Part shown: positions 1 to 64,000 of the stretch, in pieces | How positions within the stretch are numbered: the stretch's first letter is position 1 | Layout: every line of letters starts with the position of its first letter | Assembly (NCBI GenBank): GCA_046563655.1 | Contig: CM102287.1 | Location: forward strand, 7,068,001 to 7,132,000 | Length of the DNA: 64,000 nucleotides | From: Yuukianura sp. NJ FZ-2021 | Lineage: Eukaryota | Reading direction: 5' to 3' | Made by a program: the position numbers and the translations under genes | Notes under the pieces: generated by a model | Database searches by the model: none | What the model saw: the letters and a program-made list of their open reading frames with translations, nothing else | Told to the model about the DNA's origin: nothing

Positions 1-153
1 CTTTCCTTCCTTCACTGAAACTTCACATGATGTAGTAGGGATCCAAACACTGGGAACAAGAGTTGTTTGGAAACGAATTACACTTTTGTGTAATCGTTTG
101 AGGCTGAAGATGGTTGTAGCACTGGTTACCATGGAATCACTGGTAGAGGCCAT
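1..153 (-). CDS. Possible 5' end of an unknown gene running off the window (MASTSDSMVTSATTIFSLKRLHKSVIRF...)
   Basis: ATG at 153 on the minus strand opens 51 codons to the window edge with no stop. An upstream ttgtttttcag acceptor-like site lies near 205. No recognisable motif. Confidence 0.25.
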   Translation of the reverse strand, partial: MASTSDSMVTSATTIFSLKRLHKSVIRFQTTLVPSVWIPTTSCEVSVKEGK

Positions 154-800
154 GATTCACTGATAGAGTCACTGATAACTTGAAAAGGTTAATTTTAGAT
201 GATCTGAAAAACAATGTTCAGGAACTTTCAACCTGAACTTTTACTGAATTGAAATAAACAAAAGGGATCTGACCAAATCTGAGAAGTTCAGATCAATCAG
301 GGCTTTTAACCCTTGGTTTAATGAATGAAAGTTAATTAGAACAATTAATTGTTAAAGAGAGGTGAGAGCGAGTACTTAGACCTGTACTTGAAGTGACAAC
401 GTGCTAAGATCGACTTAGAGCTAACAGAGCAAAAGAGAACAAAAGAACAAATCTAACTGCGTAGATGAGGGAGGGGCTAAGATGCCTGAAAATGAGGGAA
501 TTTTGAACCTAAATTTAAGCGGTAATTTTAAACTAGAAAACCGAGTGGAAGCGGCTTGGGCAATTCCACAAACACCCTCTTTGCAAATTTTTAATTATTT
601 AGGAAATTTTTTATTTCAAATTTACTACAAGGAAGTCAAGTTTCTCTAGGACATTAAATGGACATTGTTATTTGTTAAATGAGATCTAGGTTAATTACTG
701 CAATGAAGAAATTATTCTTTTGCTGCTTCCTAGCTTTCATCAGTTTAATACTCTCGTACTTTCGGAGCTTGCGGTTTTAAAGTAAAACGAGGAATCCAAA

Positions 801-3800
801 ATGAAACTTTTGCTAAGATATTTCATCTTCAAATTTTTGTTACTTCCTTCAACTTTTGAACAAACTTGTGGTAAAGGCAAAGGTACAACATGGAATGATG
901 TAAGTGTATATTTTTGAATTCCAAAAAACTATAAAACGTTTTCTAAATTTCAAATTTCTATAATCTTTTCACCATCCAAAATACAATTAATACATCTATA
1001 TGACTATTGCATTACATAAACACTCAGATATGTATAATAGTTGAGCTTTATTTAGAAACTAAGTTACTTTTTCAGTGGTTAACCCAATCTTTCATAATGT
1101 TTAGATACATGTTGCGCTACCCAAGCAACATCCACTGACGTCGGATACGTTTGCGAACTATCCAGCATTTCTGAAGAACTTACCGGATGCTTTCAGCAAC
1201 ATCCGAGGGACGACCATTGCCGATATCATCCAGAACACGGCAGTCGGTTCCGAACTTCCATATGATGATTCTAGTTTCTTCAGCGCCTATCCATGCGAAG
1301 ATGGATTTGAACTCAAAGGCTACGGAGACGATTTTGTCCTTTGCTCCAGAATGAGCACGGTTGTTGAAAACCACTTCGAATATGGCGACAAGAAGTGTGT
1401 CAGAAACTACTGTGATTTGAAAGCACTCAACGAAATTGACCAACCTGGAGAAGGTTCGGTTGACGAAGATGTTGTGAACAACAATGTTCGAGGATCAGAA
1501 GCCGATCCAGAAACTTTGTGCCCTGCAAATTACACCGCTCCTTTTGATTGCTACAATGACAAAATGTAACGAAACATTCACTTTAGCATTAACTTTGAAG
1601 TTTTAAACGGTTTGTTCAATTTGTTTCACTTTTTTACATTAGAATTTAAAGATGTTTGTCTTGGTTTTAGTATATGTAGCGCCACCATTTGTACCAAACA
1701 TGGAATTCATGGCTTTGGAGAGAACGGATACGCATGTGCAACTAGCAGCGAGGATAACATTTTGCAATGTCTGGATTGCTTACCTGAAAAATCATGTCAG
1801 AGTTACCAATATGCTTGTGGTGTGTTAAGGATTACTATGCCTGGTGGAGGAGATGAGACTCAAGGCTTAATATGCTGTTCAAATACAGTTCTGGTAACGC
1901 TTTCACATTATTTAAGTGCAATTCTTGCATTCTAAATTCATTTTTAAATTTTGATTTCAGGACGTCGTGCTGGTACCCGTCACAGACCCAACGCACAGAA
2001 AACCGACTTATGGAGCTGAACAAATTAATGATGCCATTGCAAAGTTTTTTGAAGATTCTGGACGGGATGTTTTCACTGGAACAGTTTTCGATGACACTGG
2101 CGATGGTTTTGTATACTCCGTCTGTCCGCCAGACTACTTTGTCCAGGGTTTCAATGGAGAAACACTTTTTTGTACCAAGGAAGCCCTGAAAATTAACGCT
2201 AGCTATCATATTGGTAATGGAAAACAATGTCTCCAGCAGCTATGCTTCCCCGAGGTCCCAGAAACGGAATGTGTAAATTCGACTTCCAATTCTCCAAAGT
2301 ACTTTGTTTGTTCAAATGGCTACGTCACGAAGAAAGTAGATCAACAGAGCGAAACAGTATGTCAGGGTAGAGGAATTCCTAATGAAGAAAGAAGTTTATC
2401 CAATCAGGGTCTTTCGTGTGACCCAGACAAAGCTTGTCCGGGCAAGTCTAAACCATGCGGTGTCATACAATACGAAACTCCAGACGCTCAAGTTCCTGGA
2501 TTGGTGTGTTGCAATGCTGCACCGGTAAAAATACTTGCATTTAATTTTTTTAATAATTCAATTCAAAAGTGGTGTGATATTTTAGGTTGCAGCAGACCTG
2601 TACGCTTACATAAATGATCACAAGCAAGAATTTCTGTACTACCACACTCGTATGGCGGTAAGTCATGTTCGTATCAGCTAACAAAGTATTTTTCTTCAAT
2701 TTTTTTTCCTGAAATTCAGAAAAGTTTTGTTGTAAACGTTGTACTGGCAAGTATACTTAATTCAAAAGAATAAGTGTCAAACCTAATTAAGTATTTCTTA
2801 TCAGATGGAACGAAAAACGCTGACTGTTGAAAATGAAACAAATGAAGTGTCAATGCTGTTTAATGAAAAAATTCAAGAGGACATGCACCCAGACGAAATT
2901 TTGCAACAATATTTCGAGCCCCTTTATCAAAAGAAGATGTGGCTGTTCCAGAACTATTCCGATGGTTATTATCCAGAAACACTCATCATGTGCCCAAATA
3001 ACACCTACGTTCGTGGGGTTCAAACTAATCCTGCTGCTGGTGACGCCTACCAAATCGTATGTAGTGAACTAGCTCCATACATGGAGAAATATGAACAGAA
3101 AATGCTGAACACGGATTACATTTGTCCAAAATTGGTAGTAAATCCTAAACAGCATATTGGAATCTGCGGAGCAAATACTATACAGTTGGGATACGAGTAT
3201 TGCACAGACGGACACTACTTTGCTTTGACGTATGGGCTTCAAGGAGAAAGGTGCCATGAAAATCCTTGTGGAGAAAACTCTGCCGTCTGTGGTATCACTA
3301 ACCACAAATATTCGCATGAAGTAGTCATAATCTGTTGCGAGGTAAGGCATTTCTCAAATGTTGACTAACTTAACTAGTTACACTAAAACTCTAACAAGTA
3401 AGATTAAAAAACGTAACGCAACTTTTCTTAGCCGCATGTCCCAGAGCCCATTAAGCTTCCGGACGCATTGGATGAAGAGGGTAACCTCAATCATGAAGCT
3501 ATCAAATTTGTCTTGAATCGATTCGCTAGAGAATTTCAAGTAAGTATTCAATTACAAACTTTTGAAATATAAAAATTTACATGAGAATTTGTAATCCGAA
3601 TTACATATTCACTGTAATTTATTTTAACTTTTTAGCGTGAGAATTGCGGAAGACGTGGAACAGTCGAAGAAGTTATTTCGTATCATCGGGAAAAAGATGT
3701 AAGCAACTACATTTCATTCTTTCATACTTATTCAATTTATTTTCGAGATACATTGGTTACATGTAATAAACCATTACATGATACATTTGAAAAAAAATTA

Positions 3801-4635
3801 CTAGTGTTTCCACATTTCACAATCGACAGAATAGATATTAACAATAGATATTACACTAATTTTCGAAGAATGCTTGACATACTTGAAATAGCAAATATAG
3901 GACAAATTAGCTACAAATTTTTCACGTTCAAGCATTGCATTACGTTCACACACTGCTTACGGTTGACGTATTCGTGATGCAGAAATTTAATGAAATTAAT
4001 GAAAAAGTATTTTCGTATTACATTTTTAGAACCTTCCAAGAACACTATTTGCTGCCACAATGGACGACTACAGGTCAGCGCCAGTCAATGAAGCAATCAC
4101 TAGTGGCTCAACGATTCCAGATGCACTAAAAGCAGCTTCTGGACAAAACGGTTACGAGTATTGGCTGATCGATGAAAATTACGACATGTACTACAACCGA
4201 CAAGAAGCACTCCGCACTGTTCTATGCCCAACAAACATGTTTGTCCGTGGACATGCTCCGCCTAACACAATTCTTTGCTCAGAGGAAGTACCAATTTTTG
4301 GGAAGCAATACACAACAATCTTAGGTTTAGAATCCACTTGCACCAGTAAGACTTATGGGGGATTAGAGGATAAATTTAGCTGTGTACTTGGGCAAGATGA
4401 GTGGTCAACCTACGGTGTTGTCTTTTGTACTCGCGGATTTTTTGGACGCAACTCACCAAGTTATGACACTCATCCTGAATGCAACGACGGCTTTCAATGC
4501 TCAAACAAGGTGAACGGATCCAAGGTTTGTGGAATGCTTGTAGGAGAGCCTCACATAACTCCATTCTTTTTGAAAATTATATGTTGTAATGAGATTGTGC
4601 CTACTCTTGTGTCAATTCCATCAGAGGACGCTTGA
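801..4635 (+). CDS. Secreted ~910-aa protein with four tandem Cys-rich modules, family not recognised
   Basis: Exons 801-899, 1105-1565, 1671-1893, 1961-2524, 2586-2657, 2805-3341, 3432-3539, 3636-3698, 4030-4635. All introns are GT-AG and join in frame (2733 nt). N-terminus is hydrophobic (MKLLLRYFIFKFLLLP...). Four repeats begin C-P/E-x4-V/L-x-G...C-S/T and end C-G-x13-17-I/V-C-C. No TM segment. Confidence 0.85.
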
Positions 4636-4764
4636 ACACCTTGTCTTGCGCAATCCCATATAACAGATATATTAAAAACACATTTACTTTAAATTTTTCA
4701 GAAAATTAAAAAAAAAAAGAATTAAAACCTGAAAACATTAACTTAAGTTCTGAATTTTAAGCAA

Positions 4765-6135
4765 CTAAATTTCATATGTAAACAAGCCATATGAAGTCCA
4801 GTAGGCAATATTGAACAAGAAAAAAATAGCTGGAAATCCAATTCTCGCAATTTTGTCTACCCGTTTTGCACGGTTTATTCTCATTTCATGTGAGTTTTTG
4901 GGCGTTTCAGCGTCTTCAACATCTTCATCACCGTCACTGCTGACATCAATGTGCGCAAGTGACCGAATCCGCTTCATGACCCCACCGACTGGTAAGGTCA
5001 ACCGGGTCATGTAATTGACCAATGCAAATTGCAATAGACCTCCAAATACCAAAAATTGACAAATGGCCGTCCAAACATCAAGGGCTTTAATGTACGACGC
5101 AGGCGGAACACTTCTGTTGATTCCATACGTTTGACTCACAATAGTCAGTATGGACGTTACTCCTAGGCTAACTCTAGCTTCAACTGCTGTTGGTTCGAGC
5201 CAAAACGACACCCAACTGACCAATACCAACATGGCACAAGGTATGTAAATTTGAATTAAAAAGAAACCAAAAGCCCGCTTCATTTTGACTTCTACGCCGA
5301 TACAACTGTAGGTCCCAGTAGATGTTTGGCTGCTACAGCCATGCGGAGTGTACGAAATGATACTAAATTGGGGCATTAGAAATACCCAACGTTGAACAGG
5401 GTTCCACGGCCGCCATCTAAGTACTACGTCCTTGGTAGTGTAACCATAGTTGGCCATTTTGAAGGGACAGATTTGGACATCCATGGGATAACTTCTAAGG
5501 TTCATAGGACAGGCCAGGAGAAGTGTAAATCGAAAACTTTGGAGAACAGTTCCATTGGGGTAGATCCGAGTAAAAATGTTTGGAGCAACCAGTTGATGCA
5601 GAATTCCATTCTTTTCGTTTTCGAAAAAGACGTCGGGCATCCAAATTCTGTTGTGATTGAGGACCTGCAAGTACGTGACGTGGTTTTCAATTTGGTCGTA
5701 GCGTAGGCGTGGATCTAACCAGCGTTGACGATAGACGACCTGCACGGTGTACTCCATTTTTGTGTCATCCACGTTTTCGATACCACGGAAATGGACGTCA
5801 ATGTCAATAAGAGCTGGGCCGGTTCCGTTGATACCTTTTGGACGAATCTGAAATTGACGATTCTTACTTTTATTGAAATAGGTCAAGTAAAGTTATTCAA
5901 TTCAAAACTGGATTTAAAAAAGATCAAGTTTTGGTTTTACTTTATTGTCATACGTAGATCCAAGAACTTCATCCAGAATTTGCGATTTCCAACTTTTTGC
6001 GTTGATGTCTTCGTCCGTGTATTCCTCCGTTATTGGTGTAGTCGGACTTAGCTGTAGTTGGCAACTGACGCAAAAATTGGAATGTTCAAACCAGAATGTG
6101 AATAGAGCCAACAATTTGCAAAGATTATGAATCAT
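4765..6135 (-). CDS. Divergent glutamate-gated chloride channel-like Cys-loop LGIC subunit A (~425 aa)
   Basis: Exons 6135-5941 and 5847-4765 (phase 0 intron). Signal peptide. Motifs IWMPDVFFENEK, Cys-loop CPMNLRSYPMDVQIC, loop C disulphide CSSQTSTGTYSC, M1 QIYIPCAMLVLVSWVSFW, M2 ARVSLGVT, M4 RVDKIARIGFP...FNIAYW. Confidence 0.93.
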
Positions 6136-6740
6136 TTTGCACAATTTTGCGAATCGTTCAATCACCTTGTACTAGAAAGACAACTGTGCTAACTTAACCC
6201 TTGCCTCTTTGTAAACTGTTTTACACTATTCGCTTTTTGCTTCTATTACTTCACGGTTTCTTTAGACTGAGTAGTTAATTGATGAAAGGAATGGAGTTAC
6301 AAATATGTTACTAACGAGGAATTTGCATGTGAAAAAGAAAACCACGCCCACATTTTAAATGTTTTTTTTTTCAAATTCCTTTCATTACTAAAAGTGGTAT
6401 TTAGTAAATGAAGAGTAACACAATTATGCACTATATTTTACATCCTGCGTGATCTGACCCTGATAATGATGAATTATTTTCAACTGTTACCTTCCTTCCT
6501 ATGCTTACCCCTTTTTTAAGCATTTCAAATTTAGGTAGTTTCCAAAAAAAAAAATCCATGCGGTATACCCATCCGTGTTACAATTATTTTCCCCATATCC
6601 GTAAAAAAAAACCAAGAATTAAAATAATCATTTTTTGTAGTCAACCAGAAAAGGACATTAACGATTTTCAACTTTTATTTCTTTCAAATTTTGTGAAACG
6701 TATGAATTTGTTTCGAATTTTGAATTGAGTCTCCTGCTCC

Positions 6741-7301
6741 TTAGAAAAGTAGTGAGAAAATAATCGAAAAGACAATAAACTTGAGTCCACGATTCATCGT
6801 CGTTCCACTTCCTGGGAGAGCGTGATTTTGCTGTCCGGTAGACACGAAATTGTCGTCATCTTTTTGAAACCGCGGTGTTGTTGGTACATCATCGTCTGCG
6901 CGACTTTTACAGTGATCCAAAGTACCGTCATCAAACTGATTTTCCCCGGCGTCAAACTCTTTACAATCACTTATGCCGAGTGCCGCGCAGCATTTGGAAT
7001 AAAATTCCCTAAACTTCTGTCGAAGCTCTGGAGTAAAAGTGTAAGTTTCCAGGGATTCATGCCAATCGATCAAACACTTATCGTTCGTGTTGAAAATTTC
7101 GCAGAAAAGTGTTCGCAGAGTCTTTTGGCTGCCGGCACGTGACTGCAGTTTGTTTGAAGATGACGCCTTTTGCATTCCCTTCTTCACAATTTCGTCCACT
7201 TTGACGTCTCCTGTCACACCATCAATCCAAATGCCGCCGATCAGAACCACCGTCACGATCGTCATCCAACGACGACTTGGAACTGTTCCTGACAAATCCA
7301 T
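6741..7301 (-). CDS. Small signal-peptide, 6-Cys, probably GPI-anchored surface protein (~186 aa), family member 1
   Basis: Single coding exon from ATG 7301, with a likely 5'UTR intron at about 7338-7430. Hydrophobic N-terminus (WMTIVTVVLIGGIWIDGVTG), Cys pattern C-C-CC-C-C, Thr/Asp linker, terminal hydrophobic tail (LKFIVFSIIFSLLF*) with no cytoplasmic residues. Confidence 0.75.
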   Translation of the reverse strand: MDLSGTVPSRRWMTIVTVVLIGGIWIDGVTGDVKVDEIVKKGMQKASSSNKLQSRAGSQKTLRTLFCEIFNTNDKCLIDWHESLETYTFTPELRQKFREFYSKCCAALGISDCKEFDAGENQFDDGTLDHCKSRADDDVPTTPRFQKDDDNFVSTGQQNHALPGSGTTMNRGLKFIVFSIIFSLLF

Positions 7302-7847
7302 TTCAAGCAAGCAAGTAAGCACTGAATCGAACCAACCTGTACATTTCATACAAAAATTACTTTCACGAAGGGTAAGTAATTCCGAGTTATCGGTAATTTG
7401 AACTAGTTCGAAGTAGCGTGTCACTCTTACCTGGCTGAAGTAAATTTGGTCTCACCGAAGTTCGTGGGAACTTAAATTTTCTGACCGACTGTTCAGTGTT
7501 CACTCGGTTGACGGACGGATTGCGAGTGCGTGGGTGGAGCAGCCAGCCAAGTTCATAACGTGAGTGAAGCAAACATTTGCTTTTGCAAAAAAAACCTTTT
7601 AAATTTGAATTAGGTTGTCATGGCAATTTTTCTAAATTTTTTAAATGAAAAAGTTTCGAAAACTAGAAAAAAAAACTGAATAATCGCCGAAATTCACTCT
7701 GTGAATTCTTTTACTGTTCTCAATCTGTCCTTAGAAGGTTCAAGATACAGTGGGGGACTTAAATATTCAAGTTTAATGCAAACCTAATTAATACAATAAC
7801 ACTGTAGTAAATTTAAGAATTGTTAAATGCGTCGTATATATTGGATT

Positions 7848-9223
7848 CTACTGAAGCATTCCATAAGATATCCAGTAGAAAATGTTAAAAGTGAAGAAAA
7901 TTCCTGGAAACAAAAGTCTGGATATTTTGTCAATTCTTTTCGCCTTTTCAATTCCAACTTTCAACTTTTCCAATTCCTCGTTCTCAAGGTCATGATGCAT
8001 ATCACGCCCAAACTCACGTTCTTTAAATTTTAGCGTTTGAAGTCTCTTTAACATTGGTGAGGTCAAATGAGATGTGTAATTTACGAGTGCAAATTGAATC
8101 AAACCTCCAAAAATCAAAATTTGGCAAATTGCTGTCCAAATGTCCAAAGCCTTGATATACGAAGCTTGTGGAACACTTTGATTAATTCCATACGTTTGGC
8201 TCACTATGGTCAAAATGGTCGTCACTCCTAGGCTCACCCTGGCTTCAACTGCTGTAGGTTCAAGCCAAAATCCAACCCAACTTACCAAAACAACCATTGC
8301 ACATGGAATGTAAAATTGAAGCAAAAAGAAACCAAATGCCCTCTCCAATTCAATTTGCAAAATGAGACAACTGAATTCCCCGACAGTGCTTGCCAAATTG
8401 CAAACATCGTTTTTGTAACTTATTATATGAAATTGCGGCATTCTAAAGGATTTGCGTTGTACTGGATTTTTAGCAGTCCAGTCCAGCGTAACATCTGAAG
8501 TAGAGTAGCCATAAGTACTGAGGATGAGTGGACACTTCTGGATATCCAGGGGATAAGCTGCAAGGTTCATTGGACAGGAAAGTAGCAAAGTGAATCGAAA
8601 ACTCTGCATGACGCGACCATCCGGAAAAATCCGAGTGAAAACGTTCGGAGTGACCAGCTTATGCATTTTCCCGGTTTTTTCGTTTTCAAAAAAGACGTCA
8701 GGCATCCAAATCCGTTCGGGATCGACGAGGTGGAGGAAACTAATGTTGGCTTGAATTTGGTCAAATTTGAGCCGTGGATCGAGCCAGTACTGCCGATAGG
8801 ATATTTGAGCAGTGTATTCCATTCGGACGTCATCAACGTTCTCGATACTACGTAAATAAATATCGACCGATACATGAACAGGTCCAGTACCGGTTTGACC
8901 TTCCGGTCGAATCTGCATGAAAAATTAGAAACAAGTATGGGAAGAAATATTAAAAAAAAAAAAGCTAAATTTAATTAGAGCTCATGTGTGGATGCATTGG
9001 TTTTAAAACAATTTAAACAAATATCGAAAATTACCTTCGTATTGTATCCTCTTCTAACCAAAATTTCATCCAAGATTTCCGACTTGCGATTACTAGCATT
9101 AATGTCTGTCAAATCTTCCACCCCTGCCATCCCTTCCTCCAAATGAGTTGAACCTGATGCCAGGTCATTCCAGGAAATTTTCAAAAGAACCTGAATTTTA
9201 AGCCACGTCCATATCCACTTCAT
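7848..9223 (-). CDS. Divergent GluCl-like Cys-loop LGIC subunit B (~417 aa)
   Basis: Exons 9223-9035 and 8912-7848, with the intron at the same position and phase as in subunit A. Cys-loop CPMNLAAYPLDIQKC, loop C CNLASTVGEFSC, and four TM helices clearly paralogous to 4765-6135. Confidence 0.93.
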
Positions 9224-10641
9224 TTTCTAGCGGATGTATTCACCTTTACTTTCAGTCTTCTTTTTTTCCAAACTTCTTCTCAATTCTTTAATTTCACAGT
9301 ACACGGCTTTCGTTTTTCCAGTAAATTGAATATGACGCTGTAATTCATGGGCTATTAAAGAACAAAACTTTTTAGACAAAGAAAAAGGATGACAATGATA
9401 AGATGACAAATGATTTAGGTAGAGACTCCAAACCACCAAGTTTACTTCTGCGGAGTCGTATTTTTAAAAAATGCTCATCTTTTTTCAAAATAGCTCCAGT
9501 AGCACTCCACCCTGAGTAATTAAAGCAACACATTTGCGTGTTAAAAAACAATTTTGAGGTAAAAAAAAACATTAGGCGAATGGCAATTTCAATTTCGCGG
9601 AAATATTTTACTCGCACAGCAGCGGCGGCCGGTAGCAAACAGAGTTTGGGCGTGGACACGCCATTGGTGCATCATTAAATGCAAAACGTACAAAACAATA
9701 CAGCATTCATAACAGGACCTAGCACAGCATGCTGCAGCAATTGTGTAACTTTATGTTGTTGTTGTTGTTTACGTCAGTTATGATCCAAGTTACTTCAATA
9801 ATTGAGGTAACAATTATTGTTGGTACTTATGCGCAAGTAGGATACAGTTATTTTATGCTAATTAAAAGCCGGAATCTTGAAGATCTTGAAACTTTCACTT
9901 TGTAAACTCCCATTATCTCATAACAAACGACTCAAGCATAAGATCTCATTCATTCTAAAAACGGAAGGCAAGATCCTCCTTGCGCCTCATGTATTTCCAT
10001 TGTTAAGAAATTGGAAAACCCCTTCACTTAGCACAGTTCCCTTCAGGATGTAGTTTGCAGGGCTCTCTGTACCAAGACAATGAATTGTTTTTAGCATTTG
10101 TTGACCCAGTGAGAATCCTATTGTTGTCACTCTATGATCTCATCCTGTTCGTTACAAATGAGCAAATCAGGGGAGTCCCATCCATAGGCCTTCAACCATT
10201 TCAAAATACAACTGAAGTCACACCACAACATTCCCATTGTTGTCGAACGTAAAACTGCAGTACAACTTCACATGCAAAAACTCAAAACTTTAAAGATGAA
10301 ATACTTAAAGTTGCATAAAAACTTAACGTGGGACAAAACGTCTACTACAGAACTTAAAGTATCTTTAGTGACACTGAGTCATCAGGCTCCCAGGACCAAA
10401 AGTTTCACTTTTTGCTATAAAAGTACTTATGAACTGCTTGCCGAGTACTTATTTCTCAGTTAGCATCTGAAAGAGTAACGTCGATAGTTTAAAGAAGTTT
10501 TGGATCTCGTGAGATTCATGAAAGAGAAAGTTTTAAGTTCTGTTGAGTCAAACGACTTTGACATTCAGTTTCATTAGTGATCCGTGCGATTCACTAACAA
10601 TTCAATCTTTAACAATAACTTAAAAATCTTACATTGTCATT

Positions 10642-13245
10642 ATGGATTTCTCTTTTCCGAGAGTTCTTCTTGTCCTATTTGGTTTAATATTGACGAGCAC
10701 CGTTCAATCAGCACCAAATGCTACAAGTACTATACAAGGAAGGTCGAGACAAAATAAAGCATTTTTTGGAAGTGCAGAAGAAGATTCGGGTGAACTGAAA
10801 ACGATTTTTCCAGATTCTGGATCTTCTTCGGATGAAAGTTCGTCTGAAGTATTGAAATTTGTTGGAGCTTCTGGAACCGAGCAAAAACGGGATGTTTCAG
10901 ATGAAGAGAAAGCTATAGATGCAATTGTTGCAGCAACGAGAACTGGAAGGCAGCTAGATTTTGATAAAATTGATGAAGATCAATTGAATCAAGTCATTTC
11001 AGATCCGGCAATCAAAGAACAACTGGAAGCTGGAAATGAAGGCGAAGCTCGTGGAATCATTCGCGACAAATTGTGTGCTCTTGGCCTAATGTCATGTGGT
11101 GGACACAATCATCATCATCACCCGAAGCCGCATTACTACAAGCCACGCCCACAGCCATCCCACCATGCTCCACCGTACCATGCCCCACCACTACACGTTC
11201 CACATTTTGAGCCGCCCCACTATGGTCAAGGAATTGGGCACCTGCATGGTGGGTCCATCCCACCGCGAGATGTCAGTCTCGTTCAGCCAGTCGCTGTCCA
11301 GCCCGTCGGTGGGCCAATTTCGGCCATCCCAATTGGACATGGCCACGTCCAGATTCATAAACCGTATCACGCCAAACCACCAGTAGCACATTCCCCACCA
11401 TACAATGTTGGTGGATATGCCAAACAAACTTATGGACCACCACCAGGTCCCGTCTTTTCACGTCCACCAGTCCCACCTTATGTCCCACCAAAGCAGATTT
11501 ACCCCTCCCCCCAAATTTTCACGGAACCCATTACGCAGCCGATTATTCCTGTCCAGAAAAAAGTTGTTGAGGTTGTTCATCATCATGTGCATCACAAAGG
11601 TCACGGTGGGTCTCCGTTAGCAAAAGAAACCTATGGAGAGTACGGAGTCATCGGAACGCAATTTGGTGGGCAGGACGAAAGCTACTACGGAGCAGCTCAA
11701 AAACAAGTCGTTTCTGTTGCTACTCCAGGAGGTAAAGATGTTGGTTCCTTTGCGCAGCCGCAGACGCTGAATCCAAACTACTTAGGTCCTCCAAGTCACG
11801 CAAGAACATGCATTTGCGTCCCAGTTGAACAGTGTATTCTGGACGGACAAGAAAAATCATCTGAATTGGAAATTCAAGGCAGTCAAGGATCAGAAGTACT
11901 TCAAGGAACAGGAATCCCGAATTCTGGACTCGTTGGCTACGGAATTGATCCAAGGAACAAAGGTCGAAGTCTCGGAATCGAATCAAATGCAACTGATGAT
12001 GCAGATCAGGAAGATTCAAAACCGTCCGAAATCGTCAACGCCGACGCCGAAGAAACGACAGTTGCTCCCGAAGCGAATGTAACTACAAATTCAACTCGGC
12101 GTAGACGCGAAGTTTCAAATTCTACTGTTGCAGAAGTGCCAGTGACGAGGAAGGGCAGAGCGCAAGCAAGAAGACTTGACAATGGCTGTCGAATTCGAAG
12201 CATTGGATCAATTTGTTGCGATCCTTCCAGAATCCGTAATCCCTTGCAGCGACAAATTCCTGTTGGTCAATTGACAGGCCCAATTCCATCAAACAGCTTC
12301 AATCAACATGTTCTGTACAATCCGAATGGTTTAAGCACAGGTTCGGAGCCGTTTTATGGTCAGTGTGGCAAACGAAACGCCCAGGGCGGAATTCACGGCC
12401 GTGTCATCACTGCCGCTGCAAATTCACTTACTGATGGAGAAACTGATTTTGGGGAGGTCAGTAACCTTGGACCTAAACAAAATTTTAGTTTAGATTTTAG
12501 TTCAAAATTTTGATTTTTTTTTCTTTGAATTTTTTAGTACCCTTGGCAAGTCGCTGTACTGAAGAAGGACGGAACGTTCGTTTGTGGTGGATCTCTGATA
12601 GACGGAAACCATGTCATGACAGCAGCGCATGGAATCAAGCACCTAAAAGCATCTGACCTGCGCGTTAGATTAGGTGAATGGGATGTCAATCACAACACAG
12701 AATTCTACCCACACTTTGAACGCCAAGTAATCAAGGTCACTCTGCATCCTGAATTCTACGCTGGAAACTTATTGAATGACATTGCCATTTTGCGATTCGA
12801 TGGTGGCGTAGATTTTAGACAATTTCCACACGTGAGCCCCGTTTGCCTTGCACCTCAAGGAACAAATATGGCTGGAAAACGCTGTTTCGTCACAGGATGG
12901 GGCAAGGATTCCTTCGGGAAGGGCGGAAAGTACCAAAATGTGCTGAAGGAAATTGATCTTCCAATTTTGACCAACTTTGACTGTGAGCAGAAGTTGAAGA
13001 GGACAAGACTTGGACCAGACTTTGTTTTGAATCCAGGATTTTTGTGTGCTGGTGGTGAGGCTGGGAAGGACAGTTGTAAGGGGGATGGAGGGGGGCCTTT
13101 GGTGTGTGAAATCCAATCAGGGTCGTGGGCTCAAGTGGGCATTGTAAGCTGGGGAGTCGGGTGTGGGGAGCGGGATGTTCCGGGAGTTTACGTTGCAGTA
13201 GAACACTATCAGCCATGGATTCAGCAAGTGGTCAGCAGCATTTGA
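10642..13245 (+). CDS. Clip-domain serine protease homologue (non-catalytic, PPAF-II/masquerade-like), ~840 aa, with His/Pro-rich region
   Basis: Exons 10642-12456 and 12538-13245 join as FGE|YPWQV. Signal peptide. Clip cysteines CICVPVEQC...C...CC. Trypsin domain has TAAH, DIA and GDGGGP (catalytic Ser replaced by Gly). AATAAA at 13413. Confidence 0.93.
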
Positions 13246-13534
13246 TGTGATTGAATCTCGATTGTTGTTAATACGAACCATAGTTTCTTGATCTCGTGAA
13301 ATGGTTAAACAAATTGTATTATGGAATTAGAAAATTAGCGAGTGTTAAAACACAAACCAAGTTTGAATCTATCATTAAACATATTTAGTGCTCAACTCAT
13401 GCCCGTCATGTTAATAAATAAATATTTTCGGGGTATTTGCTGCTAAATTATTTATTTACTTGTCCATGCCCATAATGTTAAAATCAGTAAATATTGGCAA
13501 TTTAAAACAAATTAAAGAAATGGAAACAGCATTT

Positions 13535-13782
13535 TTTTTCAATATTTCTTGGATTTTTAGCACATATTTTTGACAACCCTGATAATTATAGAACTTAATT
13601 GCAAACTGTGGATTTTGTGAAACTCCCCGTCGAAATGTTAATTTAAAAAAATATTTTCGGCGTTTAACTATGGATTTGTTTTCAAATATTTTGTGGGTTT
13701 TTATTACATATTTTTGACAACCCTGATCATTACAGTTATAGTTTTGCAAAATGTGGATCTTGTGAAACGCCTCGTCGAAATG
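13535..13782. repeat. Degenerate two-copy direct repeat, period about 145 bp
   Basis: catatttttgacaaccctgat at 13563 and 13708, each followed by tgtggat.ttgtgaaac...cgtcgaaatg. Confidence 0.7.
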
Positions 13783-16325
13783 CCAAGTCATGCTGCCCTT
13801 ATGCAACCGCAACCGTTAGCCCTGAATTCGATACTCTCCAGGTAGTACTTTGGTGGTTTTGAGCAGGTGAACATAAACGTTTAACTTTTAGAACAAACTG
13901 AGGAAAATGTGATTTAGGACAGATTCAACCATGGTGATGATGACTTGAGTGAAAAAGTGAGGAAAGCACGATGTTACCGTTGTGAAGACTAGAGAAACTT
14001 TGGCCATCATCCGTAAGTGCCTCCATTTGCTGCGACGTGTGTTGATGGGTGATGATGATGGGATCCTGAGAAGATTTTTCAAAATGGGCAGGATTTTGAC
14101 CCTTAGCCTTTATGGAGGCTGATTGAAATTGAGAAAACTAAGACTGGATTCTGGATATCGAGAACCAGTAAACCCAAAAATAGAAGTGGCCATTGAGTGA
14201 CCGAGATGAGTCTCTCGTATGCCATTATTCTCAGGCAATAAAGGAACAGGAAATGGGCTTCTGGACCCAACCTAGGAACGGGACATGTGAATTTTTAAAG
14301 TGGTTCGTGATGAGAGCCATTATGGGTTTTCAAAGTACTTTTCTGGATTTTGAGGGTGGTCAAAGGGGATTTTGAGCTTAGAAGTGGTTAGTAGGAAATA
14401 AGTGGAATTCCCACTAACTGGCTTAAGCCAGTTGAAGAGAATTCTTCTTTACGTTTTTCTAAAAATTTAGTGATTGAAGTAGCTCATCTTCCAAAAATAG
14501 ATCGAGTCGAACTCATTCAGTTTTGAAATATAGAAGAAGTTTTTCCATTACGGTGAGAATGGAAAGGCTGTGATTCGATGCAAAAAAAAAAAAAAGAAGA
14601 AAAAAAAATGAACAAACTTTTATTAAACTTTTAATTTTTGAAATCAAACTTTTCGTTTTGTGTTTTCGATGTTGATTGGCAGCAGAATGGATTAATTAAT
14701 ATTTTATTTTCAGTAAGCAGGAAAGGTTACATACGATTTTATTTGAGCGAAATGAGTTAATTTTTGAGTCTCAAAGTTTAAGTTTAGTGATTTTGATTAT
14801 CTTTTCGTTGAGAATGTTCTTATTTCATCGATGGGTTTACCGCCTTTCGTAGTCATTACTTCCGGTGTGACTCGTTTCGCCATGACATCCGACACTTAGA
14901 TTTCGGAGTTGTGAAGCGTAGAAAATGCATCGTGTCATGTCCGAAAAATGCTGTCAGTTTAGGTCAGAAAAAGCTTGTGATTTTGCGAAACGTTTAATGT
15001 AAGAAGTGATTAATGTGGATTTGCAGAATTCAAGGAAATAAAAACACGTCGTTTGGTTTTTGAACTTTTCAGATGATGAAAATTGGAAGATTTTTTTAAT
15101 TTTTTAATTAGTTGTTTGAGCTCGGTTTACCAACGGTTGTCCAGCGGCGAATCACGATCCTGATGCTGTAATTCCATCGAAACCTATGAAAAAAATATTT
15201 GTGCTGTTATATTTTTGCAATGTACAGGAATTTTGAAAGTTCGTTGCACTAGGAGTAAATTCATGATGAAGCGCAATGACACGAGCTTTAGCTTCAGAAA
15301 CTTTAGACTTCGGGTGGATGGACACAGCAAGAAAAAGTAAGAAGTGAAAGTTTTCTTTCCCCTGCTATGACCAGAGGGAAAGAAAATCTTTTTATGAATT
15401 CTGCCGTGGTAAGGGCTTTCATTCATGCGTTTGGTCTCTTGACTCGTGAAAGAAGTAAAAGAAAGTGTGTACTTGGGACCTACTTGCTAAAGGGCTAAAG
15501 GTGGAGTAGCAGAAGTGGTAGAAAGTAAAAGTGAAAGTTTATTTGCCCTTGTTTTTCTCCCTTCCTTCCGTTTTGTCTATGCCTCAACTTGCCTCTTTTT
15601 TTAACTTTCTCTCATGGACTTTCCCGATTCTTGCTCAGTTGGTCGTAAAAGGATTTGTGGCCAAGAGCACAGGAGAACTTGAGTCGAGAGATGAAAACAA
15701 CGTTTTTTTACCTTCTTAAGAATGAATAACTGGAGGAGGTCTGCCATGAATAAGCAACTGTTCCACAAACTTTTGTGGGTCCATGGAGTAGGAGAAAGCT
15801 TAACCAAGTCGATCTACACTTGAAACGTTGGTTTTTTTTTCTAGGATTTTTTTTGCACTTAAGTCAGTTCGGAAAGGTTTGAAATTTTCAAGTTTTGTAG
15901 CGTGCTCACTTTTTGCGCTTGAATGAAAACTGGACTTGGAGAAAGTTTTAATCTGGTTTTCATTTTCTGTTAGGTTCTGCGGCAAAGTCAACAAAAATTG
16001 AAAAAAAAAAAAATGTCTCATGTCCACTGTAGTTAAAAAGAAAAACCCGAAAATCTCCTTAGCATCTCTATGGTGATCTGATGAGAACCACTGTAGATTC
16101 AAGCAATATGTTTGTTAGGCTAAAAGCAAAAACAATTAAATTGTTCAATTATAAATTATTACAACTTGAAATTTAAAATTTAGTGGGCTGCCCACGGTTG
16201 GTGGATTATTTACTAACCCTCGGACTGTCAGGAATTTACCTTAATTTTTAACTTAAAACAGCTTAATTTTCATTTTTGAGGTCATACTAACGTCCTAATA
16301 ACCTCCAAAAAGAAATCACAGCGAA

Positions 16326-16901
16326 ATGGGGTTACTACTACGAAGTGACATGGCACTCGTCACTGTATTTTCAGCAGTTCTGGTTCTTCATGCATGTTAT
16401 GCAGCAGATCTGTACGAATCGTGCAGCGATAACGACTGCGTCATTGACAGAACGCTGAATAGCGGTGCATTCTACGAAGAACTGGAGTGGAGATGGATGC
16501 TGTTGGAATGTAAACCAAACCAAAGTTTAAGTGAAAGAGAACAGGGTTTTCTGAGGCTATCGGAATACTTCGAAAGAATCGCCGCCGGAATTCATTACCT
16601 GATCGACTTGCCATTTGGTGTTTATCCCTATCTCCACGTGGTTTGCGAAGAACTCTATCACGTATGCTGTATGGGACCGGTATACGACAACAAAACATTA
16701 ATTTGCGACGAGGGATTTCGAAAGTATTCGGCTGAATCGCGACTTAAAAAATTGCGACCATCGGCCTTCTTCACAATTACATCGACTAGGACTACTCCCA
16801 TGCCTTTTGAGTTCAACAATTCCGCCAGCGCTCTTGGACTGTGTAGGGATTGTCAAATCACGGCGCAAGTTGGTTTTCTATTCCTCGTTTGGGTGCATTG
16901 A
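16326..16901 (+). CDS. Small Cys-containing, probably GPI-anchored surface protein (191 aa), family member 2
   Basis: Intronless ORF with signal peptide, Thr-rich stalk, NNSAS omega-like site and hydrophobic C-terminus. Clear paralogue of 42582-43133, including similarity in the flanking UTRs. Confidence 0.85.
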   Translation: MGLLLRSDMALVTVFSAVLVLHACYAADLYESCSDNDCVIDRTLNSGAFYEELEWRWMLLECKPNQSLSEREQGFLRLSEYFERIAAGIHYLIDLPFGVYPYLHVVCEELYHVCCMGPVYDNKTLICDEGFRKYSAESRLKKLRPSAFFTITSTRTTPMPFEFNNSASALGLCRDCQITAQVGFLFLVWVH

Positions 16902-19900
16902 CCGTTGCAAATGAAAAATTGAATTCAAGACTCAAATTATTCTTAAATTACAATTCCAAAAGAAAATGATTTTTACAAAGTCACTGATCTTATTGATTAA
17001 AGTGCAATTTTAAGCAACAATAAATTGTTATCACGCTTTTTATCAGTCCAAATTATAAATCCGTCCAGTCGAAACTTTCCTTTCTTTTAGATTTCAGAGT
17101 GAAAATTGCCAATTTTTTACTTTCTAACAGCTCATTGTATGCTGAACTTTGTTTTCATGTCTTTTCTAAAATTCGTCTTAAAAACCTGTCCTTGAATTAG
17201 AAATTTCCCAATAATTGTAAATTGTTTAAAATTTTTCTCTTTACCTTTTATCGTTTTTGTAAATTTTTCGATTTTGTTTGAAGCATATCTTCCTTCAGGT
17301 CGCTAAAAATGTTTAAACTGCTTCTATTCTCTAGCATTCTGGCAAGATATTTTTTTTAGTTTGTGAAGACAACCTTACCATTTTTTATATACATTTTATG
17401 TATAAAAAAATACTGTTATTTTTCCAAGATTCTCAACAATTTTAGTCACTTCCTTTTGAGTTCTCATATTACACTTCGTTTTTCTAGAAACTGTTATGAT
17501 TTTTTTTAATTTTGAATTTTTTAAAATGTTTTTTCCTACAGTGAATACAATTATGTCAATTTAAAAACATGAATAAAAAACGTGCCGTAACCATACAGTT
17601 TTTATGGTTGAAGCGGATAATGAATATGTCAGAAGACTTGAGAAGTCAATTTGTCTTGGCGGTAGTTTCCGTCTCATTAATTCTGTGGAACTGCTCCTGT
17701 GTGTCTCACTTTGAACTGAAAAAGAGAAAGCACGGACTGCCAAAGACGAGATAATTTGGGAAGTGAAAGTTTTGTATTGTCTTTTCTCAAGTTTTTCTTT
17801 GTGTGCTGGATCTCATGCCTCTTTAGGCAAGTGGAAAGCCCCTGTTCCCCTCCCCTCAGTTTCTAAGACTTCTCTTTGTAACTAAGGTTTAGAACCACTT
17901 TGGGGAATTTTATTCAATATGAGGATGGAACTTTGGAGCCCCCTCAATCTATTCTCATCTTCATTCGAGTGGTAGAAAGTTGTGCCAGTAAAATCAACGG
18001 AATGGAGAAAGTTAAATGGGAAAGTGAAAGTGAGGGAATGATTTCTTCCTGGGAATTTCTTGGCAATGATTTCGGCTGGAAGAAAAGTTTATAACTGGTG
18101 TGCCAAAGCCATATGCAGAATCTTCGAGCCCATTAGTTCCTCATTTTGCCAGTAAACTTTCTTTTAGTATGCAGTTCCAACAAGGATGCCAGCAGGGATG
18201 AGATAGGACAGAGTGCCAGGATCATTGAGTTCCTTTTTAACTTGGGCATTTTGGCGCGGAAAAGCGTGTTCAAAAGTCAGAGGAAGTTGGGAGTATAGTG
18301 AAAGTCTGCGAGAAAGTGGTAGCGGAAGATTAGGATTTTGAAGCAGCATAAGCGTACCCTTTGGCAGAGGTCAAACTTTCATCATTTACAATTTGGCTAA
18401 ACAAAATTCTAAAAGGCATTTCTATAAAAAAAAAAAATTCGTAGGTCATCTGGCTTAATATTTAATTGGTAGCAGAATTTTGTATTATATCATATTTTTT
18501 GCAAAGAAAATGCATACCAATACCAGCACTTCTTGCTTTACTTTCATCTAAATTTTGGTTTTTAAGCAGTTAGTTGCTTATTTTCAAGAAAAGTTTGTTG
18601 GAGCAAAGTGTTTTTCCTAAGAACACGATTTCACACAATCATTTTTAGGTAGCCAGTTTTGCAGTGGGCAGCATTGCAAGCCGATTTTCGGACTCGAAAT
18701 CTACTTGCAGTTCTTTGGTTGTAAGTTTTTGTGATATCTGGGAAGATGATCTACATTTTAGCTGGAGGAGGAGGATGAAGAGAGCAAGCAGACCATTAAC
18801 CAACTGACTCTGCTACTTGTTTGAATTGGAACACCAGAAACATAGACAGTGGACTACTTTTGAGGTTAGGCTAACCCACATAACCCAGTTGGAATTGACT
18901 GCGAGGAACATTTGTGAGAGGAAAACGGAGATGCTAAAGGGAAAATGCTATATTAGATAAATTTGAAGCACAAAATGGGAAAATGACGATGTGACTTTTG
19001 TCATATCAGGGAACATGATGTGAAAGACAGCAAAAACGTAATTGGCTTTCTCCGTTTTCTCTTCTGGGCTTAAAACCGCATTTTCCGGCTTTTCCTTTTT
19101 CATAAGGTTTTGAGTTTTTGTCGTTTTGTTCGAAATTTGTATTGATGGCACGTCGAAGCAACTCTGACGGTCTCGTTTCATTTTAGAAAAAAACTTTTAA
19201 AAACGAGAATCCGCTTTGACATTTTGGGGTTTTTCAACTTTTGACATATGACTATACTTCAGCTTATTTGCAAAGTTTGTATGGGTTGACAATTTTAATT
19301 GGAATATATGCTTCATTTTTCAAAACTTTCACTTTTTCAACATTTAGAGTGATACTTTCACCCTGAGTTATTTTTAAGTTAAGAAAAGTTTGAGGCGCGT
19401 TGTAGAAAAGAGAGAATTACCATAACGGCGTGTGCAGGATTTCGCTAAGGAAAGAGGGTTAAGGATTTATTGTAAGGTTTTCATGGCCTTGTCAGACAGT
19501 TTTTTATCCAATGTTTTCATAGTTGGAGTTTCATTTTTGAGGAAAGTTCAAAGGGCGATGAGGGTAAGGAGGATTTTTTTTCGTGGATCATTGGTAGAGG
19601 ATATCGGCTTTGTCGGAATTTCTGGGAAAATTTTTGTGAAGTTGGTGAAAGTTGAAAGATTCCCAAGTGACGGAAGTAAGGATAGTAGTATGGGGAGGAA
19701 CACATGAAAAATAGGGTAGGTGGATTTTTGTGAGGTTTAAAAAATCTGGAAGGTTGGGACTCCAGTCACACTGAAACTGTTATTACTTTCTCCAGAGTCT
19801 TCGGCAGAACAGCTCTGTCAGCCCATTTTTCTCAACGGAGAGTCAAAATGACTCAAAATAGCTTTCTTACTTTCAACTTCAATGGATCTTAGGTATATTT

Positions 19901-20363
19901 TGGTGGATCCCTTCACTAAAAGTATAAAAATTGAGTGTCATTTTGAAATAGGAAGCTAAACCTAAATCCTATGTTAAGAGTGAAAGCGGGTAGCATAACT
20001 TTATTTTGCTAACCATAACTAACCTAACGAAGTTCAAGTCGGATGGCATACTCGTGCTCATGCATTTTATAGCCGAACTTATGCTATTCTTGTCACATGT
20101 TACCATTTTCGCGAACGTAAACGGTGTCAGTACCAGTACATTTTTTAGCTTCTTTACGCCTCAAGTTCTTCGACCTGCGCAAAGAATTTTTTTTATGTCG
20201 GAGCTCTGTATTTTCCACTTTGCATGATTTACGTTATACGTCAAAATTTTAGAGCTGTGATTTGAAATTTTAGTTTAGCATTTCTGAAAATCTGCTCTCA
20301 GCAGTTCTGATAGTGGATTTTGGCTAGTGTGAATTCCGGAGCATTTTGATGACTTTGTAAGTA

Positions 20364-23300
20364 TTATGTGAACACGTTCAGTGACGCGGGAAATGAGGAA
20401 TTGATTACCTGTTTCCGAAAGGCTGCGTTAATTGGAGGAAGCGGAGGAGGTGGTAGGCCGTCATCATCAATCATGTGACAAGAACTGGCAGAAGTAGCAC
20501 GACAGAGCACTTCACTGAAACTCCGATTGGATTTGAGAGACGGTGTTCGTCTAGCCTTGTTCAAACTTTCCATGGAGCGTGAACCGAAACCAAGAACCGT
20601 GTCGGCCGTGACAGAATGAAGATGCGGGTGACTGCCGCTTCGACTCGGACCGACAGTCCCAAGTCCATGTCGGGTCAAACTTGTTCCGGCGCTGATTCCA
20701 CTGAGAACCTCTTCGGATCTTTCGTAATCCCGGACTTGAATTGGCGTAGGTGGATCACTTGAAACTTCATGAAAAGCAATTCCACACCATTGGCACAGGC
20801 AACAACACGAGTCGATTAAACACTCTTTCAGCCCGGTTCGTAACGGCTCGTGAAGAAAGAGGAGGAGCAAGGGGTGGAGCGTAGAGTGAGCAAAGGCAGC
20901 GAGGAGAGTCATTTCATAAGCGGTTGGAGCTGGATCTTCCCATTTACCGGTTCCTACAAATTAACATTCAAAGTGTTTTTTAAATCAAGATTTTGGATTG
21001 AGAAGTTTGAATCTTCATAAACTTCATTTGCGTGTTGGGATCACGATATTTCGGATCTGGGTCAAAATTAAGATTGGGGCGAATTGAGAAAGCTAATTTT
21101 GTGTGTATAAAATGTAAAAGTGGAAGAGTTTTGTGACTAATCATGGTGACTTTTGATGCTTTTGGTTTAGATATATTTTGAATCTGTGTTTTATGAAGAC
21201 GTTTTGGTGGAGCGGATAGAGTAACTTTGTGGTGTTAAGTTGACACTGAGATTGAATAATGGGCGGGAAGGAAGAGATAAATGGCTGGGGCGGAATGAAA
21301 ATCACTGGGAGCTAGGAGATCATCAAGGGCAGCAGTGCTTTCTAAGTTTAAGTGAAAGTTGTGGATGAGACGAGTGCCTTCGGTGTGATAAATGAAGTGA
21401 TGAAGGTTAGGTTAGGCACTGAAGGGGCTTACCCACAGGGGCCATGAGGGCACAGACGTAGATTGGAACCCAACAGAGCAGATTGACCACTGCCAGAGTT
21501 CCCAGGGTCCGAATATGTCCGTGTCCATTTTTCTGAGCACGACGAAGAAAGACATCAATTTCGGGAGGAGCTGCTTTTTTGCGCTGAAGAGAAGTGCTGG
21601 AAGCGTGAATGACGACGGAGTTGCCCATTGTGAGTGCTGCTGATGTGGAGGCTGCAGAACTTGGGCCAGTGCTACCACCAGGCAGGGCAATGCTGTTCAT
21701 CATCATGGAAGTTGAGTAGCCACCAGGACCGCCGCCGTCTTGTGGGGCAATTCCGGCCATACCAGCCAATCCTGCTCCAGCAGCTGCTAACAGCCCGATT
21801 CTTGCTCGAGCTGTAACATTGACATTTAATTGAACTGTAATGAAATATGTAGAGCATTTAAAAAAAATTGTGTGAAAAAATTCGAAATTCTTCTATTTAC
21901 ATCATACTCTAATTGACGAGTGTTGCTTGCTCTGTCCCAATGTTAATAGCATGGCAATGCAAACTATATGTGCAAAAAATTCTCTGTGTGGAAGAGTGGA
22001 ACGATCCTGGGGTGTCCCTTTTACATTACTTCTCCAAGCACAGACTTTCACAAATTCCATCTCAACTCAGAAACCAAAAGCAGGGGGGGCTTGCCCCCCC
22101 AGCCTTTACAATACATTTTCGATTCAACTAGATACTAGACGGAACCCGTGATGTTTAAACATCACGAAATTACCTTTAAGCACTAGGTCATACTCGGGTC
22201 AAACGAAAAAGCTAGCGGATTGTTGACAAAATGTTCAAAATCATCCTTCCTTCATGTCATCGTGATGTGTAAACATCACGGGTTCCGTCTAGTTTTTATA
22301 AATTATGTTTTTGAGAGTTGCTATTCAGAAATTTTAAGGCGTTGATGAAAATTTGTATGTCAAATTGACATTTCTAAAAAAAAAGTACCTAGCAAAAAAT
22401 GTTTGGTGGGATTTTTTTTTAAATGCTGGGAATGGACCCGGTAGATGATTCTATTTCCTCGTGTATAAGACGCGTATTATCTGAAAAATTTCGTTTTGGA
22501 AGGAGAAACAATTTTCGCTGAAAACTGAAGATTTTTGTTAAAAATTTCTAGAAACTCTCGGCAAATATTCTAAACTCTATTTCAAGCGGTTTTAAGCTAA
22601 AGTTAATTGATCGAATTCAGCAATGTTTGTATGGGTCTGGTTCCTGGAAATTCGAATTGGCCCGGTTGTTCATGCAGCTATTTTCGAAAATTTCTGGGTG
22701 CGTCTTATACTCGAAAGCGTCTTATAGGCGAGAAAATACGGTATTTATGTTAATAAAGGAGCTTACTGAGATCTCTTTTGAGCTTGCGGAGTTGTGATAC
22801 AGTGAGGACGATACAGAGAAGATTGACTGCCGCCCAGAGCACGTTGAGGACGACGTGTCGGTCAGGTCCACGGACGAGAGGACATCCGGGTTGTGCTGGT
22901 GACAGCTCCGACTGAGCTGCCATGGCTCCACTCAGAAACGTTGGGCCCAAATTAATCTAATTGTGACAAAGAGACCTTATTAGGTGACCCCTCTGTCAAC
23001 AGCACTCTCTCTTTGGTTAGTAGGTTCTCAGATGCTACAAAGTGAAAGTAATGTGGGAAAGAGAAAGTAGTGGTACGTACCGTGAGAGCAGCAAACCAAA
23101 CCATGAAGGATCCAAAGAGAACACATTGCGGTGAGTCTGGCATTGCGGTTGTCTCATCCAAAAGATTTGCGTCCTCTTCGTAGTAGTCCTTGTTCAAAAG
23201 GAAATTACAACTTCAAAATCAAACGGAATATACGCATGGATACGCAACTAGAATTAATTGGCCCTTTTGGCAAATTGGTTTTCAATGTCAAAGTAAGAGA

Positions 23301-24916
23301 CTCGCGCGTCATTTTTGAAAAGGTCAAAAGATGAGGTCAACATGCTAAAGTAACGTGGTTAATAAAATATAAATCAAACTGTCATGTAGCCTACTACTTT
23401 AAGGTTGTGCTTCCAACTGAATTTTTCTTGTCTGAATTGGTTTTTCTGAATCACAAGCGGAGCATTACCTCCTGATTGATTTTTTTTTTACAAACTTTGA
23501 TGTATTTTTGTACTATTTTTGTGAATGTTTTTCAGTTTTTCTTTTTCTGTTTGAATCTTTTGTAAGGTGTGCTATTATCGAGGAGCAGTTTTTCTACGCT
23601 TTGGAAGTTTTGGTTTTCTTAGTAGAACTCACGGGGAACCTTCTCAATTTGCCGTCGCGTTTTTGAATTTCGAAGTTACAGTCGTATTCAGAATGTCAAA
23701 AGATTTTTTTTTGCAGGAGTTTTGTATGGCCAACGCCAGGAAAAAAAATCTACCTTGACTTCAACTCGCGTCCCCGCTCTAGATGAAAGAGAGAAAAAAA
23801 ATTTCAGGTCGAATTCGTAAACAGAAAACAAATGTATACGTGGGATGTTATATCACACAATTAGGACGTTTTGCGTTGAAGAATTCGACATAACTTTTTT
23901 TCCCCTTTCAATTGGATGGGGGCCGCGGAGGTCGAGCCCAGCAGGTCGGGGTACTTTGTATTTCGTTAGCAACCGAAACTAAATACAACTGCGCAAAAAT
24001 TTTCTTTTGACATACTGAATACCCTTGTAGCTTTGAAATTCAAGAATGCGACGACAGGTTTGGAATGTTCCCTCGTCAGTAAAACTTAGTTATGAGTTAT
24101 TCGTTTTGTTTTGAGGAAATTTTGTGGTCTTTTGTGACCTGTTTTTGTAAATGTTGTAGGATTGGGGCATGATTTTAAATAATTTACTTACAGAGTAGTA
24201 TGAGTTGCCTCCTTTGGGATAGAGTGGAGATGTGAATTTGTTGGGTGTTTTTGATCTGCTAAATCCAGCGGACTTGAGGAGGGAAGGTACGAGTACTGGT
24301 GGGGGAAGCAATGGAGCGTCGCTGAGTGACGCGGTCAAAAGGTTGAGGCAGGAGACCGTAGCTAAAAGCAAGAAGGCCGTGTCAATAATTGAGCACCGTG
24401 TCACAGGTTTGCAGTTAATCACGGAAATTGCCAAGGGAATCACGAGAGCTGACCGAGCAGCGTCCACCACAGTTCCATGAATCAGAAGTCCTGATGACCA
24501 ACTATGGGTAGAAATCAGAACTTCACAAATCAATGTCACTATTTTTGAAAAGAAAGAAAGTTAGGCTAAAGATGATTTACCGTCGAAGAGCTTTTCGAGC
24601 CATGATGAGTCCAGCGACTGATACGTTCGCTACAATGCCAGCTGAAAAAATTGCCACAGAAATTTTTGTCAATTTTTCACTAAATAAAAGATCAATTAAG
24701 CAAAGCTTCAAGCAAAGCTTCATTTCGCTCGTTAGAATGCCATGATTTCATTTTTTTTGAAAACTGACTTTTTGAATTCAAAATTTCAAATGTACCACTA
24801 GCGAGTCCTAGTAAGAGATGTCCATGTTGTTCTCCACCAGGGTGGCATTCGAAAGTCCGAGTAGCATTAGTTGTGGCATTTGTCACGGCATTCCCGAATC
24901 GAATATTTCCCAGCAT
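20364..24916 (-). CDS. Atypical orphan class A (rhodopsin-like) GPCR, ~585 aa
   Basis: Exons 24916-24796, 24641-24581, 24501-24192, 23188-23081, 22956-22767, 21810-21433, 20953-20364, all GT-AG and in frame (1758 nt). N-glycosylated N-terminus (NAT sites). TM1 GIVANVSV, TM2 VVDAAR, TM3 Cys plus ECL2 Cys, TM6 LLCWVPIY, TM7 HSTLHPLL, Cys-rich palmitoylation-like tail. Confidence 0.88.
22134..22293. mobile_element. 160-bp inverted-repeat element whose two ends each resemble a Helitron 3' terminus
   Basis: 34-bp terminal inverted repeats, actagacggaacccgtgatgtttaaacatcacga and its reverse complement, with 1 mismatch. Each contains a 20-bp palindrome 8 nt from a terminal CTAG|T. Lies in a GPCR intron. 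Confidence 0.7.
22450..22743. mobile_element. Tc2/pogo-type MITE remnant
   Basis: Right end gcgtcttataggcgagaaaatacgg|ta, i.e. TA + CCGTATTTT on the other strand. Degenerate left end tatttcctcgtgtataagacgc. Internal extra gcgtcttata subrepeat. Confidence 0.6.
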
Positions 24917-27900
24917 AGTTCTGAAGAGGAGAAAAGGAAATTGACTCATCAATCTTGCCACGAAAGCTTTCACTACTTTCTTTAAGAATCCAAATGGCAA
25001 AAGACAGCAATCGAGAGTTACCTTTTGTTGGGCCAGACAAAGTACGTAATGACTTTGCGCAAGAGGAAATTAATTATGGAGAAGGAGAGAATGGAGGTTA
25101 CAGAAGCGGTAAAATTTAAACTCTTGAATGTGATATGAGCAGTTTAGAAATTCAAGTGTTTATTACAAACACTTAAGCTAAAATAGTTTCCGCTTGATTA
25201 AGTTTCTAAGTTAATTAGATTTTCTAAACAAGTTCATGAAACAAGAACTACGGTGTGGACTCTCCATTTACATTTTGGCTTGAACTGTTCTGAAATGTAA
25301 ATATTTGAACTTTTGAGTCTCTCAATTCGGAATGGAAATAGGAAAACAAAAGTGAACTTTTATAAAGTAAAATTATACTTTGCTCTGAACTTTTTGAAAT
25401 GCGATGCTGTTTTTTGAAATTGGGAAAACAAAATTCTGGAAACAATAACTCTTTTTCGTCTTTTTTTTTGTGAAAATAATGAAACAAGTTGACCAACTTT
25501 TGTACTGCTTTTTCTGAAAGACAATTTTTCATAACCTTGTCATGTGTTATAGATTGTTTTTTAAGCTAAAGTTTTCTGCTGCGTTTTGACGTAGAGAAAG
25601 TCAGGATAAGAACTAGCGAAAGTTCTTTTTGGCAAAAAGCCATCGACTTTAGGAGCAGCAGGGATGACGGTGAAAGCATTTTTAAATTCTTTTCCTCAAT
25701 TTTTTTTATCCCGCGAGCAAAAAGAGTTTAGAACTTTGTCGTGTTAAGAAAGCGGAAAGTTTGAATTCCTTTTTTCTACGTTTCTTCAGGTCTTAACTTT
25801 CTTTTAATTGAAGCGAGGCGGTAGATTGAGGCCATTCGTCTTCTTTGGATTTAAAGACGAGCTTTTAATAAGGAATGGAAAATTTTATGAAGAAAAAAGA
25901 ATTAAAGAAAGTTCTGGCACTTTCGGGGTTTGGGTCTTACGATTTTAAGTTCCGTGGGAAAGTGATGACGCTTTCACTTAAATCTTCAAAAAGTGCCCAC
26001 ATCGCAAAATTTGTGAAGTGTGAAAGCTCTAATTCCGTATTTTTGTCACGTCTTAAGAAAGCCTTTATGTGTGGAGTCCATTTGGAATTTGAGAGTATGT
26101 TCTTAGAAACATAAATAAGATCTTGTGGTTTGCAAAATTTTGTTTTCCTTTTGAATTTGAAATTTTCATTTTAAATTTATGTTTACGCAGTTTTGGAATT
26201 GGCTTGTACAAAATGAAAATTGAAACTAAAAGTTAAATGAGGCGAGGAGGGAATTGGGACTGGTGAAATGTGAAATGTGAAACGTGAACTTTTAGTCAAA
26301 TTTTGGTGAAAGTGGAAATGAATTTTAAGAGGGAGAAAGTGGAGAGTTTCGCGTAGGAAAGTAAATTTGAAAAGCGCGGCAGACTTTGAAATATTCGCGA
26401 ACGTACAAGAGATGACAACTAGTTCTTTGGTAGTATATGACATTCGTGAAACTTAAGACTGTTGTAACCCGGTTGTAACTCTCTTTTGCTCTTTGTCACA
26501 CAAAAGGATCGGGCAGTTTAGGTTAGACTATGATGTAAGGTTAAGAGAACATGAAACTCTGTGAAACTTTGACATTTGAGAACCAACCTCTTTCTTGAAT
26601 TACTCCGAATTAATCGAATCTTCCAGTTCCCCGCCTTCTTCTTGGATCACGGAAGTTGTGCAATAAATTCTGGAGACGAAGGTAGGACGACACTTTGTAT
26701 TCGGTCGGAACAAAAGGCTAAAAAAAGTTTTTGAAGTTTGTTTCTGGAAGAAATTTTCTTTAGTGAGGGCCTGCGCTGCAGGAAGTCTTACCGGTAGACA
26801 ATGAACTTAGAAACGGAAAGGTGAAATTGGTGTTTTAATTAGTGCAGGGAATTGGTACAACTTCTGGAATGGCTAGCTCAAAGCCAAGTTTTTCAAAAAA
26901 GTTGTTTTTCACACGATTTAGGACTTTTCCGGACTTTGGAAAAGCTTTTCCTGTGAGGGACTTTGGCGGAGTCTTTTTTTGCAGAAACTAAAAAGTGAAA
27001 GTTTCTTACTTTCTTAAGCCCCGGGAGCTCAGTTTCAAAAAAGGCGAAATGTTCTTCGAAAGCAATAAGCGTATCTCCAAAACGTAAACTTTAAGCGAGA
27101 AAAGAGCTTTGGATAAAGAAAGTAAAACCGGAAAGAAATCAAAGGAAAACGGAAAAGAACTGATCACTTTCTCGTGTCCACTTTCCTTCTGCACGAAATG
27201 TGGGTGAGATTTTTCCTTTTGTGCCGAGAATGCACAGATCTCTTTTCTCACGATTTTTCTGCTTGGTTTTGCTGCAGTACTAGAATCTTGCGTTGAAAAA
27301 AAACTTCCGGCGATGTCTATTTACTTTCCTTTGCGAGAGCTTTTTCGAGTTTGAAATATTTCTGGAAGTACTTATGTGGTAAAAGTGCGGGCGTGAAGGA
27401 CTGAGAAGTATTTTGAGGTGGTGGTGCTAGTTGGTAGTACTTGAAGTGCAAGTGAATGAAGTTGTGGAAGCACGTGATTGGGCCTAAACTAGGAAGTTGA
27501 GATGCTCCGATGCGGAGAGACAGGAGAAAACTGGTGAAAGTGGGGTAAGTGACTAGAGCTTTATATGGGAAAAGTGAGATGTTCGGAGATGCCTGAAAAG
27601 ACTCGAGGCGACGCGCGTTATTTTGACTTTTCACTTGAATGGAAAGTTATTAGCCCTATTTTGAACGAGTTACGACACTTTGACTGACGGAGCAGTGTCA
27701 AAACGTAACGTCGTTTGCGTCAAATGACGCATTTGCAGGCTGGGTAGAAAAATTTTATCGCAGGAGGAGTCGTGGACTTAAGTCATCGAGATTAGAAGGA
27801 TTTGGAAAAGTTAGAGTGAAAGTGAACTGAATTCGGATTCGAAAGAGGCTAAAGGTTAGTCTTTGTTTTAAAACTTATTTTTCTCATTTGTGATTTTGTG

Positions 27901-30900
27901 CCTTACACCAAGCTAGGTTGAAGCTAGGCTATCCAGTATTTTCCTAAGGGAAAAACCAATTTCATGGCTCAAGAGTTCCTTGACGAGAAATCTTGAGCCT
28001 TCATCAATTTTGATTTGACTTTAGAATGGGTGTGATGATGAGGTAAAAGTTAGCCTAACTTCTCTCCTACAGTTACTTTAGGTTAAACTTATGTTCGGTT
28101 GCCGATGATCTCTCGTGATGATGGGAACTGAGATGAAGCTACCATTTTTTTTCTGCTCTTGTAGATAGCATTATCCGAAATTTGATGCGAGAGATGCAGC
28201 TTCATGTTCTAACTTTACTTTCTTCTGGTTGCTTGAGAAAGTAATGATAGTTTTCCGACGAAAACTATTATGTTGTCTTGTCAGGTTCCTCAAATGTAGT
28301 TTGTGATTTGGATTGGAAAGTGAATCAGAGACTATCTTTTGTCTTACATTTGTTCTTCTGTAATCTCTTACTTTCCTCCGCTTATCCTTGGTTCTCTGAG
28401 TCCAATTTCATTAAGTATCTATTTATATAATGGAGTTGGAAGCGAAGCAGGAGAAAGTGGATTTGGACTGGTTAGGTTTAAGATGAATGGAGCTGGACAT
28501 GAACGGAGTTCCTGCTCCTATGAATTCGAAATTGGGTAAAACGGAAGTTCAGGGTAGGCTTAAACCTAACAGGGGAAGTTTTAAGTTTGGTGGTCAGAGA
28601 AAATTGAGAGTTGGTTAGACCATGTCTGTCACTGTCGACAAAATGGAAATGAACCTTATGAAAAATTCATCCCTGGTACACTTTTCCCTTCTGATATAAA
28701 GGCTTTAGACGAGGAAATGCGGAAGGCTTTGCCTACAATTTGTAAAAAACGAAACGAAGGCTTTTCTTCTACAACTCGTGGGGCCAAAAGAGTTGAATTT
28801 TTGGGGGAAACTCTCTAGAGGGAAGAAGGATTTTTTACACGAAATTGATTCTGTTTGAATTCAGACGTTTCCTTCTGATCAATTTCGAACAAATCGCTTG
28901 TTTTTAGTCGATTGAAATGGACAATACGGCGTTGAAGTCATACAAGCTTCGACAGAAAAAAATTCACCCCCAGGGGGTCAACATTTCCATTTTTTCTTTT
29001 ACCGTGGCGAAATTCTGGGACTTTTTTTTGTCAAAATTCTTATAGAAAAAAAATTCAGGCGCCCTCGTTTTAAAGGAAGCGTTGGAAAAATTTGGTGCCT
29101 TTTATTTTGTGATTCTAATTCCAAAATTTTCTAAATTGGCAAAACTAGGACACGGAATGCCTTCAAGGGTTGGAAATGAAGGGTTTCGTTCATTTTTTCC
29201 ATTTGCTTTTGCGGATTCTAGATTCTATGAACTCTATGACTGAAGAATGCTAATTCTAACTTCCAGCGATTCTATACTGACTTTCTTTTCACTGCGAAAC
29301 AATTTCAGTTCTGGAGTCGTCTTACCCAAAGCTAACTCGTAAGCTCAATCTAGATCCAAGAGAGCAAAAGTAATGCTGTTTGGTACAGAAACAGCAGGGG
29401 GAATGTGGACGTGTTCCGTATTCAGAATAACTTTCTTCATAGAATTCTTTCCCAGTTCCACTTTTCTCCGTTTTTGATTCAAAAGCTTTTTTTTAATTTT
29501 TTAGAATTTTTTTTTTTGAAAATGAAAGAACCAACGCGTAAAAAGCCTTTTGAGAAGAGAAAGCAGAAATGAAAGTTTAGAAAATTGAATTTTTCTTGAA
29601 AGAAAATAACTTTGATCAGAAGGCACAGGTGGAGTTATTTACTAGAGAGCACGACTTTGTGCTTACTGCTTTCTCCAAGATTCTCACGAATGTTACGTTA
29701 GGTTTAGGTTTACGTTAGGCTAAGATTCGGTAAAGAGGAAGTTAGGCTAAGTTGAATTTCAGGTTAGGTTAGAAGAAGTATAATGCCCGCTGTCAATTTA
29801 GTATTCTGGAAGAGGAAGTTCTGGATATTTCTAAGGTTGCGTTAGGCTTCTAAGGTCCTTTTTAAATGAAAAGGAGAAAGTCCTTTGTTCCTTAAGGAGA
29901 CTAACTAACCTCTCCCTTTCCTGTTCCATTTTCTTATTCTGGAGGGCTTTTAAGGCTTCCTCCAAGTAGTACCTGAGGGACTAGGGAAGATTTGAAAAGG
30001 ACTTTTCTCATCTCATTTTGTTCTGCTTCGAAATTTAAAAAAAAAAGCTTTCCTCTGGTGACTGGCATGGCACGTTTTCGTTTTGGATTTGTTCTTCTCG
30101 TGGATTTTGTGAGAGGAGCTGATGGATTTTTGTAGTTTAACCTTGGTACAAAAAAAAACGTTAAGGAGGACAAATAAGCCACAGTTGAACGAATTTGAGC
30201 AAAGTTTGGCACCCTCAGCTAAAGAAATCTAGTAGTTTAATATAATCTATCTCGTAATTTTTCGAAAATTTTAAGGATGGCGACGCAATTAAATTTATTT
30301 TGAAAATGGAATTTTACATTTATTCAAATTTTTAATTAGTTAGTAATTAGCATTTAGCAGCTTTGGCAAAGCACTTCCGCTTCCGCTGTAGTTATTAATA
30401 ATCATCGAGCGGAATGACCGGAAGGGATTCGAATTGTAAAGTGGAGTTTCTGCGCTTGCGCATTGTTTAAATTTTTTGAAAATTCCAGAAAATAGATGGG
30501 AAAGTGAAATTAAGAAGGGCTGTTCTGTTTTTGCACGGAATAATTTTGCATAATCTGTCTCCCAGCGCTGCTGCGTCTGCAGCTCTTCATTTCACCATTT
30601 CCATTTCCTTTATGAAGAATTTCCATTTTATTTGGTGAAAGTCGTAAGCTGCTTATGGTTTTTGTAGAGCGAAGGCAAGAGATAGAGCCACGATTTCGAA
30701 TTTTGTGTGTTCTTTTCACGGTTTTATTTTAGTGCTTTGGCTAGGGTCAAAGAGGGTTTATGAATAAGGGCCTCGGAGAAAGCACCATCATCTGCAAATT
30801 GCAGGAGAAACGAAGGAATTGACGTCAGTTCGCTTTCAAACTTGGAGTTTAAAAAAATTAATGATCTTAGGGTTTCATTCCAGTTCAACTTTTTAAATCC

Positions 30901-33900
30901 CCCATTAAATTTGACTGTTTTTAGAAAGAAAAAGGTCACGAACTTCTTTTTAATGAAATCATGAAATTCTGAAGAAAGGCTTAAATTTAGGTTAGTTTTT
31001 TGCTCCACAGCGACTATACACAAGAGGAGAGGAAGCCTTTTCACTTTTGTGGTGAAATTGGTTACCTCTTGGCGATGACTTGTATTGTGCAAGGTGTGTA
31101 ATTAGGAGTATTCTTCTGGGAAATGTTTGTTGGATAAGGAAGAAAAATAGTCATGGCAAATGTTAGGTTATGCTGAAATGATAAAGTGTTTCACATTAGG
31201 TTATAGTTAGGTAAGTTTTTAGTAGAAGTGGTTCTGGAGCTTCTGCTGCTCTAATTTTCTCCTTTGTAAGGTTTCTACTTACACAGCAAACTTAATTTGG
31301 TAAGGTAGGTTACTTTTTTGAAGACGTAAGAAAATATGGTCGTATTTTAAGTCTCATTAGGTAAGGGAAACCGCGTGTTATGGAGGGGTTCTCGCTTCCA
31401 GTTTTTAGTACTTTCTGCATATAAAAGTTTTTGTGAGTCTTGGGAACGTGAAATAATTTTATAACCGCCTCTCCACTTTTCCTTTGCGCCTTTTTGAATA
31501 AGGGTTCTTTTGGAAGTTTTGGTCCATGTTTTCCCTCCAGGAAAAAGTGTCCGTGTAGTTACTGCTCAAGAGACTTAGAGAAAATTAACCTGCTGCTTGT
31601 TTCTCTTGGAGGACAAAGGAGGGAATAATGAGGATACGGAGAAAGAGAACTGTTGCATAATTTATAAACTATGATTTAAATAACAACCTACGTTCAAAAT
31701 TGCGGAAAAGTGGGAGGAGTATTATAATTTCAAGGCCAATCAAAATTATATTAAGTTAATGTTGCGCAAATTGACCTTAGGCTTCGAAATTGTAGATTTT
31801 GGAAATCTGAAAAATGTAAAGTACCAAAGTACGAGATACAATTAGGAACTTGTCTCTCATTTTTCATTTTTTTTCTGCTTGAATAAGTTAGTGTAGTTGA
31901 CGCAAAATGTGACTCACTTGGGCAAGATCTTAGTGAAAGTGAAGTTTGAAAGTTTTCACTTCAAGTTTGAAGGTTTTGAAATTTTTTGAGCTGCTTTTGA
32001 TTGTGAGAAAAGTGAGGCTGCTGTTGAAAAATGAGCTTGTGATGATGTCGTATCTGGATTGAAACAGAAACAGCCTTGGCTTAAGGGAGGACAAATTCTA
32101 TCGCAGTCTATTGTCCTTCCAAGGAACGTTTATTAGCCGAGACATGTCTTGCTTCGTATTTTTCATTGTGAGACACATAGTGTCTTCGCTGGGCTGAATT
32201 TAAGGGAAGATAAAAGGATTTGTAGAGTGATGGAAGTAAGTTGGCCGTAAGCCTGTCTTTATTGTAGCGGACACTTTCACTTTCCTGTAGAAAACAAGCG
32301 CCAAAGGAGGTGCTGAGAGCGTAATTATTCAGTTGGCAGGAACCCTTTATCATCCTGAGTAGATTTCAAATTAACTTGTCTCCCTTGGTGTCCTATGAAT
32401 TTAGAAAATGTTGAATTTTAGAAAAGTAATTTAGAAGGATTTTCAGACTAAAAGAGAGGAACTAAACAACCGCGAAACCCCCCAGACGCTAATAACTTTG
32501 GCGAGAAAGTAGCGCAGGAACGGTTTGAATCGGAGGAATTTTTTTCTACCTGTCTAAAAGAAAGTTGTGAAAACGTGTGATGGTTGAAAGTGATTTAGGA
32601 GTGTTCTCGAAACACAGTTTTCAGGCTGGGGTTTCCTTTAGTCGATAACTTTAGGTTACAAATCTAACGTAAACCAAGTCTTACTAAAGTTGTTCAAGGA
32701 AAGTGTCAAGGTGTCAGAGTGTGCTCGAAGCCATTTTAAATGTTACGGAAAGTGGATTCGACCGTAACTTTTTCCTCTACAATGTGAATTCACGTTCCAA
32801 GTATTAAACTTCTGTTAGGCTAGGCTGTTTTGGGTAAAATTGAGTTATGTTATAGAAAAGATTTTAAGGTTTAAGTTTACAAAGAAGTTAAGAAGTGACA
32901 GGAGTTGAATGAGCGGGGAAATTAATGATGCGAGAAGCTAAAAGCTATCTCTGGTTCAGCTTTCTCCGTTGACTTTGATTTGTATCGGTTTCGGATTATT
33001 TCAAAGTTTATGGATTTTGAATATTTTGAATTTGAGTAGCTCGTGTTGTGTCTAGAATACTTTTTAGAGAAAAAGGATTTCCTTCAGGCAAAAAGTTTGG
33101 TTGTTGAAATTCATATTGATTGGGATTGATTTTCAGAACTTTCTAGAGTCTTTTCTTAATTAGATTTTTTTCTGCTTTGAGACACAACGTTACCAAATTA
33201 TCAGTAATTTTCTTGTAACTTTTAAGACATAGACGCTGTGTTGCGGTAAGCCGTGACCATTAGTCATAAAAGTGGAGTTAGACACTTTGTGTAGTGTTTT
33301 GTGGGTTAGAGAATGCGAAAGGTGCCTAAGAATTTATAGATAGTGCACAGTTGTGAGCGATATGACAACAATTAATCGACCTTTCTTTCTTTTTCACCGA
33401 AACCTGTCCGAAGACGATTTGTTTTCGTTTCTTTTGAGGGAGATAAATTGTTTAGACAAAATTTTTAAAAAGAACTAAGAACGTCCACGCATTTTTCCCC
33501 AAATTCCTACAGTTTTGAGCAACTCTTGGGAGTTGATATATGAATTAACACAAAATGCAACTTTAAAAAAACGAAGCAGCAGCCAAGAAACAACTTTCAC
33601 TCGGAAGATAATTTCGCAATTTTAAATTTTAAATTATTCAACAATTTCGAAATTACTCAGTTTCAATAAGCTGAAATGAAATTTAAATTAATATCGTTGT
33701 GAGAAAATCACTTGGATTTCGAACCCAGTTAAGGAAGTTCGCAGAATTGGAATTATGAACTATATCATGTTGGGACCAAAATTTTTGAAAAATGTATTCC
33801 TTATAATTTGGCGGTCCCATAGCCGAGGAATCTCGAAGTTGCTGAAAAGTTGAGATGGTATCAATTGATATTGATGTGTCATAGGGCGTTATTTCTGTCT

Positions 33901-36900
33901 GGTTTTCCTTGGAGATGGGAAAGTTGATGTTGCTAGAGGGAAAGTTCCATTTGGGTTACGTTTGTGGATCTAGTGCTCTTTGGATTCCACGGTTCTAATA
34001 ACTGTCACCGCAGGAAAAGACGTAAGAGTGTAACGGAGCCTAATGTAGCTCCCGGTTTTCCATTTCTTCGTTTGAGTCTTCTGCCAATGCCCTCTCTGCT
34101 CCTGGCCTTTGTTTACTTTCACTGGGAAAAGTGAAAGTGGGGACATGGAAAGGAAATTTTAAGCCTTTGTCTACGAGTCCTTGTGGTGGAACGAAGATTT
34201 AGAAAGACGTCTTAGATTTCTGGTGCATTCAGATAACCAAACAGACTCAGTATGAGTTTGCTTTCCTTTTTCAAATAAGAAATATATAATAGAAAAATCA
34301 GTTTCAAATATTCTTGCGTTGAGGAAAAAAGCGTTGGTGCGTAGAGAAGTTCCGGCAGCTACAATTCTTTTGTTTACGGAACGACAGAGTGGGGAAATGA
34401 GAGATAAAAGGGAAAGGAAACGGAAAAAACTGAAAAAGATGATAATGGATGAAAATATGCTTGAGTTATGGAAAAAAAATTCTTGTCAATTTTTCCCTCC
34501 GGGAAATCTTCTATAAAATATTAAAATGCAAAAAGATTTGAAAAAGGAAAACAACAACATGAAATTCTGCGAAGGCAAAGCCTTATTTTGCTGTGCTTCT
34601 CATGAGAATTAGTTATATTGTTTACAATTTTTTTTTTAATTTGAAACCAAAAAATGGTCTTTTCTGTGGAATATGCTTAGCTAAATAAATTTTGAAGTAT
34701 TTTGAATTAAGTAGTATGCGGTGAAGACTGCATGAATCTTGCTTTAACTTTCTATGTTATTTATTTTTTATACTACATACCGGGCACTTCGTATGATGAG
34801 ACTGCTCCAGTTCCAGTATAGCCATCGCTGTTCCTGCCAGGAGTGCAGGAGAAAGTGAGCTGTTGGAGGAAAGTGGCTCCGTTTTTCTTTGAAGCTTCAA
34901 AATGCGTAGAACAGGACCAGCATCCAGCTAGAGTTTTTAGGTGAAAGTTTTGTGCTGACGGAAATTTATCTTTCGGGTTCCGGATGATAAAGTTTTGGTT
35001 AATATCCGTTTTCTACTGGAATTAAATTAAGGGCTACAAAATCCAGATGGCGGGCATTCTGGCGGGAACCGGGAATGCAAGAGACTTAAGGCGGCTGCCG
35101 AGATTAACTGATACGAAACCTGCTGGTCCTGTCAAATGAAAATTAATTCTGAATTTTGAAAGAACTGACGGGCATAGAGCCCTTGTACGAATGCAAATGA
35201 CTATAAAATCACATGGTCATAAAAAGTAAAAGTAGGGGTTCTCAATTTTAGTACTAAATTTAAAATTTTTGATGAATGAAAATCTCAAAACCTAAATAAA
35301 AGCTCAGACTCTGAAATGACAATTTTATGCGGGAGTTTTATGGTATATCCTTTCCGGAAAATCGTAAAATCTTTGCAATTTTCAAATTAAAAAATTACTC
35401 AAACGATTTTAACCTAATCTAACAATTTTTTTGTGTTTAGTAGGCGGACATTTACATGAAGATTGATGAAGCAAGTGGAGCGTTTCGTTCAATTTTGGGA
35501 ACTTCTGATATGGATTGAGCGACAACACAAAGGAAAGGAGGATAATTTGAGCCTGATGGATTTTCAAGTCCTTGATCTCTGGTCATCTTTCAAGTTTCCG
35601 GGAAAGAAGAAAAACCCAGGAGATTGAATTCTGGTCTGTGAAAGGATCTCAGGATTTCTGGACACACCCAGCATTTTTTTCTATCATTTTCAAAATATTT
35701 GCTTCCCCTTCTTTTCGTAGACGTTTTTGTCGTTCGCCATGCTTTGACGCTCCCAGGGTTCAGTGACATGGAGAAAGAAGGAAAATCTGCTGGTTTGTTA
35801 CTTTTGCCGGATAAAAGTGAAAGTGAACCAACAGATTTCCATTAAGACGTTACTTTTTCCGCCAGAAAGTCTAATGAGCCTGGGGATCAATTCCAACTGG
35901 CTGCGTTTGTTTTGTCTGCAAATGAAATTTCGGCTCGGCACAAGCGTTTAGGGACACTGTAAACTGCATCTCAAAGGAGCGTGCGTTTCTGTTTATGACA
36001 AAAAAATTCAGACAAGATGCCAAATGCAAAATTCCTTAAAATATATTTCGAACTAATAAGTGCTTGAGTCATGATTTTTTTTTCGAAAGCTGCTTGGGAT
36101 TCTAACTTCCTGTTTCCCGAAATTCTAACTTTTGAAAAATTTACATTTGCCACTAAACTACCTCTAGAAGAATTATTTGAGCTTAATTGAGGGTGGGGAA
36201 GTGGAGATGATAGAATGAAGCGTGGGAATTGTGACATGACACGCTCAGAGTGAAACCGACAAGCGTCATAATGAGATGAATATTTCATAAGATTTTGTTA
36301 ACACTGTAACCTTGTAGCTCCTACAGATTTAACTTGATTATTTCAGATGGTGAGCTCTTGCTAGTAGCTAAAGATGAAAAGCCAAAGCCGGCTCGGAGAC
36401 AGATTGAAAATCCTTGAAGAAAGAAGTAAGAAGTGCAAAGCCCAAGTTCTCGAAGAACCGAATTTCGGAGGCTGTTCAAACAGCTCCGACGAAACGGAGC
36501 TCATTGAAGACGAATTAGATGGGATTCTATTAGGCATTTCAAAAGAGGATTTGGGAATGAAGTCCTTCAATATGGGGTCGATAGTCTCCTCGTCAAGGTG
36601 ACTAATCAGTGGCAGAGTGATGTCCATTCCCATGTGTTAGGCTAGGTTTTAGTTGAGATGATGCTGCGTTGTATTAGATGGGTGAATCTAAAATTTAAGC
36701 GGGTGTAACGTTTTTCTTTTGTTTTGTAAAAAAGCAATTTGAAGCGGGAACTGGGAGCGGGTTGGGTTGAAATGGAACCAACCGTTGTTGGGATCCATTT
36801 CGCATTTTCGGATCGGCTGGATTTCTTTATGGAACGTAACGGAAGCTTCCTCCTGTAGAAATGGAGAAGTATTAATGGAGGAATTATAAAGATGAAGCCC

Positions 36901-39475
36901 GAAGCGACACGTTAACTTTAGGTTATCATCACTATGGATCACCGCTTACAGTAAAATTTCGACGTACGATTTTCAAAATTTTGAACACTAACTTTCTTTT
37001 CGAAACCTCCCAAAAAAAAAAGACCAAACCGCGATATGATAAAGTCGCGTTTCTATCTCTGGTATTATTGTTATTGTATTTCTCCCCTTGCTGCTGTATT
37101 TTTAATTTTTTTTTGAAAAATAATTTACAATTCGAGTTCATAAACATCATTTTTGATGAAATGATGTATTTTGCTTACCGCTTTGGAATTCGGTAGGATT
37201 CTTTTTTTGTTTGTTCGTTTAACTGTTTAGAGTTTAAAATGTTATGTGTTTCCAGAGTTTGATTGAACAAAACAGAATTACATTTGGAACATGCTTTTTT
37301 AGCGGGTAGAGCTTTACCATATCACAACACAGTACTGTATCTACGGCGGGAATGCGTTGTTACTGTAAACCCATTTCGTTCTGTTACGTTATTATAGTTT
37401 TATGTGTTTTGTGGAAATGTTGCGGATAAGAGAGAATTCAATTGAAACCGCGCGGTCTGCTCATTCCATAGTCCGTAAGCTTCTCCCACGGATGAGCAAA
37501 TTTTCGAGAGAATAGACGCAAAAAAAGTTATGAGCTGATATAAATTGCTTTGCGCTGCAAATCGAGAGTGAAAGGGAAAATAAACTTTTTACTCTCCTTC
37601 GCACTTTCACTACTCTCAGCATAAAAGTTTTCTTAAAATTTTTCAAAAATTTCTTTTGAAGAAAACCGAAGAAAGGAAAATGAAAAACAAATTCGGTTCG
37701 CCTTTTCTTAAGAATTTTGTAGTATACAAAGAATCATTTTGTGATTTTAAGAATCCCGGAACGAATGAGGATGAAGTATTTTCCAAAATGAGGAAATGAT
37801 TTCTCCTTTTTTCCGTTTCTCAGTTTTATGGCAATCCGGAACCATGGAGTTTCAGATTTATGAGTCTGGAAGTACTGATTTCTGAGGTGGAGGTGGCGGC
37901 GGATGTTACAGTAGACAAATGACAAGGAGGAAAAGAACAAAGGATTTTAGACACGAGAACAAGAAAAACAATGGGAACAGGAGATCGTTAGGTGTGAAAT
38001 AAAGTTTAGACGCTTTTGGAACGTCGCTGCGTGTCTTTGAATGAAAATCGAGCTTCGGAACGACTTCGTTTGTCTTCTGATGTTTTCTTCTTGTTCGCCG
38101 TCGTAACACTTTTGTTCGACACTTTAATGTCTTTTGAACTTTGAATGAGCTCATATTTTCTAAGCAAAGTTTTCCTAACGGAAAAAGCGTTAGAACCATG
38201 TGTAGACCATATTTTTCAACATAAGCTGAAGTAATTTTTTTTCAAGGCTCGTCCAAAGGCTGGCAGCACAAAAATCTCAGATACAACTTGTCCAAACTGA
38301 ATAAAAGTCTAAAGAATCTTCCAAAGTGTTTTTGTTTCGACTTTGGTTAGGGTTGAGTTACAAAATTTGTTATCTTATACTTAAGTTTTATTCGGATTCG
38401 GTACTGAATTCCATCGGCCAATCTAAATTCTGGCTACTTTGTCTGCTTTGTCAAGCTTTTTTTTTCATATGGTTATTAAGTTAATATACTTGGCTAACGA
38501 TGAGATGTGCTTGTGAGTTACTGATGGATGATGTTTAGGAAATGTGTGTTGAGTAAAATGGTCATTGAAGAATTTAATTGTTAACTTTTTTCATTTTGGT
38601 TTTTTTTATCCAATGGTTTTTGCTCAGGTTTTCTGACTCGATACATGATGGTGGCTCCGGAAACTGGTGGAATCTATGACTTATTGAACAAGAGGAAGTG
38701 GAATGTACTTGTAGTGCAAGAGAACAGCAGCAGGGCGTCTCTAGAGACAAAGAACAAAGAGTTTCCTCCAACTGCTGCTGCATAATTTCCGCACATTTTT
38801 TCACTTTAGAGAGAAGTGGAAGTGAAAGTGTCCGTCACTTTGTGAAGATCATGTTCTTTGTACATGGAATATTTCACTTTTACTTTTTTAGAAACATGAC
38901 AAGTCCCTTGTAACATTTCATTTTTTATTCTTTTTAGTTTATTGAAGTCGACAGATGCTGTAGCGTTCAACACTCTGCTGTTCCTTTCGTGACCTCCCGT
39001 ATCAACTGGTTTGACCTGGATTCCCTCTGGGATGTACAAGCTTTGCGTACAAAGCCCTTAGAACTTTAAGGGCCATAAGCCCTTCCCATGTTTTTCCGGA
39101 ACAAGCAATATTTTGAGCAGCGTTGCTGTGAAGCTCTTTGTTGGGTTTTATTATTCGTTAGTTCCAGGATTCCATCGTGTGCGATCTGGAGACTTGAAGG
39201 CTGGAGGAAGCTTTTGTGGGCTCGTTTTAAAGATTTATAAAGACGAAGAGAGCTGGGATTTTGTGATTTCTACTTTAGCAACTGACACTTTCGTTTTTTA
39301 CAACTTCAGTGTGTCCGTGTCCCTAGGTGCTTATAAATATTTGAATTCTTTGGAGCTCTGGAACATGAGATCGAAGCATCAGATGTTATGTTAAAATTTA
39401 AATTATTACTGGAAAACAGATTTTTGGTGAAAGCAACGATTGGAAATGGAATAAACTTCTTGCAAAGACGATATA

Positions 39476-41234
39476 AACAAGTATCGTCAGATCAATTACA
39501 GAGAGTTCCCGCGCAAGATATTGTTGGCCTTGATCTCTTATATTATTAGAGGTCACTTGAGGTCAAACAGCATTCGGAATCTTAGTCCTCGCGTCGTCAA
39601 ACCCCCATCCCCAGAAATTAGTTCCGAATCGGTCCATCCGTTTCCCAATTGTAGAGAAAACTATGACCTTGAGCCTTGACCCTGTTAGAGGTCGCTCGAT
39701 GTCATCAGAAACCCATCAACGCAACCGCTTTTGAGTCTGTTCATCCGTTTACGTATTGTAAATGGAGCATAACTTTGACCTTGGACACCATTAGAGGTCA
39801 CTTGAGGTGAATCAAAAAACTGAATTTTAGTCATCTGGTCAGCAGTTACTAATTTAAAAAAACCGCTTAGAAATCAATGTAGTGCTTATAGAGTTATAAG
39901 CATTACAGAAGGACGGACAGACGGACGGACGGGCGGACAAGACGATTCCTATACGTACCTGACGATACTTAATAGCATAATTCCAAATTACAAAAAGTTA
40001 GAAGTTTACTATGAAAATCACTCTTTCTAAATAACATAATTCCAAATTCCAAAAAGTTAAAAGTTTACTATGAAAATCACTCTTTCTAAATAACATAATT
40101 TCAAATTCGTATTGTTAAAAGTTTACTATGAAAATCACTCTTTCTAAATAACATACTAATTTCAAATTCCAAAAAGTTAAAAGTTTAGTAGGAAAATCAC
40201 TCTTTCTAAATAACATAATTTCAAATTCCAAAAAGTTAAAAGTTTAGTAGGAAAATCACTCTTTCTAAATAACATAATTTCAAATTCCAAAAAGTTAAAA
40301 GTTTAGTAGGAAAATCACTCTTTCTAAATAACATAATTTCAAATTCCAAAAAGTTAAAAGTTTAGTAGGAAAATCACTCTTTCTAAATAACATAATTTCA
40401 AATTCCAAAAAGTTAAAAGTTTAGTAGGAAAACCGCTCTTTCTAAATAACATAATTTCAAATTCCAAAAAGTTAAAAGTTTAGTAGGAAAATCACTCTTT
40501 CTAAATAACATAATTTCAAATTCCAAAAAGTTAAAAGTTTAGTAGGAAAATCACTCTTTCTAAATATAATAATTCCAAATTCCAAAAAGTTAAAAGTTTA
40601 GTAGGAAAATCACTCTTTCTAAATAACATAATTTCAAATTCCAAAAAGTTAAAAGTTTAGTAGGAAAATCACTCTTTCTAAATAACATAATTTCAAATTC
40701 CAAAAAGTTAAAAGTTTAGTAGGAAAATCACTCTTTCTAAATAACATAATTTAAAATTCCAAAAAGTTAAAAGTTTACTATGAAAATCACTCTTTCTAAA
40801 TAACATACTTCCACATTCCAAAAAGTTAAAAGTTTACTATGAAAATCACTCTTTCTAAATAACATAATTCCACATTCCAAAAAGTTAAAAGTTTACTATG
40901 AAAATCACTCTTTCTAAATAACATAATTTCAAATTCCAAAAAGTTAAAAGTTTACTATGAAAATCACTCTTTTTGAATAACTCAATTGGAAATATTAGCC
41001 TGACCTGCTTGAGCTTAGACACCATTAGAGGTAACTCGAGGTGAATCCAAAAACTAATTTTTAATTATCTGGTCAGTAGTTAATTACTAATTTCAAAACG
41101 CCGCTTAGAAATCAATGCAGTGGTTATCGAGTTGTAAACATTAGACCGACGGATGGACTGACGGACAGACGGACCGATGACAGACGGACGGACGGACAAG
41201 ACGATGCCTATAAGTATCTGACGATACTTAATAA
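39476..41234 (-). mobile_element. Composite HINE/DINE-1-like (non-autonomous Helentron-type) element: one full copy, a tandem array, and a second partial copy
   Basis: Short inverted repeat aagtatcgtcag (39479) versus ctgacgatactt (about 39959 and 41218). (GACG/GACA)n microsatellite next to the terminus. Terminal hairpin taagtat...atactta. Internal ttagaggtca subrepeats. A ~200-bp direct duplication at 39784-39974 and 41018-41233. Confidence 0.65.
39976..40980 (+). repeat. Minisatellite, 17 copies of a 59-bp unit
   Basis: Unit cataatttcaaattccaaaaagttaaaagtttagtaggaaaatcactctttctaaataa, with starts at 40214, 40273, 40332 and so on. No spacers. Confidence 0.97.
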
Positions 41235-41643
41235 AACTTCGCAAAAAGCGAATAGGAAGGGAAAACAAATTGCCGAAAAAATTGACAAAAAGTTTCTTTT
41301 GTTGATCCGAAATTTTTTGCCTCCAGTTTGAAACTAAAAACCATTTTTTTTTGCATATTCCAAGTTTCAAATTTTTGCGAGAAAGAAAAAAATGAATATT
41401 TTTTTTTGATGGGAAGGGATAAAAATACCTAATTAGTTTTGCTTTTCGAGTGTTCATTAATGGAATAGCGGGATTTTCGAAAAACTGAAAAATGCTGAAG
41501 GTCATTAACTCTTCTCTTAATTACTTTAGTTATTTTTAATTTTTAGTATTTAAAGCAACAGACAGGGATTTCAGACGTCTTTTCAATACAAAATTTCAAA
41601 AAAGCAAGTTAAACCGTATTTGCTTTTTATAGATTTAGCAGAA

Positions 41644-42451
41644 ATGAATTTCTCCAAAATTTATGTCGTTTGTACAGTGTTGCTTCTGAATTTTCATTCT
41701 GCGCTGTGCGGATTAACCCAAGCTTGGGATAGATTCTTGGCCGTGTCATGTGAGTTCTCATCCGACGTTGAAAAATTCATCCCAATAGAACACGAAGATC
41801 GTTCGAAACGTTCAGTTTTTGAACACAAAGAACCAAATTTTGACGATCCGCAAGAACTTTTTGACTACTTGTATCCTATGGCTCATTTAAAAAGAGAAGA
41901 CGTTTTGCTTGAAGCACAGCGTTCGTCAAGTGCTGCTCAACTGAATCCGATCTACGCTTGGGCAAAGGATCTTGGACACCTCTGGTTGAGCGACTGCAAA
42001 AACCGGAATGCAAATAACAAAGGTGAAACTTTGAAGTTTTGAAGAAGCCTAAATATGATCTAAACAATTCTTCTTCAATTTCTTAGAAAACGAAAGCGAG
42101 CCGAGAAGCCGCAGTGGAACTTCTGCACCACGGAAACGCCGCAGTGCTCTTGTCCCGGATTCACATGGACATGGTTCCGTTCACAACAGAACAAAGGTCA
42201 AAGGTCAGAGACGCTCAGGGTTAATAACCTCTACAGAACGGAAAATCAGTGCGAGCAAAACTAATGCAACAACTACCGAAGCACCTCCGACAACTACGAC
42301 TGCCGATCCAGGAGCTTCGGATGATAACTTTTTTTCAAGTTACGGGGGCGACATTGAATACTTCTTCCCGCTGATTTCCTTTGGAATTCCATTTGATGGA
42401 GAAATTACGTTTCTCGGTTTTCACGGATTCAAAGGCTTGTTTCCATACTAA
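41644..42451 (+). CDS. Secreted preproprotein of unknown family (~247 aa) with furin/convertase sites
   Basis: Exons 41644-42022 and 42087-42451 (phase 1 GT-AG intron, in frame to TAA). Signal peptide MNFSKIYVVCTVLLLNFHSALC. RSKR, KR and RKRR sites, Thr-rich linker, Phe/Gly-rich C-terminus. Confidence 0.78.
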
Positions 42452-42581
42452 ACTAGAAAATGCTTTTTGTAGTTATTATCAGTTTATTGTTACCTTTTCA
42501 GTGGTTTTATAAATGATTTTTTTGGAAAGGTAATTTAGGAATATTTTGGGTCTTGAGTTCATGCTTTTTCATTTATAACGG

Positions 42582-43133
42582 TCAATGCGTCCAAACGAGT
42601 AGTAGAAGACCAACTTGAGAAGTGATTGGACACGGTCCAAGAGTGCTGGCGGAATTGTTGAACCCAACCGGTGTGGTCGTTGACGTGGTCAAGAATGCAG
42701 ATGGTCGTAATTGTTTAAGTCGCAATCCAGCCGTGAACTTTCGATATCCCTTGTCGCAAGTATACGTTTTATTGTATCGAAATCCCAGACAGCACTCTTT
42801 GTAAAGGTCCACGAAGACTGCATGAAGATAGGGGTAAACATCCAACGGCAAGTAGATTAAATTGTAGTTCCCAGTAGCGATGTCGTCAAACAAAACCTTT
42901 TGCCGCTGAAAACCATCTTCTCTTTCAGCCTGAGTTTGGTTTGGCTTACATCCATACACGTTCCAGAAGGACTCCAGTTCTACGTAGAATGCATCGCTAG
43001 TCAGGCTTCTATCTACGACGCAGTCGTTATCGCTGCACGACTCGTACAGGTCTGCTGCATAACATGCATGAAGCACCAGAACTGCTGAAAAAACAGTGAC
43101 GAGTGCCAGGTCACTTCGTAATAGTAACCCCAT
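42582..43133 (-). CDS. Small Cys-containing, probably GPI-anchored surface protein (183 aa), family member 3
   Basis: Intronless paralogue of 16326-16901; 40 of the first 42 aa are identical. TTSTTTP stalk, NNSAS, hydrophobic tail. Confidence 0.85.
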   Translation of the reverse strand: MGLLLRSDLALVTVFSAVLVLHACYAADLYESCSDNDCVVDRSLTSDAFYVELESFWNVYGCKPNQTQAEREDGFQRQKVLFDDIATGNYNLIYLPLDVYPYLHAVFVDLYKECCLGFRYNKTYTCDKGYRKFTAGLRLKQLRPSAFLTTSTTTPVGFNNSASTLGPCPITSQVGLLLLVWTH

Positions 43134-45846
43134 TTCGTTTGGGTTTTTGTTTGGAGTATGGCCTGATTTTGTTGCACGTTTTCAAATAGGAAGTTCTCAA
43201 AAAATGCTGGCATTTTGGAATAAAATTTTTTAATCGTTTACGTTTGACGTAGGCGGATACTCACAATTAAACTTTTTTTTGTTTACTGTTGTTGTTTCAT
43301 AATAAAGAGGTTGTCTGCATCGATTGTTGTTTGTTGACAAACATTGAAGGAAATGGTAGGTAACTTTGTTTGACTAACGTCACTGGTGAACTGGTTTTCG
43401 AAAACAAAGACACTTCAGCAACACGCTCAAGGTAAAGGGAAGATAGAATTGTGAGATTTTGAACTACGTACTTAAAACAAAATTATTATTATTATTATTT
43501 TTTTTTATAAATGTCTGAAATACACAATTTCTGAATGTTTTGAATAACTTTTGCCAGAAGGGTTTTTTTTCTTTGATTTCTTGGAAAAATTTTTAAAAAT
43601 TTAGCGAAACATTAGTATAACGTAAACCTGCCAGTGGCAGGTTGAAAATTTTTGAATTTGAGAAATTGAAACTTATGGCTAAATAAATATATAGTTTTTA
43701 ACAAAGTGAAAAACTTCATCCATCGCAGCCTGATACTTGTTACGCGTGTTTTCGTAACCCCAAATGGATATGTTGTAAATATATTTTAACTGCAACATCG
43801 ACCATTTACTTCGTACACACGTCTAGCCTTCACGAAGTGATCGGACCATCTTACAAATCACTTTATTGTCAAAAATGCGTTCCAAAATTTTAACATTTTC
43901 GTTTAACCTTTGTTCATTTCCTTCAAAAACAAATTACATTTTTTCTTGAAGAAGACATTGTAGAACGTTTGATCGACTAATCACAAAACAGAAAATAATA
44001 ACAATAACAAAAGTGTTTACGAGAACGGAAATCTACGTCAAGGTTTGGTATTATATTTTCTAATTGCGTAAATCAAAAAACGTGCTAAATTGTAAGAAAA
44101 AGTGGACAGACAATGGGTAGGATAACAAACAAAAATGCTGTCTTCAAACAGGTTTCCGTAATGGAACGTCACCATTCTACTTCAAAATTTCTTGTTCGCC
44201 TGACAGGGGTAATATAAATTCAATTCGTTTTCAGACACTACAACTAGTGGATCACCGCAATAATACGTCCTCACTTGTGTAATTTTTATCAAGGAACAAG
44301 TTCCTTCTTCGAATTCTTACTTAAAAAACCAGTTACAACGTAAATAAGGTTTTCTAATATTTAGAAAACACTTTCTACTTTTTTGTCTGTGAGCTACGTT
44401 TGTGCTACGGATTTCGAAAGTTGATATCGTTAAAAGGTTTTATTTGAATCTGCGAAGTTTTGCAAAGTTAAGGTGTGAGCGAAATTTTGGTACAAATAAA
44501 TTAAAACACACTTTGATCTTGGCAAATAAAAACAACAGAACCAAAAAATAGGTGAGATACTTTTTTTTTAAATTAGTATAAGTAAACTACTGTATATTTT
44601 AGTGCGCGATATACGCCGATAAATAGGGTACTAGCGTGGAACCCACATATAGTACACCTTTATATTGGTAAAACGTTGAAAGTGGACAAATGGCCGAACA
44701 GGCTAGTGCTAGCGTGGACTGATTCCAGTTTTCCATTACATTTTTCGATTCCATTACAACCAGTTTCGGTTTATTAGTGGAAAAATTTGGTTGCCAAAAA
44801 ATGCTCTGACGTCCACTAAACAGGTTTATTGGACGTCAGCAAATCTCCTACGGATGATAAATGCATCCAGTCCTAGGAGATTTGCATATGGAATTTCTTG
44901 TTTTTTTTTTCCGTTGTTGTTGAAGGTTTTCTCAAATTGCGCATTATCGGACTAACGACTCCAAAAAAGTGTTTTTTAAAATGATTTTCAGTGTAATAAA
45001 TTTTGATACACTATAATTTGGTCTAACGAAGGTTTCACATAACTTGATTTCGCATATGCCTTTTGTACTCTTCTTATGTCACGCTTCAACATTACAACAG
45101 TGACCATTAGCATACAGCTTTTAAAGTAGTAGAGCTACCTAAATTTTAGTTCAAAAATTAATGAAGGTTCGACATTACGTATTATACTTAAAGACCTGGG
45201 ATGATCTTCGTCATCAGTATTTTTTCCCAATTTTTAGTTCTCATTCAGTCTATTAAATTTGACCATATAATGGTGGTTAACCTTTAAGGTGGTCCATCTG
45301 AAGCGAACTTTTAAAAGTAATTTTCCTTGTTCCTTCGCATGATGAAGATCAAATTATTTTCTGGAAAACAACAAAAAACTTGCGAAACGGCAACAAAATC
45401 CTAACTTCCTTGCTAAAAGTTGTTTTAGTCACTTTTCGACTTTGAAGCACAAAGAAAAAATACTCAGATTCTCCTACATATAATTTATAACAAGATTTGG
45501 CAACAATATTATCAACTCTTCTACGTTGTGCTTTGCAGTTCGTCTAAACAAAATTAAATTTCTGGTAAACTCGAAAACTCAAATGTCAACGTTTTTTACA
45601 TTCCGAACTCACAGAGCAAGAGACAACAACGACACCATATACTTTACATCGATCAATCTTATTAACGAAAACTGATTGACAGAATAGATGATCTGCGTCG
45701 GTTGTCAATTTCAATTACGAAAAGTTAACGCGGAAAAGTAGCCTTTCTAAGAGTTATAAGAAATATGCGTTATTAAAGAATTATAAGTTTAAAAAAAATA
45801 ATTCCTTATTTCAGGAACAAGAGCGCAAACTTAAAGAAGTGCCAAA

Positions 45847-48800
45847 ATGGATGTGGCAGTGATTGGGATGAGCTGCCGATTCCCGGGCGCTGACAACTTG
45901 GATGAATTTTGGTCCAATCTGGTTTCTGGAAAAGACTCAGTCACCAGCACACCAAAGGAAAGATGGTACATGGGACATGACCTTGTGGCTGGTACATTTT
46001 GTTGTTCTGTAACCTTGACTCAACAATTTGTTTTTGCACTTTGCTAACCGTGATTTGTGCTTAGGTTACCTAAAATGTCCGCTGGATGAGTTTGATGCTA
46101 ACTTTTTCAACATCAGTCCAAAAGAAGCTACTTACATTGACCCACAACATCGGTAAAACACTCGAACTAAAAGCATAAATTGTTGACTTCTGAAGCTGAA
46201 TTTTGAAAACCAAAAAAAAAAAAAAATTGGAAAACGTGTAAAGCGCAAGGTTAAAGCTTACTAAATTCTTATCTGCGCGAAATCTTTCTGCTGTGGGAAA
46301 GGAAAATTTGCGAGGTCAGTTCCTAAGTTTAAAAACTTTATCTATTAATTTTTTTTCTCTACTTTCAGGTTATTCCTGGAAGTGAGTTGGGAAAGTCTCG
46401 AGAATGCTGGAATTCCCGCAACGTCACTCAACGGAACCAAAACTGGCGTTTTCTTGGGCATCGGAAGTGACGAATACTTCCGAACGCAACTCGACGCCAC
46501 AGAAGACACAATTTACAAGATCGTTGGAAATTCCATCAGTGCTGCCACTGGCCGTCTCTCGTTCTTCTTAAATCTTCTTGGACCGTCAATTCCTATTGAA
46601 GCGACATGCGCATCCTCAGCAGTCGCCATACACTTGGCTTGTGGTTCCCTCCGAGGTGGGGAGTGTACAATGGCCTTGGCTGGCGGTGTTAACGTCCTCA
46701 TCAGTTCGGATTCAACTTATCCATCAGCACTGATTTCTCCGCGGTGCCGGTCATTTGACGCTTCAGCAAGCGGGTTCTCACCAGCCGAAGGTTGTGGAGT
46801 CGTCGTGCTCAAGCTTTTAAAAGAGGCCCTTAGAGACGGAAATGAAGTACTCGGGGTCATTCGGGGGTCATACGTGAACAACACTGGAAAAAGTACGAGT
46901 TACGGTACGCCGAGAACTTTAAGTGAAGAAATTACAATTCGTGAGGCCCTGAAAGCAGCTGATGTGAACCCGTTAGACGTTAGTTACGTCGAAGCACATG
47001 TAGGTGGAACTCAAATTGGCGATCCAGTTGAAGTCAAGGCTATTTCAAATGTCTTCGGGTCCAGGAATCGAACGTCTCCATTGGTCCTAGGAGCTTTCAA
47101 AACAAACATTGGGCACCCAATGGCTGCTGCAGGAGTCGCTGGCATGATCAAGATGCTACTCTGTTTGAAAAATCGAACCATCCCGCCAAATTTACATTTG
47201 AACCAACTCCATCCCGACATCAACTTGGAACCAATTCCAGCCATTTTGCCGTCAAGTCCGATTCCATGGAAAAGCTCTAAATCTTTAATTGGAGCTATCA
47301 ACTGCTTTGGAATTACCGGCACCAACGTTCATATTATTGTTGAAGAACCGCCAAAAGTTGAAGTTTCCAAGATTCAAAATTTGAATTTGTCCGCCACCAA
47401 ACATCCTCTCCATCTGTTGACCATTTCAGCCAATGATCAAGTCGCGTTAGAAAAACTTCGAAATAAATATCAAGAAGCGCTGGACTCCGATCCAAGTCCT
47501 GATTTGACCAATTTTACATTCAGTGCTAACACAACTCGAAGTCATTTGTCCCATCGCGTCGCTGTTACCGGCAGCTCATGCGCTGAACTCAGCCACAAGC
47601 TATCGACACTCAACTACGTAACTGGAACAGTACAGGGCATGCGCCAACCCATAGTGTTTCTGTTTACTGGTCATGGATGCCAGTACTTTGGAATGGCTCG
47701 AGGATTATACGAAACAAGCCCCATCTTTAAACAAGTTTTTGATTCTTGCAGCGTCGTTTACCGCAACAATCTTGGAGTCAGCTTAGAAAAGTTAATTTGG
47801 AATGGCGATCCAGCTTCGGCGCCAACTTTAAATCAAACGAAATACGGTCAACCAGCAATTTTTGTGATCGAGTACTGTTTGTACAGACTTTGGACAGAGT
47901 TGGGCATTCGGCCGGACTATGTTCTCGGACACAGTATTGGAGAATTCGCAGCATGCGTTGCTGCTGGAATGGTGTCCTTTGAAGATGGAATGAAACTGGT
48001 CTGTTGTCGCAGTATTTTGATTGATACGCTTCCCGAGGGACGAATGGTTGCCGTTGGCGCTGGAATTGACAAAGTGAATGGCCTCATCGAAAATTTTCAA
48101 ATGCTAAATTCCTCGGCGTGGTTAGATGTCGCTTGCTGCAATTCGATTGACCAAACTGTTGTATCAACTGATCCAGCTACAGCGGAAAAATTCAAAGAGT
48201 TTTTGAACCAACAAAGTCCGGCGGTAAAGTCAAAAGTGCTGCCGTCTCTGAACGCTTTTCATAGTCGCACTATGGAGCCAATTCTGGCTGAATTCGAAAG
48301 AATTGCAAACGAAATCAAAGTAAAAGAGCCAACATGCAAGTATGTCTCGGGGATGCTAAGCAGGGAGATTCAACCGTCGGAAATCAACGGTACTTACTGG
48401 AAAAATCACTGTCGAAATACCGTTTTGTTTTCAAAAAGTATCGACCTCTTGCTTCAACAAGGCTGCAAAGTTTTTCTAGAAGTTTCACCACAACCAATCC
48501 TCCTTAACTTTGTCATGTCAAACAACGTCAACGGTTCGGAGATCACTGCATGTCCATCACTACGAAGCTCCCAAGATGGTTGGACAACTGTATTGTCTAG
48601 CTTGGCCAAATTGTACGTTTCCACCAGCGCTGAAATTAAATTTGAAATTTTGAGCCCGGGAGCTCAAAGAATCCAGTTGCCAAACTATACGTTCAATCGC
48701 AAGAAATGCTGGGCTGCTCCGAATCCAAACCGTGGTCACCTTGCAGGTCCTGCGCAAGCGCAGTTCCATAGTCTGCTTGGATGGAAACTCAATTTGGCCA

Positions 48801-51800
48801 TGAGCTCTGATCTACGCTTTTACAACTACTTGTCCAGTGGCTCCACAGGATATGTTCAAGACCACACGATTCTGGATCACGTCATTGTTCCAGCTGCTTG
48901 TTACGTCGAGATGCTGCTGTCGCTTGCACGTAAAGAATACGGAGTCATGTATCCCGTAATTGAGAATCTGAACGTCTTCCGCGCATGCGTCCTTGACGAA
49001 AACATGAAACAAATTCAGACCAAAGTGGAATACGAAGGGCCGAACTTACTCGTAACATTTTTTAGCGAATCAGAAGAGGGCGAGTGGCTTCAGAATGTTC
49101 AAGCTACACTAAATCTAGAAGCTGCTCCGCAAGTACTACCATCAGCAGTCCCAATTGCCGAAATTGAGCAAATTAAAGCCGAGTGCTCAACGAAAATTGA
49201 TGTAGACGAGATGTACGAACGACTAGACATGTCCGGTATATCAATGGGTCCATCGTTCCGAAGCGCCCGGAAACTGTTCATGAGTCCCGACAAGTCAAAA
49301 ATGCTAGGGACTCTTGAGCGAGTGATTACGGCTGAAGGAGAATTCAGTTTTCATCCAATCGGAGTCGATGCTATTGTCCAGTGTTTCTGGGAGTACAAGA
49401 TGTGTCGTCTGGAAGAAATTCCATTTGCACTTCCAGTTGGAATCAACAAGTTCGTTTGGTACGGTGGAGACAATGCGACATTGCCAGATGAAATGTACCT
49501 TTACATTCCAGATGAAGATCACGGAGTAGTGTTTTCAGCGCAAGGTCAAATTTTTGCTGAAATTGAAGTACTCACCGTGCTTCATAGCACGTCAACTGCC
49601 TTCCTAAGGTCAATCACTCCAGGAGAAAAACTTCCTCAATTTATTTCCAAAGATTGGGTTCCACGAGAAACTGGAATTTTGGATGGTACGATACCGGCGG
49701 AAGATCTGACGACTTCTAATGAGCTGTTGACTCACACCGAAGTCAACCTTGCGCTGGAAAAAATTTCACAATATTATGAAGACAGAGTCCCACTGGAGAA
49801 ACTTTATGAGCAGCTAACCTCCCTGTACATTACGAAAACACTTTTACAATACGGTTGGAATCCAGTACCGGATATGCCGTTTGGACTGGAAAGTATCGTT
49901 AACGGTACAAAGTCAGTAGACGGTCGAACCATTGCAAAATTCCTAGACATCCTCAGTGAAGATGGACTTTTTGTTAAAACTGATGCTGAGCATTGGACGC
50001 TTGTTAAGAGACTGCTGGGAGTTGATGAAGTTACGGAAGAAATTCAGAAATTAGAAGCAGCAGTAGTTGAAATTAACCCCGGGGCGGGTATCAACTGCGA
50101 ACCGGAATTCGGTTACTTGAAACAACTTGGCGGAGTTCTACTTCCAGTTTTGCAAGGTCAAATGGATCCACTAGAGGCATTGGCTACAATCAAAAATTCT
50201 CCTGCCATGTTGAAACTCGAAAACACTGGAAGAGGTGAACTCTACACTCATCTGTTGGCGTCCGTTTTCGAAAATGTTTTCAAAAACTACACTGAAAAAT
50301 CTCCAAGCAAAAAGTTGCGAATTCTTCAAATCGGTACATTGGATCCAGCGGCATCAAAGGGCATTTTTGACGTGTTACAAAAACTCGCGGTTAAATTTGA
50401 ATTTACAATTGCAACTCAACTTAGTGCTCAAAAACCGCATCAATTCGCAGATCTAAATGTGATTTCGAAGACACTCGATATCCAGAAAGATCCAAAAGTT
50501 CAAGGCTTCCAACCATCGAGTTACGACATTGTAATTGCAGTTGAGGTTCTGCATGTAGCTGAAGACTTAAAATCAGCACTTGAAAACGTACGCCATCTCC
50601 TGGCGCCAAACGGCTACCTATTCCTTGGTGAACTGTTTCAAGAATACAGAGACTACGCAATTTCTTATGCCCTGCTCAGCAGTTACTGGAAACTTCAAGA
50701 TTCCAGAGGATTTGTCACAGCTGACTCCAATAGTTGGATCGATCTGCTCAACCAAACCGGTTTTGCCGGCACTGTTCCATTAACAATACAGGATTGCCCG
50801 AAAGGCCTCTTTGTTTCCCGAGCTGATGCGACAATGCGACTTTACAGGCCGTTTCAGACGAACTTGTCGGCATCCGATCCAGCATGGATAATATTTGGCA
50901 TGGAAGGAGATTTGCTCCAATCAGGACTCGGGAAACTGTTGAAGGAAGTTGGCCGCAATGTTTTCTATGTCGTGGAAGGTCTACGGTTTGACAAGGTCAA
51001 CGATTCTTTTACGGTCAACCCCAAGCGAGCTTCAGACTTTCAGCAATTGTCACATGTTTTGAAAAACTATGAAATTGAAGGAATATTATATTTCTGGGGA
51101 ATGTCAGCTCGACAAGCAGAGTTAGGCACTACTGCGCAGTTGCGGAAAATTGAAGAAGTTGTAACCACCGGATTTCTCAATGTACTCAAAATCCGAATTA
51201 ACAATGAGTGGACTTCGAAAATATTTTTGGTCACTTCTGGAGCGGAAGAGGTAAATCCAGCTCAAGGAACGCTTTGGGGAATGCTTGAAACTTACTTCAA
51301 TGAATACCAAGAAGCAACCGGAATGGGCATTGACGTTGACCAAGGGGCAACCCAGGATGAACTTTTGACCAACTTTGTATTCAGCGTCCTCTGGGATACG
51401 CCGAATGAACGTGGCGTTCGGTTCCAAAACGGTAAAATGGAAGTAGCTCGACTCCATGCCTATGATTCTACACTTCCATTGGATGAAATCCTGCTTCCGA
51501 AAGCGAAACAATTCAAAATGACTGATCCGACATCGTTGACATTTGGCAGCATTGAACCCGCAGCTGATTTGTCCAGCACTTTGGAAATTGCTGTCAGAGC
51601 CGTTGGTTTAAATTTTCGCGATTTGCTGGTCTGCAACGGCATGCTCGAAACGACACATCCGGAGTCAGTGGGTCTCGAGTTTGCCGGAATTGTAACAAAC
51701 AGTGGCACGTCAAACTTTGCAGTGGGTGATCGGGTTGCTGGTTTGACATTGTCCGGTGCATTTGCCAGTCACATAGTGGTAAATCCGCAGCTGATATTTC

Positions 51801-53863
51801 CAATTCCTTCTGGAATTTCATATGCTGGAGCAGCTACAATCCCAGTAGCCTTTGGAACTTGTTACTTGGCCCTCGTGGAAATTGCAAATGTACAGCCCAA
51901 GGAACGGGTTTTGATTCATACAGCTTCGGGTGGTGTCGGGTTAGCGGGAATTCAGCTAGCAAGATACTTGGGGACAGAAGTGTTTGTTACAGCTGGAACT
52001 GACCAGAAACGGAAGTATCTCCGCGAATGTCTTGGATTAACGCACGTCTACAACTCCAGGACACATGACTACAAAGACGAAATTTTGAGAGATACTGACG
52101 GAGTTGGAGTTGATGTGATCATTAACACCATAACTGGACGTGGTTTTAAGGAAGCCAGCCTCGACTGTTTGGCACGAAATGGACGATTCATTGAACTTTC
52201 CAAACTAAATATTTGGCAGCCACACGAAGTCAAAGAACTTAGACCGGACGTACACTACACAATTATGGATGCTTTCGATATGATTCTCAACGTTCACCCG
52301 ATTCTTAGTGGTTCGTTAAAACAGCTAACCAAACTTTTCGCGACCAATCAGCTGGACATTTTACCCCACACCAACTTTCCACTAGCTCAACTCAAATCAG
52401 CCTTCAAGTACTTTCACGCTCACAATCACATTGGGAAATCCGTAGTCGAAATTCCAGAATCCGCGGATAAATTATCTTCACTTACACTGTACAATCCGCA
52501 TTCAACGTACATGGTCACCGGGGGAGTTGGCGGTCTTGGATTTGAAATTGGGCGCTACTTATGGGCAAACGGAGCGAACGTTTTGCTTGTTGGCAGAAGT
52601 TTGCCAAGCGAAGAAAAGCAAATGAAGCTTGCGGAGTTTCATGACAGAATGCGATATGTTCAATGCGATGTTGGAGATTTTGAAAAATGTAAAGAGTTGA
52701 TTGACGGAATAGACCCGCCGCTTCGAGGAGTTTTTCATTTGGCGGGAATTTTTGCTAATGCGTTTCTCGTTGGTCAGAATTCAGAAAATTATGCAAAATC
52801 TTTTCAGTCCAAAGTCTACGGAACGTGGAACTTGCATCTCCTAACACGCCACCGCCATCTCGATCACTTTGTCGTCTTTTCATCGGTAGCTGCTGTTCTT
52901 GGTTCTACCGGACTTAGCAACTATTCGGCTGCAAACCGGTACATGGACTCTCTAATGCACTACCGTGTCAACCAGTGCGGTTTACCTGGTTTAGCAATCG
53001 ACTGGGGACCATGGGCTGAAGTAGGAGCAGCAGTGGGATATGTCGCTGGAATGTTCAAAAACTTTCATCACTTCCCGCCAGAACTGGGAATCCAGAGTAT
53101 GGAAAGAGCCATGCGCCTTGGACTTCATGAAATTGCTATAGCTGACATGGACATGAACATTGTTCAGAGTTCGCCACGTCTTGGTCCATACCTGTCCGAG
53201 CTGACGGTGAACACCGGACGAGGAAAACGGCGCGGCAAAGCTGACTCAGGTTTGAACAGACCGTGTGACATCAAGCTAGCTAATTTGGCGAAAGAAATTC
53301 TGGCCGAAACGGATCCACAGCTTCGGCTAGAAAAAATGGAACATTTTGTTGAAACAATGTTCAGAACACAGTCAGGTCTTGGTGAAACTGATGCCGTAGA
53401 CAAAGACCAAGCTCTAACACTGATGGGCATGGACTCACTCATAGGGATGGAGATGCGTCTCAGAATTTCAAAGTTGTTGAATGTCCAAATTTCAGCTAAC
53501 GGAGTCATGGAACACAATTCCATTCGATTGTTTGCAGTTTACTTGACGCAGCTCCTATCTCCCGCTGATTCGAACAGCCCCACGACGCCCATTGGGACGG
53601 AATTGGCAGACAAAATCAGTATTGCTCCAGAGTTAGCGGAAACAAGTGAATCCAAAATAGCAGCAACGACACCTAATTCCGTCCAAGACAAAATTGTTGA
53701 CGATTTTGCAAAGGAGAAAGTGGTGCCTGACAAGAAACTGAACGTGGAAGACAAGCAGCATTCCAAAAGGAGTCTACCGAAATTTGTTGCGAAGCAATTG
53801 CAGAAATTTCACAAACCCGACAAGAAACTTTCAAAAAATGAAAATGTTTGTAATGGAGCATAA
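45847..53863 (+). CDS. Highly reducing type I polyketide synthase, KS-AT-DH-(pseudo)MT-ER-KR-ACP, no thioesterase, ~2575 aa
   Basis: Exons 45847-45991, 46065-46152, 46369-53863 (in frame; ...DPQHR|LFLEVSWESLE). KS: VIGMSCRFPGA, EATCASS, EAH, KTNIGH. AT: GHSIG, NAFHS. DH: HTILDHVIVP, HPIGVD. MT: YDIVIAVEVLH. ER: LIHTASGGVG. KR: TGGVGGLG, YSAAN. ACP: GMDSL. Confidence 0.95.
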
Positions 53864-54251
53864 CTATTTTAGCGTTTAGTTTGTAGAATGACCAATTCCA
53901 AGTTCCGTCACTAAGAATTCTGCTACTGGATTTTTTTTTTGAAAATAATAGGTTTTGAATCCCAATTTGCACAGTTCTCAATATATTTCAAGAATTGAAG
54001 TAAAATAAAATTCAGTTGTTCGAAAGTTTTTTTTTTCAGTTTCAGCTTGGTTGCATATGATGAACAAAAACAAACAAAAATGAAAAAATTATACGAATAA
54101 GTAAGTAAGTATGATTTTTATTAGACTCAGCGGAAAAAGCAATCGAATTGAATCAAACTATACAGTGAGTGTACTTACGAATTTGACCCATTCAAAATTT
54201 AGAAGCCATTATAAAATGGTATCAGGGGGTGGAATTGTGGTTTACATTGCT

Positions 54252-55509
54252 TCAGAAAGTAAGGAGTAGAGTAATTGCATTGTCGATGATAATTTTCATG
54301 AAAGTCATGAACGTAATTTGTTTGATTTCAAAATACAATCCGACTCTGACACTCAATGGCCTGCAGGATGCAAGAAATTTTTGGTGATACCGAAAATGAA
54401 TTGTAGGTGGAACTGATTCCAGGGCTCTTCGAATTACATTGTCTGAAGTTTCATGAATTCGATACGACGGTGGAATCGTATCTACTGCTATCAACAGAGT
54501 TGCAAACGACGTCATACCGAATCCAATGATGCCTGCAATCTTGACGTAGCTGTGGAGTCGTACAACGACGTAGTTGCTGATAACGTTCACACCCAAAACC
54601 ATGCCGAGAGTGTACGGTATAATATTAGTTTGAAAGCAGTCGTTGAACCGGTTATTCAAAACTTGCAAAATTCGGTAGTTCTTGATCACTGTTCTGAAGT
54701 CCTGGCCACTTTAAGCAACGAAAATGTTGCGACAAAATTTCAATTTTAATTTTTTAATTTTTATTTTATTTTTTTAAAATATTTCTTACCATTGTGTCTT
54801 GAGGCAGACAGCGGTGCATTTGACGTAGGTGAGGAAGAAAACAGCATACAACAGCAGACTCGACGCTACTTGCGTAGACAAATATGCTTCGAAAAGCGCC
54901 AATGGCAGAAGTTTCCAACGCTTAACTACTCGAATTCCAGTCAACGAAAAAAAGTACTTTGGGTTGACATCTAGTGTTTTCCAAGCAATAAAGAATACCG
55001 AGCAGCAGTAAATGTACACCGCAATCACGAATTTTCGCGTCGAAGATTTGACTTTACTCGGAGTTCCTCTTTCCTCTAAAAAATCAGTTTAAAAGTTTCC
55101 GTCTTACATTCAAAATCACTGAATCAATTGCAATCGACAGCTTACGTTGCATGAAATACTGGTTTGTTTTGAGTAGTTCGTTGACAAAAGTTACGAAATC
55201 TGCGGTGTGCTGAAGTGTGTTGATCTGAAAGTTGCAATCCCCGATAAAAGTAACAACATTGAATAAATTCAAAAACAGTTTTCCGTAGGATAAGCCCAAA
55301 CAACACGCGGCTTGGACGAAGCGAACTGTCATGAAAATTGTATTCGCAAATATGTAGACTATGCCCAGTTTCCATTTGCAGTAGTCAAAATGCGACTGTT
55401 GTAACTTGGCTTCTTGCAAATGTGCATCCCATTTGAACGGAAAGCTGCCCAAAGTTCCACCTATTTTGAAAATTAACTTAATAGAATGCAGAATCGCCTT
55501 GGACAACAT
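54252..55509 (-). CDS. Gustatory-receptor-like 7TM chemoreceptor 1 (~368 aa)
   Basis: Exons 55509-55146, 55075-54790, 54708-54252 (phases 1 and 2, in frame). Multiple TM segments. Motifs FVTFVNELL and YRILQVLN; C-terminus LASCRPLSVRVG.YF.I...TF......IIDNAITLLL. Confidence 0.8.
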
Positions 55510-57079
55510 CTTTGACCTGGCACAAAATCCGTACTCAACTCGAAAAGCATTTTCTAATACAAAGTGATTCAAATATGCAACCGCAAATTAAATTTTGGAA
55601 ATCTAAAAACCTATTAAGCGAACGAAATAATTAAATCCCCTAAAGTGTTTCCTGCGGATATTATAGTTCCTCCTGCCGAAATTTAATTAAAATCTAAATT
55701 TATTTCAGCATGACTCTGATATCCAAAATAGGCGATGAAAGTTAACGGTAAAGTTTCATTAGTTTTTATTGTAATCTACTCAACATCGAATTATAAACGG
55801 GAAAGTTACATAAGAAGAAACGATGTATCTTGTCTTAATTAAATCACCAGATCTTAATTATGTTTCGTTCCAAATACTCTTCCTCGCATAAACCTAAAAA
55901 ATAAGTGTAGATAATGCGAATCTTATACGAAGTAATACTGTATGATTGCTAGCAAATAAAATTCTTTTTCTGCACAAGTTTCTGAAAACACAAACCATAT
56001 TCCATCCAATATACTTCGGCGAAAACAATATGCTACCAAAACATGTAATCTATACATAGTACATAAGTACTCAAATACTCACTTTCATCATTTCATTTCA
56101 TCATTGTTTATGAGAGTTCAGGTTCAACGTTTTGAGTTTGTTGTGTTTGGCTTCATATCATATAATGAATTATTCAATTCAAACTCATTTTTTTAATGTT
56201 GAGGACAATGATCTTTTAATTTTTCAAGGAAATTTCTTGCTTAGAAAATTGCTTTCCTTTCTTTCCCTCGGTCTGCTGCGGTAATATATGGTATTTTTCT
56301 TGTTTACTTGGTTTAAGCTTTATCAGTAGCTATTTCTTTGCATTTAAAAAAAAATTGGCGTAATGGTGAATTAGCTATTTCATGGCACATATAATTTATT
56401 GGCAACCGTAATTCGGGAAGCATAAAACTCAGCAAATATAAAGATACAACAACGTCTCGGACAAACACACAAAAAAATTGTTTTTCGTGTTCGCAAATTA
56501 CACATTTCTTACTCGACGTGTAATTTTCTTCGTTAAAATTTTACTTTCTCCAGCAAAGTCATATTAAAGCGGAGCTACTAGAATTACATACATACACAAA
56601 ACCAAACGTATGTAATTAACCTTGAAGGTTGTGCACAACTTTACGGAATGCCAGTTGGAATTGCACACTTTTGTAGCAAAAAATTATACATTTTTAAAGG
56701 TATTGATTTTTTTATTACCTTTTCAAAAAGCAAGATTTTTCGTCAACTACAATCGATTCAAACCTTTATTGTTTGTGTCATCAGAATGACAATGAGAAGG
56801 TTTTTTTTTCAATTCAGACAAAAATGTGAATTGGTAAAAAATTTTGTTTCGAAAACCAGCTTTAAGAAAAACAATTTTTCCAAAAATAGGTTTATTTCAA
56901 ATCAGTAGTTAACTTCAGCGTTTTAAAATGGACTCAACTTGGCATCTTCACTTCACTTCTACGACAAAAATTTGAGAACTCTGCTTCCGAAATTTGATCA
57001 ATCGATTTTTTTTCGTTGTTAAAAAATTTAGTGTCAAAGTGGCTTTTTAAATTTCAAACTTTCTGTGGACTGGAAAATA

Positions 57080-58390
57080 ATGGTAGAGTCGCGGTCAGCT
57101 CTACCAACTTCAGTATCCAATGATTTGAGAATTGTTCTCAACATCTTTTCAAAATTTGCTTTAGTGAACGTACTTTATATTCCAAGGGAAGATGGTTACT
57201 TTGAAATCCTGCAACAATCAGATTACCGATTGCCGCTGTTTTACTTCATTGGACTCAGCAACTTAAGCCTAGTCATTTTTCAAATTTTCAGATTTTTTCA
57301 AATTTCAATTTACCACACGGAATTCGAAAAGATTGTGCTTGACTACATGTGGATGGGTGGTTACTCAGCAGCTTTTTTCTACTATTTTCATTTTCTTAAA
57401 TCAAGAGACTCTATTTCCGCATTTCTCAATCGGCTCATTCGATTCCAAACGAGATATCAAAGTAAGTGCATCTAAAATTTACAATTTTAAAACAAAAATT
57501 CCTCGATTACTTTTGTACAGGATGGCCCGTAAAGATTGTCCCTCAGACGAAACGCTCTTTCTGGAACGTGACCTTGTTATTGAGGGTGACCGTGATTGGT
57601 ACTTACGGAATGATGACCGTTGTAGCAATCATAAACGTGTTGTACAGAAAGTCCTCGAGGTCTGTGTTCTCAGTGTTTCTGAGCAACGACCAACTGGACA
57701 GTGGTGTACATGTACTGTTACTGGTATTTCTCCTTGAAATGGCAATTGGTGTCGTACCTTCTTGTGCAGTTGTCTTCCATGGAGTCATCCTAACATCATA
57801 CTTGTACTTCAACTCAAAGTGGATTCAAGGCATCAGGTCAGTGACCTCTTGACCTCAGCTAATACACTGAGATCATTAGTATAGAAAATAACCGTTATAT
57901 TATATATTATAGGAAAGACGCCACTGGGGGACGACTGAGACGGATTCTCATGGAGGAACGCTCGTTTCGAATTTACCGCTGCCTACAACTGTTGAACTTT
58001 GAGTTCAACTGTTTATTCGGTCCAACAATAATACCGATCAGTTTGACGTTTATGTTGACCATGACAGTGTTGGGCAACGTTCTGATCATTCGGTTCCATC
58101 ATAGTCTCAACGTCCTACACTTCCTCCTTTTCATTTTCTTCTCTACCGTGTCCATTCTGGGCGTCATTTTTGCATTCCCATTGGCTGCTCATGTCACCAG
58201 GAGTTCCAGTGCCTACGTTAGGTTTTGGCGGGAAGAAGGGACCGGGCGTCTTTATTCAAAACAGTTCCTGGCCTCATGTCGTCCACTACAAGTGAATATG
58301 GGCCTCTCTTCTGTTTTCACACGCACCACGACATTTTCTGCCATTGGATTCATCGCTTACGCCACCCTGCGGCTCGCAATTGCGTTATAA
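57080..58390 (+). CDS. Gustatory-receptor-like 7TM chemoreceptor 2 (~391 aa)
   Basis: Exons 57080-57461, 57521-57836, 57913-58390, with the same intron phases as receptor 1. Motifs ISAFLNRLI, YRCLQLLN, LASCRPLQVNMG...TF. Confidence 0.8.
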
Positions 58391-59027
58391 TTCATACTGA
58401 TGAAGCCTACGAAGCGTATTATTCGGATTAGATTTAAGTTTTAACAAACGTTGAAATGTGTAATCAATCACAATTCACAAACGAAAAACTTTCATGATAA
58501 AACTGAAAGTTTAGCAAAACTTAATCTAAACTTTAGAAAAACTATTCGTAAGGATTAGTAGGACTTGAGCAAAAACTTACCAAACCAAATAAAACTTTTA
58601 CATTTACATCTCTCCACAAAGTTTGGAAATAGAAAACAAGAATCATAAGAATTTAGCTTACTAAGGTCTAGAATGAGTCTTATTAGTTTGGAAATTACTT
58701 GATCTGCTTGTTTGCTGAGCAAGCTCCCTCCGGTCTATGAGAACGACAGTTCATCTTTATAGGCACTTCAGACACTGCAACATGCGACTATATTGGTTAA
58801 CCTAATATTTGTTTGTGTGGAACAAGTTTGAAATGACAAAACACATTTCCATAGCCAGTAAATCCCGAATCAACTTTTATTAGTTTCAGGCAATAATGGA
58901 CAACTGATGGACTCTTTCAAACAGGATTCCAAGGGAAAACAACTTTTTATGCCCTCTACATAAATCATCCACCAATTAAGTCACGCTTCTCTCCGAATGC
59001 ACAATAAGATTCAAACGAACCGACAAA

Positions 59028-60659
59028 CTACACCTTGCTGTTCATCAGCGGCTGCGTCGGCGTCGTTTCAGTCGTAGATGCTTCCTCCTGCTTCCCAATC
59101 AAATCTTTCAACAATTCTCCAAACACAACTGGGTTGATGTTCTCTCCAAGTTTGTGTAGGATGAACCAGTCGCCATAGTCGAGGTTCAGCAGATCTTCGC
59201 CATACGAAATGTCGATCCTCCTCGCCTGTCTCCGCAGCAGGAAGTTACGCAGAGCGGGGAAGAAGATGGTGAGACAGCGATACACCAAGTTCACAACAGA
59301 AACGACAGCAACCAAAATGAACCAAAACCTGACAAAATGAAAACACAATTTTCACAATTTGATGAAACAAAAGTTAAAACCGAATTGCCTACCATAGGAA
59401 AATGAAAATCTTTTCGTTGAGGATGTTGATCGGAAGCACACAGAGGAGATCGTACTCAACTGTGCCAAAAGCCACTCCTCCCGTGGCAATTCTGCATGCT
59501 GTGACAGTGGGAAATACTCTTGCGAGAGGATCGTGTCGCAGGAATGGCCGAGTATGTGGCAGATTGAACAGTTTCATGCCGTAGTCTGAGAATTGGTTGT
59601 TGAGGAAAACGTCGAGTCCAAACATCTGAATGAAAACGTTGGCGACACACAGGATTTCGCAAAAGATGTACCTCCAAGCATACAGTGTGTGGTGACCTCT
59701 GTTGGGGCTGAAGTAGTGCAGTATAGCTTCTTTGTGCTTACAAGCTGCTTCTTCGTCAGCAATGACGCACGCGTTCAAGTCAACCACCAACATTTTGATT
59801 CTCCCGCGCTCTCCATACTTCCAGAGCCAATGCGGGAAGTAGAAGGCACCAGCTTGGAGAAATAGAACACACCACACCCATTGGTAGTAGTAGTGGAATA
59901 TCAATTGGTCACCTTCAACTGCAGGTCGAATTCCAGGCGAAATCTCACTCTCTTCAACTAAAAAGACAAAAGAATTTGACCTTTGACCTCAAGGAATTTA
60001 TAAAATAAGTACAGTCAGTTCTCTCATGTTCGAACGAGTCGGCGTCTTTTCATTCGCGTCTGGGGTATCGTAAAGTATGAATTACTGAGCTTGCTCAAGG
60101 GACAAAAATATTTGGAGTGCTCAGCTGACAGAACTTATTAACGTTGAGACAATTAATTACAGTTGTGTAATTGATTTTAAACTGAAAATTTAAAATACGA
60201 GATATGGTTTTGTCAGAATTTCAAAAGTTTAAACGTGTCACATTGGTGTTCTGTATACTCTAAACTGTGACGGTATTTTCCGGGTGAGTTGTTTGGAATT
60301 TTACGGTACTAGGGAGGGACTTTCTCTCCAATCAACCAATCAGTGCTCGTTCGAAAATGAGAGAACTGACTGTAATTGAGGTTACCCGCTTCGTAGCTCC
60401 ATCTTCCCTCCCCGTCCTGCCGACCCCTTGTGAATGTCGAGTGGATCCAGCAATATCTCTCTGCGATGTTCTTCACATCCTGACTGGAGATGCAGTCGAT
60501 GGGGTCACCTAAATACTGTCTAGAGGTCACGAGAATAGAAAAGAGCAGGAGGATGGTCACAGTGACTTTGTAGTGGAGCTGAAAAGCTGGATTGGAGATG
60601 TGCACTTTCCTCTCGTTTACACTCACAAAGTCCTTGAGTGATTTCCAAATGTCGAACAT
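59028..60659 (-). CDS. Innexin (gap-junction protein, Inx2-like), ~379 aa
   Basis: Exons 60659-60386, 59957-59393, 59328-59028. Motifs FQLHYKVT, QYLGDPIDC, YCWIHSTF, YYQWV, FPTVTAC, LCVLPINILNEKIFIFLWFW, GDWFIL. Confidence 0.95.
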
Positions 60660-61251
60660 CTTGAAAACAGTTTTTAGAGTACTATCTGACAATTCGTGTC
60701 TAAACAGACGCCGTGAAGCATCTCTTGGCGCAATCTGGAGAAATGAGCAAGTTTTTGAGATCGTTTAGGGTGTTTTGGTCATCGTGACTAAGCCGATGAA
60801 GATGATGGCTCTTGAGGTTTTACACTTTCTTTTGGATGATTTTGACAAACAACAAGGAAATGATCTGTGTGAAGAGGAATTAAGTCCAGCACAAATATGC
60901 GACCCCTTCTTCCTTGCCCTGTTGATCTTTGCAAACTGTTCCCATTTTTTGTCTTGCCAGCTCCATGTAAGGTGGCAGGAATCAAGTGGTTCTCGTCCAC
61001 TGCCCACAGAGTGGGATGGGCACTTCCAAACCATTTTTTATGATTTCAAACATTACCCCAACGGAACAACTTTGGACACAAACAGAGATTCTACAGAATG
61101 TATGTAATGCGTGCAAAATTCTGCGAGTGGACAAACACACATCCCAAACCTCATCTCTTCAAAACTTTCATGATCATCAACACCATTTCTCCGAGAAAAA
61201 ATACAAAACATTCGGCAAATGTTTTTTGTTTTAAAAAGATTGAACCGAGGG

Positions 61252-62009
61252 CGTAGCAGGTCATAACCGACAATCCAAAAATCGACAATCCAATAATCGA
61301 CAATCAATAATCGACAATTCCAAAAATCGACAATCCTTTAAGCGACAATCCTAAAATCGACAATTTAAAAAATCGACAATTTCAAAAATCGACAATTCCA
61401 AAATCTACAATTCTAAAATCGACAATGTCAAAAATCGACAATCCTAAAACCGACAATTCCAATATTCATAGAAACCAGAAAGCAGTCTAACGGAAAAATT
61501 TTACCATCTTCCGCGGTATGTTGAAGGTTGTATTTTATAAGTTTGGCTATAGTTACACAACTGGCAGTACTGATGAAGTTTGGCTAGCTTAGCATGCGGT
61601 ACCGCGCCGAAGGCGCGGCGTTAGGTTTGGTAAAGCAGACAATAGTAATTACGTCTGTAGGGTTTATTGTATAAGTCTGGGTTAGGAAAATTTCAAAATT
61701 TCAAAAAATCATAACCATGTTGTCTGGCACTGCACAAATATGATTGCATATTCGTGTTCAGCACCGCGATAGTAAAAATTTTCCGTTAGACTGCTTTCTG
61801 GTTTCTATCAATATTGGAATTGTCGGTTTTAGGATTGTCGATTTTTGACATTGTCGATTTTAGAATTGTCGATTTTTGAAATTGTCGATTTTTGAAATTG
61901 TCGATTTTAGGATTGTCGCTTAAAGGATTGTCGATTTTTGGAATTGTCGATTATTGATTGTCGATTATTGGATTGTCGATTTTTGGATTGTCGGTTATGA
62001 CCTGGAACC
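61252..62009. mobile_element. Mutator-like foldback MITE (758 bp) with 9-bp target-site duplication
   Basis: About 250-bp near-perfect TIRs (61252-61504 and 61772-62009) built from aaaatcgacaat subrepeats. Perfect TSD AACCGAGGG at 61243-61251 and 62010-62018. Central hairpin ccgcgccgaaggcgcgg. No ORF. Confidence 0.92.
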
Positions 62010-62952
62010 AACCGAGGGATGGGGGATGAAAGAGCAACCTGAATTCAAGTTTTGTGCAAACTTTTTTTTTCAAAATGCACTTAAAATTTTTGAATGGGGA
62101 TGTTTGAACATAACTTTTTATCAAAGTTTCTAATTCAAGTTTCACCCATATTCCTAACCAAAATACTTTCGTGCAGTTTGGTTGGGAACAAACATAACGC
62201 AGAAGCAGAACTGTGGACTGTTCTGTTAAGTTTTAAAGCAAATCTCTGTAAAAACAACAGGGTGTGTGTAGTGTTTTATATAATAATAAGCAGAGAGAGG
62301 TCACATCAATTAGCACTTCTATTCTGTACTTCAACTTTCAACAGCAATTGCTGCAGATTACTGTGGGTCAAGTGTCAACAGCCTCTTGACTCCAAATTTT
62401 TTTTTTGCTAGTGCCAGAAGCGTTGAGAGAAGAAAAAACAGTTAGGATTTTGCAGAGAGAGATGAGAGTGGAAGGGAGTTAGATTAAGATGTGCTTTTCG
62501 GTGTTAATCAGAAAACCAATTAAGATTTTAGTACCCACCGAAAAATCGTGCAAATTGAAATAGCCAAGCTCCTTTAAATTCCGGAGAGACCGATGCAGGA
62601 GGCGGTTGTATTTACTGCCTCCCACGGGGCAGGTCCCGTCAAACTGGCTCAACTGCTTGCCGATTGCAATCTCCACTCAGATCACGCAAGATTGAAACCG
62701 ATCTTCATCTGACTATGATACATAGCACTGCAACTCAAGAGTCTCAAGATCAGTAACTTTTCAACAACATGACATCCCTCCAACATTGTCTTTTCCGGCT
62801 GTCCACTCCATTTGACACATAACATGAGCACTACTCTCGAATGTTTCAATTATCCATTACCAAGTAGAGAGTGAAAGCAATTGAACACAGAGCGTCCTTG
62901 ACCTTTGAAGAATGGAATTGGTTGCGCAAGATCGCTGGGAAGTTTACTTAAT

Positions 62953-64000
62953 TCAGAAGATGTAAGGAATGATTCGTTTTCGGTTCAGCGGGTATTCGGA
63001 TCCGAATTTTTTGAGATACCATTGGTGAGACATGGCTGCAGAATAGGTCTACAAAAAATTCAAAACTAACTTTCACAAAAGTTCCTTTCAAACATTTGCA
63101 ACAGTATTTGTAAAATCTGACTCACTTGATTTGCCAGTACCCAAATGGCAATCCAGTTCATCTCGTAGTTTTGAAATCCAAAGACCAAGGATAAACTCAA
63201 GTAAATCAGGAGTTCTGCGAAGTAGTTTGCGCAGGAAACAGAGTCAAACAGTCCACCCTTTGGAATTCTGTAGGATTTATCCGCAGCTAAAAACGAACGC
63301 AAAAATTGCAGGTTGTAAGATTAAATTTGATTTTCTCCAACATCTATGTTGACTCTTACGGTTGGTTCTTAAGCTTGCTAGAATTTTGTGAGCTTCCAAC
63401 TGCTTGATCCAAGCAAATGCAAAGAGTAGAAGAGAGGGCGCGGCGTAGAACAAGTCCAAGTCGACGCAACCTCTGCTTCCGCCGAACACAGAAACAACTG
63501 CTCCGAAGTAATGCCAAAATCCGACGATGTAAATGGTGATGTTCATTTTAGCACTAGCGGAAAAGTTGCTAATGAATAGACATTCGTACAGACGTCGGAA
63601 GATTTGAGTTGCTAACATACAGAGGGCCAGAAGAGCAGTCGCATCTGGAAACAAAGCATTCTTTTTATAATTTGGTTAACATTCAATGTTTAATTTTGTT
63701 TCGTTTGATTTACTCGGGAGACAAACGGAGGAGCCCAGCGCAAGGCCAAGCATTTCCTTCAGGAATTCGGAGTGGTTGAAGTAAGCGTAGATGGTCCATG
63801 TCACAAATGAAGTTGCGAAGATGTAAAAGTGAGTAAACCATCTGAAAAGTGACGAGAACGACGAAGGTGAAAGTGAGTCCAGTGAAATCAAAAAATGATC
63901 CAGTTTTTGTTTAATTTGCAATGCTAAATTAAACTAATTCACAGATTGATTACCTTTTCGGAACGTCGAAGAGAAGCGGAGTGGAGTCGGAGTGGATGTC
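62953..64000 (-). CDS. SRD5A3: Polyprenol reductase / steroid 5-alpha-reductase 3, 5'-truncated by the window edge
   Basis: Exons >64000-63954, 63841-63714, 63644-63360, 63286-63126, 63048-62953, in frame. Motifs VPKRWFTHFY, RRLYEC, HKILASLR, IPKGGLFDSVSCANYFAE, HQWYLKKF..YP..RKRIIPYIF. Confidence 0.92.

What the first reader, a model, noticed from the sequence alone, without database searches (positions are those of the whole stretch)
801..4635. Unrecognised secreted protein built from four divergent Cys-rich modules, spread over nine exons
Seen: the scattered ORFs at 1351, 1612, 1967, 2805 and 4060 join into one 910-aa reading frame. It has four modules opening CEDGFELKG / CPPDYFVQG / CPNNTYVRG / CPTNMFVRG and closing ACG..GLICC / PCG..GLVCC / VCG..IICC / VCG..IICC. 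Seven of eight introns are phase 0, and modules 1-3 each end a few codons before a phase-0 intron, which is the footprint of exon-level tandem duplication. Inference: a new disulphide-rich beta domain. The CPxxxxVxG..C / CG..CC pattern loosely recalls resistin-head, dermatopontin and VMO-I-type repeats. High divergence between modules suggests a multivalent lectin, toxin or immune-recognition protein.
Basis: partly seen in the sequence, partly recalled or inferred. Interest (0 to 1): 0.7.

Follow-up and report, generated by a model that had tools for sequence, protein, structure and literature searches.

The report
Four-module VMO-I-like secreted arthropod protein
A real nine-exon gene of a small arthropod, probably a springtail, encodes a secreted protein made of four disulfide-locked modules that look like heavily remodelled copies of the egg-coat protein VMO-I fold, too changed for family databases to recognise and lacking its usual acidic loops.

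Summary
The nine exons give a 910-aa frame with intron phases 0,2,0,0,0,0,0,0. Two full paralogues on the same contig (64% and 34% identical) have the same nine exons and phases, and 42 Cys are invariant. No transcript evidence could be obtained. The four modules are homologous: 10 invariant Cys, and leave-one-out HMM scores of 24-43 bits against at most 15 for shuffles. Pfam and PDB sequence searches find nothing significant. Among 1.84 billion protein representatives only two unnamed single-module fragments are true relatives.

The module is probably not a new fold. Several weak lines point to a VMO-I-type beta-prism I: the C-x5-V-C-G...CC third repeat, a global profile match to the genome's own VMO-I genes (score 31-33 against at most 11 for shuffles), and a low-confidence model whose top 18 structural neighbours are beta-prisms (best Z 4.0). 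The VMO-I DDT and WGxW motifs are absent (0 of 14 modules), and a fifth Cys pair and a helical N-cap are added.

Best reading: a lineage-restricted, tetravalent beta-prism matrix or glycoprotein binder under purifying selection (dN/dS 0.33). A toxin is unlikely. New variant of a known kind; interest moderate.

The parts
801..899 (+). Exon 1: start codon and probable signal peptide; phase-0 intron follows
   Evidence: ATG aligns with g2's ATG at the end of a conserved ~210-nt upstream block; hydropathy max 11-aa KD 1.67 here, 2.5 and 2.58 in the paralogues
1105..1565 (+). Exon 2: module 1 N-cap and first half (first core Cys at 1294), with an acidic low-conservation insert; followed by the only phase-2 intron
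1671..1893 (+). Exon 3: second half of module 1 (middle C-x3-G-I-x-G-F repeat and closing CG...CC, ending at 1878)
   Evidence: MAFFT placed this piece on the first repeat, showing the internal repetition
1961..2524 (+). Exon 4: module 2 (12 Cys; core 2123-2512), symmetrical phase 0-0 exon
   Evidence: external relative P0001, E 1.4e-23
2586..2657 (+). Exon 5: 24-aa Cys-free linker, 72 nt in all three paralogues (probably helical, inferred)
2805..3341 (+). Exon 6: module 3 (10 Cys; core 2991-3338), the most VMO-I-like module, phase 0-0
3432..3539 (+). Exon 7: 36-aa Cys-free linker, 108 nt in all three paralogues
3636..3698 (+). Exon 8: 21-aa linker, 63 nt in all three paralogues
4030..4635 (+). 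Exon 9: module 4 (10 Cys; core 4225-4587), short tail and stop; no transmembrane segment evident
   Evidence: external relative P0002, E 3.4e-21
215..574 (-). LTR of a young Pao/BEL-type retrotransposon inserted 226 nt upstream of the ATG; not part of the gene but may affect its expression
   Evidence: two identical 360-bp LTRs, 5-bp target duplication, Pao peptidase PF05380 in its ORF

Best explanation
One secreted, acidic (~98 kDa, pI about 4.7), probably N-glycosylated protein made of four tandem disulfide-locked domains. Each domain derives from a VMO-I-type beta-prism I whose three hairpins were shortened, losing the DDT-x-x-N loops and WGxW turns, and which gained a fifth Cys pair and an N-terminal beta-alpha-alpha cap. 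One module exon was duplicated at phase-0 boundaries to give (M1,M2)(M3,M4); the whole gene was then duplicated twice more, with a fourth truncated copy. It most likely works outside the cell as a multivalent binder or cross-linker of glycoproteins in an extracellular coat or matrix (egg envelope, gut or body secretion), each module with its own long-fixed partner, not as a toxin or a variable immune receptor. Shown: gene structure, module homology, paralogues, purifying selection, motif sharing and loss against VMO-I. Inferred: secretion, beta-prism fold (about 65-70%), disulfide pairing, ligand and tissue.
For: Gene. Module homology: 10 invariant Cys in 14 of 14 modules; held-out modules score 24-43 bits against shuffle maxima of 12-15. 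VMO-I link: (a) the 20 own-genome VMO-I domains aligned (of 28 matches over cut-off) all carry C-x5-x-C-[GA]-phi, and 10 of 14 modules do; Cys7-Cys8 spacing is 6 in the 8 VMO-I spacings printed and in modules 1-3; 18 of the 20 VMO-I and 14 of 14 modules end in CC. (b) Global hhalign of module core against VMO-I: score 31-33, probability 65-76%, E 3e-6 to 8e-6, against at most 11 in 40 column shuffles per setting, including shuffles with Cys fixed. (c) AF2 model of module 3 (pLDDT 55.9): 23 of 48,161 chains reach Z>=2 and the top 18 are beta-prism I proteins (jacalin-type lectins, ZG16/WGA16, VMO-I at Z 3.5, rmsd 3.8, 95 aligned; Cry domain II, VCC, RbmC), most aligned over about model residues 40-179 (fold labels partly recalled, Vip3A row only probable); both Z>=2 rows are also beta-prisms. 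(d) ESM features list DERM (0.89) and VOMI (0.81) clusters (lead only). Role: no transmembrane or enzyme domain seen; dN/dS 0.33 and below 1 in 18 of 18 windows; VMO1 binds glycans and ovomucin in an egg coat (PMC9363672 and PMC4904793, passages).
Against: Every fold signal is weak. Best Z is 4.0, below the 7-8 that unrelated models typically reach in that search. Foldseek gives nothing (best E 0.62). The module-4 model (pLDDT 44.6) gave no beta-prism row. Local hhalign covers only 13-24 columns in most runs (probability 30-78%). A VMO-I HMM scores only 2 of 14 modules above the shuffle maximum (15 against 10.1 bits). The middle blade is unresolved: pLDDT is under 50 at residues 92-130 and two Cys mappings are possible. 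The VMO-I comparison was chosen after seeing the fold search and was controlled only against shuffles, not against other Cys-rich families such as dermatopontin or resistin. The function is by analogy only: the acidic loops thought to form VMO-I's sugar pocket are absent, and there are no expression data.
Confidence: 0.55

Rival explanations
1. The module is a new disulfide-rich alpha/beta fold that only reuses the short C-P-x-x-x-phi-x-G...phi-x-C hairpin also found in VMO-I, dermatopontin and resistin; the beta-prism signal comes from that shared motif biasing the profile and AF2.
For: No Pfam or PDB sequence hit. Low model confidence. The linker between the sixth and seventh invariant Cys is only 4-9 residues in modules 2-4, short for a full prism blade under one Cys mapping. 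Module 4 gave no prism match. ESM ranks DERM above VOMI. The conserved helical cap has no counterpart in VMO-I.
Against: The match is not limited to one hairpin: the double-Cys third repeat with terminal CC, its position last in the domain and the first repeat are shared in order. Global profile scores are about three times the Cys-fixed shuffle maximum. The top 18 structural rows belong to one fold and mostly span the whole core.
Confidence: 0.25
2. A tetravalent beta-prism lectin used in innate defence (agglutinating or coating microbes), with sugar sites rebuilt on other loops.
For: Most top structural neighbours are lectins. VMO1 itself is moderately antibacterial (PMC4904793, passages). 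Module 3 keeps an Asp in its first long loop in all three paralogues.
Against: DDT-type loop in 0 of 14 modules against 16 of 20 VMO-I. The protein is acidic, unlike cationic VMO1. Copy number is low, and there is no dN/dS window above 1.
Confidence: 0.2
3. A toxin, or the receptor-binding part of a toxin.
For: Beta-prisms serve as aiming domains in Cry and Vibrio cytolysin (rows). The same genome has a tandem VMO-I gene with a long Ser/Thr-rich tail that looks aerolysin-like by eye (untested).
Against: The three full genes consist only of four modules and short linkers, with no room for a pore-forming or catalytic domain. They are under purifying selection.
Confidence: 0.05
4. The locus is not one expressed gene: it is several small genes, or this copy has been silenced by the retrotransposon upstream.
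For: No transcript data were available. A young LTR element sits 226 nt before the ATG. The signal peptide is the weakest of the three.
Against: Three paralogues keep nine in-phase exons with no stop, even across 4-10 kb introns in g3. Modules 2-4 have no start-plus-signal exon of their own. The ~210 nt upstream of the ATG that are conserved with g2 lie downstream of the insertion.
Confidence: 0.08

Closest known systems
VMO-I / VOMI family (Pfam PF03762; hen VMO-I, PDB 1VMO), beta-prism I
   Same: Secreted; three internal C...G...C repeats; third repeat with C-x5-phi-C-G and terminal CC; weak global profile and structural match. The genome has 28 canonical VOMI matches over cut-off, so a source family is at hand.
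   Different: No PF03762 hit; DDT-x-x-N and WGxW motifs absent (0 of 14); hairpins 10-20 residues shorter; 10-15 Cys instead of 8; a ~60-aa beta-alpha-alpha cap on every module; four domains in tandem. Two consecutive VOMI domains are reported in rotifer BPBT lectins (PMC8878817, passages) and seen here at C5:8919-8921k.
Jacalin-related and ZG16-type beta-prism I lectins (heltuba, ZG16p, WGA16, PPL3A)
   Same: Top structural neighbours of the module-3 model (Z 3.2-4.0); tandem prism arrays are known (Parkia lectin row).
   Different: 2-9% identity in those rows; these lectins lack the Cys scaffold (recalled); no sugar-binding motif was identified.
Dermatopontin family (PF14704)
   Same: C-P-x-x-x-x-V-x-G...C hairpin (motif recalled); ESM feature neighbours at 0.89 with DERM on 20-21% of members.
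   Different: No Pfam hit; the D-R-x-W-x-F motif (recalled) is not seen; no DERM candidate in this genome (uninformative by the tool's own warning).
Resistin head / PCSK9 C-terminal modules
   Same: C-x5-V-x-G and terminal CC (recalled); multi-module layout in PCSK9.
   Different: Only non-significant Foldseek rows (E 3.8, rmsd 14-18), and not among Z>=2 rows; the module here is about twice as long.
DUF-B 10-Cys repeat of Aquatic-clade PLDs (PMC6299612, passages)
   Same: Unclassified domain with 10 conserved Cys in 1-4 repeats.
   Different: About 70 residues against 115-160 here, and fused to a phospholipase; sequences were not compared (they are in a supplement I did not open).

Membership tests
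VOMI (PF03762) | Pfam HMM score over the 25-bit cut-off | tested here: not met
   No VOMI hit for 6 exon pieces or 12 paralogue module rows; none of the 30 PF03762 genome matches lies in g1, g2 or g3; own VMO-I HMM best 15 bits
VOMI (PF03762) | Eight Cys in three repeats, third repeat C-x5-phi-C-G...CC | tested here: met
   Closing CG...CC in 14 of 14 modules, exact C7-C8 spacing in 10 of 14; first repeat in 14 of 14; mapping of the middle pair is ambiguous and there are extra Cys
VOMI (PF03762) | Acidic D-D-T-x-x-N loop in each repeat | tested here: not met
   0 of 14 modules against 16 of 20 own VMO-I
VOMI (PF03762) | W-G-x-W / W-x-x-W turns | tested here: not met
   0 of 14 modules against 15 of 20 own VMO-I
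VOMI (PF03762) | Three repeats of about 53 residues (PMC9363672, passage) | tested here: not met
   Core is 114-161 aa with unequal repeats; Cys spacings 15-22 and 14-18 against 30-36 and 25-29
beta-prism I fold | Three Greek-key sheets around a pseudo-three-fold axis | tested here: inconclusive
   Module 3 model (pLDDT 55.9): top 18 of 23 rows are prisms but Z is at most 4.0; module 4 model gives no prism row; Foldseek none
beta-prism I lectins | Carbohydrate binding | not testable with these tools
   Needs a glycan array
Dermatopontin (PF14704) | Pfam HMM hit | tested here: not met
Dermatopontin (PF14704) | Profile-profile similarity | not tested
Resistin / PCSK9 CHRD | Six-stranded jelly-roll head | tested here: inconclusive
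   Non-significant Foldseek rows with a low-confidence model

The most novel reading that the evidence does not exclude
The module (helical cap plus ten-Cys core) is a previously undescribed extracellular fold, or a prism rebuilt so far that one blade is replaced, confined to a narrow arthropod lineage. Its four copies have kept distinct identities across species and form a fixed tetravalent binder with four different specificities.
Probability: 0.25. Interest if true: 0.62.

Novelty: new variant of a known kind. Interest (0 to 1): 0.42.

Why it matters
It gives an apparent orphan gene family a likely origin: a common egg-coat or lectin scaffold (VMO-I) remodelled past the reach of Pfam, multiplied by exon duplication and then frozen. 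If the fold is confirmed, it is a natural test of what a VMO-I prism does without its acidic loops, which bears on the still uncertain physiological role of VMO1 (PMC9363672, passage). It also shows that some 'lineage-specific' secreted proteins of soil arthropods are disguised members of known folds. It does not, on present evidence, open a new biological system.

Tried and rejected
RNA run search: no RNA holder listed, so no reads were laid; this is not evidence either way. Pfam: 0 families for 6 exon pieces; only two chance hits at E 0.085 and 0.9 among 12 module rows. PDB by sequence: none for module 4; four coronavirus spike rows at E 0.48-2 for the module profile, treated as chance. Word-index protein searches: none among 4,667 and 478 candidates; only P0001 again among 507. 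P0003 (E 2.8e-8) rejected as a tandem repeat matching 23 profile positions. JGI metagenome scans: 102 and 133 pattern matches, none confirmed. ESM Atlas for module 4: no usable hit. Module-4 model: 19 rows at Z 2.0-2.8, no common fold. My early idea of a C-type-lectin-like fold, from the beta-alpha-alpha-beta start, found no supporting row or 72 and was dropped. Resistin and PCSK9 were not listed in the VIA searches. Earlier scan notes: no look-alike by sequence or by words. Paper searches listed no description of such a family; most subscription journals are not covered. Supplements were not opened; those of PMC6299612 (DUF-B alignment) could bear on the comparison. No complex prediction was run, because no binding claim is made. 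A signal-peptide-like uORF at 703-780 was rejected as the start: it is not conserved in g2, and I found no in-frame splice from it.

Full report
Observation. Of 324 combinations of candidate GT-AG sites, only two give an open frame from 801 to 4635: 910 aa, or 907 aa with a 9-nt shifted acceptor. Phases are 0,2,0,0,0,0,0,0 and the 910-aa form has 49 Cys. The window lies at G000:C5:7068001-7132000 in a 98.7-Mb, 22-contig animal genome. Neighbours are two ligand-gated channel genes, a trypsin domain and a type I PKS. I read the organism as probably a springtail; this is inference from gene content, and unchecked earlier notes on the same genome say the same.

The gene is real at the DNA level. 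Searches of the own genome with four exon pieces found a paralogue about 30 kb upstream (g2) and one 3.4 Mb away (g3). g2 gives 889 aa and g3 882 aa, each with nine exons, all GT-AG, the same eight phases and no internal stop; g3 does so across introns of up to 10.5 kb. Identity is 64% for g1-g2 and 34% for g1-g3, with 42 invariant Cys. g1-g2 dN/dS is 0.33 over 875 codons and is below 1 in all 18 windows of 50 codons, the highest being 0.75 in the signal region. A fourth copy on C3 keeps only exon 1 and part of exon 2, is frameshifted, and lies in a 1,305-bp inverted duplication. Further searches with P0001, P0002 and g3 module 3 found no more copies; these counts are lower bounds. No transcript evidence was obtainable. 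A young Pao-type LTR element with identical 360-bp LTRs and a 5-bp target duplication sits 226 nt upstream of this copy's ATG, just outside the ~210-nt upstream block conserved with g2, so the expression of g1 in particular is open.

The modules are homologous. Twelve modules from the three genes plus two external ones share 10 invariant Cys. An HMM built from any three module types scores the fourth at 24-43 bits, against shuffle maxima of 12-15 in 900-1,200 shuffles. Modules 2 and 3 are single phase 0-0 exons, module 4 starts at a phase-0 junction, and module 1 is two exons flanked by phase 0. In a tree of the 14 modules they group by position, not by gene, as (M1,M2) and (M3,M4) with 100/99 support and a long-branch warning. 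Module duplication therefore came before gene duplication. Each module is a ~55-65-aa Cys-poor cap, predicted beta-alpha-alpha-beta in both models, followed by a 114-161-aa Cys core.

Distribution. A profile of modules 2-4 (9 rows) against 1.84 billion representatives returned three proteins. P0001 (module-2-like, E 1.4e-23) and P0002 (module-4-like, E 3.4e-21) are unnamed single-contig Logan predictions, each the size of one exon; P0003 is a spurious repeat. They fall inside the module-2 and module-4 clades, so module identities are conserved in at least one other organism. Three word-index searches, two metagenome scans, Pfam and PDB sequence searches added nothing. The family is narrow, but eukaryotic multi-exon genes are poorly represented in these collections.

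What the module is. MAFFT placed the second half of module 1 on the first hairpin, showing that a C-x(3-5)-phi-x-G...phi-x-C unit recurs within the module. ESM features of module 3 listed DERM clusters at 0.89 and a VOMI cluster at 0.81, which is lead level only; module 4 gave nothing. The module-3 model (pLDDT 55.9, pTM 0.54) matched 23 of 48,161 chains at Z>=2. The top 18 are beta-prism I proteins, mostly aligned over about residues 40-179, including VMO-I at Z 3.5, rmsd 3.8, 95 aligned and 13% identity, the highest identity among those 18. The fold labels are partly from titles and partly recalled, and the Vip3A row is only probable. The best Z, 4.0, is below what unrelated models often reach; Foldseek found nothing significant; and the module-4 model (pLDDT 44.6) gave no prism row.

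I then tested VMO-I directly. The genome has 28 PF03762 matches over cut-off among 30 listed. I used 20 of them, leaving out short or split matches, and completed 18 with their last exon; a 13-row profile of these genes finds 1VMO at E 7.5e-30. Global hhalign of the module core against them scored 31-33 (probability 65-76%), against maxima of 6-11 for 40 column shuffles per setting, with or without Cys fixed. Local mode scored 28-30 over 13-18 columns against maxima of 14-19 (similar). Plain HMMs are weaker: a VMO-I HMM puts 2 of 14 modules above the shuffle maximum, and a module HMM puts 7 of 20 VMO-I above it, best on the divergent L068 at 18.6 against 9.5 bits. The third repeat, C-x5-phi-C-G followed by terminal CC, is shared. 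The DDT loop (16 of 20 against 0 of 14) and the WGxW turn (15 of 20 against 0 of 14) are lost, and the hairpins are shorter by about the length of that loop. The middle blade can be mapped two ways: C5-C6 by motif, best in module 1, or C4-C5 by spacing, where C5 to C7 is 21-24 residues in modules 3 and 4 and 21-25 in VMO-I. The controls were shuffles only, and the hypothesis was picked after the fold search. I put a VMO-I-derived beta-prism at about 65-70%. It fails VOMI membership on HMM score, DDT loops, WGxW and repeat length, so it is a VMO-I-like variant, not a member.

How it probably works. All three proteins have a hydrophobic N-terminus, no later transmembrane stretch, 4-8 N-glycosylation sequons and pI 4.7-5.3. 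There is no enzyme or pore-forming domain. VMO1 is described as a three-sheet prism with four disulfides at the base and a negative cavity suited to sugars; it binds glycans, heparin and ovomucin in the egg coat, and its main role is uncertain (PMC9363672 and PMC4904793, passages read). VOMI transcripts are reported in Folsomia candida and assumed there to serve egg production (PMC2688526, passage). By analogy the protein is most likely a tetravalent binder or cross-linker in an extracellular coat or matrix. Low copy number, purifying selection and fixed module identities fit a structural or housekeeping role better than an arms race. Loss of the acidic loops means a sugar ligand cannot be assumed. 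This step is inference.

Novelty. Six paper searches listed no description of this family; I read passages of five papers and no supplements. Tandem VOMI domains are known (two in rotifer BPBT lectins, PMC8878817). A four-fold array of capped, loop-less, ten-Cys VMO-I-like domains was not found. Verdict: a real gene and an undescribed family, probably a new variant of a known fold, with a 25% chance of a new fold; interest 0.42.

Noticed in passing
window 1-574 and G000:C5:7062191-7068574: Young Pao/BEL-type LTR retrotransposon (1,794-aa open frame, identical 360-bp LTRs, 5-bp target duplication) directly upstream of the gene; a related element (73% identical) lies at C5:7044001-7050460.
   Followed up: partly
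G000:C5:7052539-7061440 (L006, L007): Satellite of a 570-bp unit, about 16 copies at over 99% identity, between g2 and g1.
   Followed up: no
G000:C5:8919203-8922440 (L071, L072): Probable single gene with a signal-like start, two tandem divergent VOMI domains (Pfam E 6.6e-10 and 6.9e-7) and a ~550-aa Ser/Thr-rich tail whose ends look aerolysin/ETX-like by eye; Pfam finds nothing in the tail. Its second VOMI domain is the closest VMO-I to the modules studied here.
   Followed up: partly
G000, contigs C1, C3, C4, C5, C7, C10: Expanded VOMI family: 28 matches over cut-off, with tandem clusters on C1 and divergent copies on C3; most have an intron inside the third repeat.
   Followed up: partly
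G000:C3:7198506-7201203 (L029): Truncated, frameshifted fourth family member (exon 1 and part of exon 2) duplicated as a 1,305-bp, 99.5% identical inverted repeat; recent rearrangement or assembly fold-back.
   Followed up: partly
window 4765-5892 and 7848-8924 (minus): Two tandem Cys-loop ligand-gated channel genes with most of the coding region in one long exon, 69% identical in DNA.
   Followed up: no
window 46349-53863 (+): 2,504-aa open frame of a reducing type I polyketide synthase (KS, AT, DH, methyltransferase, ER, KR, ACP) in an animal genome.
   Followed up: no
window 16302-16901 and 42582-43181 (+): Two similar ~190-aa Cys-containing ORFs with signal-like starts and hydrophobic ends, 26 kb apart; no Pfam hit for the first. 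The ORF at 6741-7451 (minus) is also without a Pfam hit.
   Followed up: no
window 703-780 (+): 25-codon uORF that reads like a signal peptide, 21 nt before the main ATG; not conserved in g2.
   Followed up: partly
G000:C5:7036292-7037852 (L004, L010): Two tandem EF-hand-like genes immediately upstream of g2 (label by eye).
   Followed up: no

What the first reader, a model, noticed from the sequence alone, without database searches (positions are those of the whole stretch)
5173..8246. Both GluCl-like subunits replace the anion-selectivity PAR motif with EAR
Seen: the M1-M2 linker reads WLEPTAVEARVSLGVT in both genes (codons 5173-5181 and 8238-8246). Established: anionic Cys-loop receptors (GluCl, GlyR, RDL) carry P(-2')A(-1')R(0'), and loss of the -2' Pro plus an acidic residue near -1' is associated with cation permeability. 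The nematode GABA receptor EXP-1 is a natural example of a cation channel in the anionic clade. Inference: because the change is retained in two otherwise diverged paralogues it is probably selected, so these may form a GluCl-derived channel with reduced anion selectivity or cation (excitatory) permeability. The Glu is at -2', not the canonical -1', so the outcome is uncertain.
Basis: partly seen in the sequence, partly recalled or inferred. Interest (0 to 1): 0.8.

Follow-up and report, generated by a model that had tools for sequence, protein, structure and literature searches.

The report
Springtail-type GluCl genes with acidic pore ring
Two neighbouring genes for glutamate-gated-chloride-channel relatives carry a glutamate instead of the usual proline at the narrowest point of the pore, a change conserved in a whole group of springtail genes and known from a laboratory mutant of another receptor to let positive ions through, so these channels may excite rather than inhibit cells.

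Summary
Two intact two-exon pLGIC genes (6135-4765 and 9223-7848), 60% identical, both read WLEPTAVEARVSLGVT. The Glu aligns without gaps to the -2' Pro of crystallised GluCl alpha.

The motif is not private to this window. The same string is found in Folsomia candida, Orchesella cincta and O. dallaii proteins and in metagenome contigs. These form one well-supported, fast-evolving clade inside the GluCl group, and every sampled member is acidic at -2' (E, once D). O. cincta also keeps a canonical PAR GluCl, so EAR marks an extra paralogue lineage. The two window genes are old tandem duplicates under purifying selection, with 6 synonymous and 0 non-synonymous changes in the motif.

The single P-2'E mutation in human rho1 GABA receptor creates the same AVEARV and gives a cation-preferring channel (PNa/PCl 3.4). 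GLIC, a cation channel, carries its Glu ring at -2'.

Gene 1 keeps the glutamate-contact residues. Gene 2 and the Orchesella proteins differ at some of them.

The most likely reading is a glutamate-gated channel that is non-selective to cation-preferring. This is untested, and no expression data were found. I rate it a new variant of a known kind.

The parts
5941..6135 (-). Gene 1, exon 1 (ATG at 6135; signal peptide and N-terminal helix, ends ...TYDNK)
   Evidence: Open frame and GT donor directly after the K codon. The N-terminus is homologous to that of the Folsomia and Orchesella EAR proteins.
5848..5940 (-). Gene 1, single intron, 93 nt, GT...TTTCAG, phase 0
4765..5847 (-). Gene 1, exon 2 (IRPKG... 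to stop at 4765-4767): ligand-binding domain, Cys-loop, M1-M4. The whole protein is 425 aa.
   Evidence: Pfam LBD and TM domains; PDB match to GluCl alpha, E 2.9e-89; gene model
5155..5202 (-). Gene 1 M1-M2 linker and start of M2, WLEPTAVEARVSLGVT. The EAR codons are 5181-5173.
9035..9223 (-). Gene 2, exon 1 (ATG at 9223, ends ...GYNTK)
8913..9034 (-). Gene 2, single intron, 122 nt, GT...AG, phase 0, at the same position as in gene 1
7848..8912 (-). Gene 2, exon 2 (IRPEG... to stop at 7848-7850). The whole protein is 417 aa.
8220..8267 (-). Gene 2 M1-M2 linker and start of M2, WLEPTAVEARVSLGVT. The EAR codons are 8246-8238.

Best explanation
The window holds two old tandem paralogues of a distinct, fast-evolving branch of the glutamate-gated chloride channel (GluCl) family. 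Among named organisms this branch is so far seen only in springtails (Collembola), where it exists beside the canonical PAR GluCl.

In this branch the residue at the narrowest point of the open pore, -2', is Glu (once Asp) instead of Pro. A pentamer therefore carries a ring of up to five carboxylates at the cytoplasmic mouth, next to the retained 0' Arg.

Shown here: the genes are intact, the motif is conserved and under purifying selection, the clade sits inside the GluCl group, and gene 1 keeps the glutamate-contact residues.

Inferred: by analogy with the rho1 GABA receptor P-2'E mutant and with GLIC, the ring attracts cations and weakens chloride selection. The channels would then be glutamate-gated and non-selective to cation-preferring, and so depolarising rather than inhibitory.

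Also inferred, more weakly: gene 2 has changes on the principal (loop C) face but an intact complementary face, so it may work as a partner subunit of gene 1.
For: Identity and anatomy:
- Pfam LBD and TM domains.
- Best PDB relative is GluCl alpha, E 2.9e-89, with E paired gap-free to P-2'.
- Cys-loop C-x13-C and the loop-C Cys pair are present in both genes.

Clade:
- The identical WLEPTAVEARVSLGVT is found in 4 of the 120 listed homologues: Folsomia candida, Orchesella dallaii, O. cincta and one ENA metagenome protein. The other 116 have PAR.
- In the profile search those four score 648-669 bits and the next hit scores 569.
- 5 of 5 metagenome loci read EAR, all from one sample.
- The clade of 8 rows (7 EAR, 1 DAR) has support 100* by FastTree and 99* by IQ-TREE, with the triplet columns removed. 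It lies inside a 52-row GluCl group (100*).

Extra paralogue:
- O. cincta has both canonical P0307 (PAR, 92% identical to the Allacma fusca PAR GluCl) and EAR P0031.

Selection:
- The motif shows 6 synonymous and 0 non-synonymous differences.
- dN/dS is 0.30/2.04 over exon 2 and 0.088/1.47 over M1-M3.
- EAR proteins are 45-60% identical between lineages, against 92% for the canonical GluCl of two springtails, yet the linker and M2 are nearly invariant.

Mechanism, from the literature:
- rho1 P290E (-2') gives AVEARV with PNa/PCl 3.4 +/- 1.2 and PK/PCl 2.1 +/- 0.7. P290A gives 0.05, P290K 0.09 and wild type 0. -2'E was among the most cation-selective positions of a scan from -12' to 20' (PMC2174155).
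- GLIC carries its Glu ring at -2', which forms a cation site (PMC3590989, passages).
- The open-pore restriction lies at -2' and 2' (PMC3345530, passage).
- LGC-50 is a natural cation channel in the anionic clade with its -2' Pro replaced (PMC8536830, passages).

Ligand:
- Gene 1 keeps R37, R56, F91, S121, Y151, T197 and Y200. It has S150N, where the contact is through the backbone (residue list).
Against: - No permeation measurement exists for any member of this clade.
- The mutational precedent comes from a GABA receptor whose 2' residue is an unusual Pro. Its authors note that the cation selectivity is weaker than in true cationic receptors and that the ionisation state of the five glutamates is unknown.
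- The 0' Arg, the 13' Thr/Ser and the rest of the pore lining are of the anionic type. There is no -1' Glu.
- The Glu could pair with the neighbouring 0' Arg or be protonated. Cymes & Grosman 2016 argue that side-chain conformation, not only the sign of the charge, decides selectivity (recalled; the paper is not held).
- If these subunits assemble with PAR subunits, the ring would be incomplete.
- Gene 2 (T197V, Y200F) and the Orchesella proteins (R56W) depart from the glutamate-contact set, so glutamate gating is not assured for all members.
- No RNA run was listed, so expression is not shown.
- The window's organism is not identified. It is an arthropod by an innexin's nearest clusters only.
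Confidence: 0.55

Rival explanations
1. The channels remain essentially chloride-selective. The -2' Glu tunes something else, such as single-channel conductance, rectification, block by divalent ions or protons, or gating, while the retained 0' Arg and the anionic-type pore keep anions as the permeant species.
For: R0', S2', T6', L9' and T/S13' are the same as in canonical arthropod GluCl. In rho1 the P290E change also shifted the EC50 4-5 fold, which shows effects beyond selectivity. The authors caution that the ionisation of the glutamates is unknown. Cymes & Grosman 2016 (recalled, not read) stress rotamers over sequence.
Against: In rho1 every Glu substitution from -2' to 5' raised cation permeability, and -2' did so most strongly. 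Neutral Ala at -2' left the channel anion-selective. The only departure from E in the clade is D, so it is the negative charge that is kept.
Confidence: 0.3
2. The EAR proteins are accessory subunits that work only in heteromers with the canonical PAR GluCl of the same animal. They contribute one to three carboxylates per pentamer, giving graded changes in selectivity or conductance rather than a switch.
For: A canonical GluCl coexists with the EAR gene in O. cincta. In copepods, GluCl paralogues form heteromers with dominant properties (PMC10038264, passages). Gene 2 has a changed principal face.
Against: Gene 1, Folsomia P0002 and others keep a complete agonist site on both faces, as expected of subunits able to form homomers. 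No co-expression or assembly data exist either way.
Confidence: 0.25
3. The clade has moved to another agonist or is not gated by glutamate, so it is a 'GluCl' by descent only.
For: The clade sits on a long stem (0.59-0.85 changes per column) and evolves fast. The loop-D Arg is Trp in both Orchesella proteins. Loop C has T197V and Y200F in gene 2, and T197S and Y200F in P0001.
Against: The loop-G Arg37, which is specific to glutamate recognition (PMC4006026), is present in all 7 clade members that cover that position. Gene 1, Folsomia P0002 and P0130 keep Arg56, Ser121, Tyr151 and Tyr200.
Confidence: 0.2
4. The genes are decaying duplicates, and the shared motif is a relic without function.
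For: No RNA run was listed, which is not evidence either way.
Against: Both frames are open end to end, with a start codon, splice sites, the Cys-loop and M1-M4. dN/dS is 0.15 overall and 0.06 in M1-M3 with saturated dS. Orthologues are intact in three named springtails.
Confidence: 0.03

Closest known systems
Canonical ecdysozoan GluCl (C. elegans GLC-1/GluCl alpha, PDB 3RHW/3RIF; the single insect GluCl gene)
   Same: Same fold and domains, Cys-loop and loop-C disulfide. The glutamate-contact residues are kept in gene 1. The M2 lining is the same from 0' to 13'. The clade is placed inside the GluCl group.
   Different: - -2' is Glu, not Pro.
- The linker is ...EPTAVEA... against ...DQxAVPA..., so a Pro now stands at -6' and the net charge over -9' to 0' is -1 instead of 0.
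- Identity to canonical GluCl is only 39-51%.
- The M3 'ivermectin' Gly is Ala or Ser.
- It is an extra gene beside the canonical one, whereas the beetle inventory read here reports one GluCl gene.
Human rho1 GABA-A receptor P290E (-2') engineered mutant (Wotring & Weiss 2008, PMC2174155)
   Same: The hexapeptide AVEARV at -4' to 1' is identical, in an anionic-clade homomer that keeps the 0' Arg.
   Different: It is an engineered single change in a GABA receptor with Pro at 2'. The natural clade has Ser at 2' plus further linker changes (E-7', P-6'). Only the mutant has been measured: PNa/PCl 3.4.
GLIC (Gloeobacter proton-gated cation channel)
   Same: A ring of Glu at -2' at the cytoplasmic constriction, which forms a cation site.
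   Different: It is bacterial and proton-gated. I recall that it has no Arg at 0' (Asn); no call checked this. It is only a distant relative.
Natural cation channels inside the anionic pLGIC clade: C. elegans LGC-50, EXP-1, LGC-35; insect GRD/LCCH3
   Same: They are paralogues of anion channels in which the PAR motif is altered and the selectivity is reversed or predicted to be reversed.
   Different: Their agonists are different (serotonin, GABA). LGC-50 has Ser, not an acidic residue, at -2'. None is glutamate-gated, and none carries EAR as far as the texts I read say.
Other divergent arthropod GluCl-like paralogues without the -2' Pro (Bradysia ASR, Pyrocoelia QAR, Araneus NIR, Hyalomma AVR, Schistocerca ASR)
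   Same: They are lineage-restricted, long-branched GluCl relatives that have lost the Pro.
   Different: Their -2' residues are neutral. They are not part of the EAR clade in either tree, and they are uncharacterised.

Membership tests
[quoted passage not shown] | Neur_chan_LBD plus Neur_chan_memb domains, with a 13-residue Cys-loop | tested here: met
   Pfam E 1e-37/6e-27 (gene 1) and 4e-40/3e-28 (gene 2). CPMNLRSYPMDVQIC and CPMNLAAYPLDIQKC.
GluCl family (by descent) | Placed inside the GluCl group in a tree with other anionic pLGICs as outgroup | tested here: met
   The 52-row GluCl group has 100* support in both trees, and the EAR clade lies inside it. Named anchors are nematode GluCl alpha/AVR-14 and insect, crustacean and springtail GluCl.
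GluCl family | Second (loop C) disulfide, as in GluCl and GlyR | tested here: met
   CSSQTSTGTYSC (gene 1) and CNLASTVGEFSC (gene 2)
GluCl family | Glutamate-contact residues Arg37 (loop G), Arg56 (loop D), Phe91, Ser121, Tyr151, Thr197, Tyr200 (list from PMC4266781 and PMC4006026) | tested here: inconclusive
   Gene 1 has all seven. Gene 2 has T197V and Y200F. The Orchesella proteins have R56W. P0001 has T197S and Y200F. The sequence is compatible with glutamate gating for gene 1. Binding was not tested.
GluCl family (anion channel signature) | P(-2')-A(-1')-R(0') motif before M2 | tested here: not met
   EAR in both genes. PAR in 236 of the 299 sequences of the census.
GluCl family (function) | Chloride-selective current gated by glutamate | not testable with these tools
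   Needs electrophysiology.
GluCl family (pharmacology) | M3 glycine and polar M2 12'/14'/15'/19' residues needed for high ivermectin sensitivity (PMC3345530) | tested here: not met
   The M3 position is Ala (both window genes, P0001, Orchesella) or Ser (Folsomia), against Gly in 4 of 4 canonical GluCls examined. 12' is Val.
Classical cation-selective pLGICs (nAChR/5-HT3 type) | Glu at -1', no residue equivalent to the -2' Pro (shorter linker), hydrophobic 13' (features recalled from the mutagenesis literature cited) | tested here: not met
   -1' is Ala, the linker has the same length as in GluCl alpha (gap-free alignment), and 13' is Ser or Thr. If these channels are cationic, they get there by a different route.

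The most novel reading that the evidence does not exclude
Springtails carry a natural glutamate-gated pentameric channel that prefers cations. It arose from the inhibitory GluCl by replacing the pore's -2' Pro with Glu and has been kept ever since. It would be the first natural glutamate-gated excitatory member of the Cys-loop superfamily. It would also be a natural counterpart of the rho1 P-2'E mutant, showing that one substitution at -2' is an evolutionary route for switching the sign of a synapse. The tandem pair in this window would supply the principal face (gene 1) and the complementary face (gene 2) of a heteromer.
Probability: 0.4. Interest if true: 0.85.

Novelty: new variant of a known kind. 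Interest (0 to 1): 0.68.

Why it matters
How pentameric channels of one fold choose between cations and anions is a long-standing question, studied mostly with engineered mutants. A conserved natural clade that differs from its chloride-selective sister at the -2' ring, on an otherwise anionic-type pore, is a ready-made test of whether that single position is enough in evolution. Its revertants are obvious to make.

If the channels are cation-permeable, glutamate would have a fast excitatory pentameric receptor in these animals besides the tetrameric iGluRs. Annotating these genes as 'glutamate-gated chloride channel', as in the Folsomia and Orchesella records, would then give the wrong sign.

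[quoted passage not shown] A second GluCl-type target is therefore relevant, especially one that lacks the M3 glycine needed for high ivermectin sensitivity. It bears on how macrocyclic-lactone effects are read in non-target soil arthropods.

Tried and rejected
- Plus-strand translation of the stated codons gave stop-containing nonsense. The genes are on the minus strand.
- No whole genome is held for the window, so I could not look for a canonical PAR GluCl or further EAR copies in the same genome. Within the window, tblastn finds only the two genes.
- Sequencing runs: no RNA holder was listed, only DNA runs. I did not lay reads.
- Earlier scan notes: none for this genome, none by sequence and none by words.
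- My first regex census of the motif was too loose and gave many false matches. I replaced it with an hmmalign-based census.
- Names for the unnamed EAR and DAR proteins: P0001, P0130, P0228 and P0235 carry no name or taxon.
- Origin of the clade: the trees leave its sister unresolved, in a 29-row polytomy with support 88. An AU test does not reject a springtail-specific duplication (p-AU 0.398; first run unfinished, finished). I did not run the second planned test, EAR plus the whole canonical clade.
- Cymes & Grosman 2016 could not be read, by DOI or by PMC id. Sunesen et al. 2006 on GluCl beta was seen only as a reference entry.
- The sea-louse 'new family of GluCls' was considered as a possible home for EAR and rejected. 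The passages read say all five subunits have roughly similar selectivity filters, and the currents shown there (CrGluCl-B and -C) are chloride currents.
- Pseudogene and assembly-error readings are rejected on open frames, dN/dS and conservation across species.
- I did not run structure prediction or complex prediction.
Full report
**1. The observation**

The stated codons give nonsense on the plus strand. On the minus strand, window:5152-5202 translates to WLEPTAVEARVSLGVTS and window:8217-8267 to WLEPTAVEARVSLGVTT. By codon count from those calls, the E-A-R codons fall at 5181-5173 and 8246-8238, exactly as reported.

Each motif lies in a long open frame (4765-5892 and 7848-8924, minus strand). 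Both frames match the Pfam ligand-binding and transmembrane domains of neurotransmitter-gated channels.

The best solved relative of gene 1 is C. elegans GluCl alpha (3rhw, E 2.9e-89), ahead of the glycine receptors (about 1e-80). In the printed alignment, 'fwleptavearvslgvt' pairs without a gap with 'FWFDRTAIPARVTLGVT', so the Glu occupies the -2' Pro position.

**2. Gene models**

Each gene has two exons, joined by one short phase-0 GT...AG intron at the same position, just before IRP:
- Gene 1: ATG at 6135, exon 1 to 5941, a 93-nt intron, exon 2 from 5847 to 4765; 425 aa.
- Gene 2: ATG at 9223, exon 1 to 9035, a 122-nt intron, exon 2 from 8912 to 7848; 417 aa.

Both have the 13-residue Cys-loop, the loop-C cysteine pair, and hydrophobic segments in the M1-M4 region. 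An unrelated open frame with no Pfam match lies between them. tblastn finds no third copy in the window.

**3. The two copies are old and constrained**

They are 60% identical in protein and 69% in DNA. Synonymous divergence is saturated (dS about 2). dN/dS is 0.30/2.04 over exon 2 and 0.088/1.47 over the M1-M3 block.

The 16-codon motif differs at six codons, all silently. This rules out recent gene conversion or a copying artefact as the reason the two share the motif.

**4. The motif defines a clade**

- Of the 120 best homologues listed for gene 1, four carry the identical 16-residue string: proteins of Folsomia candida (54% identity), Orchesella dallaii (50%) and O. cincta (47%), and one unnamed metagenome protein (55%). 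The other 116 have PAR.
- A profile of the EAR proteins retrieves the same four at 648-669 bits, and the next hit drops to 569.
- Among the 150 best cluster representatives of a 1.84-billion-protein library there is one more EAR fragment, P0130. There is also one fragment, P0228, with DAR and an otherwise EAR-like M2.
- A metagenome scan gave five loci, all from one sample, and all five read EAR.
- In the alignment-based census of 299 sequences the triplet is PAR in 236, EAR in 7, DAR in 2, AER in 1 and SDR in 1. The rest have neutral variants such as PGR, AAR, TAR and SAR.

**5. Trees**

With the three motif columns removed, the seven EAR rows and P0228 form one clade. FastTree (83 rows) gives it 100* support, and IQ-TREE under LG+C20 PMSF (58 rows) gives 99* SH-aLRT. 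The stem is long, 0.59-0.85 changes per column.

The clade sits inside a GluCl group of 52 rows (100* in both trees). That group contains nematode GluCl alpha/AVR-14 and the canonical insect, crustacean and springtail GluCls.

The two window genes are each other's sisters (99*), so the tandem duplication is specific to this lineage.

The clade lies outside the tight canonical pancrustacean clade (98*), but its sister is unresolved. An AU test does not reject a tree in which it joins the springtail canonical GluCls (p-AU 0.398). A springtail-specific duplication followed by fast divergence therefore remains possible.

Rows left out of these trees:
- Representatives shorter than 330 aa or longer than 640 aa, and those beyond the first 62 that met the length limits.
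- For the second tree, all rows outside the GluCl group except six outgroup rows.

**6. It is an extra gene**

O. cincta has both an EAR protein (P0031) and a canonical PAR GluCl (P0307). P0307 is 92% identical to the Allacma fusca PAR GluCl.

The canonical proteins are 69-93% identical among springtails and insects. EAR proteins are 45-60% identical between lineages and 39-51% identical to the canonical ones. The beetle gene inventory I read reports one GluCl gene, with PAR (PMC12309072, passages).

So this fast-evolving paralogue keeps an almost invariant M1-M2 linker and M2: WLEPTAVEA-RVSLGVTTILTIVTQTYGINQ, against WLDQxAVPA-RVSLGVTTLLTMATQTSGINx in canonical arthropod GluCl. Relative to the canonical pore, the changes are E for D at -7', P at -6', E for P at -2', and I8', I11', V12' and Y16'. 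The pore-lining 2', 6', 9' and 13' residues are unchanged. The net charge from -9' to 0' falls from 0 to -1 per subunit.

**7. What an acidic -2' does, according to published work**

- The single mutant P290E (-2') turns AVPARV into AVEARV, the hexapeptide found here. It 'conducted cations better than anions', with PNa/PCl 3.4 +/- 1.2 and PK/PCl 2.1 +/- 0.7.
- P290A gave 0.05, P290K gave 0.09 and wild type gave 0.
- -2'E and 0'E were the most cation-selective mutants, and the apparent pore diameter was unchanged.
- The authors add that the selectivity is weaker than in true cationic receptors, that rho1 has an unusual Pro at 2', and that the ionisation state of the five glutamates is unknown.

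Other published points:
- GLIC, a cation channel, has its Glu ring at -2'. The ring forms a cation site and hands ions on from the 2' site (PMC3590989, passages).
- C. elegans LGC-50 is a serotonin-gated cation channel whose closest paralogue is the anion channel MOD-1. It lacks PAR because the Pro is replaced by Ser (PMC8536830, passages).

With the rho1 P-2'E permeability ratios and ion concentrations that I assumed for illustration, the GHK reversal potential moves from about -66 mV to about 0 mV. A channel with that reversal potential would depolarise the cell.

**8. Ligand site**

The contact residues of glutamate in GluCl alpha are Phe91, Tyr151, Thr197, Tyr200, Arg37, Arg56 and Ser121. 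The loop-G Arg37 is special to glutamate recognition (PMC4266781 figure legend; PMC4006026 passages).
- Gene 1 keeps all seven. It has Asn for Ser150, whose contact is through the backbone.
- Gene 2 has T197V and Y200F in loop C, but keeps Arg37, Arg56 and Ser121.
- The two Orchesella proteins have Trp for Arg56.
- P0001 has T197S and Y200F.

Glutamate gating is thus plausible for gene 1 and for the Folsomia protein, and open for the others. Gene 2's pattern, a changed principal face with an intact complementary face, would fit a partner-subunit role. That is inference only.

**9. Source organism**

The window's own proteins are absent from the protein database, where the best identity is 55%. 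The window is an intron-poor invertebrate sequence of 38.8% G+C with innexin genes. The nearest innexin clusters are mostly arthropod.

The only named holders of the EAR clade are springtails. In the trees the window genes stand apart from the Folsomia and Orchesella proteins. FastTree groups them with the unnamed P0001 and P0228 (support 93), but IQ-TREE leaves the inside of the clade unresolved. I take the source to be a springtail or a close relative, not proven.

**10. Novelty**

In the library searched I found:
- no paper linking springtails with GluCl or cys-loop gene families in a relevant way;
- no paper holding both 'PAR motif' and 'EAR';
- no natural glutamate-gated cationic pentameric channel among the listed results.

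Subscription papers and supplements were not searched. Public records name these proteins 'glutamate-gated chloride channel'.

Divergent GluCl-like paralogues that lack the -2' Pro also occur in a fly, a firefly, a spider, a tick and a locust, but with neutral residues at -2'. Losing the Pro is therefore not unique. The conserved acidic ring is.

**11. Verdict**

The functional reading now rests on a direct mutational precedent, but it remains untested. I rate the finding a new variant of a known kind, with interest 0.68.

I put about 0.55-0.6 on substantial cation permeability and about 0.4 on a truly cation-preferring, excitatory glutamate-gated channel.

Noticed in passing
window 46349-53863 (+): One uninterrupted open frame of 2,504 aa encodes a fully reducing type I polyketide/fatty-acid-synthase-like megasynthase in an animal window. 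The domains are KS, AT, DH, methyltransferase, ER, KR and ACP. The KS match starts at profile position 91, so an upstream exon is likely. Whether it is an animal FAS-like PKS or a transferred gene was not examined.
   Followed up: partly
window 5050-5090 and 8110-8150 (-), M3 of both genes; also P0001, P0002, P0008, P0031: The M3 glycine needed for high ivermectin sensitivity is Ala in both window genes, P0001 and Orchesella, and Ser in Folsomia. It is Gly in 4 of 4 canonical GluCls examined. M2 12' is Val. The EAR channels may be poorly sensitive to avermectins.
   Followed up: partly
gene 2 loop C (window about 8390-8430, -); P0008 and P0031 loop D: Gene 2 has T197V and Y200F, and both Orchesella EAR proteins have R56W, at glutamate-contact positions (GluCl alpha numbering). 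Gene 1 and Folsomia keep them. This may mean division of labour between subunits or a drift in agonist.
   Followed up: partly
proteins P0144, P0148, P0137, P0199/P0385, P0156; P0235, P0248: Other long-branched GluCl-like paralogues without the -2' Pro are found in Bradysia odoriphaga (ASR), Pyrocoelia pectoralis (QAR), Araneus ventricosus (NIR), Hyalomma asiaticum (AVR) and Schistocerca piceifrons (ASR). Two unnamed proteins have DAR (P0235) and AER (P0248). Loss of PAR in GluCl relatives seems to recur in arthropods.
   Followed up: partly
window 6741-7301 (-): An unrelated open frame lies between the two channel genes on the same strand. It starts MDLSGTVPSRRW..., has one hydrophobic segment and several Cys residues, and has no Pfam match.
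   Followed up: partly
window 59389-59988 and 60309-60764 (-): Two exons of an innexin gene (Pfam E 3e-52 and 2e-19). The nearest Atlas clusters are mostly arthropod.
   Followed up: partly
window 10624-13245 (+): A large open frame with a His/Pro-rich, low-complexity N-terminal part is followed by a trypsin-type serine protease domain (Pfam E 3e-49).
   Followed up: partly
window 16302-16901 (+) and 42582-43181 (-): Two paralogous open frames of about 199 aa lie in opposite orientation about 26 kb apart. They share a long N-terminal stretch (...EMGLLLRSD.ALVTVFSAVLVLHACYAADLYESCSDNDC...). The one that was scanned (16302-16898) has no Pfam match.
   Followed up: no
window 1105-4635 (+): A run of four Cys-rich open frames of 150-220 aa on one strand looks like a tandem family or the exons of one secreted protein. 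The one that was scanned has no Pfam match.
   Followed up: no

What the first reader, a model, noticed from the sequence alone, without database searches (positions are those of the whole stretch)
45847..53863. Animal-encoded, microbial-looking highly reducing PKS: two 5' introns, one 7.5-kb exon, no thioesterase
Seen: an intact KS-AT-DH-MT-ER-KR-ACP frame ending in a ~105-aa charged tail rather than a TE. Its only coding introns lie in the first ~80 codons. Motifs such as [56 protein letters not shown] and [10 protein letters not shown] resemble bacterial or fungal PKS modules more than animal FAS, which ends in a TE. Inference: a secondary-metabolite synthase, either horizontally acquired and domesticated or a member of the animal PKS clade. 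It would make an unknown reduced polyketide (defence compound, pheromone or cuticular lipid) and need a trans-acting release enzyme and a PPTase, neither of which is in the window. Spliceosomal introns and arthropod neighbours argue against contamination.
Basis: partly seen in the sequence, partly recalled or inferred. Interest (0 to 1): 0.8.

Follow-up and report, generated by a model that had tools for sequence, protein, structure and literature searches.

The report
Bacterial-type polyketide synthase in a springtail-like genome
An apparently intact 2,575-residue polyketide synthase gene of bacterial type sits among ordinary animal genes in what looks like a springtail genome, a new and nearly orphan example of a kind of gene capture already reported in springtails, with its methyltransferase part apparently disabled.

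Summary
Window 45847-53863 (+) encodes a 2,575-aa single-module type I PKS in three exons. The introns are 73 and 216 nt, and the last exon is 7,495 nt. Domain order is KS-AT-DH-MT-ER-KR-ACP plus a roughly 100-aa Lys-rich tail. There is no thioesterase in the gene or in the 10 kb downstream.

It is not an animal FAS or AFPK. The KS-AT scores 578 bits against cyanobacterial CurL and 212-231 against animal FAS. A KS-AT tree nests it among bacterial cis-AT PKSs, and grouping it with fungal HR-PKSs is rejected (AU p=0.003). A KS-only test was inconclusive, and no animal FAS or animal-PKS sequences could be added. End to end it is collinear with unimodular bacterial PKSs such as PuwB (about 31% identity).

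Neighbours are animal genes whose best matches are Collembola. Codon usage matches the neighbours.

Only one close relative turned up (57% identity), plus one distant one.

New detail: both SAM-binding motifs of the MT are lost here but kept in both relatives, so the MT is probably dead.

Verdict: an old, domesticated bacterial PKS module, and a new member of a known kind. Its product, its release step and whether it acts iteratively remain inferred. Expression is untested.

The parts
45847..45991 (+). Exon 1: ATG and the first 48 codons plus 1 nt (KS N-terminus, MDVAVIGMSCRFPGA...)
   Evidence: In-frame TAA 12 nt upstream. Aligns to bacterial KS from residue 3.
45992..46064 (+). Intron 1, 73 nt, GT..AG, GC 36%
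46065..46152 (+). Exon 2, 88 nt (KS N-terminal region ...DEFDANFFNISPKEATYIDPQHR)
46153..46368 (+). Intron 2, 216 nt, GT..AG, GC 31%; interrupts the conserved DPQxR|LxLE KS motif
46369..53863 (+). Exon 3, 7,495 nt including the TAA stop; carries the rest of KS through ACP and the tail
46367..47200 (+). KS domain (the part in exon 3). Active-site Cys (TCASS) and both His (EAHVGGT, NIGH) are present.
   Evidence: Pfam PF00109/PF02801; residues aligned with bacterial KS
47222..47602 (+). KS-AT linker (KAsynt_C_assoc, CurL-like PKS C-terminal)
47654..48628 (+). AT domain: GHSIGE active site; NAFHS aligned to HAFHS of CurL (malonyl-type motif; the rule is recalled)
   Evidence: CurL 211 bits
48767..49618 (+). 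DH domain: HTILDHVIVP (HxxxDxxxxP, with D where the usual motif has G) and DAIVQ
   Evidence: Pfam PF21089/PF14765; motifs read; kept in P0123
49796..50788 (+). C-methyltransferase-like domain, probably inactive. Motif I reads QIGTLDPA at 50324-50356 instead of EIGAGxG. The FTD motif is lost through a 3-residue deletion. The His (VLH) and Glu (LGE) aligned to CurJ are kept.
   Evidence: (CurJ 5thy, 99 bits)
50789..51568 (+). Structural (pseudo-KR) and linker region between MT and ER
   Evidence: No strong Pfam hit. 58% identical to P0123. Assigned by position only.
51581..52447 (+). ER domain with the NADPH motif HTASGGVG
   Evidence: Pfam ADH_N, ADH_zinc_N; CurK ER 208 bits, MAS 283 bits
52502..53020 (+). 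KR domain: TGGVGGLG and YSAAN
   Evidence: Pfam KR, E 2.5e-47
53354..53536 (+). ACP with the GMDS phosphopantetheine site
   Evidence: Pfam PP-binding; aligned with bacterial ACPs
53564..53860 (+). C-terminal tail of about 100 aa, S/T/P/A-rich then Lys-rich, with no domain hit. It lies where bacterial unimodular PKSs carry their post-ACP (docking) tails, but shows no significant similarity to them.
54004..54009 (+). AATAAA, a candidate polyadenylation signal about 140 nt after the stop. A convergent chemoreceptor-like gene on the - strand has its nearest ORF at 54252-54710.
   Evidence: Read

Best explanation
This is a real, host-integrated gene for a single-module, highly reducing type I polyketide synthase of bacterial cis-AT ancestry. 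It most likely entered an ancestor of a springtail lineage as one whole bacterial ORF. That ORF would have been a unimodular KS-AT-DH-cMT-ER-KR-ACP extender of the kind represented by cyanobacterial PuwB and the Cur modules, which carry no thioesterase because release happens elsewhere in the assembly line. It has since acquired two spliceosomal introns near the 5' end and the host's codon usage, and has diverged strongly.

Shown: the gene model; the domains; intact catalytic motifs of KS, AT, DH, ER, KR and ACP; loss of both SAM-binding motifs of the MT; absence of a TE; the animal neighbourhood; bacterial affinity.

Inferred: the host's own PPTase activates the ACP. The AT loads malonyl units. 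The KS condenses, and KR, DH and ER reduce fully. Because the MT cannot bind SAM, the chain is unbranched, so the ACP-bound product is a saturated, fatty-acid-like acyl chain. I put this at about 55% iterative (FAS/MAS-like) and about 25% one or a few rounds on a fatty-acyl primer (PuwB-like). Release needs a separate hydrolase or acyltransferase encoded elsewhere.
For: Gene and domains.

Not a FAS or AFPK:
- KS-AT versus the PDB: CurL 578 bits, DEBS about 410-420, MAS 370, Dictyostelium PKS16 345, LovB 270, animal FAS 212-231.
- ER-KR-ACP: MAS 283, human FAS 219, sacoglossan EcPKS1 156 and EcPKS2 125.

Bacterial affinity:
- The KS is up to 45% identical to bacterial KSs and 30-39% to fungal ones.
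- In the KS-AT tree (37 rows, 893 columns, site-heterogeneous model), window + P0123 + P0136 sit inside a 100* set of 24 rows, the other 21 of them bacterial. Holding them with the 9 fungal rows costs 63.9 lnL (AU p=0.0029).
- Full-length collinear matches: PuwB 30.5-31.2% over 97-98% of the protein, Rhizobacter 31.1%.
- PuwB is described as a unimodular AT-DH-MT-ER-KR PKS that elongates and methylates a FAAL-loaded fatty acyl (PMC4219810, passages).
- Of 30 next-best proteins looked up, 11 clusters carry organism names: 9 cyanobacterial, 1 Planctomycetota, 1 Anaerolineae, 0 eukaryotic.

Integration and age:
- Neighbours are two Cys-loop channels, a trypsin, an innexin and a 7tm_7-like gene.
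- The channel's best named hits are Folsomia candida 54%, Orchesella dallaii 52%, O. cincta 49% and Allacma fusca 43%.
- PKS GC is 45.1% and GC3 42.4%, inside the neighbours' range. RSCU correlates at r=0.83 with pooled neighbours, against 0.80 for one half of the neighbours versus the other.

MT decay:
- CurJ has EIGAGTGG and FTDI where this protein has QIGTLDPA and FTIA.
- P0123 (IEIGAGSG, FTDIG) and P0136 (LEVGAGTG, YTDIS) keep both motifs.
- Identity to P0123 is 35-46% in the MT region, against 59-70% in AT, DH, ER and KR.

Constraint: all other catalytic motifs are invariant between the window protein and P0123 at 58% overall identity.

Precedent:
- Acquired PKS genes in Folsomia candida (PMC5490193, passages; PMC10764717, sections 7 and 10).
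- A single native PPTase co-regulated with an acquired NRPS in F. candida (PMC10531068, passage).
Against: - No animal FAS, arthropod AFPK, echinoderm/vertebrate-type animal PKS, protist PKS or Folsomia PKS sequence could be placed in any tree. 'Not in an animal PKS clade' therefore rests only on PDB scores and on nesting among bacteria.
- With KS alone (74 rows), the AU test did not reject grouping with the 20 ascomycete HR-PKSs (p=0.378), although SH-aLRT placed the window in a 96* set of 33 rows, all others bacterial.
- In the full-length tree (LG+G4, quick, 25 rows), the clade sits between the fungi and the 14 bacterial or unnamed unimodular rows, not inside them.
- No bacterial sequence is close (at most 45% in the KS, 26% in DH-MT), so no donor can be named.
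- P0136's ORF lacks the first ~63 KS residues, which may mean another 5' intron. That hints at an older eukaryotic family.
- The tree rows were chosen by me from named hits, taking the best-matching module of each protein.
- There is no expression evidence.
- AT specificity and MT inactivity are motif inferences. The His and Glu of the MT are retained.
Confidence: 0.7

Rival explanations
1. The gene belongs to an old eukaryotic or animal PKS family inherited vertically (or acquired very deeply), rather than being a springtail-lineage acquisition from bacteria. Its bacterial look would then reflect the general closeness of such PKSs to bacterial cis-AT modules.
For: - A third, very distant member, P0136 (30% identity over the full length), groups with it at 99-100*. 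Its ORF starts at the equivalent of residue 64, as if a 5' intron removed the KS N-terminus.
- No near bacterial donor exists.
- The stem branch is long.
- Lin et al. state that PKSs occur in every animal phylum examined except sponges and ctenophores (PMC10764717, section 7).
Against: - The clade is nested within the sampled bacterial KS-AT diversity.
- No named arthropod or other animal protein appeared among the 106 hits of the DH-MT search or among the 11 organism-named clusters looked up.
- Only P0123 exceeds 30% identity in the DH-MT region among 1.84 billion representatives.
- The source organisms of P0123 and P0136 are unknown, so 'eukaryotic family' is itself unproven.
Confidence: 0.15
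2. The enzyme is not iterative. Like PuwB, it adds one (or a few) fully reduced C2 units to a pre-made fatty acyl primer and hands the product to another enzyme, working as a specialised elongation module in lipid metabolism.
For: - Its closest characterised full-length analogue, PuwB, does exactly this and likewise has no TE or loading domain.
- The protein starts directly at the KS.
- A post-ACP tail lies where bacterial modules carry docking regions.
Against: - No FAAL, free-standing ACP, downstream module or other partner is in the window.
- The tail has no significant similarity to the bacterial tails.
- The single-module megasynthases of animals that have been studied (FAS, AFPKs, the bird PKS) act iteratively. 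This is established knowledge, recalled.
Confidence: 0.25
3. The gene is a silent relic: a captured bacterial ORF that is no longer expressed or functional.
For: - The MT motifs have decayed.
- There is no TE or partner nearby.
Against: - 2,575 codons are open across three exons with canonical splice sites.
- Every catalytic motif except the MT's is intact and shared with a relative that is only 58% identical.
- Codon usage is fully host-like, which implies long residence. An unconstrained 7.7-kb frame would not stay open that long (inference).
Confidence: 0.06
4. It is a divergent animal fatty acid synthase or an arthropod FAS-like PKS (AFPK).
For: The KS-AT-DH-(dead MT)-ER-KR-ACP order mirrors animal FAS with its pseudo-methyltransferase. 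Arthropods hold many AFPKs (PMC10764717).
Against: - Animal FAS scores 212-231 bits against 578 for CurL in KS-AT.
- EcPKS1 and EcPKS2 score 156 and 125 against 283 for MAS in ER-KR.
- There is no TE, whereas arthropod AFPKs are described as having FAS-like architecture including a TE.
Confidence: 0.02
5. It is bacterial contamination or an assembly chimera.
For: The best matches are all bacterial.
Against: - Two GT..AG introns split conserved KS motifs.
- Animal genes lie within 0.4 kb downstream, and further out on both sides.
- GC and codon usage match the neighbours.
- No bacterial protein exceeds 45% identity.
Confidence: 0.02

Closest known systems
PuwB, the unimodular PKS of the puwainaphycin pathway (Cylindrospermum), and similar one-module cyanobacterial and proteobacterial PKS proteins
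   Same: - Same domain order and size.
- Collinear over 97-98% of the length at 30.5-31.2% identity.
- Starts at the KS, has no TE, and has a short tail after the ACP.
   Different: - This gene is in an animal genome, with introns and host codon usage.
- Its MT has lost the SAM motifs, whereas PuwB is described as yielding an alpha-methylated product.
- No FAAL, ACP or downstream module is nearby.
Curacin synthase modules CurL (KS-AT) and CurJ (C-MT), solved structures 4mz0 and 5thy
   Same: They are the best solved-structure matches for KS-AT (578 bits), AT alone (211 bits) and the MT region (99 bits).
   Different: The Cur proteins are parts of a multi-protein bacterial assembly line. The CurJ MT has EIGAGTGG and FTDI, which this protein lacks.
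Horizontally acquired type I PKS genes of the springtail Folsomia candida (e.g. OXA62418.1)
   Same: An arthropod (springtail) genome carrying a PKS-type rather than a FAS-type KS, interpreted as horizontally acquired (PMC10764717 section 10; PMC5490193 passages).
   Different: - No Folsomia protein appeared among the relatives found here.
- Only one unnamed protein is close (P0123, 57%).
Mycocerosic acid synthase (MAS) of mycobacteria
   Same: - A single-module KS-AT-DH-ER-KR-ACP iterative synthase.
- Best solved match for ER-KR-ACP (283 bits), and 370 bits for KS-AT.
- That MAS has no TE and off-loads through a separate acyltransferase is recalled, not tested here.
   Different: MAS has no MT domain and uses methylmalonyl units (recalled). 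Here the AT motif is malonyl-like.
Animal fatty acid synthase and AFPKs
   Same: - The same overall order, with an inactive methyltransferase-like domain between DH and ER.
- The predicted product is likewise a saturated chain.
   Different: - Much lower similarity.
- No TE.
- Nests among bacterial PKSs, though no FAS or AFPK row was in the trees.

Membership tests
Type I cis-AT polyketide synthase, fully reducing module | KS with the Cys-His-His catalytic residues | tested here: met
   TCASS, EAHVGGT and NIGH align with the ACSSS, ETHGTGT and NIGH of a bacterial KS.
Type I cis-AT polyketide synthase, fully reducing module | An integrated AT with GHSxG, plus DH, ER, KR and an ACP Ser, in the canonical order | tested here: met
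   Pfam order and scores. GHSIGE, HxxxDxxxxP/DxxxQ, HTASGGVG, GGVGGLG/YSAAN and GMDS read.
Type I cis-AT polyketide synthase, fully reducing module | KS-AT groups with bacterial modular PKSs rather than with fungal HR-PKSs | tested here: met
   KS-AT tree and AU test, p=0.0029. KS alone was inconclusive, p=0.378.
Bacterial unimodular cMT-containing extender PKS (PuwB/CurJ type) | A functional SAM-binding site in the C-MT | tested here: not met
   QIGTLDPA instead of EIGAGxG, and the FTD motif deleted. Both motifs are kept in P0123 and P0136.
Bacterial unimodular cMT-containing extender PKS (PuwB/CurJ type) | Works within a cluster, with a loading enzyme and a downstream module | tested here: not met
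   No such genes among 136 ORFs of the window. The rest of the genome is not available.
Animal fatty acid synthase (FASN) | A C-terminal thioesterase domain | tested here: not met
   No PF00975 or hydrolase hit in the protein or downstream.
Animal fatty acid synthase (FASN) | KS-MAT most similar to animal FAS | tested here: not met
   FAS 212-231 bits against CurL 578.
Animal FAS-like PKS (AFPK) | KS and reductive domains cluster with animal FAS and mollusc EcPKS1/2 | tested here: not met
   EcPKS1 156 and EcPKS2 125 bits against MAS 283 in ER-KR. Neither is among the 60 best KS-AT matches shown. No tree with AFPKs was possible.
Animal PKS clade (echinoderm, vertebrate, nematode type) | KS groups with those animal PKSs | not testable with these tools
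Horizontally acquired springtail PKS genes | The host is a springtail | tested here: inconclusive
   The neighbouring channel's four best named hits are all Collembola, but at only 43-54% identity against 40-44% for other arthropods. Only one neighbour was tested.
Horizontally acquired springtail PKS genes | Non-animal ancestry together with integration in the animal genome | tested here: met
   for ancestry (with the caveats given). for integration.

The most novel reading that the evidence does not exclude
A bacterial extender module captured by a springtail lineage is being remodelled into a FAS-like iterative synthase. In this species the C-methyltransferase has just lost SAM binding while its two relatives keep it, giving KS-AT-DH-(pseudo-MT)-ER-KR-ACP. 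That would be an independent, datable replay of the PKS-to-FAS transition that produced the animal FAS pseudo-methyltransferase. It would also supply an unusual straight-chain lipid (cuticular or defensive) through a release enzyme not yet known.
Probability: 0.2. Interest if true: 0.75.

Novelty: new member of a known kind. Interest (0 to 1): 0.5.

Why it matters
True PKSs are rare in arthropods, and none from a springtail has been characterised in the papers I could search. This gene is a clean, intact example with a clear gene model. It has an almost orphan lineage: one close and one distant relative among the 1.84 billion representative proteins searched. It also offers a built-in natural comparison, MT dead here and MT motifs intact in the relatives, that could be used to study how a modular bacterial PKS is domesticated in an animal and how a methyltransferase turns into a structural pseudo-domain. 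It may also point to the source of some of the unusual lipids or defence compounds of Collembola.

Tried and rejected
- No whole genome is held for this window. Paralogues, the canonical FAS, the PPTase and release enzymes of the same animal could therefore not be sought.
- RNA evidence: no RNA holder was listed for 45600-54400. Expression and splicing remain untested.
- The metagenome scan with the window/P0123 alignment matched 589 stretches on the peptide patterns, but none encodes a relative.
- The protein atlas gave PKS-like clusters without recorded taxa. For the neighbouring channel it gave clusters from Mollusca, Arthropoda and Chordata. It was not useful for origin.
- The first KS-AT homologue search lists proteins by summed score, so multi-module bacterial PKSs fill all 120 rows. 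It says nothing about single-module relatives.
- KS-only phylogeny: the topology is bacterial, but the AU test could not reject a position beside the fungal HR-PKSs (p=0.378).
- The full-length LG+G4 quick tree places the clade between the fungi and the unimodular bacterial or unnamed rows. The tool's own notes warn that this setting often joins long branches, so I give it little weight.
- The post-ACP tail has no significant similarity to the tails of nine bacterial unimodular PKSs and no Pfam hit. A docking role is only a guess.
- Considered and rejected: FAS or AFPK, contamination, and pseudogene (see the rivals).
- In the +2 frame, the nucleotides of MT motif I read IGSSGI. This may be a trace of a short compensated frameshift, but it does not restore GxGxG and is too weak to build on.
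- The supplementary alignments of PMC10764717, which hold animal FAS, AFPK and PKS KS sequences, were not opened. They could bear on the untested animal-PKS-clade question.

Full report
**What is there**

Window 46349-53863 (+) is one open frame of 2,504 codons. The next longest stop-to-stop frame in the 64-kb window has 629. Upstream, an ATG at 45847 opens a short exon that encodes a typical KS N-terminus.

A search over all GT/AG pairs for combinations that keep the frame open gave one model with an uninterrupted KS:
- exon 1: 45847-45991
- intron 1: 45992-46064 (73 nt)
- exon 2: 46065-46152
- intron 2: 46153-46368 (216 nt)
- exon 3: 46369-53863 (7,495 nt, ending in TAA)

The product has 2,575 aa. 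It aligns with bacterial KS domains from residue 3 onward, and the second junction restores the conserved DPQHR|LFLEV stretch. An in-frame TAA lies 12 nt before the ATG. An AATAAA lies about 140 nt after the stop, and a convergent gene on the other strand has its nearest ORF at 54252-54710.

**Domains**

Pfam gives KS, KS-AT linker (KAsynt_C_assoc, CurL-like), AT, DH (PKS_DH_N, PS-DH), a weak methyltransferase match, ER (ADH_N, ADH_zinc_N), KR and PP-binding, in that order, and no thioesterase.

Read from the translation and checked against aligned bacterial or solved proteins:
- KS has its Cys and both His.
- AT has GHSIGE, and NAFHS where CurL has HAFHS. This is a malonyl-type motif; the rule itself is recalled, not tested.
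- DH has HxxxDxxxxP and DxxxQ.
- ER has HTASGGVG.
- KR has GGVGGLG and YSAAN.
- ACP has GMDS.

About 100 residues follow the ACP. They are S/T/P/A-rich and then Lys-rich (K is 16 of the last 112), and no family matches them.

No TE, hydrolase, reductase, PPTase or acyltransferase domain appears in 35 downstream + strand ORFs. None appears in 136 ORFs of at least 75 aa over both strands of the window outside the PKS.

**The methyltransferase is probably dead**

The best solved match of the MT region is the CurJ C-methyltransferase (99 bits).
- Where CurJ reads EIGAGTGG and FTDI (the two SAM-binding motifs; assignment recalled), this protein reads QIGTLDPA and FTIA. The second change comes from a three-residue deletion.
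- Its closest relative, P0123, keeps IEIGAGSG and FTDIG. The distant relative P0136 keeps LEVGAGTG and YTDIS.
- Identity to P0123 drops to 35% in the MT lid and 46% in the MT core, against 59-70% in AT, DH, ER and KR.
- The His and Glu aligned with CurJ's VLH and YE are retained, so this is an inference from motifs, not a demonstration.
- In the +2 frame the motif I nucleotides read IGSSGI. This is at most a faint trace of a small compensated frameshift.

**It is not a FAS or an AFPK**

| Region | Scores against solved structures (bits) | Call |
|---|---|---|
| KS-AT | CurL 578; DEBS modules about 410-420; mycocerosic acid synthase 370; Dictyostelium PKS16 345; PsoA 297; LovB 270; mouse, pig and human FAS 212-231 | 14 (117 sequences matched, 60 shown) |
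| ER-KR-ACP | MAS 283; two modular PKS fragments 269-276; human FAS 219; Drosophila FAS 174; mollusc AFPKs EcPKS1 156 and EcPKS2 125 | 38 |

Arthropod AFPKs are described as keeping the FAS architecture, including a TE (PMC10764717, section 10). This gene has none.

**Where it sits among PKSs**

Close relatives are almost absent.
- A search of the DH-MT region against 1.84 billion representative proteins found one close relative, P0123 (946 bits, 51% identity). The next best scored 214 bits at 26%. P0123 is 57% identical over 1,972 aligned residues.
- Of 30 next-best proteins looked up, 11 clusters carry organism names: 9 cyanobacterial (PuwB of Cylindrospermum, Nostoc, Dolichospermum/Anabaena McyD, Microcoleus, Okeania twice, a Cyanobacteria MAG, Nostoc NIES-4103, Trichodesmium), one Planctomycetota and one Anaerolineae.
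- Over its whole length the protein is collinear with one-module bacterial proteins: PuwB at 30.5-31.2% over 97-98%, an unnamed NCBI protein (whose cluster holds a Trichodesmium fragment) at 31.5%, and Rhizobacter at 31.1%.
- PuwB is described as a unimodular AT-DH-MT-ER-KR PKS that elongates and alpha-methylates a fatty acyl supplied by a FAAL and an ACP, then passes it on (PMC4219810, passages).

A whole bacterial ORF became one giant exon. The missing TE is what an internal or unimodular bacterial module looks like.

**Trees, including the results that cut the other way**

I chose the rows myself: proteins with organism names, each represented by the module that best matches the query.

1. 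KS alone. There were 74 rows: the window, 51 bacterial and 22 fungal. Under LG+G4 the window falls in a 96* set of 33 rows, all others bacterial. It is separated from 20 ascomycete HR-PKSs by a 100* branch, but sits on a long branch (1.25 against a median of 0.39) with no resolved sister. The AU test did not reject holding it with the 20 ascomycete rows (p=0.378).
2. Whole proteins. There were 25 rows under LG+G4 quick. Window + P0123 (100*) join the unnamed P0136 (100*). This trio lies between the 8 fungal rows and the 14 bacterial or unnamed unimodular rows, not inside them. The tool warns that this setting often joins long branches.
3. KS-AT. There were 37 rows and 893 columns under a site-heterogeneous model. 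Two rows without a full KS-AT were dropped. The trio (99*) is nested inside a 100* set of 24 rows, the other 21 of them bacterial. Holding it with the 9 fungal rows costs 63.9 log-likelihood units (AU p=0.0029).

I take the third analysis as the best. The limits are plain. No animal FAS, AFPK, echinoderm/vertebrate/nematode PKS, protist PKS or Folsomia PKS could be included, because none was retrievable with the calls available. No donor phylum is resolved.

**Host and integration**

- The window holds two tandem Cys-loop chloride-channel genes, a trypsin-domain gene, three innexin exons, weak 7tm_7 chemoreceptor-like ORFs and a Steroid_dh-family exon.
- The best named matches of one channel are Folsomia candida 54%, Orchesella dallaii 52%, O. 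cincta 49% and Allacma fusca 43%, followed by insects and crustaceans at 40-44%. The host is therefore most likely a springtail or a close relative. Only one neighbour was tested and the margin is modest.
- The PKS has GC 45.1% and GC3 42.4%, inside the range of 15 neighbouring coding stretches (GC 38-48.5%, GC3 33-64%).
- Its synonymous codon usage correlates with theirs at r=0.83. One half of the neighbours against the other half gives 0.80.
- Introns and flanks have 30-36% GC.

Together with the introns, this excludes contamination and argues for long residence in the genome.

**How it most likely works**

Shown: the domain set, the motifs, no TE, and no partner in the window.

Inferred:
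- Activation is by the animal's own PPTase. In F. candida a single native PPTase is reported to be co-regulated with an acquired NRPS (PMC10531068, passage).
- Malonyl is loaded, each round is fully reduced, and no C-methylation occurs, giving a saturated unbranched acyl-ACP.
- With no other module at hand, I favour iterative use (about 55%) over a PuwB-like single extension of a fatty acyl primer (about 25%).
- Release must be done by a separate enzyme. The tail lies where bacterial relatives have post-ACP tails, but shows no significant similarity to nine of them.
- The product and its role (cuticular lipid, defence compound or signal) are unknown. Springtail chemistry includes unusual cuticular hydrocarbons and defence compounds (PMC10825826, passages), but nothing links them to this gene.

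**Comparison with what is known, and novelty**

- Lin et al. report very few true PKSs in arthropods. They single out a horizontally acquired Folsomia candida PKS, OXA62418.1 (PMC10764717, sections 7 and 10).
- The F. candida genome paper reports 30 type I PKS clusters by antiSMASH, with most of the clusters' genes classed as horizontally acquired (PMC5490193, passages).
- An oribatid mite has bacterial-like KS transcripts (PMC7542773, passages).
- Four full-text searches found no paper that characterises a springtail PKS.

The kind is therefore known. This lineage is new and nearly orphan, and the lineage-specific decay of its methyltransferase is a new detail.

**Verdict**

It is a new member of a known kind, with an interest score of 0.5.

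The boldest reading not excluded is that this is a captured bacterial module caught in the act of becoming FAS-like. I give that about 0.2.

Noticed in passing
P0136 (unnamed Logan protein, 2,476 aa): A third, distant member of the window PKS's clade: 30% identity over the full length, and 99-100* sister in two trees. Its MT motifs are intact and it has no TE. Its ORF begins at the equivalent of residue 64 of the window protein, as if a 5' intron cut off the KS N-terminus. Its organism is unknown.
   Followed up: partly
window 50324-50356: The nucleotides of the degenerate MT motif I read IGSSGI in the +2 frame. This may be a trace of a small compensated frameshift that destroyed the GxGxG loop. 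It needs read-level confirmation.
   Followed up: partly
window 4768-5892 (-) and 7851-8924 (-): Two tandem glutamate/glycine-gated chloride-channel-like genes, each almost entirely in one exon (375 and 358 aa ORFs). Their best named matches are Collembola at only 43-54% identity, so they may be a divergent lineage-specific pair.
   Followed up: partly
window 16302-16898 (+) and 42585-43181 (-): Two clearly paralogous 199-aa ORFs lie 26 kb apart in opposite orientation. Their signal-peptide-like N-termini are nearly identical and they have hydrophobic C-termini. No Pfam family matches.
   Followed up: no
window 1105-4632 (+): Four successive Cys-rich ORFs of 154-220 aa with no Pfam match. By eye they look like repeats of one unknown extracellular domain.
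   Followed up: no
window 10624-13242 (+): A 629-aa Pro/His/Gly-rich ORF is followed, after 24 nt, by a trypsin-domain ORF. This is probably one serine protease gene with a long low-complexity N-terminal region.
   Followed up: no
window about 14000-38000: Sustained positive GC skew (0.14-0.25 in 2-kb windows) over about 24 kb, with many short - strand ORFs and, by eye, GPCR-like exons at 20367-21892 (-). Unexplained.
   Followed up: no
window 39971-40981: A minisatellite of a 59-bp unit, 17 copies, 95% matches, in the most AT-rich part of the window (GC 29%).
   Followed up: no
window 61268-61462 and 61814-61993: Two arrays of a 15-bp repeat (about 12 copies each) in inverted orientation, about 350 bp apart.
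   Followed up: no
window 63069-63320 (-): An exon of the Steroid_dh family (3-oxo-5-alpha-steroid 4-dehydrogenase family, Pfam PF02544; E 7e-10), about 9 kb downstream of the PKS. It is a lipid-related reductase, but nothing links it to the PKS.
   Followed up: no
window 54255-55587 (-) and 57032-58387 (+): Chemoreceptor-like 7TM ORFs on both strands directly downstream of the PKS. Only one reaches a weak 7tm_7 match (E 1.8e-5, below Pfam's gathering score).
   Followed up: no
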